Shown piece after piece: positions 1 through 55,502 of a DNA stretch of 55,502 nt (the stretch's first letter is position 1; each line of letters starts with the position of its first letter). The notes beneath the pieces were generated by a model that did not search any database, was not told the DNA's origin, and was given only the letters and a program-made list of their open reading frames with translations. The position numbers were made by a program, and so were the translations under genes. The DNA lies in contig JBDLIL010000001.1 of the NCBI GenBank assembly GCA_039714855.1, positions 1 to 55,502 of the forward strand, in the 5' to 3' direction. Source of the stretch: Patescibacteria group bacterium (lineage in GTDB: Bacteria; Patescibacteriota; Microgenomatia; UBA1400; PJMF01).

Positions 1-1
1 C

Positions 2-604
2 CAACATAATTTAGTAAACATAACGCCTAGTGTAATTATCGCTAAAAAACTTGGTATTAGTGACGATCAAATTAAAAAATCTATAAAAACTTTTAAAGGC
101 TTACCACATAGGCTGGAGTTTGTAGCCAATATCAACGGCGTTGATTATTATAATGATTCTTTGGCAACCAACCCTCACGCTACTATCGCTGCGCTGGAAG
201 CATTTTCAGACAAAAATATTATTTTAATTGCCGGCGGCTATGACAGAGGCCTAGATTATTCTGAGCTAGCTGAAAAAATTTCAAAGTTAAAAGCTTGTCC
301 TGAGCAAGGTCGAGGGATCAAAAAACTAATTTTATTTCCCGATACTGGACAGAAAATCTTTGATGAGCTTAAAAAGCTTTCTACTAGTACACTAGTTACC
401 AAGTTACTAAGTAACTCGAAATTTGTTCGATCCATGCCGCAAGCAATTGAAAATGCTTCGCAAATTGCAAAACCTGGCAATATAGTCTTATTATCTCCTG
501 CTAGTGCTAGCTTTAATATGTTTGAGGATTATGCTGACAGAGGTAATCAGTTTAAAACAGCTGTTTCGGCCACAAACCAATCCCACTCTGCAGAAAAAAA
601 TTAA
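2..604 (+). CDS. murD: UDP-N-acetylmuramoylalanine--D-glutamate ligase, C-terminal part; the 5' end lies outside the window
   Basis: Frame 2 is open from the window edge. Translation ...KGLPHRLEFVANINGVDYYNDSLATNPHATIAALEAF...LLSPASASFNMFEDYADRGNQF matches the Mur ligase C-terminal domain in the MurD pattern. Confidence 0.85.
   Translation, partial: QHNLVNITPSVIIAKKLGISDDQIKKSIKTFKGLPHRLEFVANINGVDYYNDSLATNPHATIAALEAFSDKNIILIAGGYDRGLDYSELAEKISKLKACPEQGRGIKKLILFPDTGQKIFDELKKLSTSTLVTKLLSNSKFVRSMPQAIENASQIAKPGNIVLLSPASASFNMFEDYADRGNQFKTAVSATNQSHSAEKN
293..319. repeat. GC-rich patch in-frame in murD (encodes ..ACPEQGRGI..)
   Basis: gcttgtcctgagcaaggtcgagggatc stands out against the AT-rich flanks. 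Its reverse complement gatccctcgaccttgctcagg resembles the 5' part of the element at 12603 (gatccctcggctatgcttccg, about 16/21 identical). Confidence 0.35.
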
Positions 605-653
605 ATATATCAAACTCGTACATATTTCCGCTGTATTGGCATAATTAGCTTTT

Positions 654-1112
654 GTGCTATATTTAGCTGCAGTGAAAAAATCAAAAGCCAATTCTCCAGT
701 TGCCACACTCCATGATATTAAAGAAATGACTCATTTTATAGTCACCACAATAAATGAAATCTTCGGTCAACAGAATAAAAGATTGATCAAATTGGAAAAA
801 AATTATACAAAACTAGAAAGAGGTCAAGGGGAATTAAAAAGCAACTATGTTGAATTGAAGAAGGGCCAGGCAGAATTAAAAAGCAACTACGTGGAATTAA
901 AAGAAGGTCAAAGGGAATTAAAAAGCAACTACGCGGAATTAAAAGAAGGTCAGTCTCAACAATTAGATGCAAGCCTACAAGTGGTTGATGAACTAAAAAC
1001 CATGCGTGAAGAACAAGCAGCCCAAGCAAAACATAACGGCAGAACTAACGACGCATTGCAAGAGCATGATCAAAGAATCACTATACTTGAACAAAATTTT
1101 TCAATAATATAA
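654..1112 (+). CDS. hypothetical coiled-coil protein with 14-aa tandem repeats
   Basis: ORF of 152 aa. It contains GQGELKSNYVELKK/GQAELKSNYVELKE/GQRELKSNYAELKE. No family recognised and the start codon is uncertain. Confidence 0.5.
   Translation: MLYLAAVKKSKANSPVATLHDIKEMTHFIVTTINEIFGQQNKRLIKLEKNYTKLERGQGELKSNYVELKKGQAELKSNYVELKEGQRELKSNYAELKEGQSQQLDASLQVVDELKTMREEQAAQAKHNGRTNDALQEHDQRITILEQNFSII
822..953 (+). repeat. 42-bp in-frame tandem repeat, 3 copies plus a partial copy
   Basis: Units at 822-863, 864-905 and 906-947, consensus ggtcaaggggaattaaaaagcaactatgttgaattgaagaag. Copies differ at a few positions. Confidence 0.85.
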
Positions 1113-1115
1113 ATC

Positions 1116-2066
1116 TTAATCTACCAACTGTGCTGTCACTACACCTCTGCGCAAATAAGTTCCTTCAGGTGTACAAGTAACTAATTTCAGAAGCCTACTA
1201 TCATAACGCTGCATAAGAATATAAGTATCTTCCGGCTTGACTTCGCGTTTATTAATTACTCTGTAAGTATATTTAACATCGTCATGAGTGACATAAATCT
1301 CATCGCCTTTATTTAGAGTCATAATATAGCTAAATATCGAATTGTACCTATTGGGATTGTTTATTTTGGGATTATAAAATTGACGCAAAATAGAATGACC
1401 AAAAACTACTGGCGCCCCAGGTTGACCAGGAATTGCAGTCCCAGGATAATGAATCAAGCTAGCCTTTAAGTCATTGCCCCCTATTTTTACTGCTGCATTC
1501 TCTACTTCGATTTTAGGTATATCAATTTTATAAGTATCATCAGACACTTCTTGTTCTTCAATACTAGTATCAAACCAATTGTTTAGGTTAGTGAAATCTA
1601 ATTCACTATTAATAATCAAGGGACCCACACCTTCATCTTCTAGCAAAGATTCTTCTGATGACAAAGTCTGTGCATAAACAATAGGCTGTGCTTCTATAAT
1701 TTCCTCATAAGGCACAGGAGCTAAGAAATTTTCTTTGCTAAGCTCAATAGTAGTGGTAAGAGAATATGAAACTATGGGCACAATTGCACTAGACAAAAGC
1801 AAGATACCAACAGTTAAAAAAGCAAAGGGGAGCAATCTGGTAAAAACTCGTACTAATAAAGGTAATCTACGTTGAAGTTTGTTTTCATACTCTTGTGTAT
1901 CTTGTTCTTCCAATTTTTCTGCTACTTCGGAGCGCTGAGAATACTTGGCAATCATTTTCTCCAAAGTCTCCATAGAGACACCCAACTTCATAGCTTTTCT
2001 ATATATAGCTACCAGCCTTTCCTTGGAAACAGGATCGGGAGATTTTTTTTTCTTGGAAAACCACAT
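1116..2066 (-). CDS. sortase-family transpeptidase with a long N-terminal cytoplasmic extension and one TM segment
   Basis: Contains the ..VVFGHSIL.. His motif, the LKLVTCTP active-site Cys motif (TLxTC type) and a downstream Arg (YLRRG). TM helix at LLPFAFLTVGILLLSSAIVPIV. Confidence 0.8.
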   Translation of the reverse strand: MWFSKKKKSPDPVSKERLVAIYRKAMKLGVSMETLEKMIAKYSQRSEVAEKLEEQDTQEYENKLQRRLPLLVRVFTRLLPFAFLTVGILLLSSAIVPIVSYSLTTTIELSKENFLAPVPYEEIIEAQPIVYAQTLSSEESLLEDEGVGPLIINSELDFTNLNNWFDTSIEEQEVSDDTYKIDIPKIEVENAAVKIGGNDLKASLIHYPGTAIPGQPGAPVVFGHSILRQFYNPKINNPNRYNSIFSYIMTLNKGDEIYVTHDDVKYTYRVINKREVKPEDTYILMQRYDSRLLKLVTCTPEGTYLRRGVVTAQLVD

Positions 2067-2081
2067 GTTAAAAGTGTACAG

Positions 2082-4244
2082 TTATTCTGCTCCTGAAACA
2101 ATTATTGTCACTCTCTTTTCATCCTTGGGTATCTTTTTGATTAAGCTAGCAGCCAAAGCTGGTTCAAAATTAACCACTACATTGGTAATTTCATTTTTTG
2201 AATTCAGCAGTTTTTCAGCTTCATTTATTGATTTGTTAAATATTTCAGATAATAGGGAATCTGTATTTAAATTAGCATAAGCATCAGAGCTTAAATTGGC
2301 CTCTAATATTACATCATCCGATTCTTCCTCGGATTCACTAGGACTAGACAAAATCTGGGGTCGACCTGTAAGAATGAAACCGTCTGGCAACTCTGATTTT
2401 AAAACTACCTTTGCCAAAGGTAGTAAATCTTGGGCATTATAGGAATAGGCCTCCACAGCCAACTCTAAACTTAATGAAAAAGTATTAACTTCATCTCCAA
2501 TTTCTGCATCGAAGCTTTCACTAAGAATTTTGCTTTTTCCGGTAACAACAAAATACATAGCATCCTTTGATTCATTAGCAAATTCATCACTAGCTAATTT
2601 AATTAACTCCTCTTTTAAAGAAATCGAGATATCTGCTACGTCTTGTTTGGAAACCACTTGGATTTCTCTACTAGCACCTCCAGTGAAAGCTTCTATGGAT
2701 TTGGCCTCATAACTACTAGCACTGAAATCTTCTACTGCAAATTTAAAATCTGCCACAATATTGCTTTCAGCTCCAATTTCTTGCGCTATTACTCCCACCT
2801 CTTTTTTACCAGGAACTTTTGTTTCAATGTCGCTGTCTTCGTCAATTGTAATTTTTGCTGCTGACACAATTACTTCTTCATCAATAGCGAACACTTTTCC
2901 ATCTGCAGAAATTTGAGTACCTTTGGCAAAGGTTTTTTCACTATCTGTTTTATTCAAAATTTCCACTTTGCCACTAGCTGCATCACCAATGATTTTGACT
3001 CCTGTGGATGGAGCAGTGTTAGAGCCAGTCACTGCTTTCTCTGTCACCCGAGCTGCCAAAATCATTTCATTAAAATCTGACTCTTCGATATTAGAATCTA
3101 AAGTAATAGCAATATCTTTATTGATATTCTGGCTCACTGGCGTGAGTAAAATTGATACTTTAGCCATGCTGAACAAAGCAATAATTGACCCAAAAAACAA
3201 GAATATTAAACCCATAACAAAGCCTAGTGCTGCTAACTTGTGATGAGATATTTCTTCCATAATATTTCCAGGATTTAAACGAATTTTTTCAGTCAAGCCT
3301 GCCTGCTGATGAAACAGAGACCGATCAACCTTCGGCTTATTTTTTGCCTTAATCAGTGAAGCAATGCCTTGTTTTGTTAATTGTTTAGTCCCTAATTCTT
3401 GAAAACCAAAGTCGGTTTCTTCAGTTGTAGCAGTTTCTTGCCCTGATGAAGCAATAACAAGTTTTTCACTAGTAGCATCTTGATCACTGATTAACCCCTT
3501 CGCCTTTCCCACCACCTTGCCTCCAGTTTTGATGATAGCTTCGATACTTTCTTTGGTATTTATTATCTCCACCACTGGACGTTGCAAAAAATTGTGACTC
3601 TCGCGCCAATCTTTTTTAATTAATTTTTGTTGTTGCTTACTTATCTCTGCATCTGACACTTCTGTAGAATGCAAAATCATTCTAGGTGGATAACTTCGTT
3701 TTGAGACTGAAGGAGACTTTTCAAGCCTGGCCAAAGCTTCTGCAAGATCTGCACTCAGATCGTCTGATCTACCCACGTTTTCTCTAGATAAAATACTTCC
3801 ACCCTCTACGAATAAAAGTTCCAAGCTGGATTTTTCTAGTGTCAGTAGCAAACTAGCATTGACAGCTTTTTCATTTTTTAAATAATCTAAAATTACCTCA
3901 GAACCAACTACAAAACCAACTACCTTGAGAGATAGGTTACTGCTGAGCTTTTTTAAAATCGGCTTTTTATCATCTGAGATTCCGCCATTGGCCCAACTGC
4001 TTTTTAGACAAAATAAAACCTGATCGGTCTTTTCAGACATCTCGCCCAACTCTTGTAGAGACTGATCTGTCTTTAACAATAAAGCTTCTACATCAGAAAA
4101 ATCATGCGGTTTAGAAGTTTTTAAGATTTCTATTTCACCCTCATCTATTCGCCACAAGGCGCTGCGCACTGCCGTGTCAGATAAAAAAACTGCCAAAAAT
4201 AAATAGGGATCTTTTTTGTCTGAAAATACATTCGGGAGTGGCAT
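2082..4244 (-). CDS. hypothetical bitopic membrane protein (about 340-aa cytoplasmic part, one TM, about 360-aa acidic external part)
   Basis: Long ORF with TM segment LAALGFVMGLIFLFFGSIIALFSMA. Lies between alaS and the sortase gene on the same strand. ATG at 4244 chosen; an upstream TTG at 4280 is also possible. No family recognised. Confidence 0.6.
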   Translation of the reverse strand: MPLPNVFSDKKDPYLFLAVFLSDTAVRSALWRIDEGEIEILKTSKPHDFSDVEALLLKTDQSLQELGEMSEKTDQVLFCLKSSWANGGISDDKKPILKKLSSNLSLKVVGFVVGSEVILDYLKNEKAVNASLLLTLEKSSLELLFVEGGSILSRENVGRSDDLSADLAEALARLEKSPSVSKRSYPPRMILHSTEVSDAEISKQQQKLIKKDWRESHNFLQRPVVEIINTKESIEAIIKTGGKVVGKAKGLISDQDATSEKLVIASSGQETATTEETDFGFQELGTKQLTKQGIASLIKAKNKPKVDRSLFHQQAGLTEKIRLNPGNIMEEISHHKLAALGFVMGLIFLFFGSIIALFSMAKVSILLTPVSQNINKDIAITLDSNIEESDFNEMILAARVTEKAVTGSNTAPSTGVKIIGDAASGKVEILNKTDSEKTFAKGTQISADGKVFAIDEEVIVSAAKITIDEDSDIETKVPGKKEVGVIAQEIGAESNIVADFKFAVEDFSASSYEAKSIEAFTGGASREIQVVSKQDVADISISLKEELIKLASDEFANESKDAMYFVVTGKSKILSESFDAEIGDEVNTFSLSLELAVEAYSYNAQDLLPLAKVVLKSELPDGFILTGRPQILSSPSESEEESDDVILEANLSSDAYANLNTDSLLSEIFNKSINEAEKLLNSKNEITNVVVNFEPALAASLIKKIPKDEKRVTIIVSGAE

Positions 4245-4293
4245 GGGGATATTATAGAGTAATTCTTGGGGAAGAAGCAAGGAAAAGATGTAA

Positions 4294-6162
4294 TCAAATT
4301 AACTCCATATAAACCCGTCTCATCCCCGTCCCCACTGCCTTCTCTTTGCTGATTTTTATCTCGCCAATTTCACCAGTATTTTTTACATGTGGGCCGCCAC
4401 AAAGTTCGTGACTGATCCAGTCGCGCCCTTCCGAAGCCTCGTGCGAAGGGGGGCCATCTGCAGGACCAATTACATAAACGCTTACTTCATCTGGATATTT
4501 TTCTGCAAAAAATGCTAGTGCCCCTTGTTCCAGTGCTTTTTGCTTATTCATATTTTTTTTGCTCACTGGCAAACTTGCTTTTATCCAAGTATTTACCTGC
4601 TCTTCTACTTGTTCTTTTTCTTCTTGGGTTAAAGCCTGTGGATGAGCGAAATCAAATCTTAATCTTTTTGCAGTAATGTTCGAGCCTTTTTGTTTTACAT
4701 GATTGCCTAAAATTTTGCGCAGTGCTGCGTGCAATAGGTGAGTGGCAGTGTGATACTTTACTGTGATTTCGCCAGCGTTAGCAAGACCACCTTTGAACAT
4801 TCCTACTGATGCTGTTCGAGATTTCTCTGCGTGTTCTTGGCGCAATTTTTCAAATTTATTTTTTATATTTTTTTCAACTTTAATATTTTTATTCTCTGCT
4901 TCTTCTATAGAAAGATCCAAAGGAAAACCATGTGTCTCATGGAGCTTAAAAGCTTGTTCTGCACTTAAAATACCCCTGCCTTCGGCCTGCCCCTCTGAAG
5001 AGGGGATTTCTTCAAACTTTCTCAAGCCTTTTTCCAGAGTTTTCAAAAACTTTTTTTCTTCTTCTTGCAAGGCATTTTTAATTTCTATTCTTTCTTCTTT
5101 ATTTTTTGGATAAACTTGACCATAAATTTCAAACACTACATCAACCAAATCGCTTACAAACTCTTTTGCTATGCCCAAATTTTTGCCATGCCTAATAGCC
5201 CTACGCAAAAGTCTACGAGAAAAATATCCCTGAGCTTTATTGCTAGGATAAACAGCATCGGCAGCTAGCATTACTGCAGCTTTTAGATGGTCAGCTATAA
5301 TTCTAAAAGATTCAAAATTCTCAGAGTATTTTTTATTACTAAGTTCTTCCAGTTTTTTAATAATTGGCGCAAATAAATCTGTTTTAAAAACATCTTGCTC
5401 ATCTTGCATGGCGGCTAATATTCTTTCGAATCCTCCACCAAAATCAATATTTTCTTGACTCAGCTTTTCAACCCCATCTGCAGTTTTTTTGTAACTCATA
5501 AACACGCTGTTTCCTATCTCCATAAATCTGCCGCAATCGCAATTTGGGTGACACTCTTCATCTTTCCAAACAGATTTTTCATGAAGTTTTAGCTCTGTGC
5601 CAAAATCATAAAATATCTCAGAACTTGGACCACCGGGCTCACCTACTGGCATTTGAGCTGGTGCGCCTGAACGTGACCACCAATTCTTCTCAGCAGAATA
5701 AGCATGAATGTGTTTTTCTGGTAAAGCTAAATCTAACCAAATCTTTTCAGCCTCTGTATCTTTCGGCACTAAATCATTACCTTCAAATATGCTTACTTGC
5801 AATTTTTCTTTTGGTAGCCTTAACTCAACTGTTAAAAATTCCCAAAGCCAATTTATTTGATCTTTTTTTGTATAAGATCCAAGCGACCAATTGCCCAACA
5901 TTTCAAAAAATGTTGTGTGCCTATTATCGCCGACTTCTTCTATGTCTACTGCTCTAAAACACTTTTGTGAATCTACTAAGCGATCACCCTTGGGGTGAGT
6001 TTGACCAAGTAAGTAAGGAACTAGTGGCTGCATGCCGCTACTCGTAAAAAGGGTGGTGGAATCATTTTCCGGAACCAGCGGAGCCGAAGGAATAATTTTA
6101 TGCTTGCGAATCTTGTCTGCAAAAAAATCTAAATATTTTTGGCGAAGTTGATTGGGAGTCAT
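4294..6162 (-). CDS. alaS: alanine--tRNA ligase, short form (622 aa), ending after the editing domain
   Basis: N-terminus MTPNQLRQKYLDFFADK..H..IPSAPLVP.NDSTTLFTSSGMQP. Editing-domain motifs HTATHLLHAALR and CGGPHV are present. No C-terminal C-Ala/DHHA1-type region. Confidence 0.9.
   Translation of the reverse strand: MTPNQLRQKYLDFFADKIRKHKIIPSAPLVPENDSTTLFTSSGMQPLVPYLLGQTHPKGDRLVDSQKCFRAVDIEEVGDNRHTTFFEMLGNWSLGSYTKKDQINWLWEFLTVELRLPKEKLQVSIFEGNDLVPKDTEAEKIWLDLALPEKHIHAYSAEKNWWSRSGAPAQMPVGEPGGPSSEIFYDFGTELKLHEKSVWKDEECHPNCDCGRFMEIGNSVFMSYKKTADGVEKLSQENIDFGGGFERILAAMQDEQDVFKTDLFAPIIKKLEELSNKKYSENFESFRIIADHLKAAVMLAADAVYPSNKAQGYFSRRLLRRAIRHGKNLGIAKEFVSDLVDVVFEIYGQVYPKNKEERIEIKNALQEEEKKFLKTLEKGLRKFEEIPSSEGQAEGRGILSAEQAFKLHETHGFPLDLSIEEAENKNIKVEKNIKNKFEKLRQEHAEKSRTASVGMFKGGLANAGEITVKYHTATHLLHAALRKILGNHVKQKGSNITAKRLRFDFAHPQALTQEEKEQVEEQVNTWIKASLPVSKKNMNKQKALEQGALAFFAEKYPDEVSVYVIGPADGPPSHEASEGRDWISHELCGGPHVKNTGEIGEIKISKEKAVGTGMRRVYMELI
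4420..4456. repeat. GC-rich hairpin patch in-frame in alaS (encodes ..GPPSHEASEGRDW..)
   Basis: Stem cccttc (4426-4431) pairs with gaaggg (4445-4450). It sits in a locally GC-rich stretch within an AT-rich gene. Confidence 0.35.
4973..5006. repeat. GC-rich hairpin patch in-frame in alaS (encodes ..PSSEGQAEGRGIL..)
   Basis: Stem cccctc (4990-4995), tetraloop tgaa, stem gagggg (5000-5005), preceded by cccctgccttcggcctgc. Confidence 0.35.
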
Positions 6163-6205
6163 GAAGGAATTATATCAGCTTAACAATATACACTGAGAGA
6201 TGAGA

Positions 6206-6505
6206 CTAAGTACCCCTAAACTTCTTTTTTTTCACTGTTTTAGTTTTAGAAGTTTTAGGTTTTACATTTTTCTTTGTAGGAGTAGATAACTTGCCAACAG
6301 CATCGCCAATCATTTCTTTCAACCCCTTGCCCGACTCAATCACTCCCTCTTTCTCCAACTCTCCCTTAGCTTTTTCCCACTCTTTAGCCAATTGAGTTCT
6401 TACTGAATCTCCTTTTTTTGTGCCAAACAAAAAATATCCAGCAGCACCAGCAAAAAGACCAACCGTAAAACCATTCAAAAATGACCCATGTTTTTCTTCT
6501 GACAT
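6206..6505 (-). CDS. YtxH-like small membrane-anchored protein
   Basis: GFTVGLFAGAAGYFLFGTKKGDSVRTQL.. matches the YtxH-type N-terminus. Lys-rich tail. Confidence 0.55.
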   Translation of the reverse strand: MSEEKHGSFLNGFTVGLFAGAAGYFLFGTKKGDSVRTQLAKEWEKAKGELEKEGVIESGKGLKEMIGDAVGKLSTPTKKNVKPKTSKTKTVKKKKFRGT

Positions 6506-6510
6506 AAAAC

Positions 6511-6566
6511 CTCACCTCCCTGTTTCGCAATGCAAAACTAGGGGTCCTCTCCATTTCTGGAGAGGA
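6511..6566. repeat. GC-rich intergenic element with an 8-bp hairpin
   Basis: Stem cctctcca (6546-6553), loop tttc, stem tggagagg (6558-6565). Lies between two co-oriented minus-strand genes. Confidence 0.45.
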
Positions 6567-6580
6567 TAATATTGATCAAA

Positions 6581-6850
6581 TTATTTACTAACTTTATCTT
6601 TGTTTAACCAGCTCACAAATGCTTCAAACACTTTCATGCCGGCACCCAAGCCCTGCGCCATACCACCCAAATTTTGCAGTGGCTTAACTACTAAGTTAAC
6701 CTGAGTCTCTACCGTGTCTAGAGTCTTATTGAGTTTAGCCAAGGTCTTGCGCACTTCCAAAAGCACTAAAAAAACCTGTACTCCCACTATGGATAAAACT
6801 ACTGAAATGATGATCACTACAACCGCAAATATGACTGATAGGGGATCCAT
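6581..6850 (-). CDS. small membrane protein, DUF948-like
   Basis: N-terminal TM VIFAVVVIIISVVLSIVGVQVFLVLL followed by the helical stretch EVRKTLAKLNKTLDTVE. Confidence 0.45.
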   Translation of the reverse strand: MDPLSVIFAVVVIIISVVLSIVGVQVFLVLLEVRKTLAKLNKTLDTVETQVNLVVKPLQNLGGMAQGLGAGMKVFEAFVSWLNKDKVSK

Positions 6851-6913
6851 AAAACCTCCGATTAAATTTAACTAATATTTAGTATCCAATATCTAGTATT
6901 TAATATCTAGTAT

Positions 6914-7558
6914 CTAAAACTCTACTCTTACTGTCCTCTGAATAACATTGGTCTTACCACGTCGATCCGTAGCTTCAATGGTAATAGTATTCAAACCTTC
7001 TCTGGGCAAATAAACCTCTGTTTGAAAATTGCCATTTACATCTAATTCCACAGATTGAGTATTAATTAACAATGTGGCATCATTAACACTTTTACCTTCC
7101 ACTATTACTTTGGCAGCTACTCTTTCATCCTCTTGTGGTTTAGAAATTTCTAAAAATGGTGGTTTTTGTAAGTTGTACCACTGCACTGCAATATAGCTAA
7201 TAAGAGCAATAAATAAACTACTTAAAATTAACAAAGCAAAAGTTATCGGAGTCCACCACTGCCTCTTTTTTAAAACTGGCTTAATAAATTCTTGAGGAAT
7301 TAACTTACCCTTAGCACTTTCTTTGTAATCTCTTCTCAAGAGGGCTAAAATTGGTTTTTCATCAAAAGCAAAAATTTGAGCATATGTTCTAATGTAACCC
7401 TTGGTATAAGTTGCTGCTGGCAACATCTCAAATTGATTGTTTTCCAAAAGCTCGAGGTAACCCTCACGAATATGCGTTTTTGCCGCCAAATCCTCCAAAG
7501 AAACCTTATGGTATTCTCTATAATCTTTTAGTATTTCACCTATGCTTTTACTGCGCAT
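6914..7558 (-). CDS. rodZ: RodZ-like HTH membrane protein
   Basis: N-terminal XRE-type HTH: IGEILKDYREYHKVSLEDLAAKTHIREGYLELLENNQFEMLPAATYTKGYIRTYA. One TM and an external beta-rich C-terminus. GGAGG Shine-Dalgarno sequence upstream. Confidence 0.7.
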   Translation of the reverse strand: MRSKSIGEILKDYREYHKVSLEDLAAKTHIREGYLELLENNQFEMLPAATYTKGYIRTYAQIFAFDEKPILALLRRDYKESAKGKLIPQEFIKPVLKKRQWWTPITFALLILSSLFIALISYIAVQWYNLQKPPFLEISKPQEDERVAAKVIVEGKSVNDATLLINTQSVELDVNGNFQTEVYLPREGLNTITIEATDRRGKTNVIQRTVRVEF

Positions 7559-7569
7559 ATACCTCCAGT

Positions 7570-7609
7570 GTCATCCCTGTACCTGTCCGCCCTTGGCGGG
7601 AAAACGGGA
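7570..7609 (-). repeat. GC-rich hairpin element, same family as 12603-12647
   Basis: The reverse complement tcccgttttcccgccaagggcggacaggtacagggatgac shares CCGCCAARGGCGGAC (14/15) and the terminal GGGATGAC (8/8) with 12603-12647. Confidence 0.6.
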
Positions 7610-8026
7610 TTTAACTAACTCGCTCACCCTGCTTCCATCTGCTTTGCCCGCAAGCTTACTCATAACTTTACCAATCATAGGACCTATTTCCAAACCCTGG
7701 TTTGATTCAACTACTTCATTAACTATTTTTTCCAATTCTTCTTGACTCATCTGCTTTGGTAAATATTTTGCCAAAACTTCTAATTTTTTCTCCTCTTTTG
7801 TGACTAAATCTTGCCTGTCGCCTCTTTTGAATTCTGAAATCGCTTCTTTGATTTTCTTGACTTGAGAACTAATAATTTTTTCTATATCTTTGTCATCTTG
7901 TTCACCCTTATCAATTTCTACATTTTTGATTTCAGAGAGTAAAAACCTAATGGTTTGCAAGACATCCATGTCTCTAGCCTTCATAGCTGTTTTCATGTCA
8001 TTTGTTAACTTTTGTTTTAAAATCAT
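7571..8026 (-). CDS. yqeY: GatB/YqeY domain protein
   Basis: MILKQKLTNDMKTAMKARDMDVLQTIRFLLSEIKN.. with an AGGAG Shine-Dalgarno sequence before the ATG at 8026. The last about 12 codons (SRFPAKGGQVQG) and the stop codon lie inside the GC-rich element. Confidence 0.8.
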   Translation of the reverse strand: MILKQKLTNDMKTAMKARDMDVLQTIRFLLSEIKNVEIDKGEQDDKDIEKIISSQVKKIKEAISEFKRGDRQDLVTKEEKKLEVLAKYLPKQMSQEELEKIVNEVVESNQGLEIGPMIGKVMSKLAGKADGSRVSELVKSRFPAKGGQVQG

Positions 8027-8077
8027 AATTACTCTCCTGATTTGATAAATTATAATAAGCAATTATACTAATATTAT

Positions 8078-8641
8078 ATGAAAATAAAAAATCCTCTCAT
8101 CATTCTCGGTGGAATAATTTTACTAATTGGCTTTTACCTAATTGGAGTCTACAACTCTTTAGTTGGCGTTGCTCAAGAAGTAGATGGTCAGTGGGCTCAA
8201 GTAGAAACCCAATATCAACGCCGATTTGACCTAATTCCCAACTTGCTTGAATCTACCAAAGGAATATTTGAACAAGAGAAAGAAGTTTTTGGCCTTATTG
8301 CTGATGCGCGCAGTAGATATTCTGGGGCTGCAAATCAAACTGAAAAAGTAAAAGCTGCTAACAGTCTAGAATCAGCTATCGGTAGATTGCTAGTAATAGT
8401 AGAAAGTTATCCGGAATTAAAATCCAATGAAACTGTTCTTGGTCTTATGGATGAGCTGGCTGGCACTGAAAACAGAGTCAGTGTAGAAAGAAAGCGCTAT
8501 AATGACAAAGTAAAAATTTACAACGTAAAAACAAAAACTTTCCCAACAGTCTTGGTGGCTGGCATGCTGGGCTTTGCTGATAAAGCATATTTTGAAGCTG
8601 CAGAAACGGCCCAAGAAGCGCCAGTAATTGATTTTAATTAG
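8078..8641 (+). CDS. lemA: LemA family protein
   Basis: N-terminal TM followed by YNSLV...V...W.QVE.QYQRR.DLIPNL....K....E. in the LemA pattern. Confidence 0.85.
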   Translation: MKIKNPLIILGGIILLIGFYLIGVYNSLVGVAQEVDGQWAQVETQYQRRFDLIPNLLESTKGIFEQEKEVFGLIADARSRYSGAANQTEKVKAANSLESAIGRLLVIVESYPELKSNETVLGLMDELAGTENRVSVERKRYNDKVKIYNVKTKTFPTVLVAGMLGFADKAYFEAAETAQEAPVIDFN

Positions 8642-8649
8642 ACATCGCC

Positions 8650-9534
8650 ATGATTAAAAAAATACTAGCCACTTTATTTCTAGTTGTTCCCTTGCTTTTT
8701 GCAACAAGTAAGCCCGGTCATGCCTACGATGTTCCCAAATATGACGGCCCGGTAAATGACCATGCTCAAGTACTTTCCGACGAATTGGAGATAGAGCTAG
8801 AAGCCTATCTTACAAAGTTTGCTCAAGAAAGCAATGGTGCTGAACTAGCCATAGTTACTATAAAAAATCTGGATGGTGAAAGCATCGAAGATCTTGCCCA
8901 ACAATTCTTTGACGATTGGGAAATTGGTAAAAAAGAACTAGATAACGGGGTTTTATTATTAATTTCTATAGACGACAGGGAAATGCGCATTCATACAGGC
9001 TATGGTGTAGAAGCTTCTTTAACAGATAGTGTAGTTGGCAGAATTATTCGTAATGACATTGCCCCAGAATTTAAAAAATATAATTATGAAGCTGGGGTGA
9101 ATAAGGGTGCAAACAATATTATTGCCGCTATTCAAAATCCAGAACAATTTGCTGAAAAAGAAAAACCCGTAACAGAGTTTTTCATATTCTTTTTAGTAAT
9201 TTTTCTTATTACTTTTGGTTCGGGTCTTATGGTTTATATCGCTGCGTTTTTGGGACGAAGCAAATCCTGGTGGTTGGGTGGCTTGATAGGAGTTGTCTTG
9301 GGTATGATTTTAGCCAGCATTACAGGAGCTATTGCTTTTGCTATTTTTGGCCTAATCTTAGATTATATTTTGAGCAAGAATTATAAAACCTGGAAATTGC
9401 AAAAAAAGGCTACTAGCTGGGGCAAAACAAGCGGTGGATTTTTCCCGACTTCTTCGAGCAAATCTAGTTCAAGCTCTAGCTTCTCCTTTGGTGGCGGATC
9501 TAGTGGCGGTGGTGGTGCCAGCGGTGGGTGGTAG
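8650..9534 (+). CDS. TPM-domain protein (YgcG-like)
   Basis: Signal peptide, V.D.A.VLS....LE..L...........VVT...L.G..IE..A pattern, TM segments and a Gly/Ser-rich tail ending GGGASGGW. Typical partner of LemA. Confidence 0.8.
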   Translation: MIKKILATLFLVVPLLFATSKPGHAYDVPKYDGPVNDHAQVLSDELEIELEAYLTKFAQESNGAELAIVTIKNLDGESIEDLAQQFFDDWEIGKKELDNGVLLLISIDDREMRIHTGYGVEASLTDSVVGRIIRNDIAPEFKKYNYEAGVNKGANNIIAAIQNPEQFAEKEKPVTEFFIFFLVIFLITFGSGLMVYIAAFLGRSKSWWLGGLIGVVLGMILASITGAIAFAIFGLILDYILSKNYKTWKLQKKATSWGKTSGGFFPTSSSKSSSSSSFSFGGGSSGGGGASGGW

Positions 9535-9542
9535 AATGCCCT

Positions 9543-9570
9543 ATCAGAGCCCTTAGTAAAGAGCTCTGAT
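9543..9570. terminator. hairpin between convergent genes
   Basis: atcagagc (9543-9550) pairs with gctctgat (9563-9570). A T-rich stretch follows on the plus strand. Confidence 0.4.
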
Positions 9571-9587
9571 TAATTTTTAAATAAATT

Positions 9588-10391
9588 TTACTCTTGGTAC
9601 AAGATATCAGCATATTTCCAGAAAGCATCGTTGCCTTTTTCCTTGGCTACACACTCGCTAGCTTCGGCTGCTTTCTGCGCATTAGCATGGAACGAGAGTG
9701 GAAAGTGCCTATACACCCAAGCAACTTGACCGTCAAATTCATCTATAGCCTGCAACATAGTGGAATGAAATCGCGTACAAAAAGGACACTCAAAGTCTGA
9801 GTATTCTACTAGCTTAACTCTAGCATCTTTATCACCTCTCAGGTGATCATCGTCAGTTACAGCTAGCATACTAGTAAATGTTGGATCCGCAGTAATAGTG
9901 GCGCTGCCATCTAGATATTTTTGAATCATATTTTTTACACCTGACACTGAATTACCCTCTTGATCGGTAAAATCTTCAAATGGTAAAGCTCCACCAATAA
10001 GTTCGACAGGCACTCCATCAACTACTATGATGGTTCCTGGAGTTCCATTGACGCCAGCTTCTCCTCCACTAGCAAACTGATCCTTCACTTTTTGCTCAAA
10101 TTCACCTGAATCAATACAAGTTTGAATCTTTTTTTCGTTAGCTCCTACGGCCTTGGCGCTGGCAACTAAATTTGGCACAGACAAAGGACTTTCTGCAGCT
10201 TCTTCTGCCACAGGCTTATCCACTGCATTGGGCCTAAAAGCAACTCCTGACATTGCTCTTTCTGTCCAAATACTACCTATAAAAAATCCACCAAAAGCAA
10301 CTATGGCGATTATTAATAGCAATCCGAAATTCCTATTCAAAAAGCTTAAAGTATTAGTTAAAGAAAAGGGGCTATCTGTATTATTAGCCAT
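9588..10391 (-). CDS. DsbA-like thioredoxin-fold thiol:disulfide oxidoreductase, membrane anchored
   Basis: N-terminal TM, CPFC active site ([13 protein letters not shown]) and a GGAGG Shine-Dalgarno sequence upstream. Confidence 0.75.
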
Positions 10392-10487
10392 AATTTACCT
10401 CCTTATTTTGTAAAAATTGCTTTATAAAAGTTTGGCTATCTTCTTATAATGCATAAGAAATTACAACGGGTAAAATGTTAGAATCTC

Positions 10488-11291
10488 TTGATGCCTACAC
10501 GAAAACTTTCTTCTTACGAAAAAAACCACTTAAGAAAATTTGGCAAATCTAATATTAATATAGCTGATTATGCTGAAACACCAGTGGAATATATCACCGG
10601 CAAAGTTGAGTTTTATTCCAGAATTTTTGATATAAATCAAGATACTCTTATACCCAGAATAGAAACAGAGGAGTTAGTAAAATTAGCTCTTAATTATTTA
10701 ATTAAAAATAATTATAAAAAAATAAATATTGCTGATATTGGCACTGGCTGTGGTGCTATTGGCATTAGCTTATTCCTAGAACTAGAAAAATTAAATATTA
10801 CTAGCGAAATTTATTTATCTGACATTAGCGAAAAAGCTCTAAAAGTTGCTAAAGTTAATGCCAAGAAACTTATCAATCAAAATATATCGGCCAAAGGCCG
10901 ACCAGCCTCTGGCTGGAAAATTTTTAAAAGTGATTTGCTAACTAATTATCCAAAAAATCAAAAATTTGATTTAATATTAGCAAACCTACCTTACATCCCC
11001 AGTGAAAGAATAAATTATCTAGATTCTAGTGTGAAAGATTATGAACCGCACATTGCTTTGGATGGCGGACCTGACGGCCTAAAACATATTAGAAAATTAT
11101 TAAAGCAAGCTAAAAATAGATTAAAACCTAGGGGCAAAATTATTTTAGAAATTGATCATACTCATACTTTAAATGAACTAGAAAATATAAGTGCTTTTTC
11201 GACCAAAGGCCGACCAGCCTCTGGCTGGAAAGTTGAAATCAAGCTAGATAATTTCGAGAGAAGTAGGTTTGCGATTTTGTCCCTCAGATGA
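10488..11291 (+). CDS. prmC: release-factor glutamine N5-methyltransferase (PrmC/HemK-like)
   Basis: LIPRIETEELV, SAM motif ADIGTGCGAIGISL, and NLPY (10983-10994) where NPPY is expected. Carries two identical in-frame GC-rich inserts. Confidence 0.75.
   Translation: MMPTRKLSSYEKNHLRKFGKSNINIADYAETPVEYITGKVEFYSRIFDINQDTLIPRIETEELVKLALNYLIKNNYKKINIADIGTGCGAIGISLFLELEKLNITSEIYLSDISEKALKVAKVNAKKLINQNISAKGRPASGWKIFKSDLLTNYPKNQKFDLILANLPYIPSERINYLDSSVKDYEPHIALDGGPDGLKHIRKLLKQAKNRLKPRGKIILEIDHTHTLNELENISAFSTKGRPASGWKVEIKLDNFERSRFAILSLR
10887..10919. repeat. GC-rich double-hairpin insert, copy 1, in-frame in prmC (..SAKGRPASGWK..)
   Basis: ccaaaggccgaccagcctctggctggaaa at 10891-10919 is identical to 11203-11231. 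Hairpins are cggcc-aaa-ggccg and ccagcc-tct-ggctgg. Confidence 0.85.
11199..11231. repeat. GC-rich hairpin insert, copy 2, in-frame in prmC (..STKGRPASGWK..)
   Basis: 29/29 nt identical to copy 1 and 32/33 when the preceding tcgR is included. Confidence 0.85.
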
Positions 11292-11308
11292 AAAGAGTAA
11301 TCTCCACC

Positions 11309-11338
11309 AAAAAAGCTCCCCGCAGGGAGCTCTTTTTT
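11309..11338. terminator. bidirectional rho-independent terminator
   Basis: aaaaaa-gctccc-cgca-gggagc-tctttttt between convergent prmC and the RRM gene. Confidence 0.7.
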
Positions 11339-11356
11339 GTTACTAAAAATTAATTT

Positions 11357-11737
11357 TTAATATCTGTTTCCACCGCCACCTCTATTGTTGTCAAAACGTC
11401 TGCCACCGCCGCCAAAACTTCTGTCTCTTTTTTGCATTGGTCTGGCCACATTGACAATGATGTTTCTACCATCTAATTCAGATTCGTGGAATTTCTCTAC
11501 AGCTGCCTGAGCTTCCTCTGAGCTGCTCATTTCCACAAAACCGAAACCTTTTGACTTGCCAGCCAAATGACCCATGTCATCTTTGTGTTTGATTACCACA
11601 GCATCGACAACTTCTCCAACCTCTGAAAAGAGATCTCTAAGAGTATCTTCACCTACTGTATATGGCAAATTGCCAACATAAAGCTTAGCTTTATTGGCCT
11701 CTTCTTGAGGTTGTGCTGCTTGATTATTATTATCCAT
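11357..11737 (-). CDS. RRM-type RNA-binding protein with an RGG tail
   Basis: RNP motifs LYVGNLPY and KGFGFVEM. C-terminal tail is GGGGRRFDNNRGGGGNRY. AGGAGG Shine-Dalgarno sequence before the ATG at 11737. Confidence 0.8.
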   Translation of the reverse strand: MDNNNQAAQPQEEANKAKLYVGNLPYTVGEDTLRDLFSEVGEVVDAVVIKHKDDMGHLAGKSKGFGFVEMSSSEEAQAAVEKFHESELDGRNIIVNVARPMQKRDRSFGGGGRRFDNNRGGGGNRY

Positions 11738-11894
11738 ACAATTCCCCTCCTTGGGAAAACTACGTACCAATGGCACGCTTCTCGTTTTTTGTTTTTATTC
11801 CTGATTCCTTATACTATTTTGAAAAAAATACTTGAGGAGAACTAAAGCAAAAAACTTTTAAATACTGCCTGGTATTATATAGTAATTATTCACA

Positions 11895-11924
11895 TTAGCT
11901 AGTAGATAGTATTTATGGTAGAAT
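11895..11924 (+). promoter_or_regulatory. candidate sigma70-type promoter of rplJ-rplL
   Basis: ttagct, 18-nt spacer, then extended -10 tgg-tagaat (11916-11924). Confidence 0.35.
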
Positions 11925-11937
11925 GAAAGCTAATTCC

Positions 11938-12029
11938 AGAGACAAAGTGCAAAAAAATAAGTCACTTCGAGGAAAAATACTTCAAGGCAAAATTACAATA
12001 AGCCTGTTTTTTTCCAAATAATTGTCTCT
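11938..12029 (+). promoter_or_regulatory. possible structured rplJ leader (L10-leader-like)
   Basis: agagacaa (11938-11945) can pair with ttgtctct (12022-12029), enclosing about 75 nt upstream of rplJ. The call rests on position only; I could not match covariation or consensus by eye. Confidence 0.25.
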
Positions 12030-12097
12030 AACAAATAAGCTAAAAATTAACCTAAGTTTAGAAATTAGTAATTAGGACAATCAGAAACTGGAGAAAA

Positions 12098-12598
12098 ATG
12101 CCAAGTCAAAAAAATCAACAACTAGTTGAAACAATTAAAACCAAATTAGATCAAGCTAAGTCTGTGGTGATTGTCGACTACTCTGGCACCAGTGTAAATG
12201 ATCAAACAAAGTTGCGCAGTACTATAAAAGAAGCTGGTGGCGAACTCATGGTCACCAAGAATACTCTCATTAACCTAGCAACTGATAAGAATGAACTAAA
12301 AGAATCACTAGAAGGTATGAATGCAATAGTCTTTTCTTTTGAAGATGAAATAGCTGCTATAAAAGCGTTATTTGAATTCCATGACACAGAAGACAAATTG
12401 AGTATCAAGCAAGGTATCATGGAAGACAAAGTTTTGAGTGCAGAAGAAGTAGAGGCTCTCAGCAAATTGCCTAGTAAAGATCAACTCATTGCTACCCTTA
12501 TTAGTAGAATTCAGGGACCAAGCTATGGATTGGTCAATGTAATGAAAGCTGGCCAAAGAAATTTGGTTTATGTATTAAAAGCAATTAGTAAAAAGTAA
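12098..12598 (+). CDS. rplJ: 50S ribosomal protein L10
   Basis: K...V..........S.V.+.DY.G.+V.....LR.....G.....V.KNTL. pattern, and position directly upstream of rplL. Confidence 0.9.
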
Positions 12599-12602
12599 TG
12601 TA

Positions 12603-12647
12603 GATCCCTCGGCTATGCTTCCGCCAAAGGCGGACGGGCGGGATGAC
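12603..12647 (+). repeat. GC-rich hairpin element in the rplJ-rplL spacer
   Basis: gatccctcggctatgcttccgccaaaggcggacgggcgggatgac with hairpin tccgcc-aaa-ggcgga (12620-12634). Same family as 7570-7609. Confidence 0.6.
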
Positions 12648-12663
12648 AAAAAGGAAAATTTAT

Positions 12664-13074
12664 ATGTCAGACGACACAAAAAAGGCAATAGAATTGCCAA
12701 AAAACTTAGTAAAAATTGTAGATGAGATCAAAAAGCTCTCACTCATGGAAGTTTCACAATTGGTGGAAGCTCTTGAAGATGAGTTTGGTGTTAGCGCTGC
12801 TGCTCCAGTAGCCATGGCTGCTGCACCCGGTGCCGCTGCCGCTGCTCCTGCAGAAGAAAAAACTGAGTTCGACGTTATCTTAAAAGATGCTGGTAGTAAT
12901 AAAATTGCTGCCATTAAGGCTGTAAGAGCACTCAAGCAAGATTTGGGATTAGCCGAAGCAAAGAAATTTGTAGAATCAGCACCTCAAACCGTCTTGGAAA
13001 ATGCTAAAAAAGAGGATGCAGAAGCTGCACAAAAATCTTTAGAAGAAGCAGGTTGCGTAGTAGAATTAAAATAA
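12664..13074 (+). CDS. rplL: 50S ribosomal protein L7/L12
   Basis: [31 protein letters not shown], an Ala/Pro hinge, and [25 protein letters not shown] at 12664 preferred over the element-borne ATG at 12643. Confidence 0.9.
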
Positions 13075-13097
13075 AAAAATAAATTTATTAAATTTGT

Positions 13098-13126
13098 AGA
13101 GACACGCCATGGCGTGTCTCTTTTTT
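13098..13126 (+). terminator. rho-independent terminator after rplL
   Basis: Perfect palindrome agagacacgcc-atgg.. (agagacacgccatggcgtgtctct) followed by tttttt. Confidence 0.75.
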
Positions 13127-13200
13127 GAATTAGAAACACCAAATATTCCTGCCTGTTTGTATATTTCAAGCAAATAAATTTATCGAAGAAACAAAAGTAA

Positions 13201-13632
13201 CTACCGATAATTGGTTTTAAACCATTTTAAAGCTTCTTTGAATACTTTTTTTATTTCAGAAAAAGTTAGCTTCTCCATGGTTTCTTTTTCACCACACCAA
13301 GTAAAACCTTGCAATTCATCCTCTTGAATAATTACGCTGTCCTCCTCTATTTCTCCTAAAAAATATTCCACAGTTTTGTCTATCAAATATCCATTCTCTT
13401 TAAAAGAGTATTTTTCTTGGAAGGCATTATTGCGGAAAAGTCTTACTTTATTTATACCCACCTCCTCAGCCAACTCCCTCAAAGCTGTTTGAAATTTATC
13501 CTCGCCAATTTCAGGATGACCTTTGGGAAAACTCCAGTGTCCCTTTTGATGATGCACCAATAAAAAGAATTTCTCGCCATTTTTAACAAAAAACGGAATC
13601 ACACCGTATGAATAATCTTTTTTTTTCTTCAC
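13201..13632 (-). CDS. NUDIX hydrolase
   Basis: Nudix box G.WSFPKGHPEIGEDKFQTALRELAEEVGI. Confidence 0.8.
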   Translation of the reverse strand: MKKKKDYSYGVIPFFVKNGEKFFLLVHHQKGHWSFPKGHPEIGEDKFQTALRELAEEVGINKVRLFRNNAFQEKYSFKENGYLIDKTVEYFLGEIEEDSVIIQEDELQGFTWCGEKETMEKLTFSEIKKVFKEALKWFKTNYR

Positions 13633-13709
13633 AACTTACCCCTTGAGTTTATAAACAGTTACTGTGTAGTATGTGTAGTATACCTTGTTTTTTTTGTTAA
13701 GGAAAAAAT

Positions 13710-14036
13710 ATGCAACGCGGCGTTTTAAAGCTAAACAATAAGCAATTGGATGTTTGTCTGCAACAGCTAGCTGGCTCTTCCCAAGATGTCCAATTTTTAA
13801 TAGAAAAGCTAACTCATGCCAAAGAAACTGTGTCCTTGAGTGCCACAGTAGAATTGAGTGAAGATGAAGTAGATATATTACTGGATGCTCTGCCCGCCCC
13901 CCAAGCAAATGAGATTAAAGACTTGAGTAGCTTGAGACAAAATTTACAAAAATTCTTGATGCAGCTGAGAAACAAACAAAGCAAGAAACCGAGCTCTTTC
14001 TTAACAAAACTTAATCCTTTGAATTGGTTTAGATAA
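13710..14036 (+). CDS. hypothetical protein
   Basis: 108-aa ORF with an AAGGA Shine-Dalgarno sequence before the ATG. No family recognised. Confidence 0.4.
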   Translation: MQRGVLKLNNKQLDVCLQQLAGSSQDVQFLIEKLTHAKETVSLSATVELSEDEVDILLDALPAPQANEIKDLSSLRQNLQKFLMQLRNKQSKKPSSFLTKLNPLNWFR

Positions 14037-14039
14037 AAA

Positions 14040-14816
14040 TCACAATTTCGGTGGCAAAGGAATGAGCGAGCTAGTTGTTTCTTGGTATTTCTTATACCCT
14101 GCATTGCCCTCATATCTTTTCTCCAACATAGGAATACCAGATACACTTGTGAGCAGATAGGTAATAGTCAGAGGGCCAACTATACTAATTAAACCATCTT
14201 TGGCCGAAAGCGCAATCATAAATACACCCCACCAAACAAGAAGTTCCCCGAAATAGTTTGGATGTCTAGAGTATCTCCAAAGTCCAGTTTTAAGAACTTT
14301 GTTTTTATTACTAGCTTTTTTCTTAAATTGGAATAACTGATAGTCTGCTATTGATTCAAACAGAAAACCTAAAAACCAAATAGAAACCCCCAAGTAATCT
14401 ACTAGTCCAAGTGGTTTCCAAGCATAAGCAGCTGTCCAGATGATTGGCACTGATATAATCATTAATAGGCAAGACTGTAATAAAAAAACATTTAGATATG
14501 CTTTAATTTCCCACCACTTGCCCCATTTTTTACGCCAATTCCTATAGCGCCAATCTTCTCCCTTACTTTTATTACGCAGAAAAATATGCACACCAAGTCT
14601 TGCACTCCAAATAGTCAGCAATAACATTAGCATCAAATATCTGATACTAATATTCATGGTAAGAAACAAAGAAATCAAACTTACCAATACAAATCCCATG
14701 GGCCAAGCAATATCAGCAACATCGTTACGCCTGCGCGCTATCGCAAGAGCAAAAACACAATAATAAAGAACACTAACAACGAAAGCTGCAAGGGAAAAAA
14801 CTATAAGAAAACTCAT
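14040..14816 (-). CDS. DUF1295 / steroid 5-alpha-reductase-like membrane protein
   Basis: Polytopic membrane protein with C-terminal motif GLWRYSRHPNYFGELLVWWG. Confidence 0.75.
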   Translation of the reverse strand: MSFLIVFSLAAFVVSVLYYCVFALAIARRRNDVADIAWPMGFVLVSLISLFLTMNISIRYLMLMLLLTIWSARLGVHIFLRNKSKGEDWRYRNWRKKWGKWWEIKAYLNVFLLQSCLLMIISVPIIWTAAYAWKPLGLVDYLGVSIWFLGFLFESIADYQLFQFKKKASNKNKVLKTGLWRYSRHPNYFGELLVWWGVFMIALSAKDGLISIVGPLTITYLLTSVSGIPMLEKRYEGNAGYKKYQETTSSLIPLPPKL

Positions 14817-14882
14817 ATATTTTTAGTATAGCAATAATAATACTCGTTGGTTAACCAGATCACAATGCATCATAAGTATGCA

Positions 14883-15812
14883 TCAAGTTGTAGAGTTCTC
14901 AAAAACTTTGGCGAGATCCGACTGAATATCTTTTGCCTTGAAACCTATGACTATTAATTTTGATTCGTTGCTGCTGACGAGCCCCAGATGGTTGGGGATT
15001 GGCGAAAAAGAAACACGTTTGTATGCAGCATTAATCACTTGCAATCCTTCATTGGTTTTCACAATGCCCTTAACTCTAAATATACTCTTGGGTAAATCTT
15101 TAACAGATTGAGCTAATTTGTCTTTGTCAAAAACCTTTTTAGACTCATAGGTAAAAGCATTAATTTGATCTTCGATTTCGTGATGCTGCTTACTAGATTC
15201 TTGCTGCAACAAATTACTAAGTTCATGATTAGCAATGCCAAACACTAATTCTGGATTTATTTTGCCCCCCAGAGCTTCTACTATCGGCGAATATTCATTA
15301 AGCTCTCTCACGTAACCTACTACTCTTCTTTTTTGTTGAATATCAACTCTCTCAATTTTATTAAAAATGATTAAATCGGTCATCTCAGCCTGACGTTTTG
15401 CTGCATCATGAATATCTTTGTATCCCTCAAAATTCTCCACGTCGATGATCGCAATCAATCCATCTCTGGCGAGCAAGGGATGATCTTCCACCATTAGTGC
15501 GAGACTGACTGGGTCTGCAGTACCAGCCGACTCAACTATAATTCGATCTGGCCCATAAGTAGAAACCAACTCATTAATAGAATTAATAAAGGGTCCAACT
15601 AAAGTGCAACAAATACAGCCATTCAATAATTCAGTTGCCTTAATGTTTTTTCCTCTCATCAGCTTGGCGTCCAGATCTTCTTCGCCAATTTCGTTTTTTA
15701 CATAAGCAACTTTTTCACCTTTATTTTGCAGGTAGTCTATTAAGTGATTAATAATGGTAGTTTTACCTGAACCTAAAAATCCTGTTATTATAGTAGTAGG
15801 TATTTTTTGCAT
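14883..15812 (-). CDS. COG0523 (CobW/YjiA-like) metallochaperone GTPase
   Basis: P-loop ITGFLGSGKTTIINHL, GCICCT metal motif and ESAGTADP. Confidence 0.85.
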   Translation of the reverse strand: MQKIPTTIITGFLGSGKTTIINHLIDYLQNKGEKVAYVKNEIGEEDLDAKLMRGKNIKATELLNGCICCTLVGPFINSINELVSTYGPDRIIVESAGTADPVSLALMVEDHPLLARDGLIAIIDVENFEGYKDIHDAAKRQAEMTDLIIFNKIERVDIQQKRRVVGYVRELNEYSPIVEALGGKINPELVFGIANHELSNLLQQESSKQHHEIEDQINAFTYESKKVFDKDKLAQSVKDLPKSIFRVKGIVKTNEGLQVINAAYKRVSFSPIPNHLGLVSSNESKLIVIGFKAKDIQSDLAKVFENSTT

Positions 15813-15834
15813 AAACACATAATACCTCACCTAT

Positions 15835-16575
15835 ATGTTAAAAAAATCACTTCTTTTGTTTTTCTTGGGATTAATCGCTCCCTTGCTATTAGTTTCTTAT
15901 TTGTTAACTAAGAAAAGCAAAGCCAAAGTCTTGGGAACTAGTATTTACGAAGATCCTGTTATTCGTTCTGTGAAAACAGGAAAAAAAGTGATTGCCCTTA
16001 CTTTTGATGATGGCCCCAGCCCAAGCACTGAAGACGTATTGGCAAATTTGAGATATTACAAAATACCAGCTACTTTTTTTATGGTAGGCAATAAGCTGCA
16101 AAAATTCCCTGACATCGCTAAACAAATAATGAAAGATGAGCATGAAATTGGCAATCATACTAATACTCACCCTTTTACTTGGATGACTTTTTTGATGAAT
16201 CAAAAGAAAATTAGTCAAGAGATTTTGATAGCCGAAGAAAAGATTTATGAAGCTACTGGAGCAAGGAGTAAGATGATGCGCTCTCCGTTTGGCTGGTATA
16301 CAGATAATTTATTTGCGGTGGTGGGAACTTTGCAATATAAAGTAATTGGCTGGGATGTAGATCCAGAAGACTGGCGTCGACCTGGTAAAGATAAAATAGT
16401 GGAAAGAGTTTTGACAGAAGTAAAACCAGGCAGCATCATTTTATTACATGACGGCCCCTATACCGCTGACAGAAGTCAAACAATAGCTGCTCTGCCAGAA
16501 ATTATTCAAGGCCTTTGGGATAAAGGCTATCATTTTGTGACCGTGAGCGAATTGCTGAAGTATGATAATAAATAA
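15835..16575 (+). CDS. polysaccharide deacetylase (NodB homology domain), membrane anchored
   Basis: ALTFDDGPS, HEIGNHTNTHP, MRSPFG and LLHDG motifs. Confidence 0.85.
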   Translation: MLKKSLLLFFLGLIAPLLLVSYLLTKKSKAKVLGTSIYEDPVIRSVKTGKKVIALTFDDGPSPSTEDVLANLRYYKIPATFFMVGNKLQKFPDIAKQIMKDEHEIGNHTNTHPFTWMTFLMNQKKISQEILIAEEKIYEATGARSKMMRSPFGWYTDNLFAVVGTLQYKVIGWDVDPEDWRRPGKDKIVERVLTEVKPGSIILLHDGPYTADRSQTIAALPEIIQGLWDKGYHFVTVSELLKYDNK

Positions 16576-16657
16576 TTTCTCTCCAGAGAGAGAAAAATAT
16601 TAACCCCAACATTCTTTAAGTGCTGATTATTAAAACTATTGTATACTAAAACATATC

Positions 16658-16849
16658 ATGTCCCTCAAGCACTTGCTAAACAAACTACTCAGCCTTATTC
16701 CTGGTACTCGCCAATCGCGCGTAAGGCGAGCCGCTACAAATAGCATAAATAAATTTCAAAAAACTTTGGAACTGTTAGATAAATATGACAAAGGTGAAAT
16801 CTCCCTCAAAAGAAAAGGTAAAACTGTGGCTAGATCTAAAAACCTGTGA
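16658..16849 (+). CDS. small basic ORF upstream of, and overlapping, the Doc-like gene; possible antitoxin or a false ORF
   Basis: 63-aa ORF that overlaps the next gene by 65 nt in another frame. No family recognised. Confidence 0.25.
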   Translation: MSLKHLLNKLLSLIPGTRQSRVRRAATNSINKFQKTLELLDKYDKGEISLKRKGKTVARSKNL

Positions 16850-17336
16850 AGTTGTTTATAGTAGCTTCCGCAGTGAATATGAAAAAAATGGCGATGAACC
16901 TTTGCCTCCATTTGACTCTCGTTACCCAGGCAGACTTGAATCAATAATAGAATCAGTTAAATTGCGCTACGGGCAACTTGAGTCAGATGCTAGTATTTCC
17001 CAGATTGCTAGCGACTACTTTGTAAGAATTACCAAAAGCCAATCCCTGGTAAATGGTAATAAGCGCATGGGCGTACTTTTTACCTCCGTATTTTTATATT
17101 TAAATGACTATGATCTGCAGTTTGGACAAACAAAGTTGGCAGAGTTTTCTCTATCTGTAGCTAGCAGTAAGAAAAAGATAGACAAAGTGCAAACAGAAAT
17201 TCAGAAAGTTTTTACAAAGAAAATTAAAAAGAGAGAATATGGTTTTAGAATTTCGTTTAATAAATTTGTGCAATATTATGTAGAGAGAATTAGAAAAATT
17301 AAGCTGCCTGGCCGCAGCAAAACCCAAAAAAAATAA
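16785..17336 (+). CDS. Fic/Doc-fold protein with a degenerate active-site motif
   Basis: SRYPGRLESIIESV... and ITKSQSLVNGNKRMGVLF align to the Doc motif HxFxDxNKR, but with Gln at the His position (17040-17066). Confidence 0.6.
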   Translation: MTKVKSPSKEKVKLWLDLKTCEVVYSSFRSEYEKNGDEPLPPFDSRYPGRLESIIESVKLRYGQLESDASISQIASDYFVRITKSQSLVNGNKRMGVLFTSVFLYLNDYDLQFGQTKLAEFSLSVASSKKKIDKVQTEIQKVFTKKIKKREYGFRISFNKFVQYYVERIRKIKLPGRSKTQKK

Positions 17337-18635
17337 CTACCCAAACATTAATAACTCTGGTTTGAAAACAAGCAATAATCCTATCAATATCATTAATATG
17401 CCACCAACTAATTTTGAATATTTGGCATATTTTTGACCTATCAAATTACTCTCCAACGTCATCATGGCGATAGCAAAAATTGCTATATCATCAATCATGA
17501 ACATGAGAATGTACAAAAATATATACCAATAATATTTCCAAGTAGCTAAATCTGACATGGCCAACACAGAAGTGAAAATAGCTGGAAATCCAGCCGAACA
17601 CATTAGCTCAACTAAATTTACAGCAAAAGCCAGGGCTATTAAACCCGCCAGAGCTATTAAAACATTGGTGTGCATTACCAATTCTTTGAGCTTGGCAAAA
17701 GTTCTCTGTCTCTTTTCACTACCGGTTATCTCACATTGATCACCGTGTTTTTTATAATCATAAAGCTGATAGGCACCTACTCCCAAAGCTAGTAGCGCTA
17801 TGCCTACTCTCACCATTGGCGCCACGCCTAAAAATAAAAAGGCATTCAGCCAAGCAGTCATGAACAAAAAATAAACAAAGGCTGAAGCTACGATAAAAGT
17901 AATTCCAAAGATCCACATTTTTCTACGATCATGTAAACCCAATAACAAACTAATTAAAAAAAGCAGTACCCACATAGCGCAAGGGTTAAAGCCATCTAAG
18001 AAGCCAATGGTTAAAGCCAATGCTGGCAAAGAAAAATTTTGCGCATCATAACTACCTAAAAATGGAATAGAAAAATTAGTAGATACATTTGTCGCATTTT
18101 TTTGATCTTCATTTTTTATTCTTTTTTCTGCTGATCCATACTTATCCATCAGCTCAGCAATAGCTTTTTTATCCTTTTTTATTGCATTTTTAAAAGTAAT
18201 TTTTCCAATTTCTAATTCTTTTTCAGTTAATTTAGATTCTATTAATTCATCACAGTCTGCCTCTTCTACAAGGCAAACATCCAGTTTATCTCTTATAGCC
18301 AAACCACTAGACTCATGATCTGTGTAACCCACTACAACCATGTCAGAAAGTATGGTAATGGGCACAGAGCCTGTTTCGAGACCAACTACAGGAGCGATTT
18401 TTTGTAATGTTTTTACGCTATTTCTACTACCCACTTCAAAAGCATAAACATTCAGCTTATCTGCATATTCTTCTTTTAAGAAACCTAAGAAAGGTTTTTC
18501 TTCTTTGCAGTGAGAGCAGCTATTAGAATAAAAAAAGTAAATATTTTGTGCTTGAATTTCTTGAGCATTAGCAGTGCTGGGGGTAAAAAATGCAAAATTA
18601 AAAATAAAAAATAAAAATACGAGTAATTTTTTCAT
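17337..18635 (-). CDS. fusion of an exported thioredoxin-like domain (CSHC) with a CcdA/DsbD-like thiol-transfer membrane domain
   Basis: Signal peptide, YFFYSNSCSHCKEE, then FLDGFNPCAMWVLLFL and LVELMCSAGFP transmembrane Cys motifs. Confidence 0.65.
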   Translation of the reverse strand: MKKLLVFLFFIFNFAFFTPSTANAQEIQAQNIYFFYSNSCSHCKEEKPFLGFLKEEYADKLNVYAFEVGSRNSVKTLQKIAPVVGLETGSVPITILSDMVVVGYTDHESSGLAIRDKLDVCLVEEADCDELIESKLTEKELEIGKITFKNAIKKDKKAIAELMDKYGSAEKRIKNEDQKNATNVSTNFSIPFLGSYDAQNFSLPALALTIGFLDGFNPCAMWVLLFLISLLLGLHDRRKMWIFGITFIVASAFVYFLFMTAWLNAFLFLGVAPMVRVGIALLALGVGAYQLYDYKKHGDQCEITGSEKRQRTFAKLKELVMHTNVLIALAGLIALAFAVNLVELMCSAGFPAIFTSVLAMSDLATWKYYWYIFLYILMFMIDDIAIFAIAMMTLESNLIGQKYAKYSKLVGGILMILIGLLLVFKPELLMFG

Positions 18636-18682
18636 ACCAAACCATTTTAGCTACTTATTGAAAATCTTCAATATGATAAATC

Positions 18683-19303
18683 TTAGTTTTTCTTCTTAAC
18701 TCCTACTGTTTCTAAAACTTCAAAGTTTTCTCCATCGTTTTCTAAAACAAAATAACCCAAATTATCAATAGAACCGCCTCGCAACTCGCCATACTGATAC
18801 TCTCCCAACCACATAAGGAAACTTCTTAGTAAGTCGCCATGAGCTACTAAAAGTATTTTTTTATTCAAATGCTCTTCAGTTTTCTCTACTAGAAATTCAG
18901 TTAATCTTTCCATTAATTCTTTATCATTTTCTACACCTTCAGTTAATCTAAATTTTATCCTCTCATCACGAGATAGACTTTCCCGTAAGGCAAATCTTCT
19001 TGCAAATTGGGTCTTCGCCTCCGATACTATCATGTTTTCTAAATCAGCATATCGACGTTCACGCAAGCGCTTGTCAGCTATTACCTCCAAACTATTGGCT
19101 ACCAAAATCTTAGCTGTGTCTTTTGCTCTTGATAAATCAGAACTATAAGCAGCAGTAAAATCTAAATTAGTAAAGTCCTTTGCCCTATCCTGAGCTTGCA
19201 TTTTTCCGAGCTTAGTCAAGCTTGATTCGAGCTGACCTTGTATCAGATCTTTCACATTAGCCTCAGTCTCTCCATGGCGAACTATGTAGAAGCGTGTTTT
19301 CAT
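18683..19303 (-). CDS. histidine phosphatase family (phosphoglycerate-mutase-like) protein
   Basis: FYIVRHGETEAN catalytic RHG motif and LVAHGDLLR. Confidence 0.8.
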   Translation of the reverse strand: MKTRFYIVRHGETEANVKDLIQGQLESSLTKLGKMQAQDRAKDFTNLDFTAAYSSDLSRAKDTAKILVANSLEVIADKRLRERRYADLENMIVSEAKTQFARRFALRESLSRDERIKFRLTEGVENDKELMERLTEFLVEKTEEHLNKKILLVAHGDLLRSFLMWLGEYQYGELRGGSIDNLGYFVLENDGENFEVLETVGVKKKN

Positions 19304-19310
19304 AAATTGA

Positions 19311-19379
19311 ATCCCTCCCCTTTAGGGGAGGACGCAAGTTTTTGTCCTTTAGGCAAAAACCTGCCAGGAGAGGTTTTAT
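19311..19379. repeat. GC-rich double-hairpin spacer downstream of the DUF559 gene
   Basis: Hairpins cctcccc-ttta-ggggagg (19314-19331) and gtttttg...caaaaac (19338-19360). Ends with ggagaggttttat (19367-19379). Confidence 0.55.
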
Positions 19380-19735
19380 TCCAAATCTCCTAAAATAATA
19401 ATTTGATCTAATACTAGATTTATATTTTTGTTAATTTGATAATTCCAGAATCTAATTACTCTGAGCCCCTTTGATTCTAAATACAGTGTTCTTTCTTCGT
19501 CATACCCTTTGACTTCTTCTTCGTTGTGATGACCACCATCTAGCTCTATGATTAGTTTCTTACTATGACAATAGAAATCTACTATGTAGGGACCAATGGG
19601 TTCTTGTCTCTTAAATTTCAAACCCAAAAATCTGCCTGCTTTTAATTTATACCAAAGCGCTCTTTCTTCATCAGTAATTTTCTTTCTTAGTTTGCGGGCA
19701 TATTTAGTTGCTTTTATTTTTCTAGCTTCGTACAT
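19376..19735 (-). CDS. DUF559 (Vsr-like endonuclease fold) protein
   Basis: LR...T..E..LW..L+.....G.KF+RQ..IG.YIVDFYC....L+IELDG..H in the typical DUF559 pattern. Confidence 0.8.
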   Translation of the reverse strand: MYEARKIKATKYARKLRKKITDEERALWYKLKAGRFLGLKFKRQEPIGPYIVDFYCHSKKLIIELDGGHHNEEEVKGYDEERTLYLESKGLRVIRFWNYQINKNINLVLDQIIILGDLE

Positions 19736-19759
19736 TTACCTTTTTTTATTACCTCTCTT

Positions 19760-19815
19760 CTCTCGTCCCGCCATGGCGAGACTAGAGTTTCTCCCCTAAA
19801 GGGGAGAGGTTTTAT
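19760..19815. repeat. GC-rich hairpin spacer upstream of the DUF559 gene
   Basis: Contains cgccatggcg and tctcccc-taaa-ggggaga (19790-19807). Ends with ggagaggttttat (19803-19815), identical to 19367-19379. Confidence 0.55.
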
Positions 19816-20468
19816 AAAATAATACTCTCCAACTCCCCCAAACTACTCACCTTATAAGTAGCATCTAGTTCTTCTAATCTACTAAAATCATAATACTGCT
19901 TATTAATTTCATGCAGAGTAAGTACTTGATTCATACCAGCATTTTGACCAGCAACAATATCTTTACCTGTATCACCAATTATTATTGCTTCATCTACTTT
20001 GTTTTTGGCGTCTAATTTTTCTAAAGCTTGAAACAACATTTCTGGATGAGGTTTTTCATTTTCCACATCGTCACTACTAACCATAACGTCTATATATTTA
20101 TTTAAATCATGATGTTCTAGTGATGGCTGCACTAATTTTGTTGGAGAAGAAGTCACTATAGAAATTTTTTTACCAGCAACCTTTAAAGAATCTAGTAGCT
20201 CTTTTGCATTTTCATGCAATTTTACAGTTTTTAAGCCCTTGCCAACTTCTGTAACTATTTTCTCCCAAAATTCTTGATGGTTTTTTATACCAAAGTTTTT
20301 TGGGCCCTCTTCTAAATTTCCCCAGGATTTCTCAATTACATCCTCCACTTCTACTTTTATTCCTTCAGCTCTATATAATTTCAAGTAAGTCTCTAGCCAT
20401 ACACCCGGTGTGTCAGCCAAACACCCATCCCAATCGAAGAGAATATAGTTATAAGTTTTATTTGACAT
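19812..20468 (-). CDS. HAD-superfamily hydrolase (phosphoglycolate phosphatase-like)
   Basis: ILFDWDGCLADT motif I, VTSS motif II and IGDTGKDIVAG motif III/IV. Confidence 0.8.
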   Translation of the reverse strand: MSNKTYNYILFDWDGCLADTPGVWLETYLKLYRAEGIKVEVEDVIEKSWGNLEEGPKNFGIKNHQEFWEKIVTEVGKGLKTVKLHENAKELLDSLKVAGKKISIVTSSPTKLVQPSLEHHDLNKYIDVMVSSDDVENEKPHPEMLFQALEKLDAKNKVDEAIIIGDTGKDIVAGQNAGMNQVLTLHEINKQYYDFSRLEELDATYKVSSLGELESIIL

Positions 20469-20516
20469 TAATTTGCCTCCAAAGTTTTTCGTCTACTTCT
20501 AATAGGATTTCGGCGC

Positions 20517-21452
20517 TTAATTCACCACATTGATTGGTTCACCTGCAATAAATTTCTCAATTCCTCCAGCAAAAGCCTCCCATCTATTTTTATCAGCTTG
20601 CTTTGTTCTAAAAGCCACAGGCGGGTAGGTAATACAATTTGGAGTTGCTAAAAATTCTTTAGCAAACTCTGTGTCATCAGAGTGATCAAATATAAAAGTT
20701 AACTTTCCAGCTTTTGCTGCTGCCATCATGGCGTGTTCGTCAATCAAGTGAGGGGGAGACAAATTAATAAAAACACTATCTTGCTTGATTAATGCTATTT
20801 TTTCTTCAGAAATGATATTTTTGGTTTCTGAATTAAGAACTAAATTTAGAGATAGAAAATCGCTTTTAGAGAGAACCTCATCTAATTCAACTTTTTTAGC
20901 TCCTATTTTTTCTATTTCTCTTTTATTTTTTCTAGAAAAATATAAGACTTTCATACCAAATCCCAAACCAATTTGAGCTACTCGAGATCCAATTTCGCCA
21001 GCACCAATTACTCCAAGTGTTTTTTCTTTTAATTCTAAACCCATAAAATCTCTAAAACCAAAATCAGATTTCCTAGCTTGTATTCTTGCTCTTTCAAGCT
21101 CCCTTGTTTGTTCCATTAACGTGGCAAAGAAAAATTCAGCCACTGCCTCTGTACTGTACCCACCCAAATTGCAAACAGAAATTCCTTTCTCTCTAGCATA
21201 TTTTGCATCGATAGCATCAAAAGCTGTGGAGCAAACCCCAATATATTTAAGATTTTTGGCAGCATCAATAACTTGTTTGTCAATTTTTGAAAATATCTTA
21301 ACAAATACTGCGTCAGCGTCTTTGACTTTATCAATCTTATTTTTATCATCACTCATAACGAATTCAGTTTCATCAAAGTTTTTAGCTATGCGCTTAAAAA
21401 CCTTATCACTTAATTCTCCATCCTTGTGGTCAATAAAAACTGCCTTTTTCAT
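20517..21452 (-). CDS. D-isomer-specific 2-hydroxyacid dehydrogenase family protein
   Basis: NAD motif LGVIGAGEIGSRVA and family-typical layout. Confidence 0.75.
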   Translation of the reverse strand: MKKAVFIDHKDGELSDKVFKRIAKNFDETEFVMSDDKNKIDKVKDADAVFVKIFSKIDKQVIDAAKNLKYIGVCSTAFDAIDAKYAREKGISVCNLGGYSTEAVAEFFFATLMEQTRELERARIQARKSDFGFRDFMGLELKEKTLGVIGAGEIGSRVAQIGLGFGMKVLYFSRKNKREIEKIGAKKVELDEVLSKSDFLSLNLVLNSETKNIISEEKIALIKQDSVFINLSPPHLIDEHAMMAAAKAGKLTFIFDHSDDTEFAKEFLATPNCITYPPVAFRTKQADKNRWEAFAGGIEKFIAGEPINVVN

Positions 21453-21489
21453 ATATCTCCTTTTGATATTTTCTTAATATTTGTAATTA

Positions 21490-22677
21490 CTATTTTTCCT
21501 CCCTTACTATGCTCACCGCCAACGGCAACACCGTTACCAACGACAGTATACCAAGTAATGTGTAAACCATGCGCACACCACCAAAGTTGACAATCACAGG
21601 GCCAGAAATAAAAGTGAGAATAATGTAAAAAAGACTAACTAGCATGCTGAGCGTAGAAATAGCAGTGGAGCGGTACTTAGAAGAAAATTCTTGATTCACC
21701 ATTTGACCCAAGATTACAAATCTGGCAGTTCCCAGCATCATCACCCCCGCCAAGAAAGGCAAAGCATTCCATTTGCCCAAAATAAATCCTGGCAGATATG
21801 AGATGGCCATGAAAATTGGAAAAAAGAAAATTGATTTCTTTTTAGTAAATAGCCTTTTGTTCTTCATGAGCGCTGTGAGTACAAAAACAATTATCACTCT
21901 AATAATGGCGTCTATGACTCCGCGAGTGTTATCTGCAAAACCTAATTCGACTAATAAAAACTTATTAAAGTAAAGTATGCTCGACCAAGTAATGGCTCCT
22001 ACTATTACATAAAAACTACTGAGCTTTCTTAAAAACGAATTCTTGAAAATCTCTCTTGCACCAAAATTTATTTGCTTAAGATAATTTTTAAGTGTAAAAA
22101 CTTCTGTGTCTATACTTGGCTCAATAAAAAGCAAGCAAAGTGCGGCAGCTATGTAATAAGCAAAAGCAATGGCAATAAATGGCAAGTAAAAATTATATTG
22201 ATACATAAAACCACTTAATACGGAACTGATTATCAGACCTGTTTGAAAAACTAAATTCTTATTTAATTTTATTTTGGCATATTTATTTTCTAAACCATCT
22301 TGCTTAAGACTGTCATAAATAAGCGCTTCTTTAGCACCACTCAAAAAAGATTCACCGATGGGTAAAACAAAAGAATAAAGAAAAGCTATAAATAAAAAAT
22401 TGTTATTAAATGGCAAAAATGCAAATGCAACGGCAGAAAAAATGTAACCCAAAAAAACACTCCACTTCTTGCCCAGCATGTCCGCTACTGCGCCTGTAGG
22501 CAACTCTGCCAATACTATCGTCAACATGCGTAAAGAAAAAAGTAGCGATATCTGAACTACTGACAAGTGTAATTGAAAAAATACTATAATTATCGCAATA
22601 GTGAAAATAAGTGAGCGCAAAAACTGAGTCAGGTAATACAACTTAATATTGCGTGGGGAAATAGTTTTCTTACTCAC
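21490..22677 (-). CDS. MFS transporter
   Basis: About 12 predicted TM segments and LAELPTGAVADMLGKK, an MFS loop 2-3 motif. Confidence 0.7.
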   Translation of the reverse strand: MSKKTISPRNIKLYYLTQFLRSLIFTIAIIIVFFQLHLSVVQISLLFSLRMLTIVLAELPTGAVADMLGKKWSVFLGYIFSAVAFAFLPFNNNFLFIAFLYSFVLPIGESFLSGAKEALIYDSLKQDGLENKYAKIKLNKNLVFQTGLIISSVLSGFMYQYNFYLPFIAIAFAYYIAAALCLLFIEPSIDTEVFTLKNYLKQINFGAREIFKNSFLRKLSSFYVIVGAITWSSILYFNKFLLVELGFADNTRGVIDAIIRVIIVFVLTALMKNKRLFTKKKSIFFFPIFMAISYLPGFILGKWNALPFLAGVMMLGTARFVILGQMVNQEFSSKYRSTAISTLSMLVSLFYIILTFISGPVIVNFGGVRMVYTLLGILSLVTVLPLAVSIVREEK

Positions 22678-22684
22678 CCTAGGA

Positions 22685-24511
22685 TTATACCAACTTCTTC
22701 GCCGCCTTCACCCTCTGATCCTTGGTCAAAAGTTTTTTCCTGAGGCGTAAATTTTTGGGAGTAATTTCCAGCAGTTCATCTGGTTCTAATAAATCTATTT
22801 GCTGCTCTAGGCTAAGATCTAAAATAGCGTCCAGTGGCACACTGATGTCGGCATTGGATCTAAAATTAGTTAGCTTTTTTTGCTTAATAATATTCATCTC
22901 TATGTCTTCACGACGAACATGTAGGCCAATAAGCATGCCTTCATAAACTTCAGCACCAGGTTTGACAAAGCTCTGACCACGCTCTTGCAAAGACTCTAGT
23001 GCATAGGCTGTAACAGTGCCGGCCTCACTGGCGGTAATGGCACCACTACGCAACTTTTGCAAGTCTTTGCCTTTTTCTTGATAACCAATAAATACCGAGT
23101 TAAATAATCCATTGCCTCTAGTTTTGCTAAGAATACTAGTACGAAATCCAAGTAAATTTTTGCTGGCAATTTCAAATTGCATTCTAGCTATGCCCTTACT
23201 ATCTGTTTTGCTGTCCAACATAGTGGCGCTTCTTTTACCCAAATCTTCAATGATCGCACCCATATATTCTTGATCAATTTCAATGGATAATTCTTCATAA
23301 GGCTCTTGCAATACAGCATCAATTTCTCTAATAATTACCTCTGGCCTACCAACCTCTATTTCATAGTTTTCTCGCCTTAGTGTTTCAAGCAAAATTGCTA
23401 AATGCAATTCACCCCTACCAGCAACCATAAAACCTTGACCACTGGGATTAGTTTCTATTTTTAAACCAATATTAGTTTTGATTTCCTTTTCTAAACGCTC
23501 TTGAATTTGCCGTGCCGTGGCAGCATTGCCATCTTTGCCAGCAAAAGGAGACGAATTGGGGCCCAAATACATTCTGAGCGTTGGCTCAGTAAGCTTTATG
23601 ATTGGATAACCAGTTGGATCACTAGGATCTGCCAATGTCTGACCAATGCTAACTCCCTCTAATCCTGTAATGGCAATAATATCTCCAACTTGGCTTTCTG
23701 CTACTTCAACCCTATTTAAACCTTTGCCGGTAAATATAGAACTAATTTGTTTCTCAGCAACTCTTTCATTTTCGTTTAAGATTGCCAGTCTTTGACCCTT
23801 GCTGACTTTTCCCTGAGTCACTCTGCCAATAGCATAAACACCTTTGTAGTCATCGAAGTCTAGATTGGAAACCAACATTTTAAAAGGTAAATCGGAATTA
23901 TTTTCTGGAGCTGGAATTTCAGAATTTATTTTTTCAAATAAGGGAATTAAGTTGCCATCATCAGAAAAACTACTTGGTAATTCTTCCCAAACCTTGCCAT
24001 CTCTAGCTACAGCAAAAAGCACAGAAAAATTTAAAGCTTCTTCATTTTCTGCTAGAAGTAAAAACAATTCTTCGATTTCTGCTAAGACTTCTTTGGGTCT
24101 AGCATCATGCCTATCAATTTTATTAATTACTACTATGATTTTTAAATTTTGTTTAAGAGCCTCTTGTAAAACAAATCTAGTTTGCGGCAAAGGTCCTTCA
24201 GCTGCATCTACTACTAGCAGTGCTCCATCGGCCATACCAATTACTCGCTCGACCTCACCGGCAAAGTCAGCGTGACCCGGGGTATCAATAATATTGATCT
24301 TTGTGTCTCCATACTGCACAGCTGTATTTTTGGCCAAAATAGTAATACCCTTTTCGCGTTCTAGATCATTGCTGTCCAAAATAGTTGTCTGACTCATCTC
24401 GGCCTGATTCGCACGAAAAGTATCAGTTTGCTTCAACATAAAATCCACCAACGTAGTTTTACCGTGGTCTACATGAGCAATGATAGCAATATTTCTAATA
24501 GGCATAGTCAA
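22685..24511 (-). CDS. typA: translational GTPase TypA/BipA
   Basis: IRNIAIIAHVDHGKTTLVD, DTPGHADF and NKIDR motifs, about 608 aa, with a BipA-type C-terminus. Confidence 0.9.
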   Translation of the reverse strand: MTMPIRNIAIIAHVDHGKTTLVDFMLKQTDTFRANQAEMSQTTILDSNDLEREKGITILAKNTAVQYGDTKINIIDTPGHADFAGEVERVIGMADGALLVVDAAEGPLPQTRFVLQEALKQNLKIIVVINKIDRHDARPKEVLAEIEELFLLLAENEEALNFSVLFAVARDGKVWEELPSSFSDDGNLIPLFEKINSEIPAPENNSDLPFKMLVSNLDFDDYKGVYAIGRVTQGKVSKGQRLAILNENERVAEKQISSIFTGKGLNRVEVAESQVGDIIAITGLEGVSIGQTLADPSDPTGYPIIKLTEPTLRMYLGPNSSPFAGKDGNAATARQIQERLEKEIKTNIGLKIETNPSGQGFMVAGRGELHLAILLETLRRENYEIEVGRPEVIIREIDAVLQEPYEELSIEIDQEYMGAIIEDLGKRSATMLDSKTDSKGIARMQFEIASKNLLGFRTSILSKTRGNGLFNSVFIGYQEKGKDLQKLRSGAITASEAGTVTAYALESLQERGQSFVKPGAEVYEGMLIGLHVRREDIEMNIIKQKKLTNFRSNADISVPLDAILDLSLEQQIDLLEPDELLEITPKNLRLRKKLLTKDQRVKAAKKLV

Positions 24512-24556
24512 AGACGTGCTATTATAGGGTATAACTTACAAATTAAATAGGAGATT

Positions 24557-25171
24557 ATGCATACTCTACCCAAACTACCCTACTCCCTGGATGCTCTTGA
24601 ACCTCACATGGATGCTAAAACTATGGAAATCCATCATGGCAAGCATCATGCTGGCTATGTAACCAAATTAAATACTGCTCTAAAAAAATATCCAGATTTG
24701 CAAGATAAAAAACTTAAAGATTTGCTAAGTAACTTAAACGCCATTCCAAAAGAAATAAGAACGGCTGTAAGAAATAATGGCGGAGGCCATGCCAATCATT
24801 CACTGTTTTGGAACATTCTTTCTGCCGATAGCGGTGAACAACCAGGAGGCAAACTCGCCCAAGCTATTAAAAATGAACTAATGAGTTTTGAAGAGTTTAA
24901 AAAACAATTTAGTAATTTGGCTGGAGCTAGGTTTGGTAGTGGCTGGATGTGGCTGGTAGTAGACAAAGAAAAAAGACTCAAGCTTTATTCTACAGCCAAT
25001 CAAGATTCTCCACTAAGTGGAGGCCACGTACCCATACTAGGACTAGATGTTTGGGAACATGCTTATTACCTAAAATATCAAAACAAAAGACCTGATTATA
25101 TTGCAGCTTTTTGGAAAATAGTAAACTGGTCAGAAGTAGAAAAAAAATATGAAAAGGCAACAAATAAGTAA
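24557..25171 (+). CDS. sodA: Fe/Mn superoxide dismutase
   Basis: LPYSLDALEPHMDAKTMEIHHGKHH and GLDVWEHAYYLKYQN. Confidence 0.9.
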   Translation: MHTLPKLPYSLDALEPHMDAKTMEIHHGKHHAGYVTKLNTALKKYPDLQDKKLKDLLSNLNAIPKEIRTAVRNNGGGHANHSLFWNILSADSGEQPGGKLAQAIKNELMSFEEFKKQFSNLAGARFGSGWMWLVVDKEKRLKLYSTANQDSPLSGGHVPILGLDVWEHAYYLKYQNKRPDYIAAFWKIVNWSEVEKKYEKATNK

Positions 25172-25240
25172 AAAAAATCTACAGAATTTGAAAACAAAGT
25201 TTTTTGCCTTTGAATTCTCAAAATTTTCATATTATCTTCT

Positions 25241-25270
25241 TTGACATCATACTCAAGAAGCGTCTATACT
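25241..25270 (+). promoter_or_regulatory. candidate sigma70-type promoter
   Basis: TTGACA (25241-25246), 18-nt spacer, TATACT (25265-25270). Confidence 0.45.
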
Positions 25271-25287
25271 GGATGTCATCCAGAAAT

Positions 25288-25842
25288 ATGAAAATTTTAG
25301 TCCGACTATACCTGTCGTTAGAAAAACTATTTACAAATCCCGTAGCTTGGTCTGCTGAGCAACCATGGGGAATTAGGATGATTTTTGTGCTTATTACTCT
25401 GCCCTTAATTGCTACTAGCAGCATTGTAGTACACGAAAGTTTGGAAGGTGGATCTTCAGAACAAATCAGAGAACTATTAAGTGACAATAAACAGCAAATC
25501 AGTAACTTAAAAGAGGCCTATAAAAAAGATAGCGAAAAACAATTACAAAAAATCGAAGAACTCAATCAAGATATTGATAAATTAAAAATGATAGTCAGTC
25601 AATCATCTCCCAGAGTACTTGGCAGTAGTGAGGAAGAACAAACAAAAATGATTTACGTTTCTAGCAACTTAGAAGAAGTTGAGGTATTGGCCCAAGCTCA
25701 AGAAGGAGCTGAAAAAATTGGTGTTCTACCCGCTAATTCACTTTATTTTTATCTACAAAAACAAGATAGCTGGTATCAAATAGAAATTGATAACAATATA
25801 ACTGGATGGATAAATGACAAATTTGTTATTAAATTTCCCTAA
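25288..25842 (+). CDS. membrane-anchored coiled-coil protein with a C-terminal SH3b-like domain
   Basis: TM at IRMIFVLITLPLIATSSIVV and C-terminus SWYQIEIDNNITGWINDKFV. Start set downstream of the predicted promoter; ATG 25273 and TTG 25204 are alternatives. Confidence 0.5.
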   Translation: MKILVRLYLSLEKLFTNPVAWSAEQPWGIRMIFVLITLPLIATSSIVVHESLEGGSSEQIRELLSDNKQQISNLKEAYKKDSEKQLQKIEELNQDIDKLKMIVSQSSPRVLGSSEEEQTKMIYVSSNLEEVEVLAQAQEGAEKIGVLPANSLYFYLQKQDSWYQIEIDNNITGWINDKFVIKFP

Positions 25843-25873
25843 GAGGATAAGTTCTTTTCCTGCTAAAAAGGCA

Positions 25874-26773
25874 ATGAAGCTGTGTTTGTTGTTTTACAAC
25901 TCCGTTCTAATTTTTATTTTTATCACTGTGGGCATACTGGGTAATAATTTTGACAATTTTGCTCCAGCGCTATTACTACTACCAGTAGGAATTTACTTCG
26001 CAATTTCCCTAAGCAGCAAAATTAGCAAAATCTCCGTAATTGCAAAACACCACAGCTTGGGAAAAATAAAAAATGCCCTATATTTTTATAGTTTGTTAAT
26101 TACTATCTTGCTGATAATTTCTACGGTAATTTATAGTTCCAACTTTTTACAGCTGTTATTTACTCTCATATTTTTACCATTTTTATTCTACTTCCTCAAT
26201 GATTCCTACGATCATAAAAAAATAAAACAAAATTTTCTTTTTCTAGTTAACAATAAGAGTCAAAATTACCAAGCTCCAGTGAAAGATTTGCCTACTATAA
26301 TCGATAAAGAAAATCAACAAATAATAGCTACAAACACCAAAAGTGAAGCTGTTCAGCTAGAAGAAATTACTGAAGACAAGGCTCAAATCAGAGATTATAG
26401 TAGACGAAAATTTCTGAAAATAGTAGGCGGTAGTGGCTTTAGCCTGGTAGTAATGATGTTTTTAATGCCACAAAAAGCTAGTGCTTCATTCTTTGGCAGT
26501 AATCCTGCCCCTGGGTTAGTAAGTATCAAGGATAGTAGTGGCATAAAAATAGACCCAGCAGAAAAAACTCCCACTGATGGTTATACTATTAGTGAAATTG
26601 ATGATGCTAGCAGCCCTAGCTATTATGGGTTTATTCATAAAGATGGAGCCTGGTATATTGCCAAAGAAAGTAGTGCTGGCGCCTATAGATATATAGCCGG
26701 ATCTAGCGATTTTAGCACTAGTTGGACGGGCAGAGCTGGCCTAAGCTATGACTATTTCGACACTGTTTTTTAA
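25874..26773 (+). CDS. hypothetical membrane protein with an internal twin-arginine-type motif and a about 100-aa C-terminal beta-rich domain
   Basis: Several N-terminal TM segments, then SRRKFLKIVGGSGFSLVVMMFLMPQKASA (26399-26419 encodes SRRKFLK). C-terminal motif YYGF..DGAWYI.......YRY.AG...F...W..R..L.Y..F. Confidence 0.5.
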   Translation: MKLCLLFYNSVLIFIFITVGILGNNFDNFAPALLLLPVGIYFAISLSSKISKISVIAKHHSLGKIKNALYFYSLLITILLIISTVIYSSNFLQLLFTLIFLPFLFYFLNDSYDHKKIKQNFLFLVNNKSQNYQAPVKDLPTIIDKENQQIIATNTKSEAVQLEEITEDKAQIRDYSRRKFLKIVGGSGFSLVVMMFLMPQKASASFFGSNPAPGLVSIKDSSGIKIDPAEKTPTDGYTISEIDDASSPSYYGFIHKDGAWYIAKESSAGAYRYIAGSSDFSTSWTGRAGLSYDYFDTVF

Positions 26774-26817
26774 ATTTACTGCTTGTCTAATATTTAATAT
26801 TTAGTAAGATAAAAATT

Positions 26818-27294
26818 ATGAAAATTCCCAAGGAGTATTCTCTTATTTCTATAGTGGGATTATTCTTATTGGCGTATTTACTAGATGCAATAGTTGATCC
26901 ACTCACTTTGCCATTGAAAACTCCCTATCATTTTCTTCAGTCTGAATACATGCTGCAATATCCATTTACTTCAGCATCTTTAATTATTAAAAGCATTGCT
27001 TTATTTTTCTCACCACTTTGGATAATGTCTCTTGTGAGTCAGCGTAGCGTGGCCAAGGCTAGCGTATTACTGATTTTAGCTAGCTTGATGCAACTATATG
27101 CCTTGCAAGAAGTAGCCACCAAAGCTGGCCTCATTCCTCTAGAGTGGTCACTATCACTATCACTAGCAGGAGTAGCACTACTGCTACCCGCGATTATTTT
27201 CTTCATTAGGGGCTTACTACTTACAGCCCACCAAAATATCAGCAATGTCAAAATGGAAGAGGCAATAAAACAAGCTCAGCGAGAGGAAGAATAG
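26818..27294 (+). CDS. hypothetical polytopic membrane protein
   Basis: 158-aa ORF with about 4 hydrophobic segments. Confidence 0.5.
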   Translation: MKIPKEYSLISIVGLFLLAYLLDAIVDPLTLPLKTPYHFLQSEYMLQYPFTSASLIIKSIALFFSPLWIMSLVSQRSVAKASVLLILASLMQLYALQEVATKAGLIPLEWSLSLSLAGVALLLPAIIFFIRGLLLTAHQNISNVKMEEAIKQAQREEE

Positions 27295-27310
27295 AGTAAG
27301 TATTTTTTGA

Positions 27311-28168
27311 TTATTTGTGGACTTTGAGAATTTCCATCATGTCTTGGTGACGAGTTTTACTAGCTTCTTTAGACTTCACAGTTTCGTACAAAGATTCTAA
27401 GCTTTGTTTATTTTTAGATATTTCTGCAGAATCTTCACTCTCAGCAACAATCTCTTCTTTTTTTCTAATAAGCTTAATGAGTAAGGCTATTTCTTGCTCA
27501 TCTTTGCTAACTTTTGCTTTTAATTCACCTAAACTGTGCTGTTGTGCTTCCTCAACAGTGACGGGGTTGGTAGGTCTAGCCATACCACCATTCCTTATTG
27601 CAGTTAATTTAGCTGCAGAAACACTTTTAACAGTTTTTACCTTAGAAGTAGCTGTCTTTTTTTTGGATTTACCAGATGTTGATTTAGATGATTTTTTCTC
27701 ACTTGAAGTAGGTTTGTCTTTAGCCGAAACCTTGGCCTTGCTAGTTTTTAGCTTGCCAGGCTTACCTGAAACAGAGTCTTGAATCGGAGCAATAAATTTT
27801 TTTAATAGTTTGTCTTTCAATACCTCAGACAATTTTTCTCTAATATTTTTGCGCGCAACATCATCTGACTCTCTTAAACTAAAATCATTAGCACTAAATT
27901 CTTGTTTGACTTCATCATCGCCTACCTTAATAGTCCAACTTATCTCATGTATATCTTTATTTTTATCCGTTACAAGCAGGTATTGTGCTGAGGCGATAAA
28001 TTTTTCTAAAATTCTTACTTCAATTAGCTTTTTTATTTTTTCTCCGACACTTTCCTCTTCCAATTGATCAAAGTTCTTTATTTCAAGATCCTGAGCAGTA
28101 AATTTACGAGTAATTTTAGCGTCCCCAATTTTTATTGTCCAACTGATTTCACTAATAGACTTACTCAT
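27311..28168 (-). CDS. hypothetical protein: two about 60-aa tandem domains, a Lys/Ser/Thr-rich basic linker and a C-terminal coiled coil
   Basis: ISEISWTIKIGDAKITRKF.A.D...KFIA is repeated as IHEISWTIKVGDDEVKQEF.A.D...KFIA. ATGA start/stop overlap with the upstream 61-aa ORF. Confidence 0.55.
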   Translation of the reverse strand: MSKSISEISWTIKIGDAKITRKFTAQDLEIKNFDQLEEESVGEKIKKLIEVRILEKFIASAQYLLVTDKNKDIHEISWTIKVGDDEVKQEFSANDFSLRESDDVARKNIREKLSEVLKDKLLKKFIAPIQDSVSGKPGKLKTSKAKVSAKDKPTSSEKKSSKSTSGKSKKKTATSKVKTVKSVSAAKLTAIRNGGMARPTNPVTVEEAQQHSLGELKAKVSKDEQEIALLIKLIRKKEEIVAESEDSAEISKNKQSLESLYETVKSKEASKTRHQDMMEILKVHK

Positions 28169-28350
28169 GAGTCAACTCCCTTTGAATCTATAACTATTTT
28201 CTTGGAAATATCGGCCTTTTTTTTCAAACCCTTGATAAGTCCTTTATACTCGGCTATAGTGGCTTCTTCTTTTTCTATCAAATCCTCAAACATTTCAATA
28301 TTTTGCCGGCATTTTTTTATGCCTTGTTTTAGTGCTTTAGGATCGTACAT
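28165..28350 (-). CDS. small coiled-coil protein
   Basis: 61-aa ORF wedged between the 843-aa gene (stop 28353) and the 285-aa gene, with a 4-nt overlap. Confidence 0.45.
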   Translation of the reverse strand: MYDPKALKQGIKKCRQNIEMFEDLIEKEEATIAEYKGLIKGLKKKADISKKIVIDSKGVDS

Positions 28351-28352
28351 GA

Positions 28353-30884
28353 TTAGATGTCGTAGATTGTATCAGTTGTTCTGATAGTTGCAATAGACTG
28401 ACTAGTTCCAGTAGTCTGACCATCCACCTCAAAAGGCTTTATTGGTGTGGTATTAGCAACATTTCGCACCCTAGTCCTAAAATCCAGAGTACTTACATAG
28501 ACAATTGAAGCACTAGCAGTAGAAGTGGCAGCATACTGATCAATTAGTGGTACATAGATATAGTCACTACTAGCAGCTGGCACAATTGGTACGCAATTTA
28601 TCTCAACTGTATTACCACTCGTAGCACTTGTAAAAGCTTTAGTAACGGTTATTTGGGTATCACTATCGACTGACGCCACATACCTTACCTCACTTTGAGT
28701 AGAATTATATACCAAATCTCCTCTTTTTAATGCCGCAGTAAATCCACCAGTACTATATTGCACTGTAGTGGTAGTGCCGCCTGTGGCTGTAAAAGCTGCA
28801 AAGTTAGCTAGAGTAAAGCGACCAGTGCTACCCGCACCACCATTGTTTGCCCAAGAACTAAACCTGATTCGATAATCTTGGTTATCAGTGGCATCTACGA
28901 TTCTCACTACCCCCCCAGCAGATTTACCTGGAGTATCAGCAGTAGCAGCAATAGTAATATCTAGAGTGGCATCACCAATTGCTTCTCCGCCGTAAGCTAC
29001 GTATTCAGTTTTCTTCACACTGCCACTAGATGCAGTTAGCCTAAACATTGCCACCCTATCATCGGTGGTAGTCGCCTCACTTGTCCCTGTCAGGTTAGTA
29101 ACTGTGAGGGTAATAGTAGTTGGCCTTTCCCGTACCGTACCTGTAGCGTCAATTAATTGGAATGAGTTCTCATCTGCACTTAGATAGTTTGTTAGTAATA
29201 CTCCTCTAGCACCAAAGAAGGTCCCACCAGCAAAGGTGCCAAAAGGAGATTGTTTACTAGGTGTAAAGGTAGTAGCCGCTGTATCTGGAGTGAGACTTCC
29301 TGCGCCAGCATCCTGTGAGGTGATGGCGTAAGAAGTACTAAATGTCCCCCTGGCATCCCTCAATAAAAGAACTTTATTGGTAGTATCATGAGAAATTACT
29401 ACTCCAGTGGCTCCGGAAGTAGCTTGCACCACGTTATCTCCTTCAGCGATGGTGCCTCCAGAAACAGTACCTGAATATTTCAGATAAACTTCAGCCCCAA
29501 TATATGCTTCCCCATTAATTCCATCTAGATCATTAGTGGTTTCACCATTTCTGGTAGCGTATTTACACCACTCATAAACTTCTGTCAAAGGATTCTCTTG
29601 ACAATCAATGGTGACGCCATAATACTCATTAGTCCCATCATCATCAATATCAGCAGTAGCAGCCGTAAAACTCACAGTGGGCACAGTGTTATTGGTGTAC
29701 CAAGTTGATAAAGCTGGACCTTGATCGGCAGGCGCACTTGTATTTTTGGTGGCTGAGCCAGTTGCATCTACATCTGTTATCGTCTCTGCCGCTGTACTAA
29801 AGGCAGTCTGCGGATCACCTATCGGATAATAGTGAAGTGTATATGTTGGACTAGAACCAGAAATTAAAGTAAGGATTCCTCTTGCTTCAGACGTTCCCCC
29901 CAGAATTTCATTGCCAACAGTAAAATCGTCTGTGGCTACAGCTGTGGTAGTAATAGATTTGGTCCCAGTGGTGTTATTTAGATCAGAAGAGGCTGAAAGA
30001 GGCACAGGATTACGTCCACCGGATGTATTAGAAGCTTGCAGCTCAAAATTATCATAAAGAGTATTGCCTTTGCGCACAAAAGCTGTCACATAACCGCTAT
30101 CAATAATAGGATTAGATGCAGTAGTGTAATCTCTGATAAAAATACACCTATCATAGGTGCTCTCACTCCACCAATCTTGGGTAGTGTCATTGATGGCTGT
30201 TACCCTAGTTCTATCACCATCGGTGGCAACAGTCCCTTGATAAAAGTAAACGTGAGTGTCGGCTTCGATAGGAGTCACTGTGTAGAAATTAGCCCAAATT
30301 TGCTCACCTGTGGTGGCAGTAGCAGATTGAGCAGATGTGTGTACATTACAAACAAGATCTTGTGCACTATCAAATGAATTGGTGTCAGCATTACTGTCAG
30401 GTCTAATAACTAGATAGTCAGTGCTACCACTAAAATTAATCACCTCCAACAAGGTCCCTGTGTCAGCAACGGTTTGACCTACAATGTCATTACCTACATC
30501 CGCTGCAACAATGGCACCACCGGAAGTAACGGGAGCAACCACTATCCCGATCGTTCCACTTCCAGTTCCAGTCAGAGGATTTCTGGTCCAACCACTGGTT
30601 TTTAGAGCTCCACCAGTAATGTGCTGCATGCAATCGTAAGTGATATACCAGGGATCTAAGTCACCAGCATCGATAATACCAATGGTGTACTCCACTGGAG
30701 TCTGGGCAGACATCACCGAACCATCATCCATTTGGATACTTTCATCCATCAAGTCCGCTAGGGCAGAGTAAACATCATTGATATCTTGAGTCCCTGTAGT
30801 GCTACCCGTCCAGGTAAGTGATTTTTGTCTATTTTCTCCAAGGTATGAAACGGTAATATCGCCACCGAGAATTGTATCAGACAT
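28353..30884 (-). CDS. 843-aa Thr/Ser/Gly/Ala/Asp-rich, Lys-poor fibre-like protein with no signal peptide or TM
   Basis: Long uninterrupted ORF that is visibly more GC-rich than its neighbours. Its N-terminal module resembles the 174-aa ORF at 48355-48879. Four about 40-aa modules of type (V/I)G..I.G..S.A.G.L..I....Y.L.....G.F. AGAGGG Shine-Dalgarno sequence upstream. Confidence 0.7.
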   Translation of the reverse strand: MSDTILGGDITVSYLGENRQKSLTWTGSTTGTQDINDVYSALADLMDESIQMDDGSVMSAQTPVEYTIGIIDAGDLDPWYITYDCMQHITGGALKTSGWTRNPLTGTGSGTIGIVVAPVTSGGAIVAADVGNDIVGQTVADTGTLLEVINFSGSTDYLVIRPDSNADTNSFDSAQDLVCNVHTSAQSATATTGEQIWANFYTVTPIEADTHVYFYQGTVATDGDRTRVTAINDTTQDWWSESTYDRCIFIRDYTTASNPIIDSGYVTAFVRKGNTLYDNFELQASNTSGGRNPVPLSASSDLNNTTGTKSITTTAVATDDFTVGNEILGGTSEARGILTLISGSSPTYTLHYYPIGDPQTAFSTAAETITDVDATGSATKNTSAPADQGPALSTWYTNNTVPTVSFTAATADIDDDGTNEYYGVTIDCQENPLTEVYEWCKYATRNGETTNDLDGINGEAYIGAEVYLKYSGTVSGGTIAEGDNVVQATSGATGVVISHDTTNKVLLLRDARGTFSTSYAITSQDAGAGSLTPDTAATTFTPSKQSPFGTFAGGTFFGARGVLLTNYLSADENSFQLIDATGTVRERPTTITLTVTNLTGTSEATTTDDRVAMFRLTASSGSVKKTEYVAYGGEAIGDATLDITIAATADTPGKSAGGVVRIVDATDNQDYRIRFSSWANNGGAGSTGRFTLANFAAFTATGGTTTTVQYSTGGFTAALKRGDLVYNSTQSEVRYVASVDSDTQITVTKAFTSATSGNTVEINCVPIVPAASSDYIYVPLIDQYAATSTASASIVYVSTLDFRTRVRNVANTTPIKPFEVDGQTTGTSQSIATIRTTDTIYDI

Positions 30885-31028
30885 AATTATTTCCCTCTTT
30901 AATTTAGGTCTTTAGATAAATTTGATAATTAAATACTATCATTTCCAGCATACTAAGTGCAACAAGCTAGTTTGAATTCTTTACCACAAGATATTGGTTT
31001 CAGTTTGGTAGCTAGGTGACAAGTCTAT

Positions 31029-32318
31029 TTACCCAAACTCTTCTCGCAATTTTTTACTTTCAACCAATCCGTCAAAGCCTTCACTTGCTCTTTTCCGGTA
31101 AAGTTTTTTGTCTTTTTTTTCTACTCCCTTGCCTTTGCCAACGGCCTTTTTGTGATCTACTTCCATCATAATGGCATTTTCGGCATAAACATAGGCCCTT
31201 TGCTCTTTGGCAATTTGAGTCAGCTCAGTATCAGCGTAGTGAGATCCATATCCAGGATGAAATAAATTTCCACCATAAAGTTGCTTGTACCAACCTCGTT
31301 GTACCAAGCCAAAACTAGCCAGTCTACCACTCCACTTACCATCATTAAATCCTACTAATCCAGCACCAATAAGTAACATTTCAGTCAGGGCATTTTTTAG
31401 CCAACCTTGTCCTACCAAGGCGTCTTGTGCGGTGTAAACAATTAATTCAGGTTTATTTGCTTTAACATAATCATTAATAATTTTAATGAAGCCTTCTTTT
31501 TTATCATCCATAATAATTTTAATTTGACATGAGATCCCGGCTCTAGCCACCATAGTTTTGGCGGCTTGCGCAGCTTGACTTTCATCAGTAGCAGGCATGA
31601 GTACATGCACTTGGGGTATAGATACATTCTCAATTCTAAAAATCTTTCGCTGCTCAGCTAACCAATCTTCCTGGGTGATAAGCTTCTTGGTGAAATGCTT
31701 GGCTCTGACACTTCCGTGCAACTTGATACTCAAACCTATTTTTTTTGCTTCCAAACAAAATTTTAGATCATGACTTTCTTTATCAGAAATATTCTTTATA
31801 GGTATGTGAAAATTAGAGCCGTATGCAGTCCATTTTTCATCACCTAATTTCTTGTAAGTATTCATGCTCACCATCATCCCACCATAACCGACAGCTGCAA
31901 CTTCATAAATATGATTAGACTTAATCAAGGGAGGATGAATGGTAGTAAAAGTAGTATCAGTATCATTTCTTTCCTCATAAGCTGCAGGCAAATATGGCTT
32001 GCTGCGTTTGAAATAAAGACAACCAATAATATCTAAGTTTCCACCTAAATTTGGAATTTCTAAATATTTTTCAATGATATCGACCGGATAGATCATGTCA
32101 GTATCCAGCCACAAAATATAATCCACATTCCCAGCATCTAAGGCTTTTTTTAGAATATTGTTACGATTAGCATCAGTTCTAACACCCTGACTATGTGAGA
32201 CAGAAATTTTTAGATCAGGAATTTTTGCTCGTGAATAGTCAATAATCTGAAGAAGATTTTCCAGAGCGAAATCGGGGTCAACAACAGCTGGACTGGGCAA
32301 ACCAATAAGTATGTGCAT
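31029..32318 (-). CDS. two-domain glycosyltransferase (N-terminal GT-A/GT2-like with DxD; C-terminal second GT-like half)
   Basis: MHILIGLPS...NRNNILKKALDAGNVDYILWLDTDMIYP matches the GT-A signature. The second half is VHVLMPATDES....ELIVYTAQDALVGQGWL. Confidence 0.65.
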   Translation of the reverse strand: MHILIGLPSPAVVDPDFALENLLQIIDYSRAKIPDLKISVSHSQGVRTDANRNNILKKALDAGNVDYILWLDTDMIYPVDIIEKYLEIPNLGGNLDIIGCLYFKRSKPYLPAAYEERNDTDTTFTTIHPPLIKSNHIYEVAAVGYGGMMVSMNTYKKLGDEKWTAYGSNFHIPIKNISDKESHDLKFCLEAKKIGLSIKLHGSVRAKHFTKKLITQEDWLAEQRKIFRIENVSIPQVHVLMPATDESQAAQAAKTMVARAGISCQIKIIMDDKKEGFIKIINDYVKANKPELIVYTAQDALVGQGWLKNALTEMLLIGAGLVGFNDGKWSGRLASFGLVQRGWYKQLYGGNLFHPGYGSHYADTELTQIAKEQRAYVYAENAIMMEVDHKKAVGKGKGVEKKDKKLYRKRASEGFDGLVESKKLREEFG

Positions 32319-32338
32319 ATAAGCTGATCTATATAATT

Positions 32339-34024
32339 TTAAGCATTTGGGTCTTCTTGCAAAGTTACTGCCAAATTCAGACCTGTACTTGAAGCTATAG
32401 TGGCAGTAGTGCTATATGAAATATATTTAGTATCTCCTGTAGAACTCTTTCTAACTCTCACATAGCAGGCAGCAGGAGTTGACCCTCCAAATGACCCCGA
32501 AGCAACTCCAGAAGCATTAGTATCAGCATTAAGAACCTCAGAGTCATCGGAAGTTAAATGCACAGAAGTCTGAGCAGTGGCAATCGGATCTGTATCAGCA
32601 TCAGTAACAGTAATGGTTATGGAGACAGAGACATTAACAGTAGTGGTAGCACCTACACCATTTCTAATCGAAGGGCTGTCCCCCCCAGTAATATTCAAAA
32701 TCAAAGCCTTGCCAGAATTATTGTAAATCATAGCATCAGTGGAACCGCTGCTGGAAACTAAATTTGATCCAGGAGTACCTCCAAAAGCACCTGTGTAAGT
32801 AAGGCTCGTGACTGCATGAGTAGTAGGACTAGCTGCATGAGCAGAAGTCAGCTCAATAGCGTGGCCATCACTAAAAGCAAAAGTTGAGCTCGTAATCTTA
32901 GTGATGTCATCACAAGTAATAAAAGCTACCCCATCAGCTGTAGTTGAACCCGCAACGACAGCTCCGCTAATAGTTGCACTGGCTTGGGTTAAGCTTTCAC
33001 AGCTATTTAAGGTATTACTAGAAAAAGTAACTCCACTGGTTAATACTATGGCATTAAAATTGGTAAAGGCACAGCTATCAACTGTTAGGGCACCAGAGGT
33101 CCCAGTCACCCCAAAATCAGGCCTGGTATCGGCTGTAGCTCCATCTGCTCCATAGGAGCCCTTGCCTACCATGGTGATAGTAGTAAGAGAAATGACAGAG
33201 TTTGTGTTGGCTAGTGACACATCAATCCCGCAAAAACCAGTATCAACATAATTATCAGGAAAAATTATAGCTTGACTAGAATCAGTAAAGTCGGTTTCGG
33301 TAGATGAGCCAATGGTCAGGACACCCACTACAAAGTAAACACCCTCTACAGAATTGCAGAGGCCATAGCGATTAGTGGAAGTACCCTGGTCAAAAGACTG
33401 AAAGTCTGCGAAGGTGCCATCGGCATCAGCTCCATCGCCACCAACTAAAGTCAGACCAGTACCATGAGTGATGTAATCGATAGCATCCATGGCGACGTTT
33501 TCTGACTTAGCAGTAGCAACGGTCATAGTGGCCATCCAAGCTACCCAATTTATAGCTGTTTGAGAAACTGTGTTAGTTTCTGAGAAAGCATGACCCTCAA
33601 CATTAGGGTCCACCGCAATTACTTGCCAACTGCCTGTAGACGGATACTCAGGAGTTCCTCCGGGACCATATAAATGTCTGTATTTAAAATAAGCACTTCT
33701 TCTACCACCACTACCCACTTCAATATTAGCCCCTGAACCTGCTGTGGTTTCAAGAATACCAACTGTTGTAACAACACACTTGAGAATAAGCACCCGCTTG
33801 GTAGTAGCCATATCTAATGCTGTATCTGGAACCCAACCAATACCTAGTTCGGATCCTTTGACTTTTTCTGATACTGAGTAAGTATTCTGGTAAACAAAAT
33901 CAGGTTCTTGAGCTGCTGCACCACCGCCTGTATCTTCCCAGTCCCCCCCATAAGGAGAAGTTGGAGCTAGTGCTTCTGCGTCCGTCCATCTGGTGCCATC
34001 AAAAGAGACTGATACAGCTGCCAT
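32339..34024 (-). CDS. 561-aa Lys-poor protein with parallel beta-helix-like repeats and no signal peptide or TM
   Basis: Repetitive about 22-aa segments (..CAFTNFNAIVLTSGVTFSSNTLNSCESLTQASATISGAVVAGSTTADGVAFITCDDITKITSSTFAFSDGHAIELTS..) typical of pectate-lyase-fold or tailspike-like proteins. Confidence 0.65.
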   Translation of the reverse strand: MAAVSVSFDGTRWTDAEALAPTSPYGGDWEDTGGGAAAQEPDFVYQNTYSVSEKVKGSELGIGWVPDTALDMATTKRVLILKCVVTTVGILETTAGSGANIEVGSGGRRSAYFKYRHLYGPGGTPEYPSTGSWQVIAVDPNVEGHAFSETNTVSQTAINWVAWMATMTVATAKSENVAMDAIDYITHGTGLTLVGGDGADADGTFADFQSFDQGTSTNRYGLCNSVEGVYFVVGVLTIGSSTETDFTDSSQAIIFPDNYVDTGFCGIDVSLANTNSVISLTTITMVGKGSYGADGATADTRPDFGVTGTSGALTVDSCAFTNFNAIVLTSGVTFSSNTLNSCESLTQASATISGAVVAGSTTADGVAFITCDDITKITSSTFAFSDGHAIELTSAHAASPTTHAVTSLTYTGAFGGTPGSNLVSSSGSTDAMIYNNSGKALILNITGGDSPSIRNGVGATTTVNVSVSITITVTDADTDPIATAQTSVHLTSDDSEVLNADTNASGVASGSFGGSTPAACYVRVRKSSTGDTKYISYSTTATIASSTGLNLAVTLQEDPNA

Positions 34025-34025
34025 A

Positions 34026-34541
34026 TTAGTTGTTGTTTATTTTCAATTTATAAATTTCCATGTTTCCCAAGTTTCCCATAAAGTCACCCATGATTTGTGA
34101 TGATCTTGATTTTATTTTCTGATTGAGTACAACGTAGTCACCTTTACCCTTTTTTAGATTATCGTAATCGACAATTATAGCTGGCAAATTAAATTTATTG
34201 ATCATTTCCATGATAATTGATTTGCCAGTGATTTTGTGGGCGTCTTTTCTGACATCAAGCACAAATATCCACTTGCCGCCATTAAAGTCACTAATAGTTA
34301 GCATGACTCCGCTTTTATCTGGTCTACTTTCTACGGTACCAAAACCTCTTTTCCAAGCGCATTCAAAAGTACTACAAATTTTTGGTCTTTTTTTGCTGCC
34401 AAAAATACTACATCTTTTTTTACCACTTTTCGTTAAATACTGACAAGCTACACAAGCTGGTTTATTAAATTCACCTTCTTTGACTTCAGCCACCACGCAA
34501 CAAACACCACATTCACCGCATTGTCGCCTGCCGTTCTTCAT
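34026..34541 (-). CDS. YkgJ-type CxxCxxCC cysteine-cluster protein (putative Zn/Fe-binding)
   Basis: MKNGRRQCGECGVCCVV... plus further Cys pairs (CVACQY, CSTFECAW). ATG 34541 chosen because the cluster normally sits near the N-terminus. The longer ORF to 34682 would overlap the divergent gene. Confidence 0.6.
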   Translation of the reverse strand: MKNGRRQCGECGVCCVVAEVKEGEFNKPACVACQYLTKSGKKRCSIFGSKKRPKICSTFECAWKRGFGTVESRPDKSGVMLTISDFNGGKWIFVLDVRKDAHKITGKSIIMEMINKFNLPAIIVDYDNLKKGKGDYVVLNQKIKSRSSQIMGDFMGNLGNMEIYKLKINNN

Positions 34542-34605
34542 AATTTTTTTATACAACGAATTATAGATGTTTTTATAGGGGTAAATTGTATTATACTGAA
34601 GAAAC

Positions 34606-36861
34606 ATGAGGATATCTATCCAATCTTTTTTGCTTATATTTTTGCTTGCAATAGGCCTTACTGTCTTCGTGAGCGGGCTCATTGTTCAACCGATTGATGC
34701 AGCAGTGACTTCGTGCACTGCTAGCGTTAACATTAGCTCTGCACAGCCAAATACGAGTGCGACCTTCATCTTCACTATCAACAATACTGACTCTGTTGAT
34801 ATGCGGTGGTTTAAAATCACCCAGCCATTTACTGGAGTTAATGCTACCTCCATAGGAATAGGTGGATGGACTAAAGAAAACAATACTACTAATAGCGTTA
34901 TCTATGGAGGAACTCTGAACCCTAGTGGAAGCATTAACCCAGAGGTAACAAATACAATTGGCGACATTGCTGGCTCTTCAGGAAATTGGACAATAGAAGC
35001 CTCAGACGATGTGAGCGGAGCTAATCCTTTTACTTGCAGCGGTAGCTTGGGACTAACTATCACTAGTGAAGCTGCTGATACAACAGCCCCAGTAATTTCA
35101 AGCATTGCGGTAAGTAACATTACTACTTCTCAGGCAACCATAACATGGACGACTGATGAAAATTCAAACTCATTTATCGGGTATGGAGTGGAGTCTGAGA
35201 TCTACTCTTTTTCAAAAAGTGATGACACCATGACGACCTCGCATAATTTAACTTTAGACACCAGTATTGCGGCTAATACTACTTATTACTACTATCTTTG
35301 TAGTAGCGACACTGCGGGTAATCAAGCTTGTTCAGGCGAGGGCTCGTTTACTACTGCTAGTGCTGGCAGTACCACCACTACTACTTCCACCACTACCACC
35401 ACTACTGTCACTGCTACTCCCACACCCACTCCCACACCCACCCCAGTACCAGTAGATAAAACTCCTCCACGAGTCACTATTAAAACTGATCTGTCAACAC
35501 CATTTGAATTGGCACCTGTTATAACTGGAAGAGCAACTGACAATAAAGCTGTTACTAGCATTGAATACTCCACTGATGGAGGTAAAAATTGGCTGCCAGT
35601 AGATGAAATCGGGTCTGTAGGCACTAGTAAAACTGATTTTGAATTCGCACCCTTCTTAAATGAAGATGGTAACTATCCCATTCAAGTTAGAGCTCAAGAT
35701 AAGCGAGGAAATACCGGTAAATCTAAAGAAATAATTCTAGTGATCGACCGTTTGCCACCGTTGGTAGGAGGCAATTTGATTTCTATGGGACCTCAGCCAT
35801 TAATGCCAAATAATGGCGGAACAGTAGTAGCCTTAGCCGGATTAGAACAAAAAATTACTTTGTCAGCAGTCGGCGGACCTACTGCTATCGATCTATTTGT
35901 AGGTGAACAAAAAATTCCTTTAGAATACTCACCAGAAACTAGCCTTTGGTCTGGCTTTTTAGATCTAAATAAAGTTGGCACTTATACTTTAACCACCAAA
36001 GCTATAGATGGAGCCAAGAATAAAACCACTCGAAATTTAAACACTGTTCAAGTGGTTAAAGCTGGGAAAATTATCGACCAAAAAACTGGCTTGGCAATAA
36101 ATAAAGGCAAAATAAAAGTGTTTACTCAGAATGCTCAAACTCAACTCTGGAATCTTTGGGATGCCAAAGCATTTAGTCAATCAAATCCGCAAACTTTAGA
36201 TAGTGATGGACGTTACCAATTTTTTCTACCGCCTGGAACTTACTACCTTCAAATTGAATCAGCAGGTTTCACAACTGCAAAAAGTCAAATTTTTATTTTG
36301 GGTAAATCACGACCAATCAATGCTGATTTTGCATTAGAAGATGGTAGAGCTATCAGATTAGGACCACTGAAATTAGCCTTACCAAGTTTTTTACAGAAAA
36401 CCTTAAAAATTGATTTAACTCTGCCTGAAATTGAAAACTCAGTAACAAATAATTCAAATCTAATAGGAGAAATAGCTGCCAACTTTTCTTTAACGGATGA
36501 AGGAGAGCAATTTGATTTGTCAAATTTACGAGGTCAAACTAGTATTGTCTCCTTCGTTAGTACTTGGTCACCTCCAGCAATTGAACAGATTTCAATTATT
36601 AACCAACTTGCAAAAAGCCGTTCACTGCCAGTTGTGATGGTAACTACTCAAGAAACAAAATCAAAACTAGCTATTTTTCGCCAGCGAGGCAATTACCAAA
36701 CTCCTATTTGGGTTGATCCAGATGGTGAGCTAGTAGAAAAATATCAACTTGCCACCTTACCAACTCATTTTGTCTTAGATAGAAGAGGCAAAATCGTCCA
36801 AATCTTAACTCAAGTTTTGAATGAAAGTCAGTTTTCAGCACTTTTATTGGCTGCTTATTAG
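34606..36861 (+). CDS. 751-aa secreted multidomain protein (unknown N-domain, FN3-like, Thr/Pro linker, Ig-like, CarboxypepD_reg-like, C-terminal redoxin fold without CxxC)
   Basis: Signal peptide MRISIQSFLLIFLLAIGLTVFVSG. FN3-like APVISSIAVSNITTSQATITWTTDE. DSDGRYQFFLPPGTYYLQIESAGF. TlpA-like end has STWSPPA where WCxPC is expected. Confidence 0.75.
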   Translation: MRISIQSFLLIFLLAIGLTVFVSGLIVQPIDAAVTSCTASVNISSAQPNTSATFIFTINNTDSVDMRWFKITQPFTGVNATSIGIGGWTKENNTTNSVIYGGTLNPSGSINPEVTNTIGDIAGSSGNWTIEASDDVSGANPFTCSGSLGLTITSEAADTTAPVISSIAVSNITTSQATITWTTDENSNSFIGYGVESEIYSFSKSDDTMTTSHNLTLDTSIAANTTYYYYLCSSDTAGNQACSGEGSFTTASAGSTTTTTSTTTTTTVTATPTPTPTPTPVPVDKTPPRVTIKTDLSTPFELAPVITGRATDNKAVTSIEYSTDGGKNWLPVDEIGSVGTSKTDFEFAPFLNEDGNYPIQVRAQDKRGNTGKSKEIILVIDRLPPLVGGNLISMGPQPLMPNNGGTVVALAGLEQKITLSAVGGPTAIDLFVGEQKIPLEYSPETSLWSGFLDLNKVGTYTLTTKAIDGAKNKTTRNLNTVQVVKAGKIIDQKTGLAINKGKIKVFTQNAQTQLWNLWDAKAFSQSNPQTLDSDGRYQFFLPPGTYYLQIESAGFTTAKSQIFILGKSRPINADFALEDGRAIRLGPLKLALPSFLQKTLKIDLTLPEIENSVTNNSNLIGEIAANFSLTDEGEQFDLSNLRGQTSIVSFVSTWSPPAIEQISIINQLAKSRSLPVVMVTTQETKSKLAIFRQRGNYQTPIWVDPDGELVEKYQLATLPTHFVLDRRGKIVQILTQVLNESQFSALLLAAY
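35371..35446 (+). repeat. low-complexity Thr/Pro-coding tract (T-run plus TPTPTPTP linker)
   Basis: accaccactactacttccaccactaccaccactactgtcactgctactcccacacccactcccacacccacccca. Confidence 0.8.
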
Positions 36862-36908
36862 GAGATATGATTAAGCTTATCTTTAAGTTGACAAAAAGAT
36901 AAAAAAAC

Positions 36909-38834
36909 ATGTTTAAATCAAAATCCGACCTTACTATTTTCCAGTTATCCCCAGAAGCCATTATTATCATTGATGACAAGGGCAGAATCACCAATGCCAA
37001 CAAAAAACTAACAGAATGGCTAGGATATACGCCTCAAGAAATAATTGGCACGAAGATCAGTAAGTTGCCCTTCCTTTCCAAGAAAAATAAGCTTTTTGCT
37101 CTTAGTCAATTTACCAAACGAATGGCCGGTAAAAAAATTCCTCCTTATGAGCTAGAATTTATCGCAAAAGATAAAACAAAGACAATCGGCTTGGTTCAAG
37201 CAGCAACTATAAAAAATGAAAAAGGTAAAAATACTACTGATCTAGTGATGGTATCTGATATTACCAAGCGAAAAAAAGCTGAGAATCAACTAGTGATAAA
37301 CCAGGAAAGACTCGAGAGACTCAATAAATTAATGATTGGCCGAGAATATAAAATGGCTAAGCTAAAAGAGAACTGTAGAAGCGAACAAAACAATAGCCAG
37401 ACAAAAAAATTCCTAGGCAAATTGGATTTAGAAGCGAAAGGTACTAATCTTAGGTCTAGTTCTTTCTTTAACCTAAGTAAAGAAATAATAAAAAACTTGT
37501 TGAAAAACTCCTTTTTTCAAATACTATTAGCAGTAACCTTGGGTATCTATGTCAGCTTAATCATTTTTTTGTTCCTGATTATTACTCCATTTTTGGCATC
37601 AGTTATTACTAGTTTTGTAACCTTTTTGCTTTGCTTTACTATTTGGGTCTTAATTCTCCTACAATCTGAATCACACCTCACTGAAAACACAATAGATCAA
37701 GCCATGTTGAATCTGTTAGAAGATATTAATGCCGAGAAAATCTATGAGCAAATACGGGGCAAATCAATTCTGGAAAATATTGGTGAGAGCATTGTTATCA
37801 CCAATGAAAAAGGTTTGATCAAATATGTGAATCCAGCCTTCGAAAAGCTTTTAGGAATTTCTGCTAAGAATTTTAACAACAAAGACTTTGCTGAGGCAAT
37901 TAAAATGTTTTACTTAAATGGTAAGGAGATTCCTATTCACGAGAGAAGTGATAGTGCGGCCATTACAGCTAAAAACCAAAAAATGAAGGTTCTACTTGAA
38001 TGTGGGACTAATAAACAAATAGCAGCTTTATTGCACACTACCCCAATAAGATCTCATGATCAGTTTCGAGGAGTTATTAGAGTAATCCATGACATATCAG
38101 AAGATTTTAAACTTCAACAACAAAAAGATGATTTCTTTTCTATCGCTTCTCACGAACTTCGAACTCCCTTAACAGTAATCGCCGGTAACATTGATATGAT
38201 TTTGCAGGGGTATGGTAAAAGTCAGCTCAGCCCAGAAGATAAGCAGCTACTAAGCGATGCTGAAATTGCCACTGATCGCTTGATCGCAATGGTGAATGAA
38301 TTCCTAAATGTCTCAAGACTAGATCAGGGTAGACTTAAAACGAACATTGTTGAACTAAACGCTTGCAAGTTAACAGACGAAGTAATCAAAGAAATCATGC
38401 CACTTGCAAAAAAGAAACAGCTTACATTGACATATAATTGTATCGGTACTCGTGAGCAAGTGAGAGCTGATGAAAATCTAGTAAAAGAGATTTTGATCAA
38501 TCTGATTGGTAATAGTATTAAATTCACCAGGCAAGGTGGCATTAGAATTGATCAAACTTTTCAAAAAGGTTGGTTAATAACCACTATTACTGATACTGGC
38601 ATAGGTATTGCCAAAAACAAGCAAGATCGCTTGTTCACCAGATTCCAACAAGCAATGAGTAGAACAATGTCTCGTGAAGCAGGTGGAACAGGATTGGGAC
38701 TTTATATTAGTAGGGAGTTTGTTCGTCTGATGGGGGGCGATTTAAAACTTGTTTCCAGTCAAGAAGGTAAAGGGTCAACTTTTTCTTTTTCACTGCCATT
38801 GATAAGTAACACCAATTATATATCGTCTACGTAA
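36909..38834 (+). CDS. PAS-TM-PAS sensor histidine kinase
   Basis: H-box FFSIASHELRTPLTVIAGN, N-box LINLIGNSIKFT, and G-boxes DTGIGI and GGTGLGLYIS. N-terminal PAS (IIIDDKGRITNAN..) and two TM segments. Confidence 0.85.
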   Translation: MFKSKSDLTIFQLSPEAIIIIDDKGRITNANKKLTEWLGYTPQEIIGTKISKLPFLSKKNKLFALSQFTKRMAGKKIPPYELEFIAKDKTKTIGLVQAATIKNEKGKNTTDLVMVSDITKRKKAENQLVINQERLERLNKLMIGREYKMAKLKENCRSEQNNSQTKKFLGKLDLEAKGTNLRSSSFFNLSKEIIKNLLKNSFFQILLAVTLGIYVSLIIFLFLIITPFLASVITSFVTFLLCFTIWVLILLQSESHLTENTIDQAMLNLLEDINAEKIYEQIRGKSILENIGESIVITNEKGLIKYVNPAFEKLLGISAKNFNNKDFAEAIKMFYLNGKEIPIHERSDSAAITAKNQKMKVLLECGTNKQIAALLHTTPIRSHDQFRGVIRVIHDISEDFKLQQQKDDFFSIASHELRTPLTVIAGNIDMILQGYGKSQLSPEDKQLLSDAEIATDRLIAMVNEFLNVSRLDQGRLKTNIVELNACKLTDEVIKEIMPLAKKKQLTLTYNCIGTREQVRADENLVKEILINLIGNSIKFTRQGGIRIDQTFQKGWLITTITDTGIGIAKNKQDRLFTRFQQAMSRTMSREAGGTGLGLYISREFVRLMGGDLKLVSSQEGKGSTFSFSLPLISNTNYISST

Positions 38835-38871
38835 AACATACATACGGATTATATACAAATGTATTTTGTGC

Positions 38872-38901
38872 TTGACACCAGGCTTACAATTGCCATAGTC
38901 T
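38872..38901 (+). promoter_or_regulatory. candidate promoter for the response regulator and downstream genes
   Basis: TTGACA (38872-38877), 18-nt spacer, tagtct (38896-38901). AAGGAAG Shine-Dalgarno sequence before ATG 38949. Confidence 0.3.
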
Positions 38902-38948
38902 ATTACACATGTTAGACAGGTATTAACCGATTAAGGAAGTGTCATTAT

Positions 38949-39314
38949 ATGAAAATTTTAATCGTTGAAGATGAAATTTTAGTCGCCAGAATGTATCAAA
39001 AAATGGCTAAAAGTGAAAACTTCAAAATTGAGCTAGCTACTAATGGAGCAATGGGTATTGAAAAAGCTAAAGAGTGGAAGCCTGATGTAATCTTGATGGA
39101 CATCATGATGCCAAAAATGAATGGCATCCAAGCTTTGGAAAAACTTAAAGCTGATTCAGAGACTAAAGATATACCTGTTGTCATATTAACAAATATGTCA
39201 GGAAAACATGACATTGAGCTGGCAATTTCCAAAGGAGCTATAGATTTTTGGGTAAAAAAAGATCTAGAGCCTAAGAATTTCAAAGATAAACTACTAGCTG
39301 TATTAAAAAAGTAA
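38949..39314 (+). CDS. single-domain response regulator (receiver only)
   Basis: MKILIVEDE, DVILMDIMMPKMNG phospho-Asp context, VVILTN, FWVKK. No output domain. Confidence 0.85.
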   Translation: MKILIVEDEILVARMYQKMAKSENFKIELATNGAMGIEKAKEWKPDVILMDIMMPKMNGIQALEKLKADSETKDIPVVILTNMSGKHDIELAISKGAIDFWVKKDLEPKNFKDKLLAVLKK

Positions 39315-39336
39315 ACTTTTTCAGAATCTGTCCATA

Positions 39337-40254
39337 ATGAGTACTATCAAGTCAGAACTTGTACAACATGGTCTTGCCATAGGTTTTGACAAACTGATGG
39401 CGAAATACGATCACAAAGTTAAAGATCCATATTGGGAATTAAAAAATGAATTAGGTGGTCAAATCTTTGAACACTATCTGCGCGGCCCTTTCAAAGTAGA
39501 GTTGGGTAAATTAACTTCTTTTAATACCGAAATATTAGCTACGTTTGTGCGTGGCATTATCACTGCCTATTTATCAAGTAATATTTATAAAAGACCACCA
39601 CAAGAAGGAAGAGAAACCTTAGCTTTACTTGCGCATCTATTAGGTGGGTTTAGAGAACAACAAGCAGCAGTTATTGTTACAGATAAAAAAACTAAAAAAA
39701 TAGTAGGTGGTTGCACATTGGTGCAAGGAAGTAACGAAAAACCAGTCGGTGAAATAATAGGCACTCAAACAGCTACTATTCCTACTCTGATAGATTTGTT
39801 AATCAACTTACCCAGCACTGAACTACCTGAATTTGAGCTAACTCCAGAACATAAAGTAGTAGGATTCAACAGATTCTGGCGATTACCCAACGATCAGATC
39901 GATCAGTTAACTAATGGAGAACAAGTAAGTAAATATTTAAAACATTTTAGTATGGAAGTGTTAGCAGCCATGGCAAGAGCAGCTTATTATTTGGCAAACG
40001 AACAGATAACACATGGAGTGCTGGACACTCATGATCCAAAAGTGGTAAAAACTTTAACACAATATTATGGGGGCGTGACATTAGATGATCAACCGCGACA
40101 GACAGAACATACTAGACGATCTATCGCTCGATTGCATTACGATAAGGCAGATCAAGGTGAAATAACTGTAATAGCTTTCCTACTAGCGAAACAAATTGAA
40201 TTAGCTCGTCAAACAGATCAAGCACTGGGTCCAAAGGAGGCAATCCATGGCTAA
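39337..40254 (+). CDS. hypothetical 305-aa cytoplasmic protein; weak acyltransferase (GNAT or autoinducer-synthase)-like topology
   Basis: No family motif matched with confidence. The beta-strand/helix pattern around AAVIVTDKKTKKIVGGCTLV and KVVGFNRFWRLP is only suggestive. Translationally coupled to the next gene (ATGGCTAA overlap). Confidence 0.55.
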   Translation: MSTIKSELVQHGLAIGFDKLMAKYDHKVKDPYWELKNELGGQIFEHYLRGPFKVELGKLTSFNTEILATFVRGIITAYLSSNIYKRPPQEGRETLALLAHLLGGFREQQAAVIVTDKKTKKIVGGCTLVQGSNEKPVGEIIGTQTATIPTLIDLLINLPSTELPEFELTPEHKVVGFNRFWRLPNDQIDQLTNGEQVSKYLKHFSMEVLAAMARAAYYLANEQITHGVLDTHDPKVVKTLTQYYGGVTLDDQPRQTEHTRRSIARLHYDKADQGEITVIAFLLAKQIELARQTDQALGPKEAIHG

Positions 40255-41650
40255 AGTAGACATTTTTAGAGAAGAACTGACTGAACAAATTCCAGATAGT
40301 GAAAGTGGTCCACCAATTGCTGAGACTGACACCAAAAAGTTGTTCTTGAAAATGTTCAATTCAGGCGGACTGCTACCTATCGGGATCAAAGTGGACACTC
40401 CAAGAGCACAACAAGAAATGGCTAAGTTTGAAAAAACAGTTATGGTTCTGGATGGGAAAAATGAAGAAGGAATGCTAGAAGCTTTGCGAAGTTTATATAA
40501 AAGATTTCCCAAGCTAGCAGAAGAACTAGGACTTCAGTGTAGTAATGATCTTATAAATATTGCACAAGAACTAGGAATTAATGTGAAGCAAGATGCAGAA
40601 GAAGATTGGTTGCAAGCCCTAAAAAGTCATGGCTCTGCAGTTTACTTCCCCACTGGAGTCATTGGCGAGAAAATAGTTTTTGAAAAAATGAGATACTTCT
40701 CTCCTGAAATTGAGAGAGTCATCCTACATGCCAGTGAATGGAGATTAGCCTCAGAGTCAGAGAGAGCTATGGCGGATAATTCCCATCTTATTTCAATAGG
40801 TCTATCAGTAGGTAGTGAATTAGCACACGCTGCTCTACTAAAAGGAATCACAAGTTTTACCTTGGCAGATCCTGGCATCTTACATGCTGATCTAAAAGGC
40901 AGATTAGGACTAGGATACGACGAAAGATGGCTAGGAGCCAATAAGGCAGCTTTTGTTGCTCTACAGATTTTAAGGCTGTATCCCTATGCAATAATAGACT
41001 TATTCCCAGACGGGATAATCCCAAGCAATGTATCACAAGTTATGAATCCTCATAATCTAACTGCAGAGATGATATCTGGGGAGGGAAGATTATTAGTAGC
41101 TGAAGAAGCTGATGCGTGGGACGCCAAAAAATCTCCTAGAGAACAATTACATACTGTCATCAAAGATATAGTGCCGTGGTTATTGGTGACACTAGGTGAT
41201 GTAGAAAACAGAGTAGTGGGTGTTGTGGAAGATGTTAGTACCCTCCCATTCCAAGGCTGGATGGAACAATTTGGTGATCCATTTGGTGATCAATTAGTAC
41301 AAAATAAAGGGGAATTAGCTGGTTTATTAGCAGTAGTGGGCGGATTTGAAAGCATTCCTTTGCGGTTACTACAACTTCTAGCTGATGGTGAAATTGGCGG
41401 GGGACCCAATGCTGAGATTTCAAGAGTTCCTCAATCCAGAGAAGCTACATTACTAGCATCAGCCATTTTCCTAGGGATACTACGAATAGTCGGCAATGGT
41501 GGGGAAGTAAATGGATTCTTTAATCTGGACGTTGATGCTACTATAGATGCTCACCGCATGAACGATGCAGCTAAAAATCGTCAAGCCATAAAAACACTGC
41601 GTAAGAAAATGAACCAAGAAGTGTTTGGAAAACCTTCTATCACTGGTTAG
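40247..41650 (+). CDS. 467-aa ThiF/E1-like adenylyltransferase-fold protein with a unique N-terminal extension; no catalytic-Cys or Zn-ribbon motifs seen
   Basis: SHLISIGLSVGSELAHAALLKGITSFTLADPGILHADLKGRL..GANKAAFVALQILRLYPYAIIDLFP...LLVAEEADAWD parallels the ThiF/MoeB layout: nucleotide loop, D..V..SNL.RQ, K...A...L..LNP, D.V.D..D. Confidence 0.5.
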   Translation: MAKVDIFREELTEQIPDSESGPPIAETDTKKLFLKMFNSGGLLPIGIKVDTPRAQQEMAKFEKTVMVLDGKNEEGMLEALRSLYKRFPKLAEELGLQCSNDLINIAQELGINVKQDAEEDWLQALKSHGSAVYFPTGVIGEKIVFEKMRYFSPEIERVILHASEWRLASESERAMADNSHLISIGLSVGSELAHAALLKGITSFTLADPGILHADLKGRLGLGYDERWLGANKAAFVALQILRLYPYAIIDLFPDGIIPSNVSQVMNPHNLTAEMISGEGRLLVAEEADAWDAKKSPREQLHTVIKDIVPWLLVTLGDVENRVVGVVEDVSTLPFQGWMEQFGDPFGDQLVQNKGELAGLLAVVGGFESIPLRLLQLLADGEIGGGPNAEISRVPQSREATLLASAIFLGILRIVGNGGEVNGFFNLDVDATIDAHRMNDAAKNRQAIKTLRKKMNQEVFGKPSITG

Positions 41651-41704
41651 AGTAAGTAGCTAAAATGTATTGGAGAATAGTAATTTTTATGCCATACTGC
41701 TTAT

Positions 41705-43867
41705 ATGAATTGGGTTGAGTATCTTATTGTTTTTCTAACTTTTCTAGCTAACGCAACTATTGGAATTATTTCTATCAAAAAAAATCCTAATTCATGGACT
41801 CATCGTTTTTTGACTATTTTGGCTTTTGTACTGGCCCTATGGGCGGTTGTTAATTATATTCCTTGGATTACCACCAGTGAGGCAGTGCGCTTATTTTGGG
41901 TAAGAGCGACCATGGCTATAACTTCTTTTATTGGAATAACAACTTTTTTGTTAGCCTATGTCTTTCCTGGTGATAAGTTCAAAATGAAGAAGTTGTTCTT
42001 GTTACCTTTAACATTAATCGCTTTGAGTAATTTTTTACTATCTCCTTTCACTTTTTCCGGATTGAATAATACTCCTGGTGGTGAATTTCTTCCTGTTCAA
42101 AATTGGCCAATGACAATATTTGCACTAAACCACTATGGATTCACACTCTTAGGAATAATAGTGCTCATTGCAAAGTTCAGAAAAAGTACGGGTGTAAAAA
42201 GAAAGCAATTAGGATGGATGTTAGCAGGGCTGTTGTTGACTTTATCGTTGATTACAGCAAGCAATTTTATAGCAGTTACTATTTTTGAGACCGTAAGATA
42301 TACCTTCATTGGTCCAACCATGACAATTTTTGAGGTAGGCTTCATATTATATGCTATCGCACGACACAGATTTTTGGATGTAACCGCACTGATTGCCAGA
42401 ACTGTTTCTTACACTTTGTTACTACTAAGCACTCTGAGCCTTTACATTCTACTAGTATTTGCTGCCTCAGAAATTTTACCAACTAGTACTAACAAAATTC
42501 TAATTTACTCGATTCTCACTTTATTAGTTGCACTTACTTTTGGTCCTTTAAAAAACCTACTAGAAAAAATTACTGACAAGGTATTTTTTAAGGGACGCTA
42601 TGACACTGAAAAATTGCTCACCAAGCTAATACAAATCATGGCTGCTGAAATTGCAATTACAAAGTTGAGTAACAAACTTTTGACCACACTCACCAAAGAA
42701 ATGCGATTGACTAAAGGAGCTTTTGTCTTGATAGATGAAGGTAAGATTCAGGGAATAGAGCAATTGAATTTTGAAGCAGAGATTTTAAAAAATGAGCAAC
42801 TAGTTCCTCTACTTGAGAACAATCAAGAAAGTTATATTTTTGAAGAGTTGGCTGAAGAAAAAGTTAAAGATTTGTTTAGAAAATTAAATATCTCGGCAAT
42901 TTTTCCACTCAAGGTCAAAACCAAAGCTGTAGGCTTATTAGCTTTGGGTCCCAAGGCTTCAGGAGATATTTACAGCAATCAAGATCTAGAACTCTTGGAA
43001 ATTTTTGCTCCTCAAGCAGCCATTGCTCTCCAAAATGCTGAATCGTACAGACGAATCCAAAGCTTCAGTCACACATTGGAAAGAAAAGTACAAGAAAGAA
43101 CTAAAGAACTCAAGGAAACTCAGGCGAGGGAGCTATCTAAAGCCAAACAACTCCTGAAACTCAAAGATGAGTTTGTATTTATTGCAACTCATGATTTAGG
43201 CACACCGGTGACAGCTATTAAAGGTTTTGTTCATTTGCTAAAAAACAGTAAGAATAAATTATCAAAAGATTCTTTAGAAAACATTGTTGCTTTAGAGCAA
43301 GCCAGTAATCGATTGAGTACTTTAACCAACGATCTTTTACAGGTAGCCAGATCAGAATCAGAAGCTATTAAAATAGAAGTCGCAACCATTGATATTATCG
43401 CCTTGATTAAAAATATTCTCAAACAGTTTGGTGCTCAGGCTAAAGAAAGAAAAATAAAACTTAAAAATAAATTTCATGTTCAAAAATGCTTAGTTTTGGC
43501 CGATAAAGAAAAGTTGTCTGAAGTGATAGAAAACCTATTGTCCAACGCAATCAAATACAATAAAGAAAAAGGCCAAGTAAGCATTGGCACACATTGGGTT
43601 AAAAATGGCTTGCAAGTTGATATAACTGATACAGGTGTAGGTATTCCCAAAAAAGACCACGCTAAAGTTTTTCAAAAATTTTCTAGGATTCAACAAGCTG
43701 GAAACGAAAAAATAACTGGGACAGGCTTGGGTTTATTTGTAGCTAGAATGATGATTGAAAAAATGAAAGGAAAAATCTTTTTTACATCTACTGAGAAAAA
43801 AGGTACTACGTTTAGTTTTGTCCTGCCTCTGACTACCAATCAATCATTGAAAGAAAATAGCAAATAA
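41705..43867 (+). CDS. 7TM-GAF sensor histidine kinase
   Basis: About 7 N-terminal TM segments, a GAF-like middle, H-box FVFIATHDLGTPVTAIKG, N-box LLSNAIKYN, and G-boxes DTGVGIP and GTGLGLFVA. Confidence 0.85.
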   Translation: MNWVEYLIVFLTFLANATIGIISIKKNPNSWTHRFLTILAFVLALWAVVNYIPWITTSEAVRLFWVRATMAITSFIGITTFLLAYVFPGDKFKMKKLFLLPLTLIALSNFLLSPFTFSGLNNTPGGEFLPVQNWPMTIFALNHYGFTLLGIIVLIAKFRKSTGVKRKQLGWMLAGLLLTLSLITASNFIAVTIFETVRYTFIGPTMTIFEVGFILYAIARHRFLDVTALIARTVSYTLLLLSTLSLYILLVFAASEILPTSTNKILIYSILTLLVALTFGPLKNLLEKITDKVFFKGRYDTEKLLTKLIQIMAAEIAITKLSNKLLTTLTKEMRLTKGAFVLIDEGKIQGIEQLNFEAEILKNEQLVPLLENNQESYIFEELAEEKVKDLFRKLNISAIFPLKVKTKAVGLLALGPKASGDIYSNQDLELLEIFAPQAAIALQNAESYRRIQSFSHTLERKVQERTKELKETQARELSKAKQLLKLKDEFVFIATHDLGTPVTAIKGFVHLLKNSKNKLSKDSLENIVALEQASNRLSTLTNDLLQVARSESEAIKIEVATIDIIALIKNILKQFGAQAKERKIKLKNKFHVQKCLVLADKEKLSEVIENLLSNAIKYNKEKGQVSIGTHWVKNGLQVDITDTGVGIPKKDHAKVFQKFSRIQQAGNEKITGTGLGLFVARMMIEKMKGKIFFTSTEKKGTTFSFVLPLTTNQSLKENSK

Positions 43868-43882
43868 GGTAAATTTCTACTT

Positions 43883-44305
43883 ATGCCTAAAGTCCTAATC
43901 ATCGAAGATGATACTTTGATTTCTCGAATGTATCAACAAGTTTTCTCCTTTGAGGGGTTTGAGGTGGTAATGGTTGAAGATAGTTTATCTGGAGTAGAAA
44001 GAGCTAAAGCAGAAAAACCAGATATCATTTTCTGCGATATTATGATGCCAAAGATGAATGGCTTAGAGATCTTGAGCACTCTTAAGAGTGACGCTCAGAC
44101 TAAATCAATCCCTGTGGTAATGTTAACTAATATGTCTGGCACTCAAGATTCTAAAACTGCAATGGATAAAGGTGCTTATGCTTATATGGTAAAAAGTGAA
44201 TTCAAACCTAAAGAAATAGCCCAGAAAGCCAAAGAATTTTTAGACCAAATATCTCAAGCTCAGTTGCAAGCACAAACGCAAACGCAAGTACAGTCTCAGA
44301 CATAG
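43883..44305 (+). CDS. single-domain response regulator with a Gln-rich tail
   Basis: MPKVLIIEDDTLISRMYQ, DIIFCDIMMPKMNG, VVMLTN, YMVKS, and tail QAQLQAQTQTQVQSQT. Confidence 0.85.
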   Translation: MPKVLIIEDDTLISRMYQQVFSFEGFEVVMVEDSLSGVERAKAEKPDIIFCDIMMPKMNGLEILSTLKSDAQTKSIPVVMLTNMSGTQDSKTAMDKGAYAYMVKSEFKPKEIAQKAKEFLDQISQAQLQAQTQTQVQSQT

Positions 44306-44322
44306 TTAAACATTAGACACTC

Positions 44323-44739
44323 ATGCATAAAATTCTAATTATCGAAGATGATCTGTTAATTTCCAGAATGTATCAATCAGTTTTCAAGTTTGAGAAATTT
44401 GACGTAGAAATTGCTAGAGACGGGGAGCAAGGATTAGAAAAACTCAAAGAAATGCCACTTCCCGTGATCATATTGCTAGACATTATGATGCCAAAAATGA
44501 ACGGCATTGACGTCCTCAAAAAAATTAAAAACAATCTTAAAACCAAAAACATCCCCGTAATAGTTCTCACTAATTTAGCTGGTAAGCAAGATGCTGAAGC
44601 AGCACTTAAGCTGGGAGCAGTAAAATTCATTGTTAAATCTGATCACAAGCCCAAGCAGGTGGTAGCCGATGTAAGAGAAATCTTAGCTGCTTCCACTAGA
44701 GAGGCAATACCTGAAACTACTCCAGATGACAAAGATTAA
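44323..44739 (+). CDS. single-domain response regulator
   Basis: MHKILIIEDDLLISRMYQ, VIILLDIMMPKMNG, VIVLTN, FIVKS. Confidence 0.85.
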   Translation: MHKILIIEDDLLISRMYQSVFKFEKFDVEIARDGEQGLEKLKEMPLPVIILLDIMMPKMNGIDVLKKIKNNLKTKNIPVIVLTNLAGKQDAEAALKLGAVKFIVKSDHKPKQVVADVREILAASTREAIPETTPDDKD

Positions 44740-44741
44740 TT

Positions 44742-46340
44742 CTAAATTTGGTCGATAATGTATCTAGAAATGAAATAGGCTGGAACTATAGAAAAAGTCA
44801 AAAGGATTGCTGTTACTATAAAAGTTTGTTCTATTAGTTTACTAGCTGCTTGCAAGGTAGAAATTTGAGTTCGGCCAACAAACAACATTCCAAGTGGATT
44901 GTTATTAATGTCTTTTAGGGGCATGTAAGCAGCTAGATAAGGCACATTGAGAATGCTTGCGGCACCTGAGTATAACTTACCTTCTTTGAGAACATCCTTC
45001 TGGATTTGAGGAGATACTTCCTTGATCCCAACCCAACGACTTTTACCATCAGGAGCAATAAAAGTGGTAGCTGAGCGAATATTATCAGCATAAACACTAG
45101 CATCCAAGCCAGTAGCCGATTTAAGACCATCTACAAAAGCATTATCGATTCGAGTACCAATTACCAAGGCTCCTACTAGCTTATCACCATCATAAATAGG
45201 AGCAGAAGCACGAACCGATAATTCTGGTGCCATGACTCCCTCCTTGGTGATTAAATCAGCGACAGCTTCGTTAGCCAAAGCTTTTTTTACCAATCGATCA
45301 TCCGAGAGCGATCCACCTATTTTTTCAGGATCATCAGCTCTAATCAAAACGGCTCCATTCTCATCAACTACTGTCAAAAAAGACTGTTTCTTAGTCAAGA
45401 GCATAGAAGAAGTCAAATCAGCAAGTTGCTTGCGCTTTTGATCTTTAGCAGCCAAAACTACATCGCTATTTTGAGATATAACTTGAGCATCAGATAGTAC
45501 CTCAGATTTTTTACTATCGATACTATACTGCAAAACTTTAGCGCTTATTTCTAAGTTGTGCAAAATATCTTTTTTTAAATTAGCCAAAGAGACAGATGTA
45601 AAGAAAATCGCTGTCACTAAAAAAACTGATAAAGTACTGGTGGTAAAAATGATAAAAAGCTGAGTCTCCAGGCGCTTAATTAAATAACCCCAAACCCATT
45701 TTCCCAACACCAACATGGCTATCGCTAATAACAAATTTTCAATAACCCAAACTGATCCATAGGGTGATACCAACTTTAATAAGTCTATGTTGGTAGTAGT
45801 TCTAAAAATGCTAGCTAGTGAACTAATTTCCTTGATAGCTAAAATAAAAAAACTCCAACTAATTGGTTTTAGATGATGCTCTAAACCAACAGTGGCTCTT
45901 CTAAGGTATAAAAATGCTGTTAAGGTGGCCAAGATCGGATGAATAAAAGCAACAACCTGAACCAAGGGAAAACCAACTAATGGCATGACTAAAATTGCTG
46001 CAGATTTCTTGCGACGATAGCTGGGTAGTTCTTGAATTGGGTTGATCACCTGACCAACAATTAAAGTTAAATAGCCAAGGGTTTTGGCAAAGCTAACTAT
46101 AAACCCTAAAGTCTCAGCCCCTAGTAAAGGCTGTTCTAACAAAGATTGCTCAATAATGGTTGAAGCAACTACAAAAGAAATAGAGAGTAATAAAAAACCT
46201 AATGATTTTGTACCCTCGATAGCATTTTTCTGAATCAACCAAGCATCATAATACAACCAAGCTACTGCAAAACAAACTAGAGCTGCTAACAAATTTAAAG
46301 TGAAGTGAGCGTTAAGTAATAAAAATCTGAATTCTAGCAT
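44742..46340 (-). CDS. polytopic membrane protein with an extracytoplasmic double-Cache-like domain and no output domain
   Basis: About 8 N-terminal TM segments, then a about 250-aa region (..VVDENGAVLIRADD..IGGSLSDD..VKKAL..; ..LVGALVIGTRIDNAFVDGLK..; ..NNNPLGMLFVGR..) and a final TM. Start set at MLEFRF (46340); the upstream part of the ORF is antisense to the PAS gene. Confidence 0.6.
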   Translation of the reverse strand: MLEFRFLLLNAHFTLNLLAALVCFAVAWLYYDAWLIQKNAIEGTKSLGFLLLSISFVVASTIIEQSLLEQPLLGAETLGFIVSFAKTLGYLTLIVGQVINPIQELPSYRRKKSAAILVMPLVGFPLVQVVAFIHPILATLTAFLYLRRATVGLEHHLKPISWSFFILAIKEISSLASIFRTTTNIDLLKLVSPYGSVWVIENLLLAIAMLVLGKWVWGYLIKRLETQLFIIFTTSTLSVFLVTAIFFTSVSLANLKKDILHNLEISAKVLQYSIDSKKSEVLSDAQVISQNSDVVLAAKDQKRKQLADLTSSMLLTKKQSFLTVVDENGAVLIRADDPEKIGGSLSDDRLVKKALANEAVADLITKEGVMAPELSVRASAPIYDGDKLVGALVIGTRIDNAFVDGLKSATGLDASVYADNIRSATTFIAPDGKSRWVGIKEVSPQIQKDVLKEGKLYSGAASILNVPYLAAYMPLKDINNNPLGMLFVGRTQISTLQAASKLIEQTFIVTAILLTFSIVPAYFISRYIIDQI

Positions 46341-46341
46341 A

Positions 46342-46881
46342 ATGAGTAAATTAATCTTATCAAAAAACCAAACTTCTTTCTTTCCCACTTTGCAAAAAAA
46401 ATTATCATGTGAGATCATGGAAGGCATGAAAGATGAATTAAAAACACTCGCTGACAAAGCAAAAGCGCTCGCTATTGTACTTGATAACATTCCACTACAT
46501 ATCGTAATCACAGATCCAGATGGAAAAGTTATTACTGCCAATAAAGCAGTAGAAACAATTACTGGCTTCAAAAAAGAGGAAATAATTGGCAAAACTCCTA
46601 GGTTGTGGGGCCAACAAATGGATAAATCTTTTTACGAAGAATTCTGGAAAGTGATTAAGGATAATAAGAAAATTTATGCTGGAATCATCACAAATAAGAA
46701 GAAGAGTGGGGCAAAGTATCATGCTGCTGTCAAAGTTTCCCCTATTTTAGATAAAAACAACGAGCTAATTGGTTTCTGTGGAATAGAACAAGACATTACG
46801 GATATCCAAAAATTGAGCGATGAGCATGATTTAAGCGCTAGACGCAAAGATATACTCAAAAGATCAATGTCCTTTAGTTAG
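46342..46881 (+). CDS. stand-alone PAS-domain protein
   Basis: LDNIPLHIVITDPDGKVITANKAVETITGFKKEEIIGKTPRLWG...GAKYHAAVKVSPILDKNNELIGFCGIEQDIT. Alternative starts at 46417 and 46426. Confidence 0.6.
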   Translation: MSKLILSKNQTSFFPTLQKKLSCEIMEGMKDELKTLADKAKALAIVLDNIPLHIVITDPDGKVITANKAVETITGFKKEEIIGKTPRLWGQQMDKSFYEEFWKVIKDNKKIYAGIITNKKKSGAKYHAAVKVSPILDKNNELIGFCGIEQDITDIQKLSDEHDLSARRKDILKRSMSFS

Positions 46882-46889
46882 TAATAGAT

Positions 46890-47591
46890 ATGAATACTTC
46901 AGCTTCAATAATTCCTGGTTATACCGCACCTATTCCTCCGGGCAATGTAACTCCAACCCAAGCAGGTTCTGTTCCTGCTACTCCAACTGTTCCTAACACA
47001 ACTCCAGCGACAACTACCGTTGCCGCTCCTACTCCCCCCACCCCTACTCCTGCCTCCCCAACTGTTCCTGCTCCCAAAACAACAAATACTCCACCAAACA
47101 ACAAACCAGATAACGAGAATGAGGTAATTCCCTTGGAAAAAAAGAACTCTAAGCTCTATAGAATAGGCATTATCCTGTTGATGTTGATTTTGGCTAGCAC
47201 TGTTAGTATTTTTTACATAAGAACGCAAACTCAAACTACGATTGCTGAGAAAGAGGTTAATTCTGACCCTACACCCAAAGCTAGTCTCGCACCGACACCT
47301 GAAATAAGCTCTCTAGAGAAAAATGAAATTTCACTTGAAATCTTAAATGGCACTTCTACAAAAGGTTTAGCAGGTAAAACGGCTGAAAAATTTGAAAAAT
47401 TAGGATATGAAATAAAGAAAATTGGTAATGCTGATGATGCCGAAAACCATGAACTACATGTTAAAACTGAATTTGCAAACCAATTATCCAAACTACTGAA
47501 AGATGTAAAAGAAGAATTAGAGATCGAAGAAGTCACAGAAAAAGTTGATGATCTAAGTAGCACTGCCAGAATTATCTTGGGCAAAAATTAA
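46890..47591 (+). CDS. LytR_C-domain membrane protein with a Pro/Thr-rich N-terminus
   Basis: TM at IGIILLMLILASTVSIFYI and C-terminal ISLEILNGTSTKGLAGKTAEKFEKLGYEI in the LytR_C pattern. Confidence 0.6.
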   Translation: MNTSASIIPGYTAPIPPGNVTPTQAGSVPATPTVPNTTPATTTVAAPTPPTPTPASPTVPAPKTTNTPPNNKPDNENEVIPLEKKNSKLYRIGIILLMLILASTVSIFYIRTQTQTTIAEKEVNSDPTPKASLAPTPEISSLEKNEISLEILNGTSTKGLAGKTAEKFEKLGYEIKKIGNADDAENHELHVKTEFANQLSKLLKDVKEELEIEEVTEKVDDLSSTARIILGKN

Positions 47592-47598
47592 AAAAACT

Positions 47599-47913
47599 TC
47601 ACTCAAGCTTGTTAATCAATTGAACAATTTGATCTCGATGATTATCGATAACTTCTTGATCGCGAAATTGTGTAGAGAAATTTTCTAAGCCAGCTACTAC
47701 TTTTTTAAGAATCTCTTTGTTTGGATTATCGAAATCCCCCCCCGCATCACTAAAAGCCTTTCTTATGAGTTCTTCGCAATATTCTACGGGTGCTTTTTTT
47801 CCAAAACCAGCATCATTGCAATGAGCCTCATAAAAACATTTAACCACAGCATCTCTAACCATTGGAGCCGTAACTTTGCCGTCAAGACCTACTCCATAAA
47901 TTTTTTTTGACAT
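47599..47913 (-). CDS. hypothetical 104-aa cytoplasmic protein
   Basis: ORF directly downstream of tatA paralogue 1 on the same strand. No family recognised. Confidence 0.45.
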   Translation of the reverse strand: MSKKIYGVGLDGKVTAPMVRDAVVKCFYEAHCNDAGFGKKAPVEYCEELIRKAFSDAGGDFDNPNKEILKKVVAGLENFSTQFRDQEVIDNHRDQIVQLINKLE

Positions 47914-47920
47914 ATTTTAC

Positions 47921-48094
47921 CTAATCTTCTTTAACATCTTTTAGAGCTTTATCAAACTCTTTTTTTGCTTTTTTTAACTCTTTGCCAGATTCACCTAAAC
48001 CCCTAGCCAATTCAGGTAATTTTTTACCCCCAAACAAAAACAAAATCACTAAAGCAACCACGATCAGCTCAGTAGAACTAACACTATTTAACAT
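47921..48094 (-). CDS. tatA: TatA/E-family protein, paralogue 1 (57 aa)
   Basis: Hand translation: MLNSVSSTELIVVALVILFLFGGKKLPELARGLGESGKELKKAKKEFDKALKDVKED. AAGGAG Shine-Dalgarno sequence 8 nt upstream. Below the ORF-track length cutoff. Confidence 0.75.
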   Translation of the reverse strand: MLNSVSSTELIVVALVILFLFGGKKLPELARGLGESGKELKKAKKEFDKALKDVKED

Positions 48095-48115
48095 AATAAG
48101 TACTCCTTATGGGTT

Positions 48116-48280
48116 TTACTTATCTTCCAAAGCCTTGTTAAGATCTTTCTTTGCTTTTTTTAACTCTTTGCCAGATTCACCTAAACCTTTAGCGATTTTA
48201 GGCAACTTTGCTCCTCCAAACAGAATCAAAAGCAAAGAAAACATAATAAGGATTTCCATCCAACCAATATTTGCAAACAT
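48116..48280 (-). CDS. tatA: TatA/E-family protein, paralogue 2 (54 aa)
   Basis: Hand translation: MFANIGWMEILIMFSLLLILFGGAKLPKIAKGLGESGKELKKAKKDLNKALEDK. GGAGG Shine-Dalgarno sequence upstream. Confidence 0.7.
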   Translation of the reverse strand: MFANIGWMEILIMFSLLLILFGGAKLPKIAKGLGESGKELKKAKKDLNKALEDK

Positions 48281-48354
48281 TACAACCTCCAATTTTTCAT
48301 TTAGTATTAAAATTAATAGTAGCTTAGTTTTTTAAATAAATAAAGTCTTATTTA

Positions 48355-48879
48355 TTATTTTAGCGAAGCTAGAGTTGCCTTGGTCTTGATATCTTTGATA
48401 GCTTTTCCTGTAGTACCAGTATTTAAGTGACTGGCTAATATTTCTTCCCACACGGCTGCTGGAACACTAGTATCAAGCCCTGTCATTAATTTATCGTGCT
48501 CTGCAGTGGTAAGAGCAGAACCACCTGTAACCAAAGTAGAAGCTGCTGATTGAATTAGTTTAACTTGAACTCCGGCAGTGTAAGCAACAGGCCCATCGGT
48601 AGTGTGACCACCTACCAGGTTACCACCAACAATTGAAGCAGTATAACTACCCGACCAAAAACGCAGTTGCCAATCTGGGTCCAGAGTTAAAGTAATCCCA
48701 GTAGTAACTCCACCACCCAAGTCATCTTTACCTGTGGCATCACAAATTCTGGGAAAAGCCATTCCTCTAATGGATTGCTCCTCTTCTCGAATAGCATTGA
48801 ACAAATCCTGCACATCTACATCCACTTGCGGACTGACAACATCAATAATCTGGTTAATATGATCAAATGTATATGCCAT
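48355..48879 (-). CDS. 174-aa leaderless fibre-module-like protein
   Basis: MAYTFDHINQIIDVVSPQVDVDVQDLFNAIREEE...LDPDWQLRFW...IVGGNLVG..TDG and C-terminal LTTAEHDKL...AAVWEEILASHLNTGTTGKAIKDIK. From memory this resembles the N-terminal adaptor plus a conserved motif of phage tail-fibre-type proteins. Confidence 0.6.
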   Translation of the reverse strand: MAYTFDHINQIIDVVSPQVDVDVQDLFNAIREEEQSIRGMAFPRICDATGKDDLGGGVTTGITLTLDPDWQLRFWSGSYTASIVGGNLVGGHTTDGPVAYTAGVQVKLIQSAASTLVTGGSALTTAEHDKLMTGLDTSVPAAVWEEILASHLNTGTTGKAIKDIKTKATLASLK

Positions 48880-48886
48880 GACAAAA

Positions 48887-49567
48887 CTAATTAATTACCT
48901 TATATCTTAATAAAAGGTAGTTGGTATCAAAAGTCTTAATCGAGATTAAGTTCAAAGGTCTGGCAGTAAATAAATCAGACTTTATTAGCATAGGGGTACC
49001 ATTATTGCTGACTAATAACGGATAAAAAACCACGGTTAAAAAATCTACCAAACCAAACTCAATCCAGCGACTATTAAACAAACCAGATGACTGAATTGTT
49101 AATTTTTTGACCTTATATTTTTTCCACAGCATCTCTGCCAAATGATTGATATCTATTTTTTTCTTATATCTTAGAAAATGACAATTAGAAGGATAAGATT
49201 TGCTAGAAAATTTATTTTTTTCCGTAGTAACTATAATTAACTTGGTCACAGATAAAGCTAAGTTCTTAATTCCTTTTAGACTAAGCTTATTATCTTCATC
49301 AAGCACTATCAATCTCACATCTTCTTTTTTGGGAACAAAAGTAGTGTTCTCAATACCAATTCTGATAACGGTCGCTACCGATACTAAGTTGAAAACGTCT
49401 GAAGTATGGGGAGAAAAATCAAAAAACTGCTGAATAACCCCTCTAATATTCTTTGAATGCTTCCAGCTTTTATTGGAATCGAGATCATCAGAATCCCTGC
49501 CAACCAAACAACCATCCACAGAAGAAGCCACAATTAAAGTCGTTTCTGGTTTTTGTAAATTATCCAC
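48887..49567 (-). CDS. RibD_C / dihydrofolate-reductase-like domain protein (GTG start)
   Basis: LIVASSVDGCLVG..., ..LTIQSSGLFNSRWIEFGLVDFLTVVFYPLLVSNNGTPML.., ending LLLRYKV. Matches the RibD C-terminal domain pattern. Confidence 0.55.
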   Translation of the reverse strand: MDNLQKPETTLIVASSVDGCLVGRDSDDLDSNKSWKHSKNIRGVIQQFFDFSPHTSDVFNLVSVATVIRIGIENTTFVPKKEDVRLIVLDEDNKLSLKGIKNLALSVTKLIIVTTEKNKFSSKSYPSNCHFLRYKKKIDINHLAEMLWKKYKVKKLTIQSSGLFNSRWIEFGLVDFLTVVFYPLLVSNNGTPMLIKSDLFTARPLNLISIKTFDTNYLLLRYKVIN

Positions 49568-49602
49568 AAAAATAATTGTATCATCTTTAAGATGAGAAAT
49601 TA

Positions 49603-49779
49603 TTAAGCAGACTTATCTGACTTGTCTTTTTTTTGAGATTTATCCTCAAAGCTTTTTTTGAATTCTTTTTTTGAGTCGACTAAGCCTTTGGCGAACTCGG
49701 GTAATTTCTTAGCTCCAAAAAGCATCAAAATTACCAAAGCAATGACAACGATCTCAAAAGTGCCGATGTTCTGAAGCAT
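49603..49779 (-). CDS. tatA: TatA/E-family protein, paralogue 3 (58 aa)
   Basis: Hand translation: MLQNIGTFEIVVIALVILMLFGAKKLPEFAKGLVDSKKEFKKSFEDKSQKKDKSDKSA. AAGGAG Shine-Dalgarno sequence upstream. Confidence 0.75.
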   Translation of the reverse strand: MLQNIGTFEIVVIALVILMLFGAKKLPEFAKGLVDSKKEFKKSFEDKSQKKDKSDKSA

Positions 49780-49843
49780 GGTTCTCCTTTCAAATAATTA
49801 CTAACATAATATAGTTAGTTGTGTTTAATGTCCAGCAGAATCA

Positions 49844-50254
49844 CTAAAAGAACACTGCTATTTTAGTGTTGTATAAATAGTGAATCACTATGGCAAATAA
49901 TAGGGCAAATAAAGTTCGCCCTTTTCCAGATTTAACTCCAAAATAAATTATAATCGAGGTAGTTAAATGCAGCAAACTAGTTAAAATAAGCCGTGAAAAA
50001 AGATTATCAATATTCCACAATAAAAAAAAGTTCATCAAATAAAGAATACTCTCAGAAGTAGAAAAAATTGCAGCAGCCAATATCAGGTAAATAAAATAAT
50101 TCTTTTTATTTTGATTTTCAGCTCTAACTAAAAATACTACCACTATCAACTTAAATAATTCTTCAAAAATATGTGGCCATGGTAAAAACTGTTCTAAAGG
50201 TAACAAAAAAAAAGGTCCGAAGAGAGAGAAGATTAAAACTAATACAATTATCAT
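49844..50254 (-). CDS. small polytopic membrane protein, PrsW-like intramembrane protease candidate
   Basis: EELFK (E-E-x-x-K) in the first TM region and HYLYN (H-x-x-x-N) near the C-terminus. At 136 aa it is shorter than typical PrsW. Confidence 0.45.
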   Translation of the reverse strand: MIIVLVLIFSLFGPFFLLPLEQFLPWPHIFEELFKLIVVVFLVRAENQNKKNYFIYLILAAAIFSTSESILYLMNFFLLWNIDNLFSRLILTSLLHLTTSIIIYFGVKSGKGRTLFALLFAIVIHYLYNTKIAVFF

Positions 50255-50260
50255 AAATTT

Positions 50261-52831
50261 TTAATCAAAACTATCTCCTAAAATTTGCTCTGTTTCTTTT
50301 TCTTCGATGATAATTTCTGAAACTTTTCTAGATTCACCAGAAGCCTCTAGTTCTAGAATAACGTCAGGAGCATCTTGCAGTAAAGTATTTTTTTCCAATT
50401 CTAATGAACTAATAGGACTAATCAGCTCAGCATTTCTCCTAGAGCTTAAAATTAGATAAATAAGCAAAACAGAAAACAAAGAAAACACTAGCCCTAACAG
50501 CAAACCCAAACTCACCTTAAAGTTAAGAACTTTTTTTCCACGACTGAGCAACTTATTAACATTTCCGTCATGCTTCTTTTCAGTTTTATCTTTATCCTGA
50601 TTTTTTGCAACTTTTTTCTCATCTTTATCCTTATTTAATTTCAGTAGAGATACTTTTTGTTCGGTATTAGAACTAACTAGGCGCATATATATGGCCAAAA
50701 ATACAAATCCAGCTATCAAAATAACAATTAGCCCCCAAACTGCCAAAGTTTGTACCCCACCCACAAAACCAAAAACAGTGCCAATAGAACCAGCAGAAGC
50801 CACCAAAGTTTTCAAATCAGACAACTTAGATTTAGCTGCATCTAATTCAACCATAGCCTGCCTGTGAGCTCTAATTTTTGTTTCAGGAGTATGACTATTG
50901 CGTTGAAGAATTTTAATCTTGTCTAAATTTACATCAATATCAGCTTTAATGGTAGAACCCTGAGCGAAATAAGAAGTACCCTTAAGAGGCTCAAATAAGG
51001 TATCTGCCTGTTTTCGTAAAGAAGAAATCTCGTCATCGGGAATCACCCAAATGTCTTCTACTTCAACAGAAAAAGTTTTTGTTTCACTTTTATCAAGATC
51101 AATTTCTCCAAGAACATAAAATGAGTCTTTTTCAGCGTCATATGCCACAGACAAACCTTTATCAAATTTAATAATATTACTTTCTTCAACCTCATAGGGC
51201 AAATAGTATTTAATTGGAACCGTCTGGCTAATAGTACTGGAAGGGTTGCTTACCAGCGAACGAAAAACAATACTGCCATGTTCCAGCCAAATCATGTCAA
51301 CAGTTTCATCGGCATCTTGAGCCAGAAGTCTCAAATTGGTCTCAATTAACCCCGCCAGTGCGAGAGCTAGGTTTTCTCGGTGCTTATCACCTTTAGATTT
51401 AAGTGTCAGAATCTGTTCTGCTTGAGGAACCTGATTAATTAGTAAGACATTTTTCTGTATTTGAGTTAGTCTTTGGTCAATCTCTTTGGGCTCATAAGAC
51501 TCCCACCAAGCAAATAAATCATCAATTTCTTGAGAGTAACGTATCATATCTTGATTAGCCTGCTCCAGCCATTTGATAAAACCAAAAAGAGTCTCTTGAT
51601 CAAGATTATCTTCGTCTTGGCCAATGGCATCTCCAAGCTTGTCAAGGTGACCATCCACCAAGGTCAAATATTGCCTGGAAACCGCTGTTTTACCGCTGTT
51701 TTTTATTTCCCGACTCATATTACTTGTATTAGCTAGTGTCGAGGCTGCTTGGTCAGACAAATGAGAAATAACGTCATTATTCCAACTTTTAGCCAACCAG
51801 GAAATTTTAGAAACTATGTTTTTTTCTTCGTTTTCTTCACTATCGACAGTGGTTGCTCCTAGAATTCTTGAGGTGCTGCTTAACTCACTCAGAGCAAGTT
51901 GTGAAGAAACTTCATCCCAATCAATGACAACTGTTCTGACTTGTTGTTTTAAATTTTTGGTATCGAGCGAAAGACTCTCGGCAATATCTCTAGTTTTCTT
52001 AACTTTACTCTGAAAATCCGACTGAGTATCTGGTTTTTCTTCAATAAAAGTCTCAATAATTGGTTTATTAACTAATTGTTCCAATAAGGTTCTGTTAACT
52101 GCTATTTCATCGGAAAGATCTTCTGTTTGGGCAACAAGCGTATCAGTCTGATTAACAAGTGTAGTAGTGTTGTTAGCTAAAGTAGTAGTTGATGAATCGT
52201 TAGTTAATTCCCTATCAGAATGTCCCCAAATACTAGAAACCAAAGAACTAACACTATTTACAGAGCGAGAAGAATAACCCCAAATATCAGTTATTAAAGT
52301 ACCAAAACTACTCAAACTCCTATCTGGATAATCCCAAACATCGCTAGCTGTTAATGCGGCGGAATTCTGCAAATTTTCTCCAAAAGTATCAGTAGTAGCA
52401 TGGTCCGTTCTAGTAGCATCCCAAACAGCATCTTCTACTTGATCAGAAGTCAAAGTTGATAATGCATTGCCAATAACAAAACTTTTATCAATGCATAAGT
52501 ATTCAGTATCAATCGTGCAACACATTTGACTACGATATAAACCTTCAGTCTGAGAAGCTGTCGTAACTCCTATCGAATACCAGCCATCACTTTGAGAATC
52601 CATGACCACATCATCCAAATACAGACCGTCACTGGGATTCCTGCTAGTCAGAGTACAACTAGCCGTAGCAATCGGGGTGTATTCATCATCGTACAAAAAC
52701 TCACCAATTAAACAAGGATCTGATGGAGGACAAAGCCTATAATCCGTAGGACCAGCTCGAACTGGTTTTGCCAATATCAAAACAAATGAAGATAAAAACA
52801 AAAATAAAATAGCTACTCTTTTAATCAGCAT
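50261..52831 (-). CDS. 856-aa envelope protein: signal/anchor, Cys-rich head, W..R.L(T/S) repeats, long coiled-coil ectodomain, two C-terminal TM segments
   Basis: N-terminus MLIKRVAILFLFLSSFVLILAKPVRAG; 8 Cys within aa 34-113; AVWDATRTDHATTDTFGENL; DVWDYPDRSLS / DIWGYSSRSVN / SIWGHSDRELT. TMs at TLAVWGLIVILIAGFVFLAIYM and LGLLLGLVFSLFSVLLIYLIL. Confidence 0.7.
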   Translation of the reverse strand: MLIKRVAILFLFLSSFVLILAKPVRAGPTDYRLCPPSDPCLIGEFLYDDEYTPIATASCTLTSRNPSDGLYLDDVVMDSQSDGWYSIGVTTASQTEGLYRSQMCCTIDTEYLCIDKSFVIGNALSTLTSDQVEDAVWDATRTDHATTDTFGENLQNSAALTASDVWDYPDRSLSSFGTLITDIWGYSSRSVNSVSSLVSSIWGHSDRELTNDSSTTTLANNTTTLVNQTDTLVAQTEDLSDEIAVNRTLLEQLVNKPIIETFIEEKPDTQSDFQSKVKKTRDIAESLSLDTKNLKQQVRTVVIDWDEVSSQLALSELSSTSRILGATTVDSEENEEKNIVSKISWLAKSWNNDVISHLSDQAASTLANTSNMSREIKNSGKTAVSRQYLTLVDGHLDKLGDAIGQDEDNLDQETLFGFIKWLEQANQDMIRYSQEIDDLFAWWESYEPKEIDQRLTQIQKNVLLINQVPQAEQILTLKSKGDKHRENLALALAGLIETNLRLLAQDADETVDMIWLEHGSIVFRSLVSNPSSTISQTVPIKYYLPYEVEESNIIKFDKGLSVAYDAEKDSFYVLGEIDLDKSETKTFSVEVEDIWVIPDDEISSLRKQADTLFEPLKGTSYFAQGSTIKADIDVNLDKIKILQRNSHTPETKIRAHRQAMVELDAAKSKLSDLKTLVASAGSIGTVFGFVGGVQTLAVWGLIVILIAGFVFLAIYMRLVSSNTEQKVSLLKLNKDKDEKKVAKNQDKDKTEKKHDGNVNKLLSRGKKVLNFKVSLGLLLGLVFSLFSVLLIYLILSSRRNAELISPISSLELEKNTLLQDAPDVILELEASGESRKVSEIIIEEKETEQILGDSFD

Positions 52832-52881
52832 GACGATGGTTGTTTATAATTGCCTCCTTTCATGATATCCCAACTAGAAAT

Positions 52882-52920
52882 AAAAAAAAACTGACCAATC
52901 TATATAATCGGTCAGTTTTT
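52882..52920 (-). terminator. rho-independent terminator after tatA paralogue 4
   Basis: actgacc (52890-52896) pairs with ggtcagt (52910-52916). A9 run on the plus strand gives a U-tract on the minus-strand transcript. Confidence 0.65.
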
Positions 52921-52933
52921 ATATCAAACTATG

Positions 52934-53077
52934 CTACTTATCTTGCTTTTTAAATTCACGAATAGCATCAGCTAAACCACGAATAAACTCAGGAATCTTT
53001 TTGCCTCCAAAAAGAAGCAAGATTACCAAAGCCACTACTACTACTTCTGTAGTGCCAGCATTTCGAATTATCGACAT
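52934..53077 (-). CDS. tatA: TatA/E-family protein, paralogue 4 (47 aa)
   Basis: Hand translation: MSIIRNAGTTEVVVVALVILLLFGGKKIPEFIRGLADAIREFKKQDK. AAGGAAG Shine-Dalgarno sequence upstream. Confidence 0.75.
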   Translation of the reverse strand: MSIIRNAGTTEVVVVALVILLLFGGKKIPEFIRGLADAIREFKKQDK

Positions 53078-53105
53078 ATTCTTCCTTTTTATTACTAACT
53101 TTCAA

Positions 53106-53843
53106 TTACTTATTCAATAATAGCGCAATCTCAAAAAGAAATAAAGGGATCACCGCTAGTAGAGCCAAAGAAATAATATCCGTAGGAGGTAAAATAGCCG
53201 CGAACAACACCAAGAATGCATATACATACCTGCGTTTAGCAACAACATCTTTGTGTTTAACCAGCTGCAAACGCAATGCGACAGTTAATACTACTGGCAG
53301 CTGAAAAATAAATCCCAATGAAATTCCTGTAACAAGAATTTGTGCCAAAAAACCACTTAAATCCCAGATATTACCTATAGCAAAATCGCTTGAAGTTTGA
53401 GAAAAAATATTTATTACATACTGAATTACCCAAATACCAAAGCCAAAACCAAAAATAAAAAGAAGTACGCTGACGGGCAACATTTTAACAATCATTTTAT
53501 ATTCTTTAGGTTGCAATGCCGGCTTAATAAATTTGAGTACAAAATAGATGGCTATTGGAGTAGTCGCAATAATACCTATTGCCATCCCTGTCCGAATAGA
53601 CAAATCAATAAATTGGTACGGAGAAGTGAGAACCAAGTTGATATCATCTAGCTCAAATAAATTGATGAGCAAAGAAAGAATTTTCTTATAGTAAATAAAT
53701 CCCAAAGCAAAGGCCACAAAAAAAACGACTAACACCTTGGTAGACTCTTTTTTTATCTCTTCAAAGTAAGGCAAATATTCTGCCACTAAACTGGAATCAT
53801 CACCTGGACTCAAACCTTCACTCGGAGTTTTCTTGCTAAACAT
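53106..53843 (-). CDS. tatC: twin-arginine translocase subunit TatC
   Basis: Six-TM layout with ..YFVLKFIKPALQPKEYK.., ..FIFQLPVVLTVALRLQLV.. and ..AAILPPTDIISLALLAVIPLFLFE.., matching conserved TatC blocks. Confidence 0.85.
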   Translation of the reverse strand: MFSKKTPSEGLSPGDDSSLVAEYLPYFEEIKKESTKVLVVFFVAFALGFIYYKKILSLLINLFELDDINLVLTSPYQFIDLSIRTGMAIGIIATTPIAIYFVLKFIKPALQPKEYKMIVKMLPVSVLLFIFGFGFGIWVIQYVINIFSQTSSDFAIGNIWDLSGFLAQILVTGISLGFIFQLPVVLTVALRLQLVKHKDVVAKRRYVYAFLVLFAAILPPTDIISLALLAVIPLFLFEIALLLNK

Positions 53844-53861
53844 CGCTACAAAATCTCCAAA

Positions 53862-54044
53862 TTAATTATTGGATTTATCACCCTTAGAGCTTCCCTCATT
53901 GTCCTCTCCCTTCAAGCCCTTGGTAAACTCCTTACTTGCCTCTGAAAGTCCTCTCGTTAGCTCTGGAAGTTTTTTACCACCAAAAAGCAACACCATAACT
54001 AAAGCAATAATAATAAGCTCAGTGGTACCGATATTTCTTAGCAT
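53862..54044 (-). CDS. tatA: TatA/E-family protein, paralogue 5 (60 aa)
   Basis: MLRNIGTTELIIIALVMVLLFGGKKLPELTRGLSEASKEFTKGLKGEDNEG... GGGAGG Shine-Dalgarno sequence upstream. Confidence 0.8.
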   Translation of the reverse strand: MLRNIGTTELIIIALVMVLLFGGKKLPELTRGLSEASKEFTKGLKGEDNEGSSKGDKSNN

Positions 54045-54065
54045 TTCTAAACCTCCCTTTATTTA

Positions 54066-54096
54066 TGTGCACTCAAATAATATCTGTGACTCAAAT
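54066..54096. promoter_or_regulatory. direct repeat in a divergent promoter region (possible operator)
   Basis: tgtgcactcaaat (54066-54078) and tgtgactcaaat (54085-54096), 19 nt apart. The second copy is followed by ttagtgca, giving a partial inverted repeat with gtgcact. Confidence 0.25.
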
Positions 54097-54170
54097 TTAG
54101 TGCAACTGTTAGTTTTAAGCTAGTTGGCTTTTTAAAAAAGTAACAACAATTTTTATAGTACAATTAAGTA

Positions 54171-55502
54171 GTGACCAAAATCCTTTCAAAGTTACAAATC
54201 TCTAAATCTTTTTTAATCTTCTTGTTGCTAGGGATATTTTCCAGGTTTTATAATTTAACAAATCGGCTCTATTTTGTTTGGGATAACGGCAGAGATGCTT
54301 GGGCTATAGACAAAATCGTTCACGGCGACCTGGCTTTAATTGGTCACACTAGCGGCATTGCAGGATTCTTTTTGGGACCAGCCTGGTTTTATTTAGGCAG
54401 CATCGGTCACATTTTAGGAAAAGGAAATCCTTGGGTAATTTCGTATTGGTATATCTTAGTTACTGCTAGCTCTATTCCTATCTTTTGGCTTTTGAGCTCT
54501 TCCCTTTTTAGGGACAAATCATGGCAGCTGCTATCTAGCTATTTATTACTCTTGATACCTGCCAGCATTCACTGGAGCAGCTTTGTTTGGAATCCTATGA
54601 TTACTATTCCACTCATGGCAGGAACTTATTATTGCCTCCTAAAAGCTAGAAAGTCTAGAGTATTTTTAGTGACTAGTTTTTTCTTAATTGCCTTGGCCCT
54701 GCAATTTGAATTCGCCTATGCTGTATTCTTTATTCCTCCTTTATTTTTATTAATTCCTTGGATCAGAAAAAAAATTAATTTAAAAGATCTTTTATATTCT
54801 GCTATTGCGGTGAGCGCTACTTTAGCTCCCCAAATTTTATTTGAATTGCGAAATAAATTTATTATGACAAAATCACTGATAGCAGCTCTGACTGACAAAA
54901 GTAAATCGCTGTCATGGATAGATCTGTGGCAAAGCAGACCAGAAGCTTTATTTACCACTACTCAAAATCAAATATTCGGCAACTCTGTAATAGCAAAGCT
55001 CAGCATGATGCTTGTTTTAATAATTTTGGGAATAGGAGTGTTTTTATTATTAAGTAAAAAAATTAACAAAAAAAATTCTTATAAATGGCAAATTTCTTTT
55101 ATCCTAACTTTAATTCCTTATTTTTTCTTTATGCTATGGCGCGGAAACAATGGCAACTTCTTTGATTATTACTTAACTCCACACTTTGTTTTTGTTTTGC
55201 CCACGCTTTTGCTAATAATCCAATATATTGTTAAAGAAAAAATATTATCTTTTAAAAAAGTTAACTTTGGGCTGGCAATCCTGGGATTTTTACTAATCAC
55301 TGCTAACCTGGCTAGCATTAAACACATAAAAGATACTATTCTCTTTGTTGACAACCAAGCTGGCATGAAAACCATGAGCATCGCCATAGCTCAACTTTAC
55401 AATTGGCAAGATCAAGACGGTATAAATCAAGGAGTTTTTAGAATTTTCACCCCAAATAGAGAAACAGAGCATTATGATTACTTAATCCACTGGCAAGCTA
55501 AA
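54171..55502 (+). CDS. polytopic membrane protein, ArnT/PMT-like (GT-C, family 39-type) glycosyltransferase candidate; 3' end outside the window
   Basis: The frame is open from GTG 54171 (in-frame TAA at 54165) to the window edge, 444 codons. It is absent from the ORF track, presumably because no stop is reached. It has more than 10 hydrophobic segments and an early loop YFVWDNGRDAW. Confidence 0.5.
   Translation, partial: MTKILSKLQISKSFLIFLLLGIFSRFYNLTNRLYFVWDNGRDAWAIDKIVHGDLALIGHTSGIAGFFLGPAWFYLGSIGHILGKGNPWVISYWYILVTASSIPIFWLLSSSLFRDKSWQLLSSYLLLLIPASIHWSSFVWNPMITIPLMAGTYYCLLKARKSRVFLVTSFFLIALALQFEFAYAVFFIPPLFLLIPWIRKKINLKDLLYSAIAVSATLAPQILFELRNKFIMTKSLIAALTDKSKSLSWIDLWQSRPEALFTTTQNQIFGNSVIAKLSMMLVLIILGIGVFLLLSKKINKKNSYKWQISFILTLIPYFFFMLWRGNNGNFFDYYLTPHFVFVLPTLLLIIQYIVKEKILSFKKVNFGLAILGFLLITANLASIKHIKDTILFVDNQAGMKTMSIAIAQLYNWQDQDGINQGVFRIFTPNRETEHYDYLIHWQAK

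Follow-up and report, generated by a model that had tools for sequence, protein, structure and literature searches.

A putative phage-type virion-appendage cassette resident in a Patescibacteria chromosome

Introduction

Six adjacent minus-strand genes on a contig from a Patescibacteria (CPR) bacterium with a tiny genome raise the question of whether a set of leaderless, beta-rich proteins represents a piece of phage, a component of the cell envelope, or a phage structure that has been taken over by its host. The first-pass annotation of the window (i.e., the whole 55,502-nt stretch analyzed here) proposed a six-gene operon encoding fibre-like proteins, host-encoded and possibly domesticated, with a role at the cell surface. 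We examined the layout, composition, predicted structures, homologs, and genomic contexts of these genes. In our assessment, there is roughly an even chance that the region is a chromosomal, long-resident, and probably domesticated copy of a phage-type virion-appendage cassette.

Gene layout and composition

All six minus-strand ORFs were recovered at the coordinates previously assigned to them, with the same junctions (1, 20, 144, and 2 nt, followed by a 4-nt ATGA overlap). The features of the module are as follows:

34590-34618, minus strand: promoter-like TAGATA-17-TATAAT, agreeing at 10 of 12 consensus positions (a consensus match alone)
34026-34541, minus strand: Cys171, a CxxCxxCC cysteine-cluster protein (MKNGRRQCGECGVCC...), first gene of the module
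32339-34024, minus strand: p561, a leaderless acidic protein of 561 aa, variable partner in the cassette
31029-32318, minus strand: GT429, a predicted two-domain glycosyltransferase
30885-31028, minus strand: gap of 144 nt containing a strong AAAGAGGG ribosome-binding site plus a weak TTGCAC-18-TAGTAT motif
28353-30884, minus strand: p843, a leaderless, acidic, all-beta, multi-domain protein, conserved core of the cassette
28165-28350, minus strand: p61, a K/E-rich protein of 61 aa, always directly 3' of p843
27311-28168, minus strand: p285, a basic protein (17.5% Lys), lineage-specific last gene

The start of Cys171 at 34541 (171 aa) agrees with the lengths of its homologs (167-175 aa), and the best promoter-like site of the module (34618-34590) lies about 50 nt upstream of it. 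The TTGCAC-18-TAGTAT motif suggested earlier as a promoter is indeed found in the 144-nt gap, but it agrees with the consensus at only 7 of 12 positions and falls below the threshold of our promoter scan, in which promoter-like sites across the region were no commoner than in shuffled sequences.

As annotated, p561 and p843 are poor in Lys (2.0 and 1.8%, respectively) and rich in T, S, G, A, and D (together 52-54%), and neither has a hydrophobic stretch at its N-terminus or any segment of TM grade. Both have a pI of 4.2. Low Lys content is a feature of the whole family (median 2.1%), and Lys accounts for 6-13% of most neighboring proteins. The reported GC excess of the two genes is real (0.44 vs. 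about 0.36), but it is confined to codon positions 1 and 2, and their GC3 (0.30-0.31) is the same as that of host genes. Therefore, the GC content of p561 and p843 mirrors amino-acid composition and gives no signal of foreign DNA. The contig is purely cellular (AlaRS, L10, L7/L12, BipA, and similar genes), and a search of the 55.5-kb window, including the genes adjoining the module, identified no capsid, portal, terminase, sheath, tube, or integrase gene and no tRNA, consistent with the earlier account.

The conserved protein p843 and its variable partner p561

No match to p843 was found in Pfam, PHROG, NCBIfam, or PDB. Its AlphaFold2 model (pLDDT 87.5, pTM 0.73) retrieved only generic beta-sandwich domain strings and phage structural proteins in Foldseek, at TM of about 0.1. 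Homologs are nevertheless numerous, with at least 647 at 90% clustering and 761 representatives among 1.84 billion proteins; the best 120 homologs listed are 785-868 aa long and 54-63% identical to p843. Four repeated modules had been described in this protein, among which residues 314-385 and 472-540 are homologous (hhalign 93%, E 3e-7), whereas the other pairs (E 0.01-0.4) are not supported as repeats. In CPR genomes, p843 is under strong purifying selection (dN/dS of about 0.03 in four CPR pairs). Its conservation exceeds that of TatC: in two Woesebacteria, the p843 proteins are 83% identical and the TatC proteins 42% identical. This is the opposite of what is typical of a receptor-binding fibre. 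The description of p843 as fibre-like therefore does not hold, as the protein is modeled as a compact multi-domain beta protein; its conservation is far too high, and its predicted monomer too compact, for a classical receptor-binding fibre.

The higher-scoring p561 model (pLDDT 91.3, pTM 0.87) opens with a galactose-binding-like jelly-roll, continues through a beta-helix in the middle, and ends in a CnaB/CarboxypepD_reg-like sandwich. The short strands in series at residues 244-371 are as expected of the beta-helix previously proposed from repeats. The best Foldseek match is the turret head protein of HFTV1 (8qpg_TA; 178 columns, E 4e-4, rmsd 3.9), and other matches include CBM, CnaB, AlgG, and pectate-lyase folds; no family match was found in Pfam, PHROG, or PDB. 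Homologs of p561 (n = 183) vary in length between 450 and 900 aa and share conserved ends, and at almost every locus the gene is next to that of p843.

Alternatively, p561 and p843 might make up a glycosylated S-layer, or a different principal lattice of the CPR cell envelope: both are acidic all-beta proteins of several domains, rich in Thr, Ser, Gly, and Ala, and encoded next to a glycosyltransferase gene, and weak Foldseek matches to the S-layer proteins Sap and SlaB were obtained. However, these matches reach just TM 0.06-0.15, neither p561 nor p843 matches a characterized S-layer or adhesin family, and both a signal peptide and a known anchoring domain are absent. S-layer proteins evolve fast, which is at odds with a p843 more conserved than TatC. 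In addition, a lattice role would leave unexplained the occurrence of these genes in phage morphogenesis modules, as described below, and we consider this explanation highly improbable.

An ordered cassette in tailed phages

Four of the six module genes (those for the Cys-cluster protein, p561, p843, and p61) belong to a cassette that also includes a fifth partner, here called cl1. The core consists of p561, p843, and p61, often preceded by the Cys-cluster protein, and the order p561-like, p843, p61, cl1 recurs in 61 IMG/VR phage loci, so that the phage-like character once proposed from protein properties is now supported by homology. Genes for terminase, portal, major head protein, protease, and sheath are located within 10 kb of the cassette in these loci; the 132 genes neighboring phage cassettes include those for terminases, portals, head protease, and sheath, and capsid, neck, and tail genes are also present. 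For example, S77 protease, Gp23, T4 gp13, and sheath genes adjoin the cassette in one T4-like contig, a major head protein (phrog_2522) is encoded near it in L034, and a Phage-tail_3/Rcc01698 tail-tip protein in L008. Across many tailed phages that are not related to one another, the cassette shares the orientation of the morphogenesis module in which it lies, and this gene position suggests that the phage homologs are located in the virion.

The smaller proteins show different degrees of attachment to the cassette. Cys171 matches phrog_9155 (E 4e-9), and its match to PF03692 (E 0.19) is below the family cutoff. Its homologs are encoded directly upstream of p561 homologs both in CPR loci (L006, L007, and L102; 46-59% identity) and in phage loci (L019, L023, L031, L060, and L063; about 31-32%), and it is likely an accessory or modification factor. 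Homologs of p61 (n = 34) occupy the equivalent position in phage and CPR loci; it is presumably a helical protein and may be an assembly factor. By contrast, the exact six-gene order is not kept in relatives, and the proposed six-gene operon stands only for its core, since GT429 and p285 are not conserved partners and the fifth partner lies 14 kb away. The p285 protein, with two N-terminal repeats of about 60 aa and a Lys/Ser-rich tail, forms a cluster of its own among the 1977 locus proteins; its sole phmmer matches are marginal (E 0.003), to proteins of about 105 aa at the equivalent position in Levybacteria-type loci.

GT429 comprises a GT-A/GT2 domain with a DTD motif (residues ~20-235) and a conserved C-terminal domain with no recognized fold (residues ~240-429), for which, at about 190 aa, no relatives were detectable. 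The protein matches phrog_12406 ("glycosyltransferase," E 4e-10) and scores 20.2 bits against PF00535, below the cutoff of 23.3. Its homologs (n = 172) are all about 405-435 aa long, many of them with PF00535 or PF03452. The nearest relatives (52-57%) follow capsid genes in SU10-like podovirus contigs of 36-38 kb, and over residues 22-221 the N-domain shares 25% identity with glycosyltransferases of mycobacteriophages (Zelink, Redno2, and others). Judging from these relatives, GT429 appears to be a phage-type glycosyltransferase. As it is missing from every other cassette locus examined and, like p285, is not conserved with the cassette, glycosylation of the cassette proteins is a guess.

The cassette in CPR chromosomes

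About 25 CPR genomes were found to carry the cassette, one of them a complete Beckwithbacteria chromosome, with carriers among Saccharibacteria, Roizman-, Beckwith-, Woese-, Levy-, Gottesman-, and Daviesbacteria, and WWE3. These chromosomes keep the cassette intact without any other phage gene. Together with the cellular contig and a GC3 ameliorated to that of the host, this agrees with the earlier view that the module is host-encoded and is not an ordinary prophage. Retention under purifying selection bears out part of the suggested domestication, and domestication itself is probable.

It is possible that the module is instead a decaying prophage remnant, or recent phage cargo, without a cellular function. 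Every recognizable affinity of the six genes is to phage genes, the p843 copy of the window falls in a phage-dominated clade, and insertions of transposase, toxin-antitoxin (AbiE-type), and AAA_14 genes are common within CPR cassette loci. However, decay is difficult to reconcile with six intact ORFs joined by tight or overlapping junctions, a GC3 equal to that of the host, and a contig lacking an integrase gene, an att-like tRNA, and any further phage gene. The core is kept across many CPR lineages at the low dN/dS given above, and the closest Patescibacteria relative retains the Cys-cluster, p561, and p843-like genes amid metabolic genes. We therefore regard a non-functional remnant as very doubtful.

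The transfer may have gone either way between phages and CPR bacteria, as copies of the two are interleaved in the neighbor-joining tree of p843. On a cellular origin, the cassette would have begun long ago as a complex of the CPR envelope or one associated with Tat, and phages would have taken it up as auxiliary cargo from the host, much as cyanophages did with psbA. In that case p843 would not be a virion part, and phages might use the module to remodel or mask the surface of an infected cell or to prevent superinfection. In favor of this reading, the Microgenomates copies group in a single clade and their synteny is stable, and the fixed length and extreme conservation of p843 suit a part of a cellular machine over a phage fibre. 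The cassette also differs in position among phage architectures, as mobile cargo would, and p843 is absent from the cultured phages in INPHARED. On the other hand, many cassette-bearing phage contigs are 137-452 kb long, including T4-like and jumbo types, and such phages are unlikely to infect ultra-small cells with 1-Mb genomes, which makes derivation from CPR awkward. The co-orientation of phage cassettes within morphogenesis modules is a further difficulty, as is the resemblance of the subunits, all leaderless with MA..T-type N-termini, to phage structural proteins. The window and Saccharibacteria copies, moreover, are nested inside the phage-dominated clade. A cellular origin is thus unlikely in our judgment.

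Association with Tat and membrane proteins

The fifth partner and several membrane-associated genes are located elsewhere in the window:

48355-48879, minus strand: p174, the conserved fifth partner of the cassette (cl1 family), 14 kb from the module
48116-48292 and 47921-48094, minus strand: tandem tatA genes directly downstream of p174 (translations ...LFGGAKLPKIAKGLGESGKELKKAKK and ...LFGGKKLPELARGLGESGKELKKAKK)
53862-54044, minus strand: tatA
53106-53843, minus strand: tatC, of the TatC cluster common to 22 CPR loci
49844-50254, minus strand: PrsW-family intramembrane protease (PF13367, E 1.7e-5, above the cutoff)
50261-52831, minus strand: 856-aa protein with an N-terminal signal peptide, a coiled coil, and a C-terminal TM anchor
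25814-26773, plus strand: cl16, conserved CPR membrane protein with N-terminal TM helices and a conserved C-domain of about 95 aa
26818-27294, plus strand: cl11, conserved CPR membrane protein with four TM helices

The cl1 family is present in 58 of 69 sources (68 loci plus the window), about 2.7 kb downstream of p843, with lengths of 167-1071 aa and a Beta_helix/NosD center. The p174 protein (4.6% Lys, pI 4.8) retains the N-terminal domain of about 165 aa and the C-terminal 38 aa or so and has no central beta-helix; its alignment with the 432-aa CPR proteins encoded after p843 and p61 covers residues 1-167 and 397-434 of the latter (E down to 3e-35). Given the length range, conserved ends, and beta-helix centers of p561 and cl1, we infer that both partners have the character of variable spikes.

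In CPR genomes, the usual order on one strand is p843, p61, cl1, tatA, tatC, and TatC is encoded within 10 kb of the cassette in 22 of 30 genome loci. The order cl1, tatA, tatC is likewise seen in CPR loci, and PF00902 and PF02416 are recorded for homologs of the window's tat genes in L001. This synteny across CPR is a lead on the export route, which the first-pass annotation had left without a candidate. The families of the PrsW protease and the 856-aa protein (clusters 6 and 7) are common to 16 CPR loci, in which they follow tatC, and synteny alone would tie them to the cassette. The cl16 and cl11 genes flank the module and co-occur with the cassette in L001/L069, L006, L007, L076, L078, and others. 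Downstream of its N-terminal TM helices, cl16 contains an internal twin-arginine-type motif (SRRKFLK, followed by an h-region and ASA), which is the sole RRxFLK-type motif with a hydrophobic stretch in the whole window, only two genes from the module, and thus the window's only candidate Tat signal. No twin-arginine, Sec, or TM signal was found in the cassette proteins.

Since the products are leaderless, their default location is the cytoplasm, and the host copies might act there against phages, as decoys or poison subunits that disturb the assembly of incoming cassette-bearing phages. Genes of the AbiE toxin-antitoxin type and AAA_14 genes are concentrated at the cassette loci, and phage and host copies are 55-63% alike, close enough for co-assembly. 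However, such a role would not explain the operon-like tie to tatA/tatC and membrane proteins across CPR, and extreme conservation is unlike that of arms-race genes. We find this explanation very unlikely.

A possible route to the cell surface

If the region is a domesticated appendage cassette, p843 may form a conserved hub or scaffold, onto which p561 and cl1 would dock by their conserved terminal domains as exchangeable beta-helix or carbohydrate-binding "spike" subunits. The p61 protein could be a small assembly factor comparable to phage fibre chaperones, and GT429, perhaps along with Cys171, may modify the subunits. The complex would fold in the cytoplasm, as phage appendages do, and in CPR cells the adjacent Tat translocase for folded proteins might deliver it to the envelope, a link suggested by synteny only. 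As the subunits carry no signals, delivery may be piggy-back on the RRxFLK membrane protein cl16. A surface or adhesin role would follow, with the complex binding or degrading polysaccharide of a partner cell. The cassette is thus a candidate means by which CPR episymbionts build a surface attachment structure.

Comparison with known systems

Some phage tailspike and depolymerase complexes are built on a conserved adaptor, e.g., in CBA120 and other Ackermannviridae, whose tailspikes form branched sets, in G7C gp63.1/gp66, and in the SP6/K1-5 adaptor system. The cassette resembles these sets in that the conserved p843 is flanked by exchangeable beta-helix proteins (p561 and cl1) with conserved docking ends, and in that leaderless, acidic proteins are encoded in phage morphogenesis modules. 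By contrast, its proteins match none of them in sequence or fold, the p843 hub (about 830 aa) is far more conserved, and the cassette is also a stable CPR chromosomal locus beside tatAC. Domesticated phage structures such as tailocins (R/F pyocins), eCIS/PVC particles, and gene transfer agents retain an entire tail or head, including sheath, tube, baseplate, or capsid, and cell lysis sets them free. Like them, the cassette comprises phage structural genes in a chromosome, under purifying selection and without replication or packaging genes; unlike them, the appendage cassette alone is kept, as there is no sheath, tube, or capsid gene in the window, and its conserved neighbor is a protein translocase.

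The galactose-binding-like jelly-roll of p561 is shared with the HFTV1 turret head gp31 (PDB 8qpg), for which the HFTV1 authors propose that this domain binds host glycans in an initial, reversible contact (bioRxiv 10.1101/2024.12.09.627619). However, the match is limited to a generic CBM-type domain (identity 15%), and the two proteins differ beyond it, gp31 having a deacetylase domain there and p561 a beta-helix followed by a CnaB-like domain. GT429 can be aligned through its N-domain with glycosyltransferases of mycobacteriophage structural regions, and its nearest relatives lie directly 3' of podovirus capsid genes. Modification of virion proteins is known for mycobacteriophages, and the post-capsid position of these GT429 relatives fits such a role; GT429 differs in its extra conserved C-terminal domain (about 190 aa) and in its location in a bacterial chromosome.

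In Tat hitchhiker export, a signal-less subunit is carried by a twin-arginine partner, e.g., HybC/HybO of E. coli hydrogenase-2 and DmsB/DmsA. The proposed cargo would similarly be signal-less, pre-folded, and encoded beside tatA/tatC near an RRxFLK protein, but the RR motif of cl16 lies within the protein, behind its N-terminal TM helices, and the cargo would be of great size (843 aa in this genome, with relatives reaching 2295 aa). Finally, small phage fibre-assembly chaperones such as T4 gp57A and lambda/Mu Tfa are encoded directly 3' of the fibre gene. Although Pfam and PHROG searches revealed no sequence similarity of p61 to these chaperones, the small, K/E-rich p61 may be analogous to them, being encoded invariably right after p843.

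The Six Module Genes and Their Composition

All six minus-strand open reading frames (ORFs) of the module are found at the positions given by the first-pass annotation, and the junctions between them measure, as it had described, 1, 20, 144 and 2 nt, followed by a 4-nt overlap. In gene order, with names taken from family or length, they are:

34026-34541, minus strand, Cys171, a Cys-cluster protein
32339-34024, minus strand, p561
31029-32318, minus strand, GT429, a glycosyltransferase
28353-30884, minus strand, p843
28165-28350, minus strand, p61
27311-28168, minus strand, p285

For Cys171 the short start at 34541 is correct, as it fits the 167-175 aa of homologues. The TTGCAC-18-TAGTAT motif that had been read as an intergenic promoter is present, but it matches at only 7/12 positions and is indistinguishable from chance, promoter-like sites in the region being no commoner than in shuffled sequence. 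The region's best such site is TAGATA-17-TATAAT at 34618-34590, just upstream of the Cys171 start.

The descriptions of p561 and p843 as Lys-poor and leaderless hold, with Lys at 2.0% and 1.8%, respectively, vs. 6-13% in most neighbouring proteins, and with both an N-terminal hydrophobic segment and a transmembrane (TM)-grade stretch absent from the two proteins. Low Lys is typical of both whole families (median 2.1%), and the window proteins have a pI of 4.2 and a T+S+G+A+D content of 52-54%. Their reported GC richness is real (0.44 vs. ~0.36), but the excess is confined to codon positions 1 and 2. Since GC3 of the two genes (0.30-0.31) is the same as that of host genes, the excess is a matter of amino-acid composition and is ruled out as a sign of recent transfer. 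We use "cassette" for the p561-like gene, p843, p61 and a fifth partner family, cl1, often with a Cys-cluster protein ahead of the p561-like gene; the window's copy is intact and compositionally at home.

p843 and Its Relatives

Neither p843 nor its family profile has a match in Pfam, PHROGs, NCBIfam or PDB sequences. Its relatives number at least 647 at 90% clustering; the best 120 listed share 54-63% identity and are 785-868 aa long (most 825-850), and all the named ones are "hypothetical." An HMM scan of 1.84 billion representative proteins (50% identity) gave 761 matches at E ≤ 1e-3, 344 of them at E ≤ 1e-30. Among these matches are giant leaderless proteins with up to six or seven p843-matching stretches, mostly at profile positions 395-680 (P0384, 4263 aa; P0492, 3159 aa; P0465, 2250 aa; and others). 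Of the four modules described within p843, the pair 314-385/472-540 is homologous (hhalign 93%, E 3e-7), and the remaining pairs are marginal. PDB-sequence queries with single sequences, family profiles, the GT429 C-terminal domain alone and a profile of the repeated p843 module returned only chance matches for p843, p561 and GT429 (cysteine synthase and complement receptor), which were rejected.

The AlphaFold model of p843 is confident (pLDDT 87.5, pTM 0.73), all-beta and multi-domain, and p843 is predicted as a monomeric string of beta domains, not a fibre. Foldseek matched the model only to generic strings of Ig-like/beta-sandwich domains in the PDB (TM about 0.06-0.10) and, in BFVD, to large phage structural proteins (baseplate wedge, DUF4815, VrlC, LamG-like; TM about 0.06-0.13). 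Matches at such low TM fit a generic "phage structural protein" and no specific family. An S-layer is one of the main rival explanations, and fold matches to the S-layer proteins Sap and SlaB were obtained, but these are only at the generic beta-sandwich level, and the lack of a signal or a Pfam anchoring domain (SLH, CWB2 and the like), together with very slow evolution, argues against it. A conserved docking part joined to a fast-varying receptor-binding part is not seen in p843, given the narrow length and identity range of the listed homologues and a dN/dS of 0.03, and we infer that p843 is a conserved hub, too conserved and compact for a receptor-binding fibre.

The Variable Partners p561 and cl1

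Searches with p561 and its family profiles likewise found no match in Pfam, PHROGs, NCBIfam or PDB sequences; PF13229 is matched by some p561 homologues, although the window protein itself has no Pfam match. Its AlphaFold model (pLDDT 91, pTM 0.87) runs from an N-terminal jelly-roll through a beta-helix-like core at 244-371 to a C-terminal CnaB/CarboxypepD_reg-like sandwich. By Foldseek, the jelly-roll is closest to 8qpg_TA (E 4e-4), the turret head protein of the HFTV1 capsid, in a part that is described as carbohydrate-binding (bioRxiv 10.1101/2024.12.09.627619). The cl1 proteins consist of a conserved N-domain of ~165 aa and a variable beta-helix centre, and the window member, p174 (48355-48879, minus strand), is a cl1 protein without that centre. 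Both families thus combine conserved termini, the putative docking domains, with a rapidly varying part, and they vary widely in length, from about 450 to 900 aa among the 183 p561 relatives and from 167 to 1071 aa in cl1. In INPHARED, which covers cultured and GenBank phages, the single p561 match is Virus Rctr197k; the possibility that large neighbours of its p561-like gene are unrecognized p843 relatives was rejected at hhalign probabilities of 0.4% and 0.07%.

Accessory Genes

GT429 was correctly recognized as a two-domain glycosyltransferase, and it is of phage type. It scores 20.2 bits against PF00535, under the 23.3 cutoff, matches phrog_12406 at 4e-10, and carries a DTD motif in the stretch ILWLDTDMIYP. 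Its relatives, about 172 in number and all ~405-435 aa long, in many cases match PF00535 or PF03452 (including 40-57% homologues with PF00535), and GT429 is very probably, on these motif and profile matches, a GT-A enzyme. The N-domain shares 25% identity with mycobacteriophage glycosyltransferases, and for the C-terminal ~190 aa no relatives could be detected beyond the family. The closest relatives (52-57%) lie directly after capsid genes on 36-38-kb SU10-like podovirus contigs (L099, 8560-9843; L100, 10001-11284). There, methyltransferase, UDP-glucose dehydrogenase, epimerase and RGP-type genes adjoin the glycosyltransferase, in what looks like a compact phage-encoded virion-glycosylation island. 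GT429 is absent from the other cassette loci examined, so that its acceptor is a guess.

Cys171 has the described CxxCxxCC motif (CGECGVCC), scores 12.9 bits against PF03692 (cutoff 23), and matches NCBIfam YcgN at E 0.037 and phrog_9155, of unknown function, at 4e-9; p285 is an orphan. The NCBIfam search gave nothing useful for these genes.

The Cassette in Phage Genomes

The phage-type affinity proposed for these proteins is borne out by a pattern scan of IMG/VR, in which 61 loci encode homologues of the cassette within phage morphogenesis modules. In nearly all 61, the p561-like gene adjoins p843, usually directly upstream; in many, a p61 homologue lies 3' of p843, followed by cl1, and a subset has a Cys171 homologue ahead of p561. 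Neighbouring genes include terminase, portal, MCP, gp13 neck, sheath and a gpJ-like protein, and a PHROG batch scan of 132 neighbouring genes identified terminases, portals, major head proteins, a head protease and sheath. On a 169-kb contig the cassette sits between Gp23/S77-protease and T4 gp13/sheath genes, on a 446-kb contig after the major head protein, and on a 137-kb contig after a Phage-tail_3/Rcc01698 tail-tip protein. These loci are from genuine phages. No p843 was found in 50,697 GenBank phage records (INPHARED), and among phages the family is therefore confined to uncultured ones.

Two further features of the phage loci deserve mention. The 137-kb contig (IMGVR_UViG_3300027852_000032) holds two cassette copies ~60 kb apart (L008 and L009), whose p843 proteins share 97% amino acid identity at dS 0.33 and whose cl1 proteins share only 83%; this divergence would fit one conserved hub with two spike sets in a single phage. 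Where the Cys-cluster protein is absent, the slot before the p561-like gene is filled by unrelated families of ~140 aa (clusters 22, 42 and 48), found in L003, L011, L021, L036, L043 and L055-L057, in L017, L025, L049 and L053, and in L001 and L004. Their recurrence suggests alternative accessory factors at the cassette head.

The Cassette in Patescibacteria Chromosomes

At 55,502 bp, the window spans a whole contig from a MAG that bears the label "Patescibacteria group bacterium," and a Pfam scan of essentially all its sizeable ORFs returned cellular families only, including AlaRS, ribosomal proteins L10 and L7/L12, BipA, SOD, sortase, LemA, a Mur ligase fragment, MFS, two-component systems, TatC and PrsW. 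No tRNA and no Rfam match was found in the window. As the first-pass annotation had noted, capsid, portal, terminase, sheath and integrase genes are all absent, and so is any att-like tRNA target of the kind that marks a prophage. Sheath, tube and baseplate genes, as carried by tailocins and extracellular contractile injection systems (eCIS), were found neither in the window nor, judged by gene clusters, in the cassette loci of Patescibacteria (CPR). The window copy thus sits among cellular genes, unlike its phage homologues in morphogenesis modules.

The same contig holds other candidate surface proteins. Beside the module, a 751-aa secreted protein (34606-36861, plus strand) joins fn3, Big_13 and CarboxypepD_reg-like domains to a C-terminal AhpC/TSA-Redoxin domain, apparently an extracellular, surface-array-like peroxiredoxin fusion; a homologue lies beside the cassette in WWE3 (L092). 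At 1116-4280 (minus strand), a sortase (316 aa) adjoins a 732-aa acidic protein with a weak GlxA beta-barrel match, a separate and conventional candidate surface-protein system.

Scanning one genome per GTDB species yielded 30 loci, mostly CPR: Saccharibacteria, Roizman-, Beckwith-, Woese-, Levy-, Gottesman- and Daviesbacteria, WWE3 and unclassified Patescibacteria. The Beckwithbacteria carrier is a complete 1.05-Mb genome (CP011210.1). Clustering of all locus genes revealed a recurrent co-directional string: a p561-like protein or a leaderless giant of 2,045-2,295 aa, a protein of ~85 aa, p843 (800-980 aa), a protein of ~135 aa, p61 or a ~105-aa protein, a protein of ~280 aa, cl1 (~432 aa, Beta_helix/NosD), tatA, tatC, a PrsW-family protease, and a ~850-aa protein with a signal, a coiled coil and a TM segment. 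The ~85-aa protein is homologous to the first ~90 residues of p843. It is in Levybacteria-type loci (L081-L090, cluster 36) that the giant stands in for p561 upstream of p843. The cassette of CPR chromosomes is homologous to that of phage morphogenesis modules and collinear with it.

The proposed six-gene operon is upheld in its core but not in its exact order. The closest Patescibacteria relative of the window p561 is in locus L102, where LytR_C, Cys171 (59%), p561 (52%) and a p843-like gene (37%) lie amid metabolic genes and the glycosyltransferase, p61 and p285 are lacking; the core is thus conserved, and the exact six-gene order is not.

In CPR chromosomes, insertions cluster between the variable gene and p843 (L075, L077, L078, L095; L001/L069 9147-9800), and they include AbiEii/AbiEi-like toxin-antitoxin pairs (assigned by eye), AAA_14/DUF4143 ATPases (by Pfam for the L006 member) and an IS200-type Y1 transposase. 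CPR-type cassettes were also recovered from MAGs, several of them TPA records, labelled "uncultured Gammaproteobacteria" (L082-L084, L086-L088, L090, L094), "Pseudomonadales" (L079) and "Altiarchaeales" (L070). L083 and Levybacteria L085 share 94% amino acid identity in p843 and 95% in cl1, and the taxonomic labels or contig binning of the non-CPR-labelled MAGs are, from sequence comparison, probably wrong.

Evolution of p843

In four closely related CPR pairs, p843 has a dN/dS of 0.031-0.034, as low as or lower than that of TatC (0.026-0.072). Between two Woesebacteria, p843 is 83% identical, compared with 42% for TatC and 35% for the 850-aa neighbour. Constraint also bears on the idea that the window copy is a dead prophage remnant; this is the least likely explanation, because the ORFs are intact, GC3 is that of the host, and p843 is constrained.

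In a neighbour-joining tree of p843, the Microgenomates chromosomal copies form one clade. The window p843 is sister to the Saccharibacteria copy, and the rest of the clade around these two consists mostly of phage contigs; a third CPR group (L079, L081) and the paralogues L007/L089 are placed elsewhere. These scattered placements imply that phage-cell exchange happened more than once, and it may have run in either direction; a CPR cellular complex captured by phages is one of the main rival explanations.

The Link to Tat Genes

TatC lies within 10 kb of the cassette in 22 of the 30 genome loci. Saccharibacteria (L069) and WWE3 (L092) both keep the order p843 ... cl1, tatA, tatC with p843 proteins from different clades, which suggests in-place replacement of p843 with the neighbourhood retained. 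In CPR, then, the cassette is retained, constrained and syntenic with Tat genes. The window has the parts of the string split in two on the same strand, the module at 27.3-34.5 kb and a Tat part at 47.9-54.0 kb comprising tatA, tatC, an 856-aa protein, PrsW, a RibD_C-like gene, p174 and two more tatA genes. The Tat genes are:

47921-48094, minus strand, tatA paralogue
48116-48292, minus strand, tatA paralogue
53106-53843, minus strand, tatC
53862-54044, minus strand, tatA paralogue

This very small genome thus has three tatA genes and one tatC no more than 6 kb apart, and in Saccharibacteria (L001/L002) four TatA_B_E genes surround the cassette. It is unusual to find Tat expanded in this way where no redox-enzyme cargo is obvious nearby. 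TatA and TatC have been reported in Microgenomatia, Paceibacteria and Saccharimonadia (PMC9166423).

The window's PrsW-family intramembrane protease (136 aa) is paired, at 49844-52831 (minus strand), with the 856-aa protein, which has a signal peptide, a long coiled coil and a TM anchor. The pair follows tatC in 16 CPR loci and may belong to the same envelope system or may simply be syntenic. Two membrane proteins, cl11 and cl16 (25814-27294), flank the module and accompany the cassette in six or more further CPR genomes. One of them, cl16 (25814-26773, plus strand), holds the window's only SRRKFLK + h-region + ASA motif, which is internal. Its layout of N-terminal TM helices, internal twin-arginine-type signal and ~95-aa conserved C-domain (FFGS.P.PG...YDYFD.VF) recalls membrane proteins inserted by Sec and Tat together.

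An N-terminal twin-arginine signal is absent from p561, p843, p174, p61, Cys171, GT429 and p285 of the window. Across families, a twin-arginine-type motif in the first 60 residues occurs in none of the p843, cl1 and p61 clusters and in 1/62 p561-family members, and we reject the cassette proteins as Tat substrates by their own signals. No export signal of any kind was found in the window cassette proteins, and an intracellular role, as a decoy or in defence, is another of the main rivals. Involvement of Tat is proposed because of gene order and the twin-arginine motif of the neighbouring cl16, and export is the weakest link of our interpretation.

Interpretation and Significance

We infer localisation, assembly and function as follows. 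p843 would act as a conserved hub on which p561 and cl1 dock via their conserved ends, p61 would assist assembly, the glycosyltransferase might modify subunits, and the pre-folded complex would reach the CPR cell surface through Tat. Put more broadly, in a reading that we regard as speculative and on balance improbable, CPR episymbionts and tailed phages would have in common one exchangeable host-surface recognition module. It would be assembled in the cytoplasm from the p843 hub and swappable beta-helix, depolymerase-like spikes, exported pre-folded and signal-less via a dedicated expanded TatA/TatC, possibly piggy-backed on cl16, and would bind or digest the envelope polysaccharide of the partner cell. 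If true, this shared-module reading would add a novel class of Tat cargo and give episymbiont attachment a molecular basis.

Apart from type IV pili in a few cultured Saccharibacteria, little is known of how the ultra-small CPR bacteria recognize and attach to partner cells. The widely conserved, completely unannotated gene set identified here is a concrete candidate for CPR attachment, and the tatA/tatC link supplies a specific, testable export hypothesis. In phages, the cassette amounts to a conserved module of uncultured T4-like, siphovirus-like and jumbo types, captured by none of the reference phage databases or PHROG families. p843 itself surpasses TatC in conservation across CPR classes, is shared with phages, and merits a name and a structure even should the surface-appendage reading fail.

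We found no description of the cassette family in Pfam, PHROGs, NCBIfam, the PDB or the searchable literature, where we covered CPR Tat cargo, CPR S-layer proteins and phage-derived adhesins in Patescibacteria. Domesticated phage structures are a known kind of system; what is new here is an appendage-only cassette that occurs across CPR classes, is strung with a folded-protein translocase, and is common to several phage architectures.

Follow-up and report, generated by a model that had tools for sequence, protein, structure and literature searches.

The window, by which we mean the whole 55.5-kb stretch of DNA analysed, belongs to a Microgenomates-type MAG of the Patescibacteria and carries one tatC gene and five small tatA genes interleaved with non-Tat genes. 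The order is tatA5, tatC, tatA4, a terminator, p856, a PrsW-like gene, tatA3, a RibD_C-like gene, p174, tatA2, tatA1 and a 104-aa ORF (Table 1). This order, the Shine-Dalgarno sequences and the terminator after tatA4 are as given in a preliminary description of this DNA. No tatA gene is more than 5.2 kb away from tatC, and the linkage is likewise found in relatives. The Shine-Dalgarno sequence of tatA5 is GGGAGG. The tatA2 ORF opens at a TTG (48292), and its probable start is the ATG at 48280, which is preceded by a TGGAGG Shine-Dalgarno sequence.

Table 1. Positions in the window of the tat genes, their neighbours and further genes linked to tat loci in relatives
Feature	Position	Strand	Remarks
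tatA5, 60 aa	53862..54044	-	PF02416 50.8 bits, TIGR01411 55.3 bits; first gene of the cluster
tatC, 245 aa	53106..53843	-	PF00902 130 bits
tatA4, 47 aa, short 'type II'	52934..53077	-	PF02416 47.1 bits
Terminator-like hairpin	52886..52920	-	15-bp stem and T-run; closes the tatA5-tatC-tatA4 unit
p856 envelope protein	50261..52831	-	92 homologues; tat-adjacent in relatives
PrsW-like intramembrane metalloprotease (predicted), 136 aa	49844..50254	-	PF13367; 6 nt downstream of p856
tatA3, 58 aa, 'type V'	49603..49779	-	PF02416 52.4 bits
RibD_C-like protein, 226 aa	48887..49567	-	PF01872 33.5 bits (cutoff 24.1); no signal peptide
p174, 174 aa	48355..48879	-	Aligns to a 430-aa beta-helix protein
tatA2, 54 aa, 'type III' (GW...LPK)	48116..48280	-	PF02416 41.7 bits
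tatA1, 57 aa, 'type I'	47921..48094	-	PF02416 54.6 bits
104-aa ORF	47599..47913	-	Last gene of the run
c10-family protein, 561 aa	32339..34024	-	No signal peptide; in related tat neighbourhoods and phage contigs
c2-family protein, 843 aa	28353..30884	-	No signal peptide; ~20 kb from the tat genes
c7 and c5 membrane proteins	25814..27294	+	Conserved upstream members of the tat neighbourhood in relatives

The five minus-strand ORFs (47–60 aa) had been described as tatA paralogues, and all of them matched the Pfam profile PF02416 (TatA_B_E) well above its cutoff of 21 bits (41.7–54.6 bits, E-values 7e-11 to 6e-15), covering it from position 1–2 to 39–52 of 53. TIGR01411 (tatAE) was the best or second-best NCBIfam match for each. 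Its stricter cutoff of 53.9 was passed by tatA1 (54.3) and tatA5, missed narrowly by tatA3 (52.4) and tatA4 (52.7) and clearly by tatA2 (38.5). Searching the window with an HMM of the five copies, we retrieved no sixth tatA. The aligned proteins share a hydrophobic stretch, an invariant L-F-G hinge, K25/P27 and Lys-rich tails, with a predicted TM helix and amphipathic helix. The hinge reads FG(G/A) in every copy. None of the five matched the TatB subtype (TIGR01410 scores 24.5–28.7, cutoff 56.5), and the GP hinge and long C-terminal region of TatB are absent from all of them. Since the FG hinge and Glu9 are common to the five, no paralogue is an obvious TatB. Of the five, tatA2 diverges most: it scores lowest with tatAE and, in relative terms, highest with tatB. 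A TatB-like role for one of the paralogues is therefore putative.

TatC matched PF00902 over positions 3–207 of 208. It scored 114.5 with the TIGR00945 equivalog profile, under the cutoff of 132.7, and is therefore a divergent member of the family; it also matches the E. coli and Aquifex TatC structures. In E. coli TatC, E15, F94 and E103 contact the twin arginines of the signal peptide (PMC13323110). In an alignment of 36 TatC sequences, the E15 equivalent is Glu in 32, F94 and E103 are present in all 36, and the position of Y100 is variable. Considering that the RR-binding residues are kept, a wholly non-canonical function, which the preliminary description had put forward as an alternative for the TatA-like proteins, is not indicated overall.

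p856 comprises, from N to C terminus, a Sec-type signal peptide, a beta-sandwich, 'VWD' repeats, a helical bundle, a second beta-sandwich and two TM helices, the first of which is unusually highly conserved. Its AF2 model has a pLDDT of 75, with fold matches at domain level only. None of the 92 homologues has a functional name, and many contain an SH3_3 wall-binding domain. The PrsW-like protein exceeds the PF13367 cutoff slightly (24.9 against 23.5 bits, positions 52–173 of 196), and its EExxK, H and HxxxN motifs are kept in 15 homologues. It is a marginal, shortened member of the family and a predicted protease. The RibD_C-like protein is likewise as originally annotated, and its homologues lie close to tat genes in three related loci (L001, L011 and L020). 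No relatives of the 104-aa ORF were found in the fetched related loci. The 856-aa, 174-aa and 104-aa proteins had no matches in Pfam, NCBIfam or PHROGs.

p174 corresponds to the N-terminal ~118 aa and the C-terminal ~35 aa of a 430-aa beta-helix protein (p430) found ahead of tatC in relatives. The short form occurs widely, and the long forms match the Beta_helix Pfam profile (right-handed beta-helix). Fold matches for p174 in BFVD reach an E-value of 7.6e-8. c2 is the usual upstream neighbour of this family, both in relatives and in phages: relatives of p174/p430 occur in 71 IMG/VR viral loci, nearly all of them (60+ contigs) paired with c2. One of these, L030, comes from a genuine phage: genes for terminase, portal and head morphogenesis surround its p430-family/c2 pair. 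The 174-aa protein had been called fibre-like. Its relatives are indeed phage proteins; it lacks a signal peptide, and neither p174/p430 nor c2 matched a named PHROGs family, tail fibre or other, so that 'fibre' is used here as a label.

Three to six tatA genes lie beside tatC in all 23 related loci that are not cut right after tatC, the maximum of six being found in L027. The 23 are made up of 22 of the 24 loci seeded with TatC and, in addition, L027; L025 is not counted, being a near-duplicate of L021. Each locus was sampled over ~10–20 kb. Three to six tatA genes per tatC locus is thus the rule in this Microgenomates lineage. Two more distant TatCs, from Gram-negative contexts, have one remote tatA each. 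The copy number, initially regarded as unusual, is high but is shared by related genomes.

The non-Tat partners are conserved as well. p856, the PrsW-like gene, the 174/430-aa protein and c2 are linked to the cluster in Collier-, Beckwith-, Shapiro- and Woesebacteria, and the linkage to tatC and tatA is kept where TatC identity is only 38–60%, even when the order is rearranged. Seventeen loci have p856 close to tatC, and searches seeded with p856 rather than TatC found the tat genes again. The PrsW-like gene is at most ~1 kb from p856 in relatives. In many loci p430/p174 lies 0–136 nt upstream of tatC, and it overlaps tatC in L008, L021 and L025. A tatA gene is found 3–6 nt upstream of p856 in seven loci (L004, L009, L010, L016, L017, L026 and L027). 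Collierbacteria-type loci with only three tatA genes have no p856 nearby, and a fourth tatA is present where p856 is present. In L026, L099 and L100, a tatA-p856-PrsW operon lies ~9 kb from the tatC operon, in opposite orientation; its first gene encodes a distinct TatA-like protein of 51 aa with an FFP hinge. Every locus extending far enough has tatC within ~10 kb of the p856 operon. The ancestral layout is c2, p430 (beta-helix), tatC, three or four tatA genes, p856 and PrsW, and the interleaving in the window is a local rearrangement.

The paralogues cluster by position, with one member per genome in ~20 genomes. The copies in the window are 67–78% identical to their orthologues and 36–59% identical to each other. 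In most relatives, the tatA that comes first after tatC is the counterpart of tatA1 (78% identity of tatA1 to L001_d4 and L002_u2). tatA3 follows the PrsW-like gene in the window, L001 and L002 (78% and 69% identity to L001_d2 and L002_u4, respectively). The orthogroup of tatA5 includes copies from L001, L002 and L011 (76% identity to L002_u1, 67% to L001_u1), and the 'type II' paralogue tatA4 is present in nearly all related loci. On these identities, the paralogues are ancient positional orthogroups and not a recent expansion. Between tatA1 and tatA2, a tract of 113 nt is 80% identical and one of 32 nt is 97% identical, a sign that gene conversion takes place to some extent.

Tat cargo was sought with a simple motif and hydrophobicity scan of 475 called genes from the window and 24 related loci (~0.5 Mb). 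These genes yielded no conserved RR signal peptide, the only motif matches being two p856 homologues. Neither p856, p174, c2, c10 nor the RibD_C-like protein carries an (S/T)RRxFLK-type motif before a hydrophobic region, and the last four lack a signal peptide altogether. The signal peptides of the p856 family are predicted to be Sec-type, with KR in the window copy and RR in ~4 of the 92 homologues. No Tat cargo is recognisable by sequence among the neighbours, so it is from TatC conservation only that we infer canonical function. The preliminary description had noted that no classical Tat enzymes are visible, and RR-type cargo was seen neither in the window nor in the vicinity of the tat genes in relatives. 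Relatives share the copy number, and the many classical RR-signal substrates that would make this ordinary Tat biology were not found in the sampled loci. A specialised export role had also been proposed for the co-located proteins: the partners are non-random and linked in relatives, but neither p856 nor p174 is recognisable as canonical Tat cargo.

Bacillus subtilis has TatAd-TatCd, TatAy-TatCy and TatAc, with one TatA per TatC and a total of three TatA and two TatC proteins. As in that system, the TatA proteins described here are short (~50–70 aa), have MFxNIG at the N-terminus and are not accompanied by a separate long TatB. Likewise shared are candidate partner or cargo genes next to the tat genes (phoD-tatAd-tatCd in B. 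subtilis) and a Gram-positive-like cell envelope. In contrast, a single TatC is accompanied here by three to six anciently diverged TatA proteins, and the neighbouring genes lack an RR signal. With E. coli TatABC(E), the system shares E15, F94 and E103 of TatC and the possession of several TatA-family proteins, whose roles are presumably divided (receptor versus pore). However, there are five copies instead of three, all shorter than 61 aa and without the GP hinge or long C-terminal tail of TatB, and they are interleaved with the p856, PrsW-like and p174 genes. In Providencia stuartii, TatA is activated by the rhomboid protease AarA (PMC3712462). An intramembrane protease is linked to TatA here too, by gene neighbourhood only; this protease is PrsW/CPBP-like and not rhomboid, and the long N-terminal extension of the P. 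stuartii TatA is absent. The constant pairing of p856, with its strongly conserved C-terminal TM segment, and a small protease bearing EExxK and HxxxN recalls protein-sorting pairs (exosortase, rhombosortase and CPBP-type 'sortases'), again by gene pairing only. Nevertheless, no known C-terminal sorting motif was found in p856, which has a second TM helix and a cytoplasmic stretch.

We consider it likely that the locus encodes a genuine Tat translocase that combines a single TatC with an unusually rich, subfunctionalised set of TatA proteins, split anciently across Microgenomates and embedded in a conserved envelope supercluster. By analogy with Tat elsewhere, TatC and one or more receptor-type (TatB-like) paralogues would bind RR signal peptides, and other paralogues would form the membrane-thinning TatA oligomer. 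Separate paralogues may tune the machine to differing cargo or conditions. One of them is always tied to the operon of the PrsW-like protein and p856, itself probably Sec-exported and membrane-anchored, and the phage-fibre-like p174/p430 with its c2 partner adjoins tatC. Against this reading stand the scores of three TatA copies and of TatC below the stricter NCBIfam cutoffs, the failure to find conserved RR cargo among the 475 genes and the uniform FG hinge and Glu9, with no evident TatB. A possible, though doubtful, alternative is that the TatA abutting p856 and PrsW (tatA3 here, 'd4' or the 51-aa form elsewhere) has been recruited outside classical Tat transport. It could aid insertion or processing of the p856 anchor, or be a substrate of the PrsW-like protein. 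The seven close tatA-p856 pairs, the separate operons headed by the FFP-hinge gene, the fourth tatA that tracks p856, the unusually conserved p856 TM helix, the intact PrsW-like catalytic motifs and the precedent in P. stuartii (PMC3712462) all fit such a recruitment. Nevertheless, tatC is never farther than ~10 kb in loci of sufficient length, the abutting paralogue looks like a normal TatA, and it derives from differing orthogroups between lineages.

It is unlikely that phage-fibre-like proteins lacking a signal (p430/p174, c2 and c10) are exported pre-folded, or assembled on the cell surface, by the expanded Tat system, in a dedicated translocase-cargo arrangement analogous to phoD-tatAd-tatCd of Bacillus but without an RR signal. 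Tat is the known route for folded proteins, the long form of p430/p174 carries a right-handed beta-helix, p430/p174 is encoded directly upstream of tatC, often overlapping it or a few nucleotides away, and c2-paired relatives occur in the 60+ viral contigs, at least one from a genuine phage. However, these proteins have neither signal peptide nor RR motif, no RR-bearing 'hitch-hiker' partner is encoded nearby, and the kept RR-binding residues of TatC argue for RR cargo. c2 and c10 lie ~20 kb from the tat genes in the window, and the proteins might equally be cytoplasmic, for example as anti-phage decoys or prophage relics. Redundant recent tandem duplication, with the five copies serving dosage and the interleaving accidental, is very improbable: the adjacent tatA1 and tatA2 do share the two tracts mentioned above, but orthologues in ~20 genomes are closer than siblings, which largely refutes it, and the same partners recur after rearrangement. 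Hardly credible is a prophage or lysis cassette in which TatA-like proteins act as holin-like membrane disruptors beside tail-fibre genes. The phage relatives of p174, c2 and c10 and the SH3_3 domains of p856 homologues would be in line with it, but none of the 71 viral loci contains a tatA, tatC, p856 or PrsW homologue. The bacterial loci gave no terminase, portal or capsid matches, housekeeping genes flank them, and their layout is vertically conserved across orders.

A Tat translocase as such is a known system; what is new is the unusually rich TatA complement and its setting within a conserved envelope supercluster. Many of the tatA genes described here (47–60 aa in the window) fall under the usual ORF cutoffs and are easily missed, and surveys say only that TatA and TatC are present. 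How receptor and pore roles are divided among TatA-type proteins is still debated. A lineage that has long retained three to six short, clearly distinct TatA proteins with a single TatC is a natural experiment in subfunctionalisation that could be dissected heterologously. There is a slim chance that a remodelled Tat system (TatC, three to six TatA, p856 and the PrsW-like protein) puts folded, signal-less, phage-derived beta-helix fibres on the Microgenomates surface. If so, Tat would have a novel way of secreting or assembling cargo without an RR signal peptide, and the system could be the adhesion apparatus of Microgenomates episymbionts. The reduced cells of the candidate phyla radiation keep an elaborate exporter for folded proteins, with no classical cargo found nearby, and its fixed association with phage-fibre-like proteins, an envelope protein and a protease suggests an envelope or attachment system of an uncharacterised kind.

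The five small genes tatA1 to tatA5 all score 41.7-54.6 bits on Pfam PF02416 (TatA_B_E; cutoff 21), spanning the profile nearly end to end, and in NCBIfam TIGR01411 (tatA/E) ranks first or second for each of them. The tatC gene among them matches PF00902 (130 bits). The preliminary description, which had recognised five TatA-type ORFs and tatC from the sequence alone, was therefore correct on this point. It was also right in giving tatA2 54 residues, since the ATG that yields this length is preceded by TGGAGG, and in naming a PrsW-like protease (PF13367, 24.9 versus 23.5 bits), a RibD_C-like protein (PF01872, 33.5 versus 24.1 bits), a terminator downstream of tatA4 (hairpin and T-run at 52920-52886) and a Shine-Dalgarno sequence of its own in front of each gene. 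An HMM built from the five copies retrieved no further tatA in the whole window, and the tRNA and Rfam scans of the window were both empty. Upstream of tatA5, a divergent multi-pass membrane-protein gene without a Pfam match (54171-55502, plus strand) runs past the window end, so that tatA5 heads the minus-strand run.

Positions in the window of the tat genes, their neighbours and genes of clusters (c2, c10, c7, c5) that recur near tat genes in relatives
Feature	Position	Strand	Length and remarks
tatA1	47921-48094	minus	57 aa
tatA2	48116-48292	minus	listed ORF, TTG opening; 54 aa from ATG at 48280
tatA3	49603-49779	minus	58 aa
tatA4	52934-53077	minus	47 aa
tatC	53106-53843	minus	245 aa
tatA5	53862-54044	minus	60 aa
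p104	47599-47913	minus	104 aa
p174, fibre-like protein	48355-48879	minus	174 aa
RibD_C-like	48887-49567	minus	
PrsW-like	49844-50254	minus	
p856, envelope protein	50261-52831	minus	856 aa
c7 and c5 membrane proteins	25814-27294		~20 kb from tat genes
c2	28353-30884		~20 kb from tat genes
c10	32339-34024		~20 kb from tat genes

A single-sequence TatC scan of genome contigs retrieved nothing, whereas an alignment-based scan with one genome per species yielded 24 related loci, which were then searched with the tatA HMM. The named TatC relatives (45-62% identity) belong to Collier-, Beckwith- and Gottesmanbacteria, all Microgenomates. Every one of the 24 loci contains three to five tatA genes, except those ending immediately after tatC. 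Independent searches with p856 added a Beckwithbacteria-like contig with four tatA genes and a Woesebacteria contig (L027, 9840-16179) in which six TatA-family ORFs lie within 6.3 kb, interleaved with a p856 homologue, an acetyltransferase, a PrsW-like gene and tatC; the gene calls supplied with this contig omit one of the six ORFs (15838-15978). Two more distant TatCs (24-27% identity) are found in a Gram-negative TolB/LptD context, each with a single tatA several kb off. Many of the related MAG records (L002, L003, L005, L006, L008-L012, L014, L015, L017, L019 and L020) are titled 'uncultured Pseudomonadales bacterium', which looks taxonomically wrong for Microgenomates-type tat loci. Escherichia coli has three TatA-family genes, and Bacillus subtilis three TatA with two TatC. 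Five copies are thus high for bacteria generally, but three to six are the norm within this lineage.

When 88 TatA sequences were trimmed to the profile and clustered, the clusters followed operon position, with one member per genome. Type I has the signature …GQSGRELKKAKAELEKAL, type II is short (~47 aa, …IPELMRGI…IKEFRKASKE) and type III carries GW/GT…LPK…; a fourth type is located directly before p856, and a fifth is present only in the window, L001 and L002. The window copies match their L001 or L002 counterparts at 67-78% identity, whereas they share only 36-59% identity with one another. This excludes recent duplication and speaks for functional differences among the paralogues that have been kept for a long time. 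A local exception is a 113-nt tract common to tatA1 and tatA2 (47936-48048 and 48122-48234) in the part encoding the amphipathic helix; its 80% identity, rising to 97% over 32 nt, is a sign of local concerted evolution and suggests gene conversion between otherwise old paralogues. All five window proteins have the FG(G/A) hinge, Glu9 and a short tail, and by sequence none has the look of a classical TatB. Of the five, tatA2 diverges most, scoring lowest on tatA/E and, in relative terms, highest on tatB; to assign it a receptor-type role would be only a guess.

Clustering the genes of all loci revealed a common layout in relatives: c2 (600-2300 aa, without a signal peptide), p430 (the long form of p174), tatC, three or four tatA, p856 and the PrsW-like gene. 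In many loci p430/p174 lies 0-136 nt upstream of tatC, which it overlaps in L008, L021 and L025; in seven loci the gap between p856 and a tatA upstream of it is 3-6 nt, and the PrsW-like gene adjoins p856. The interleaved order of the window recurs exactly in L001 (TatC 55% identical), while L002, L011 and the Woesebacteria contig show other rearrangements with the same gene set retained. In a distant group (L026, L099 and L100), the genes form two divergent operons ~9 kb apart, one with tatC, tatA47, tatA75, p431 and c2 and the other with a distinct 51-aa TatA followed by p642/p734 and PrsW. Collierbacteria-type loci with only three tatA have no p856 nearby, indicating that the extra paralogue and p856 tend to co-occur. 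Linkage that survives repeated rearrangement is good evidence for a functional connection of the set.

Other genes accompany this neighbourhood. After the tatA-p856-PrsW operon of the distant group comes a prepilin peptidase (Peptidase_A24; L026 11745-12530, L099 12428-13204, L100 13276-14082), and sortase genes are also near in L026 and L099. A conserved run precedes c2 in L008 (1937-4866), L012 (471-3290) and L019 (784-2713), comprising an excisionase-like HTH_17 protein, three small membrane proteins (c17, c7, c5) and two small soluble ones (c9, c18); none of these run genes was detected in the viral contigs. In the window, a dense signalling block (36909-46881) separates the c2/c10 region from the tat cluster; it includes two PAS/GAF histidine kinases, three stand-alone receiver proteins, a double-Cache membrane sensor and a lone PAS protein, and similar kinase, receiver and Cache genes lie beside tat genes in Collierbacteria-type loci. 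The 616-aa mechanical ORF at 44742-46592 (minus) overlaps the PAS gene at 46342-46881 (plus) by 250 nt; the Cache sensor probably begins further downstream, at about 46328, giving ~528 aa.

p856 belongs to a family of 92 homologues, all unnamed or generically named, many of which have weak matches to a C-terminal SH3_3 domain. Its AlphaFold model (mean pLDDT 75) shows a beta-sandwich and then a disordered region bearing four VWD/IWG repeats; a long bundle of helices, another beta-sandwich and a helical hairpin follow, and after these two transmembrane helices, the first strongly conserved (FGFVGGVQ..AVWGL…). Sequence and fold searches of the PDB returned only generic Ig or macroglobulin-like domain matches. 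Of the four VWD/IWG…R repeats (residues ~129-215), the first resembles the conserved C-terminus of p430 (ADAVWDEVIxSHTxxGSTGRxLK); the similarity to p430 of L008 (8427-9722) is weak (BLASTP E 0.001 in a single comparison, 9/28 residues identical), and the two could share an interaction motif. The EExxK, H and HxxxN motifs are kept in all 15 PrsW-like homologues, so the protein is probably an active protease. The conserved membrane anchor of p856 together with a dedicated intramembrane protease would resemble protein-sorting pairs.

p174 corresponds to the N-terminal ~118 and C-terminal ~35 residues of p430 without the ~260-aa right-handed beta-helix, and this short form is widespread in its own right. 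Relatives of p174/p430, c2 and c10 were retrieved from 71 IMG/VR viral contigs, nearly always as an adjacent c2-p430 pair, which in L030 is flanked by terminase, portal and head-morphogenesis genes. The p174 model has matches (E 7.6e-8) among uncharacterised proteins of 'uncultured Caudovirales phage', and nothing was found for p174 in sequence and fold searches of the PDB. Pfam, NCBIfam and PHROGs contain no named relatives of p856, p174, p104, c2 or c10; the only named-family matches are Beta_helix in long p430 forms and the SH3_3 of p856 homologues. A common N-terminal domain of c2 and p430 was considered and rejected (hhalign probability 0.8%, E 0.07, not significant). The c2/c10 segment of the window (28001-36000) has a GC content of 0.40-0.43 versus 0.34-0.38 in the rest, for which horizontal origin or a bias in amino-acid composition could be responsible; the segment also encodes a GT2-like gene whose PHROGs matches are glycosyltransferases.

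TatC has conserved the contact residues for the twin arginines known from the E. coli structure (PMC13323110): the equivalents of E15, F94 and E103 are kept in 32, 36 and 36 of 36 sequences, respectively, and the Y100 position is the only variable one. This speaks for continued recognition of RR signal peptides. A scan for the RR motif followed by a hydrophobic stretch, covering 475 called genes of the window and the 24 loci, retrieved only two p856 homologues, and no RR-bearing hitch-hiker partner was detected near p430 or c2 even under relaxed criteria. The exported proteins of the window have Lys-rich Sec-type signals. As the scan covered only ~10-20 kb per genome, Tat cargo may be encoded elsewhere. 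A 751-aa protein (34606-36861, plus strand) combines a signal peptide of the Sec type with Ig/fn3-like domains and, at its C-terminus, an AhpC/TSA-redoxin domain; it is an exported redox protein without an RR signal.

These results partly support the earlier proposal that the paralogues and interleaved genes serve specialised export of the envelope and fibre proteins. The linkage of the partners stands, being kept in relatives, but p856 itself was rejected as Tat cargo: its signal peptide is of the ordinary Sec type, with an AxA-like cleavage site, and few members of the family have RR, which is not conserved (~4 of 92 members, KR in the window copy). It is possible, though unlikely, that the paralogue next to p856 acts with p856 and PrsW instead of, or besides, transport; a precedent is the intramembrane protease acting on TatA in Providencia (PMC3712462). 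Handling of signal-less phage-fibre-like proteins by the Tat machine is distinctly improbable.

That the tatA copies are a recent redundancy is highly improbable, the idea of recent tandem duplication being essentially refuted by the orthogroup structure. A prophage lysis cassette, or holin, reading would draw on the phage relatives of p174, c2 and c10, and we consider it extremely improbable and essentially refuted: tatA, tatC, p856 and PrsW are absent from all 71 viral loci, and the bacterial loci have housekeeping flanking genes and no phage hallmark matches. The tat cluster is therefore chromosomal, and p174, c2 and c10 are phage-related but host-resident.

The components of the system are known families, and the MAG record probably lists the tatA genes as TatA/E already. 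A survey (PMC9166423) recorded Microgenomatia only as having TatA and TatC, and the literature searched yielded no paper that treats the multiplicity of tatA in the candidate phyla radiation. As far as that literature goes, the lineage-wide, long-maintained multiplication of TatA, the fixed association of a tat cluster with p856, a PrsW-like protease and phage-related proteins, and the absence of visible RR cargo near the tat genes appear to be undescribed. We regard it as likely that the cluster encodes a true Tat translocase whose TatA complement is subfunctionalised throughout the lineage and which belongs to a conserved envelope supercluster. TatC and one or more TatA paralogues would form the receptor, the remaining paralogues would provide the membrane-weakening TatA assembly, and the split into three to six TatA types would represent specialisation by role, cargo or condition.
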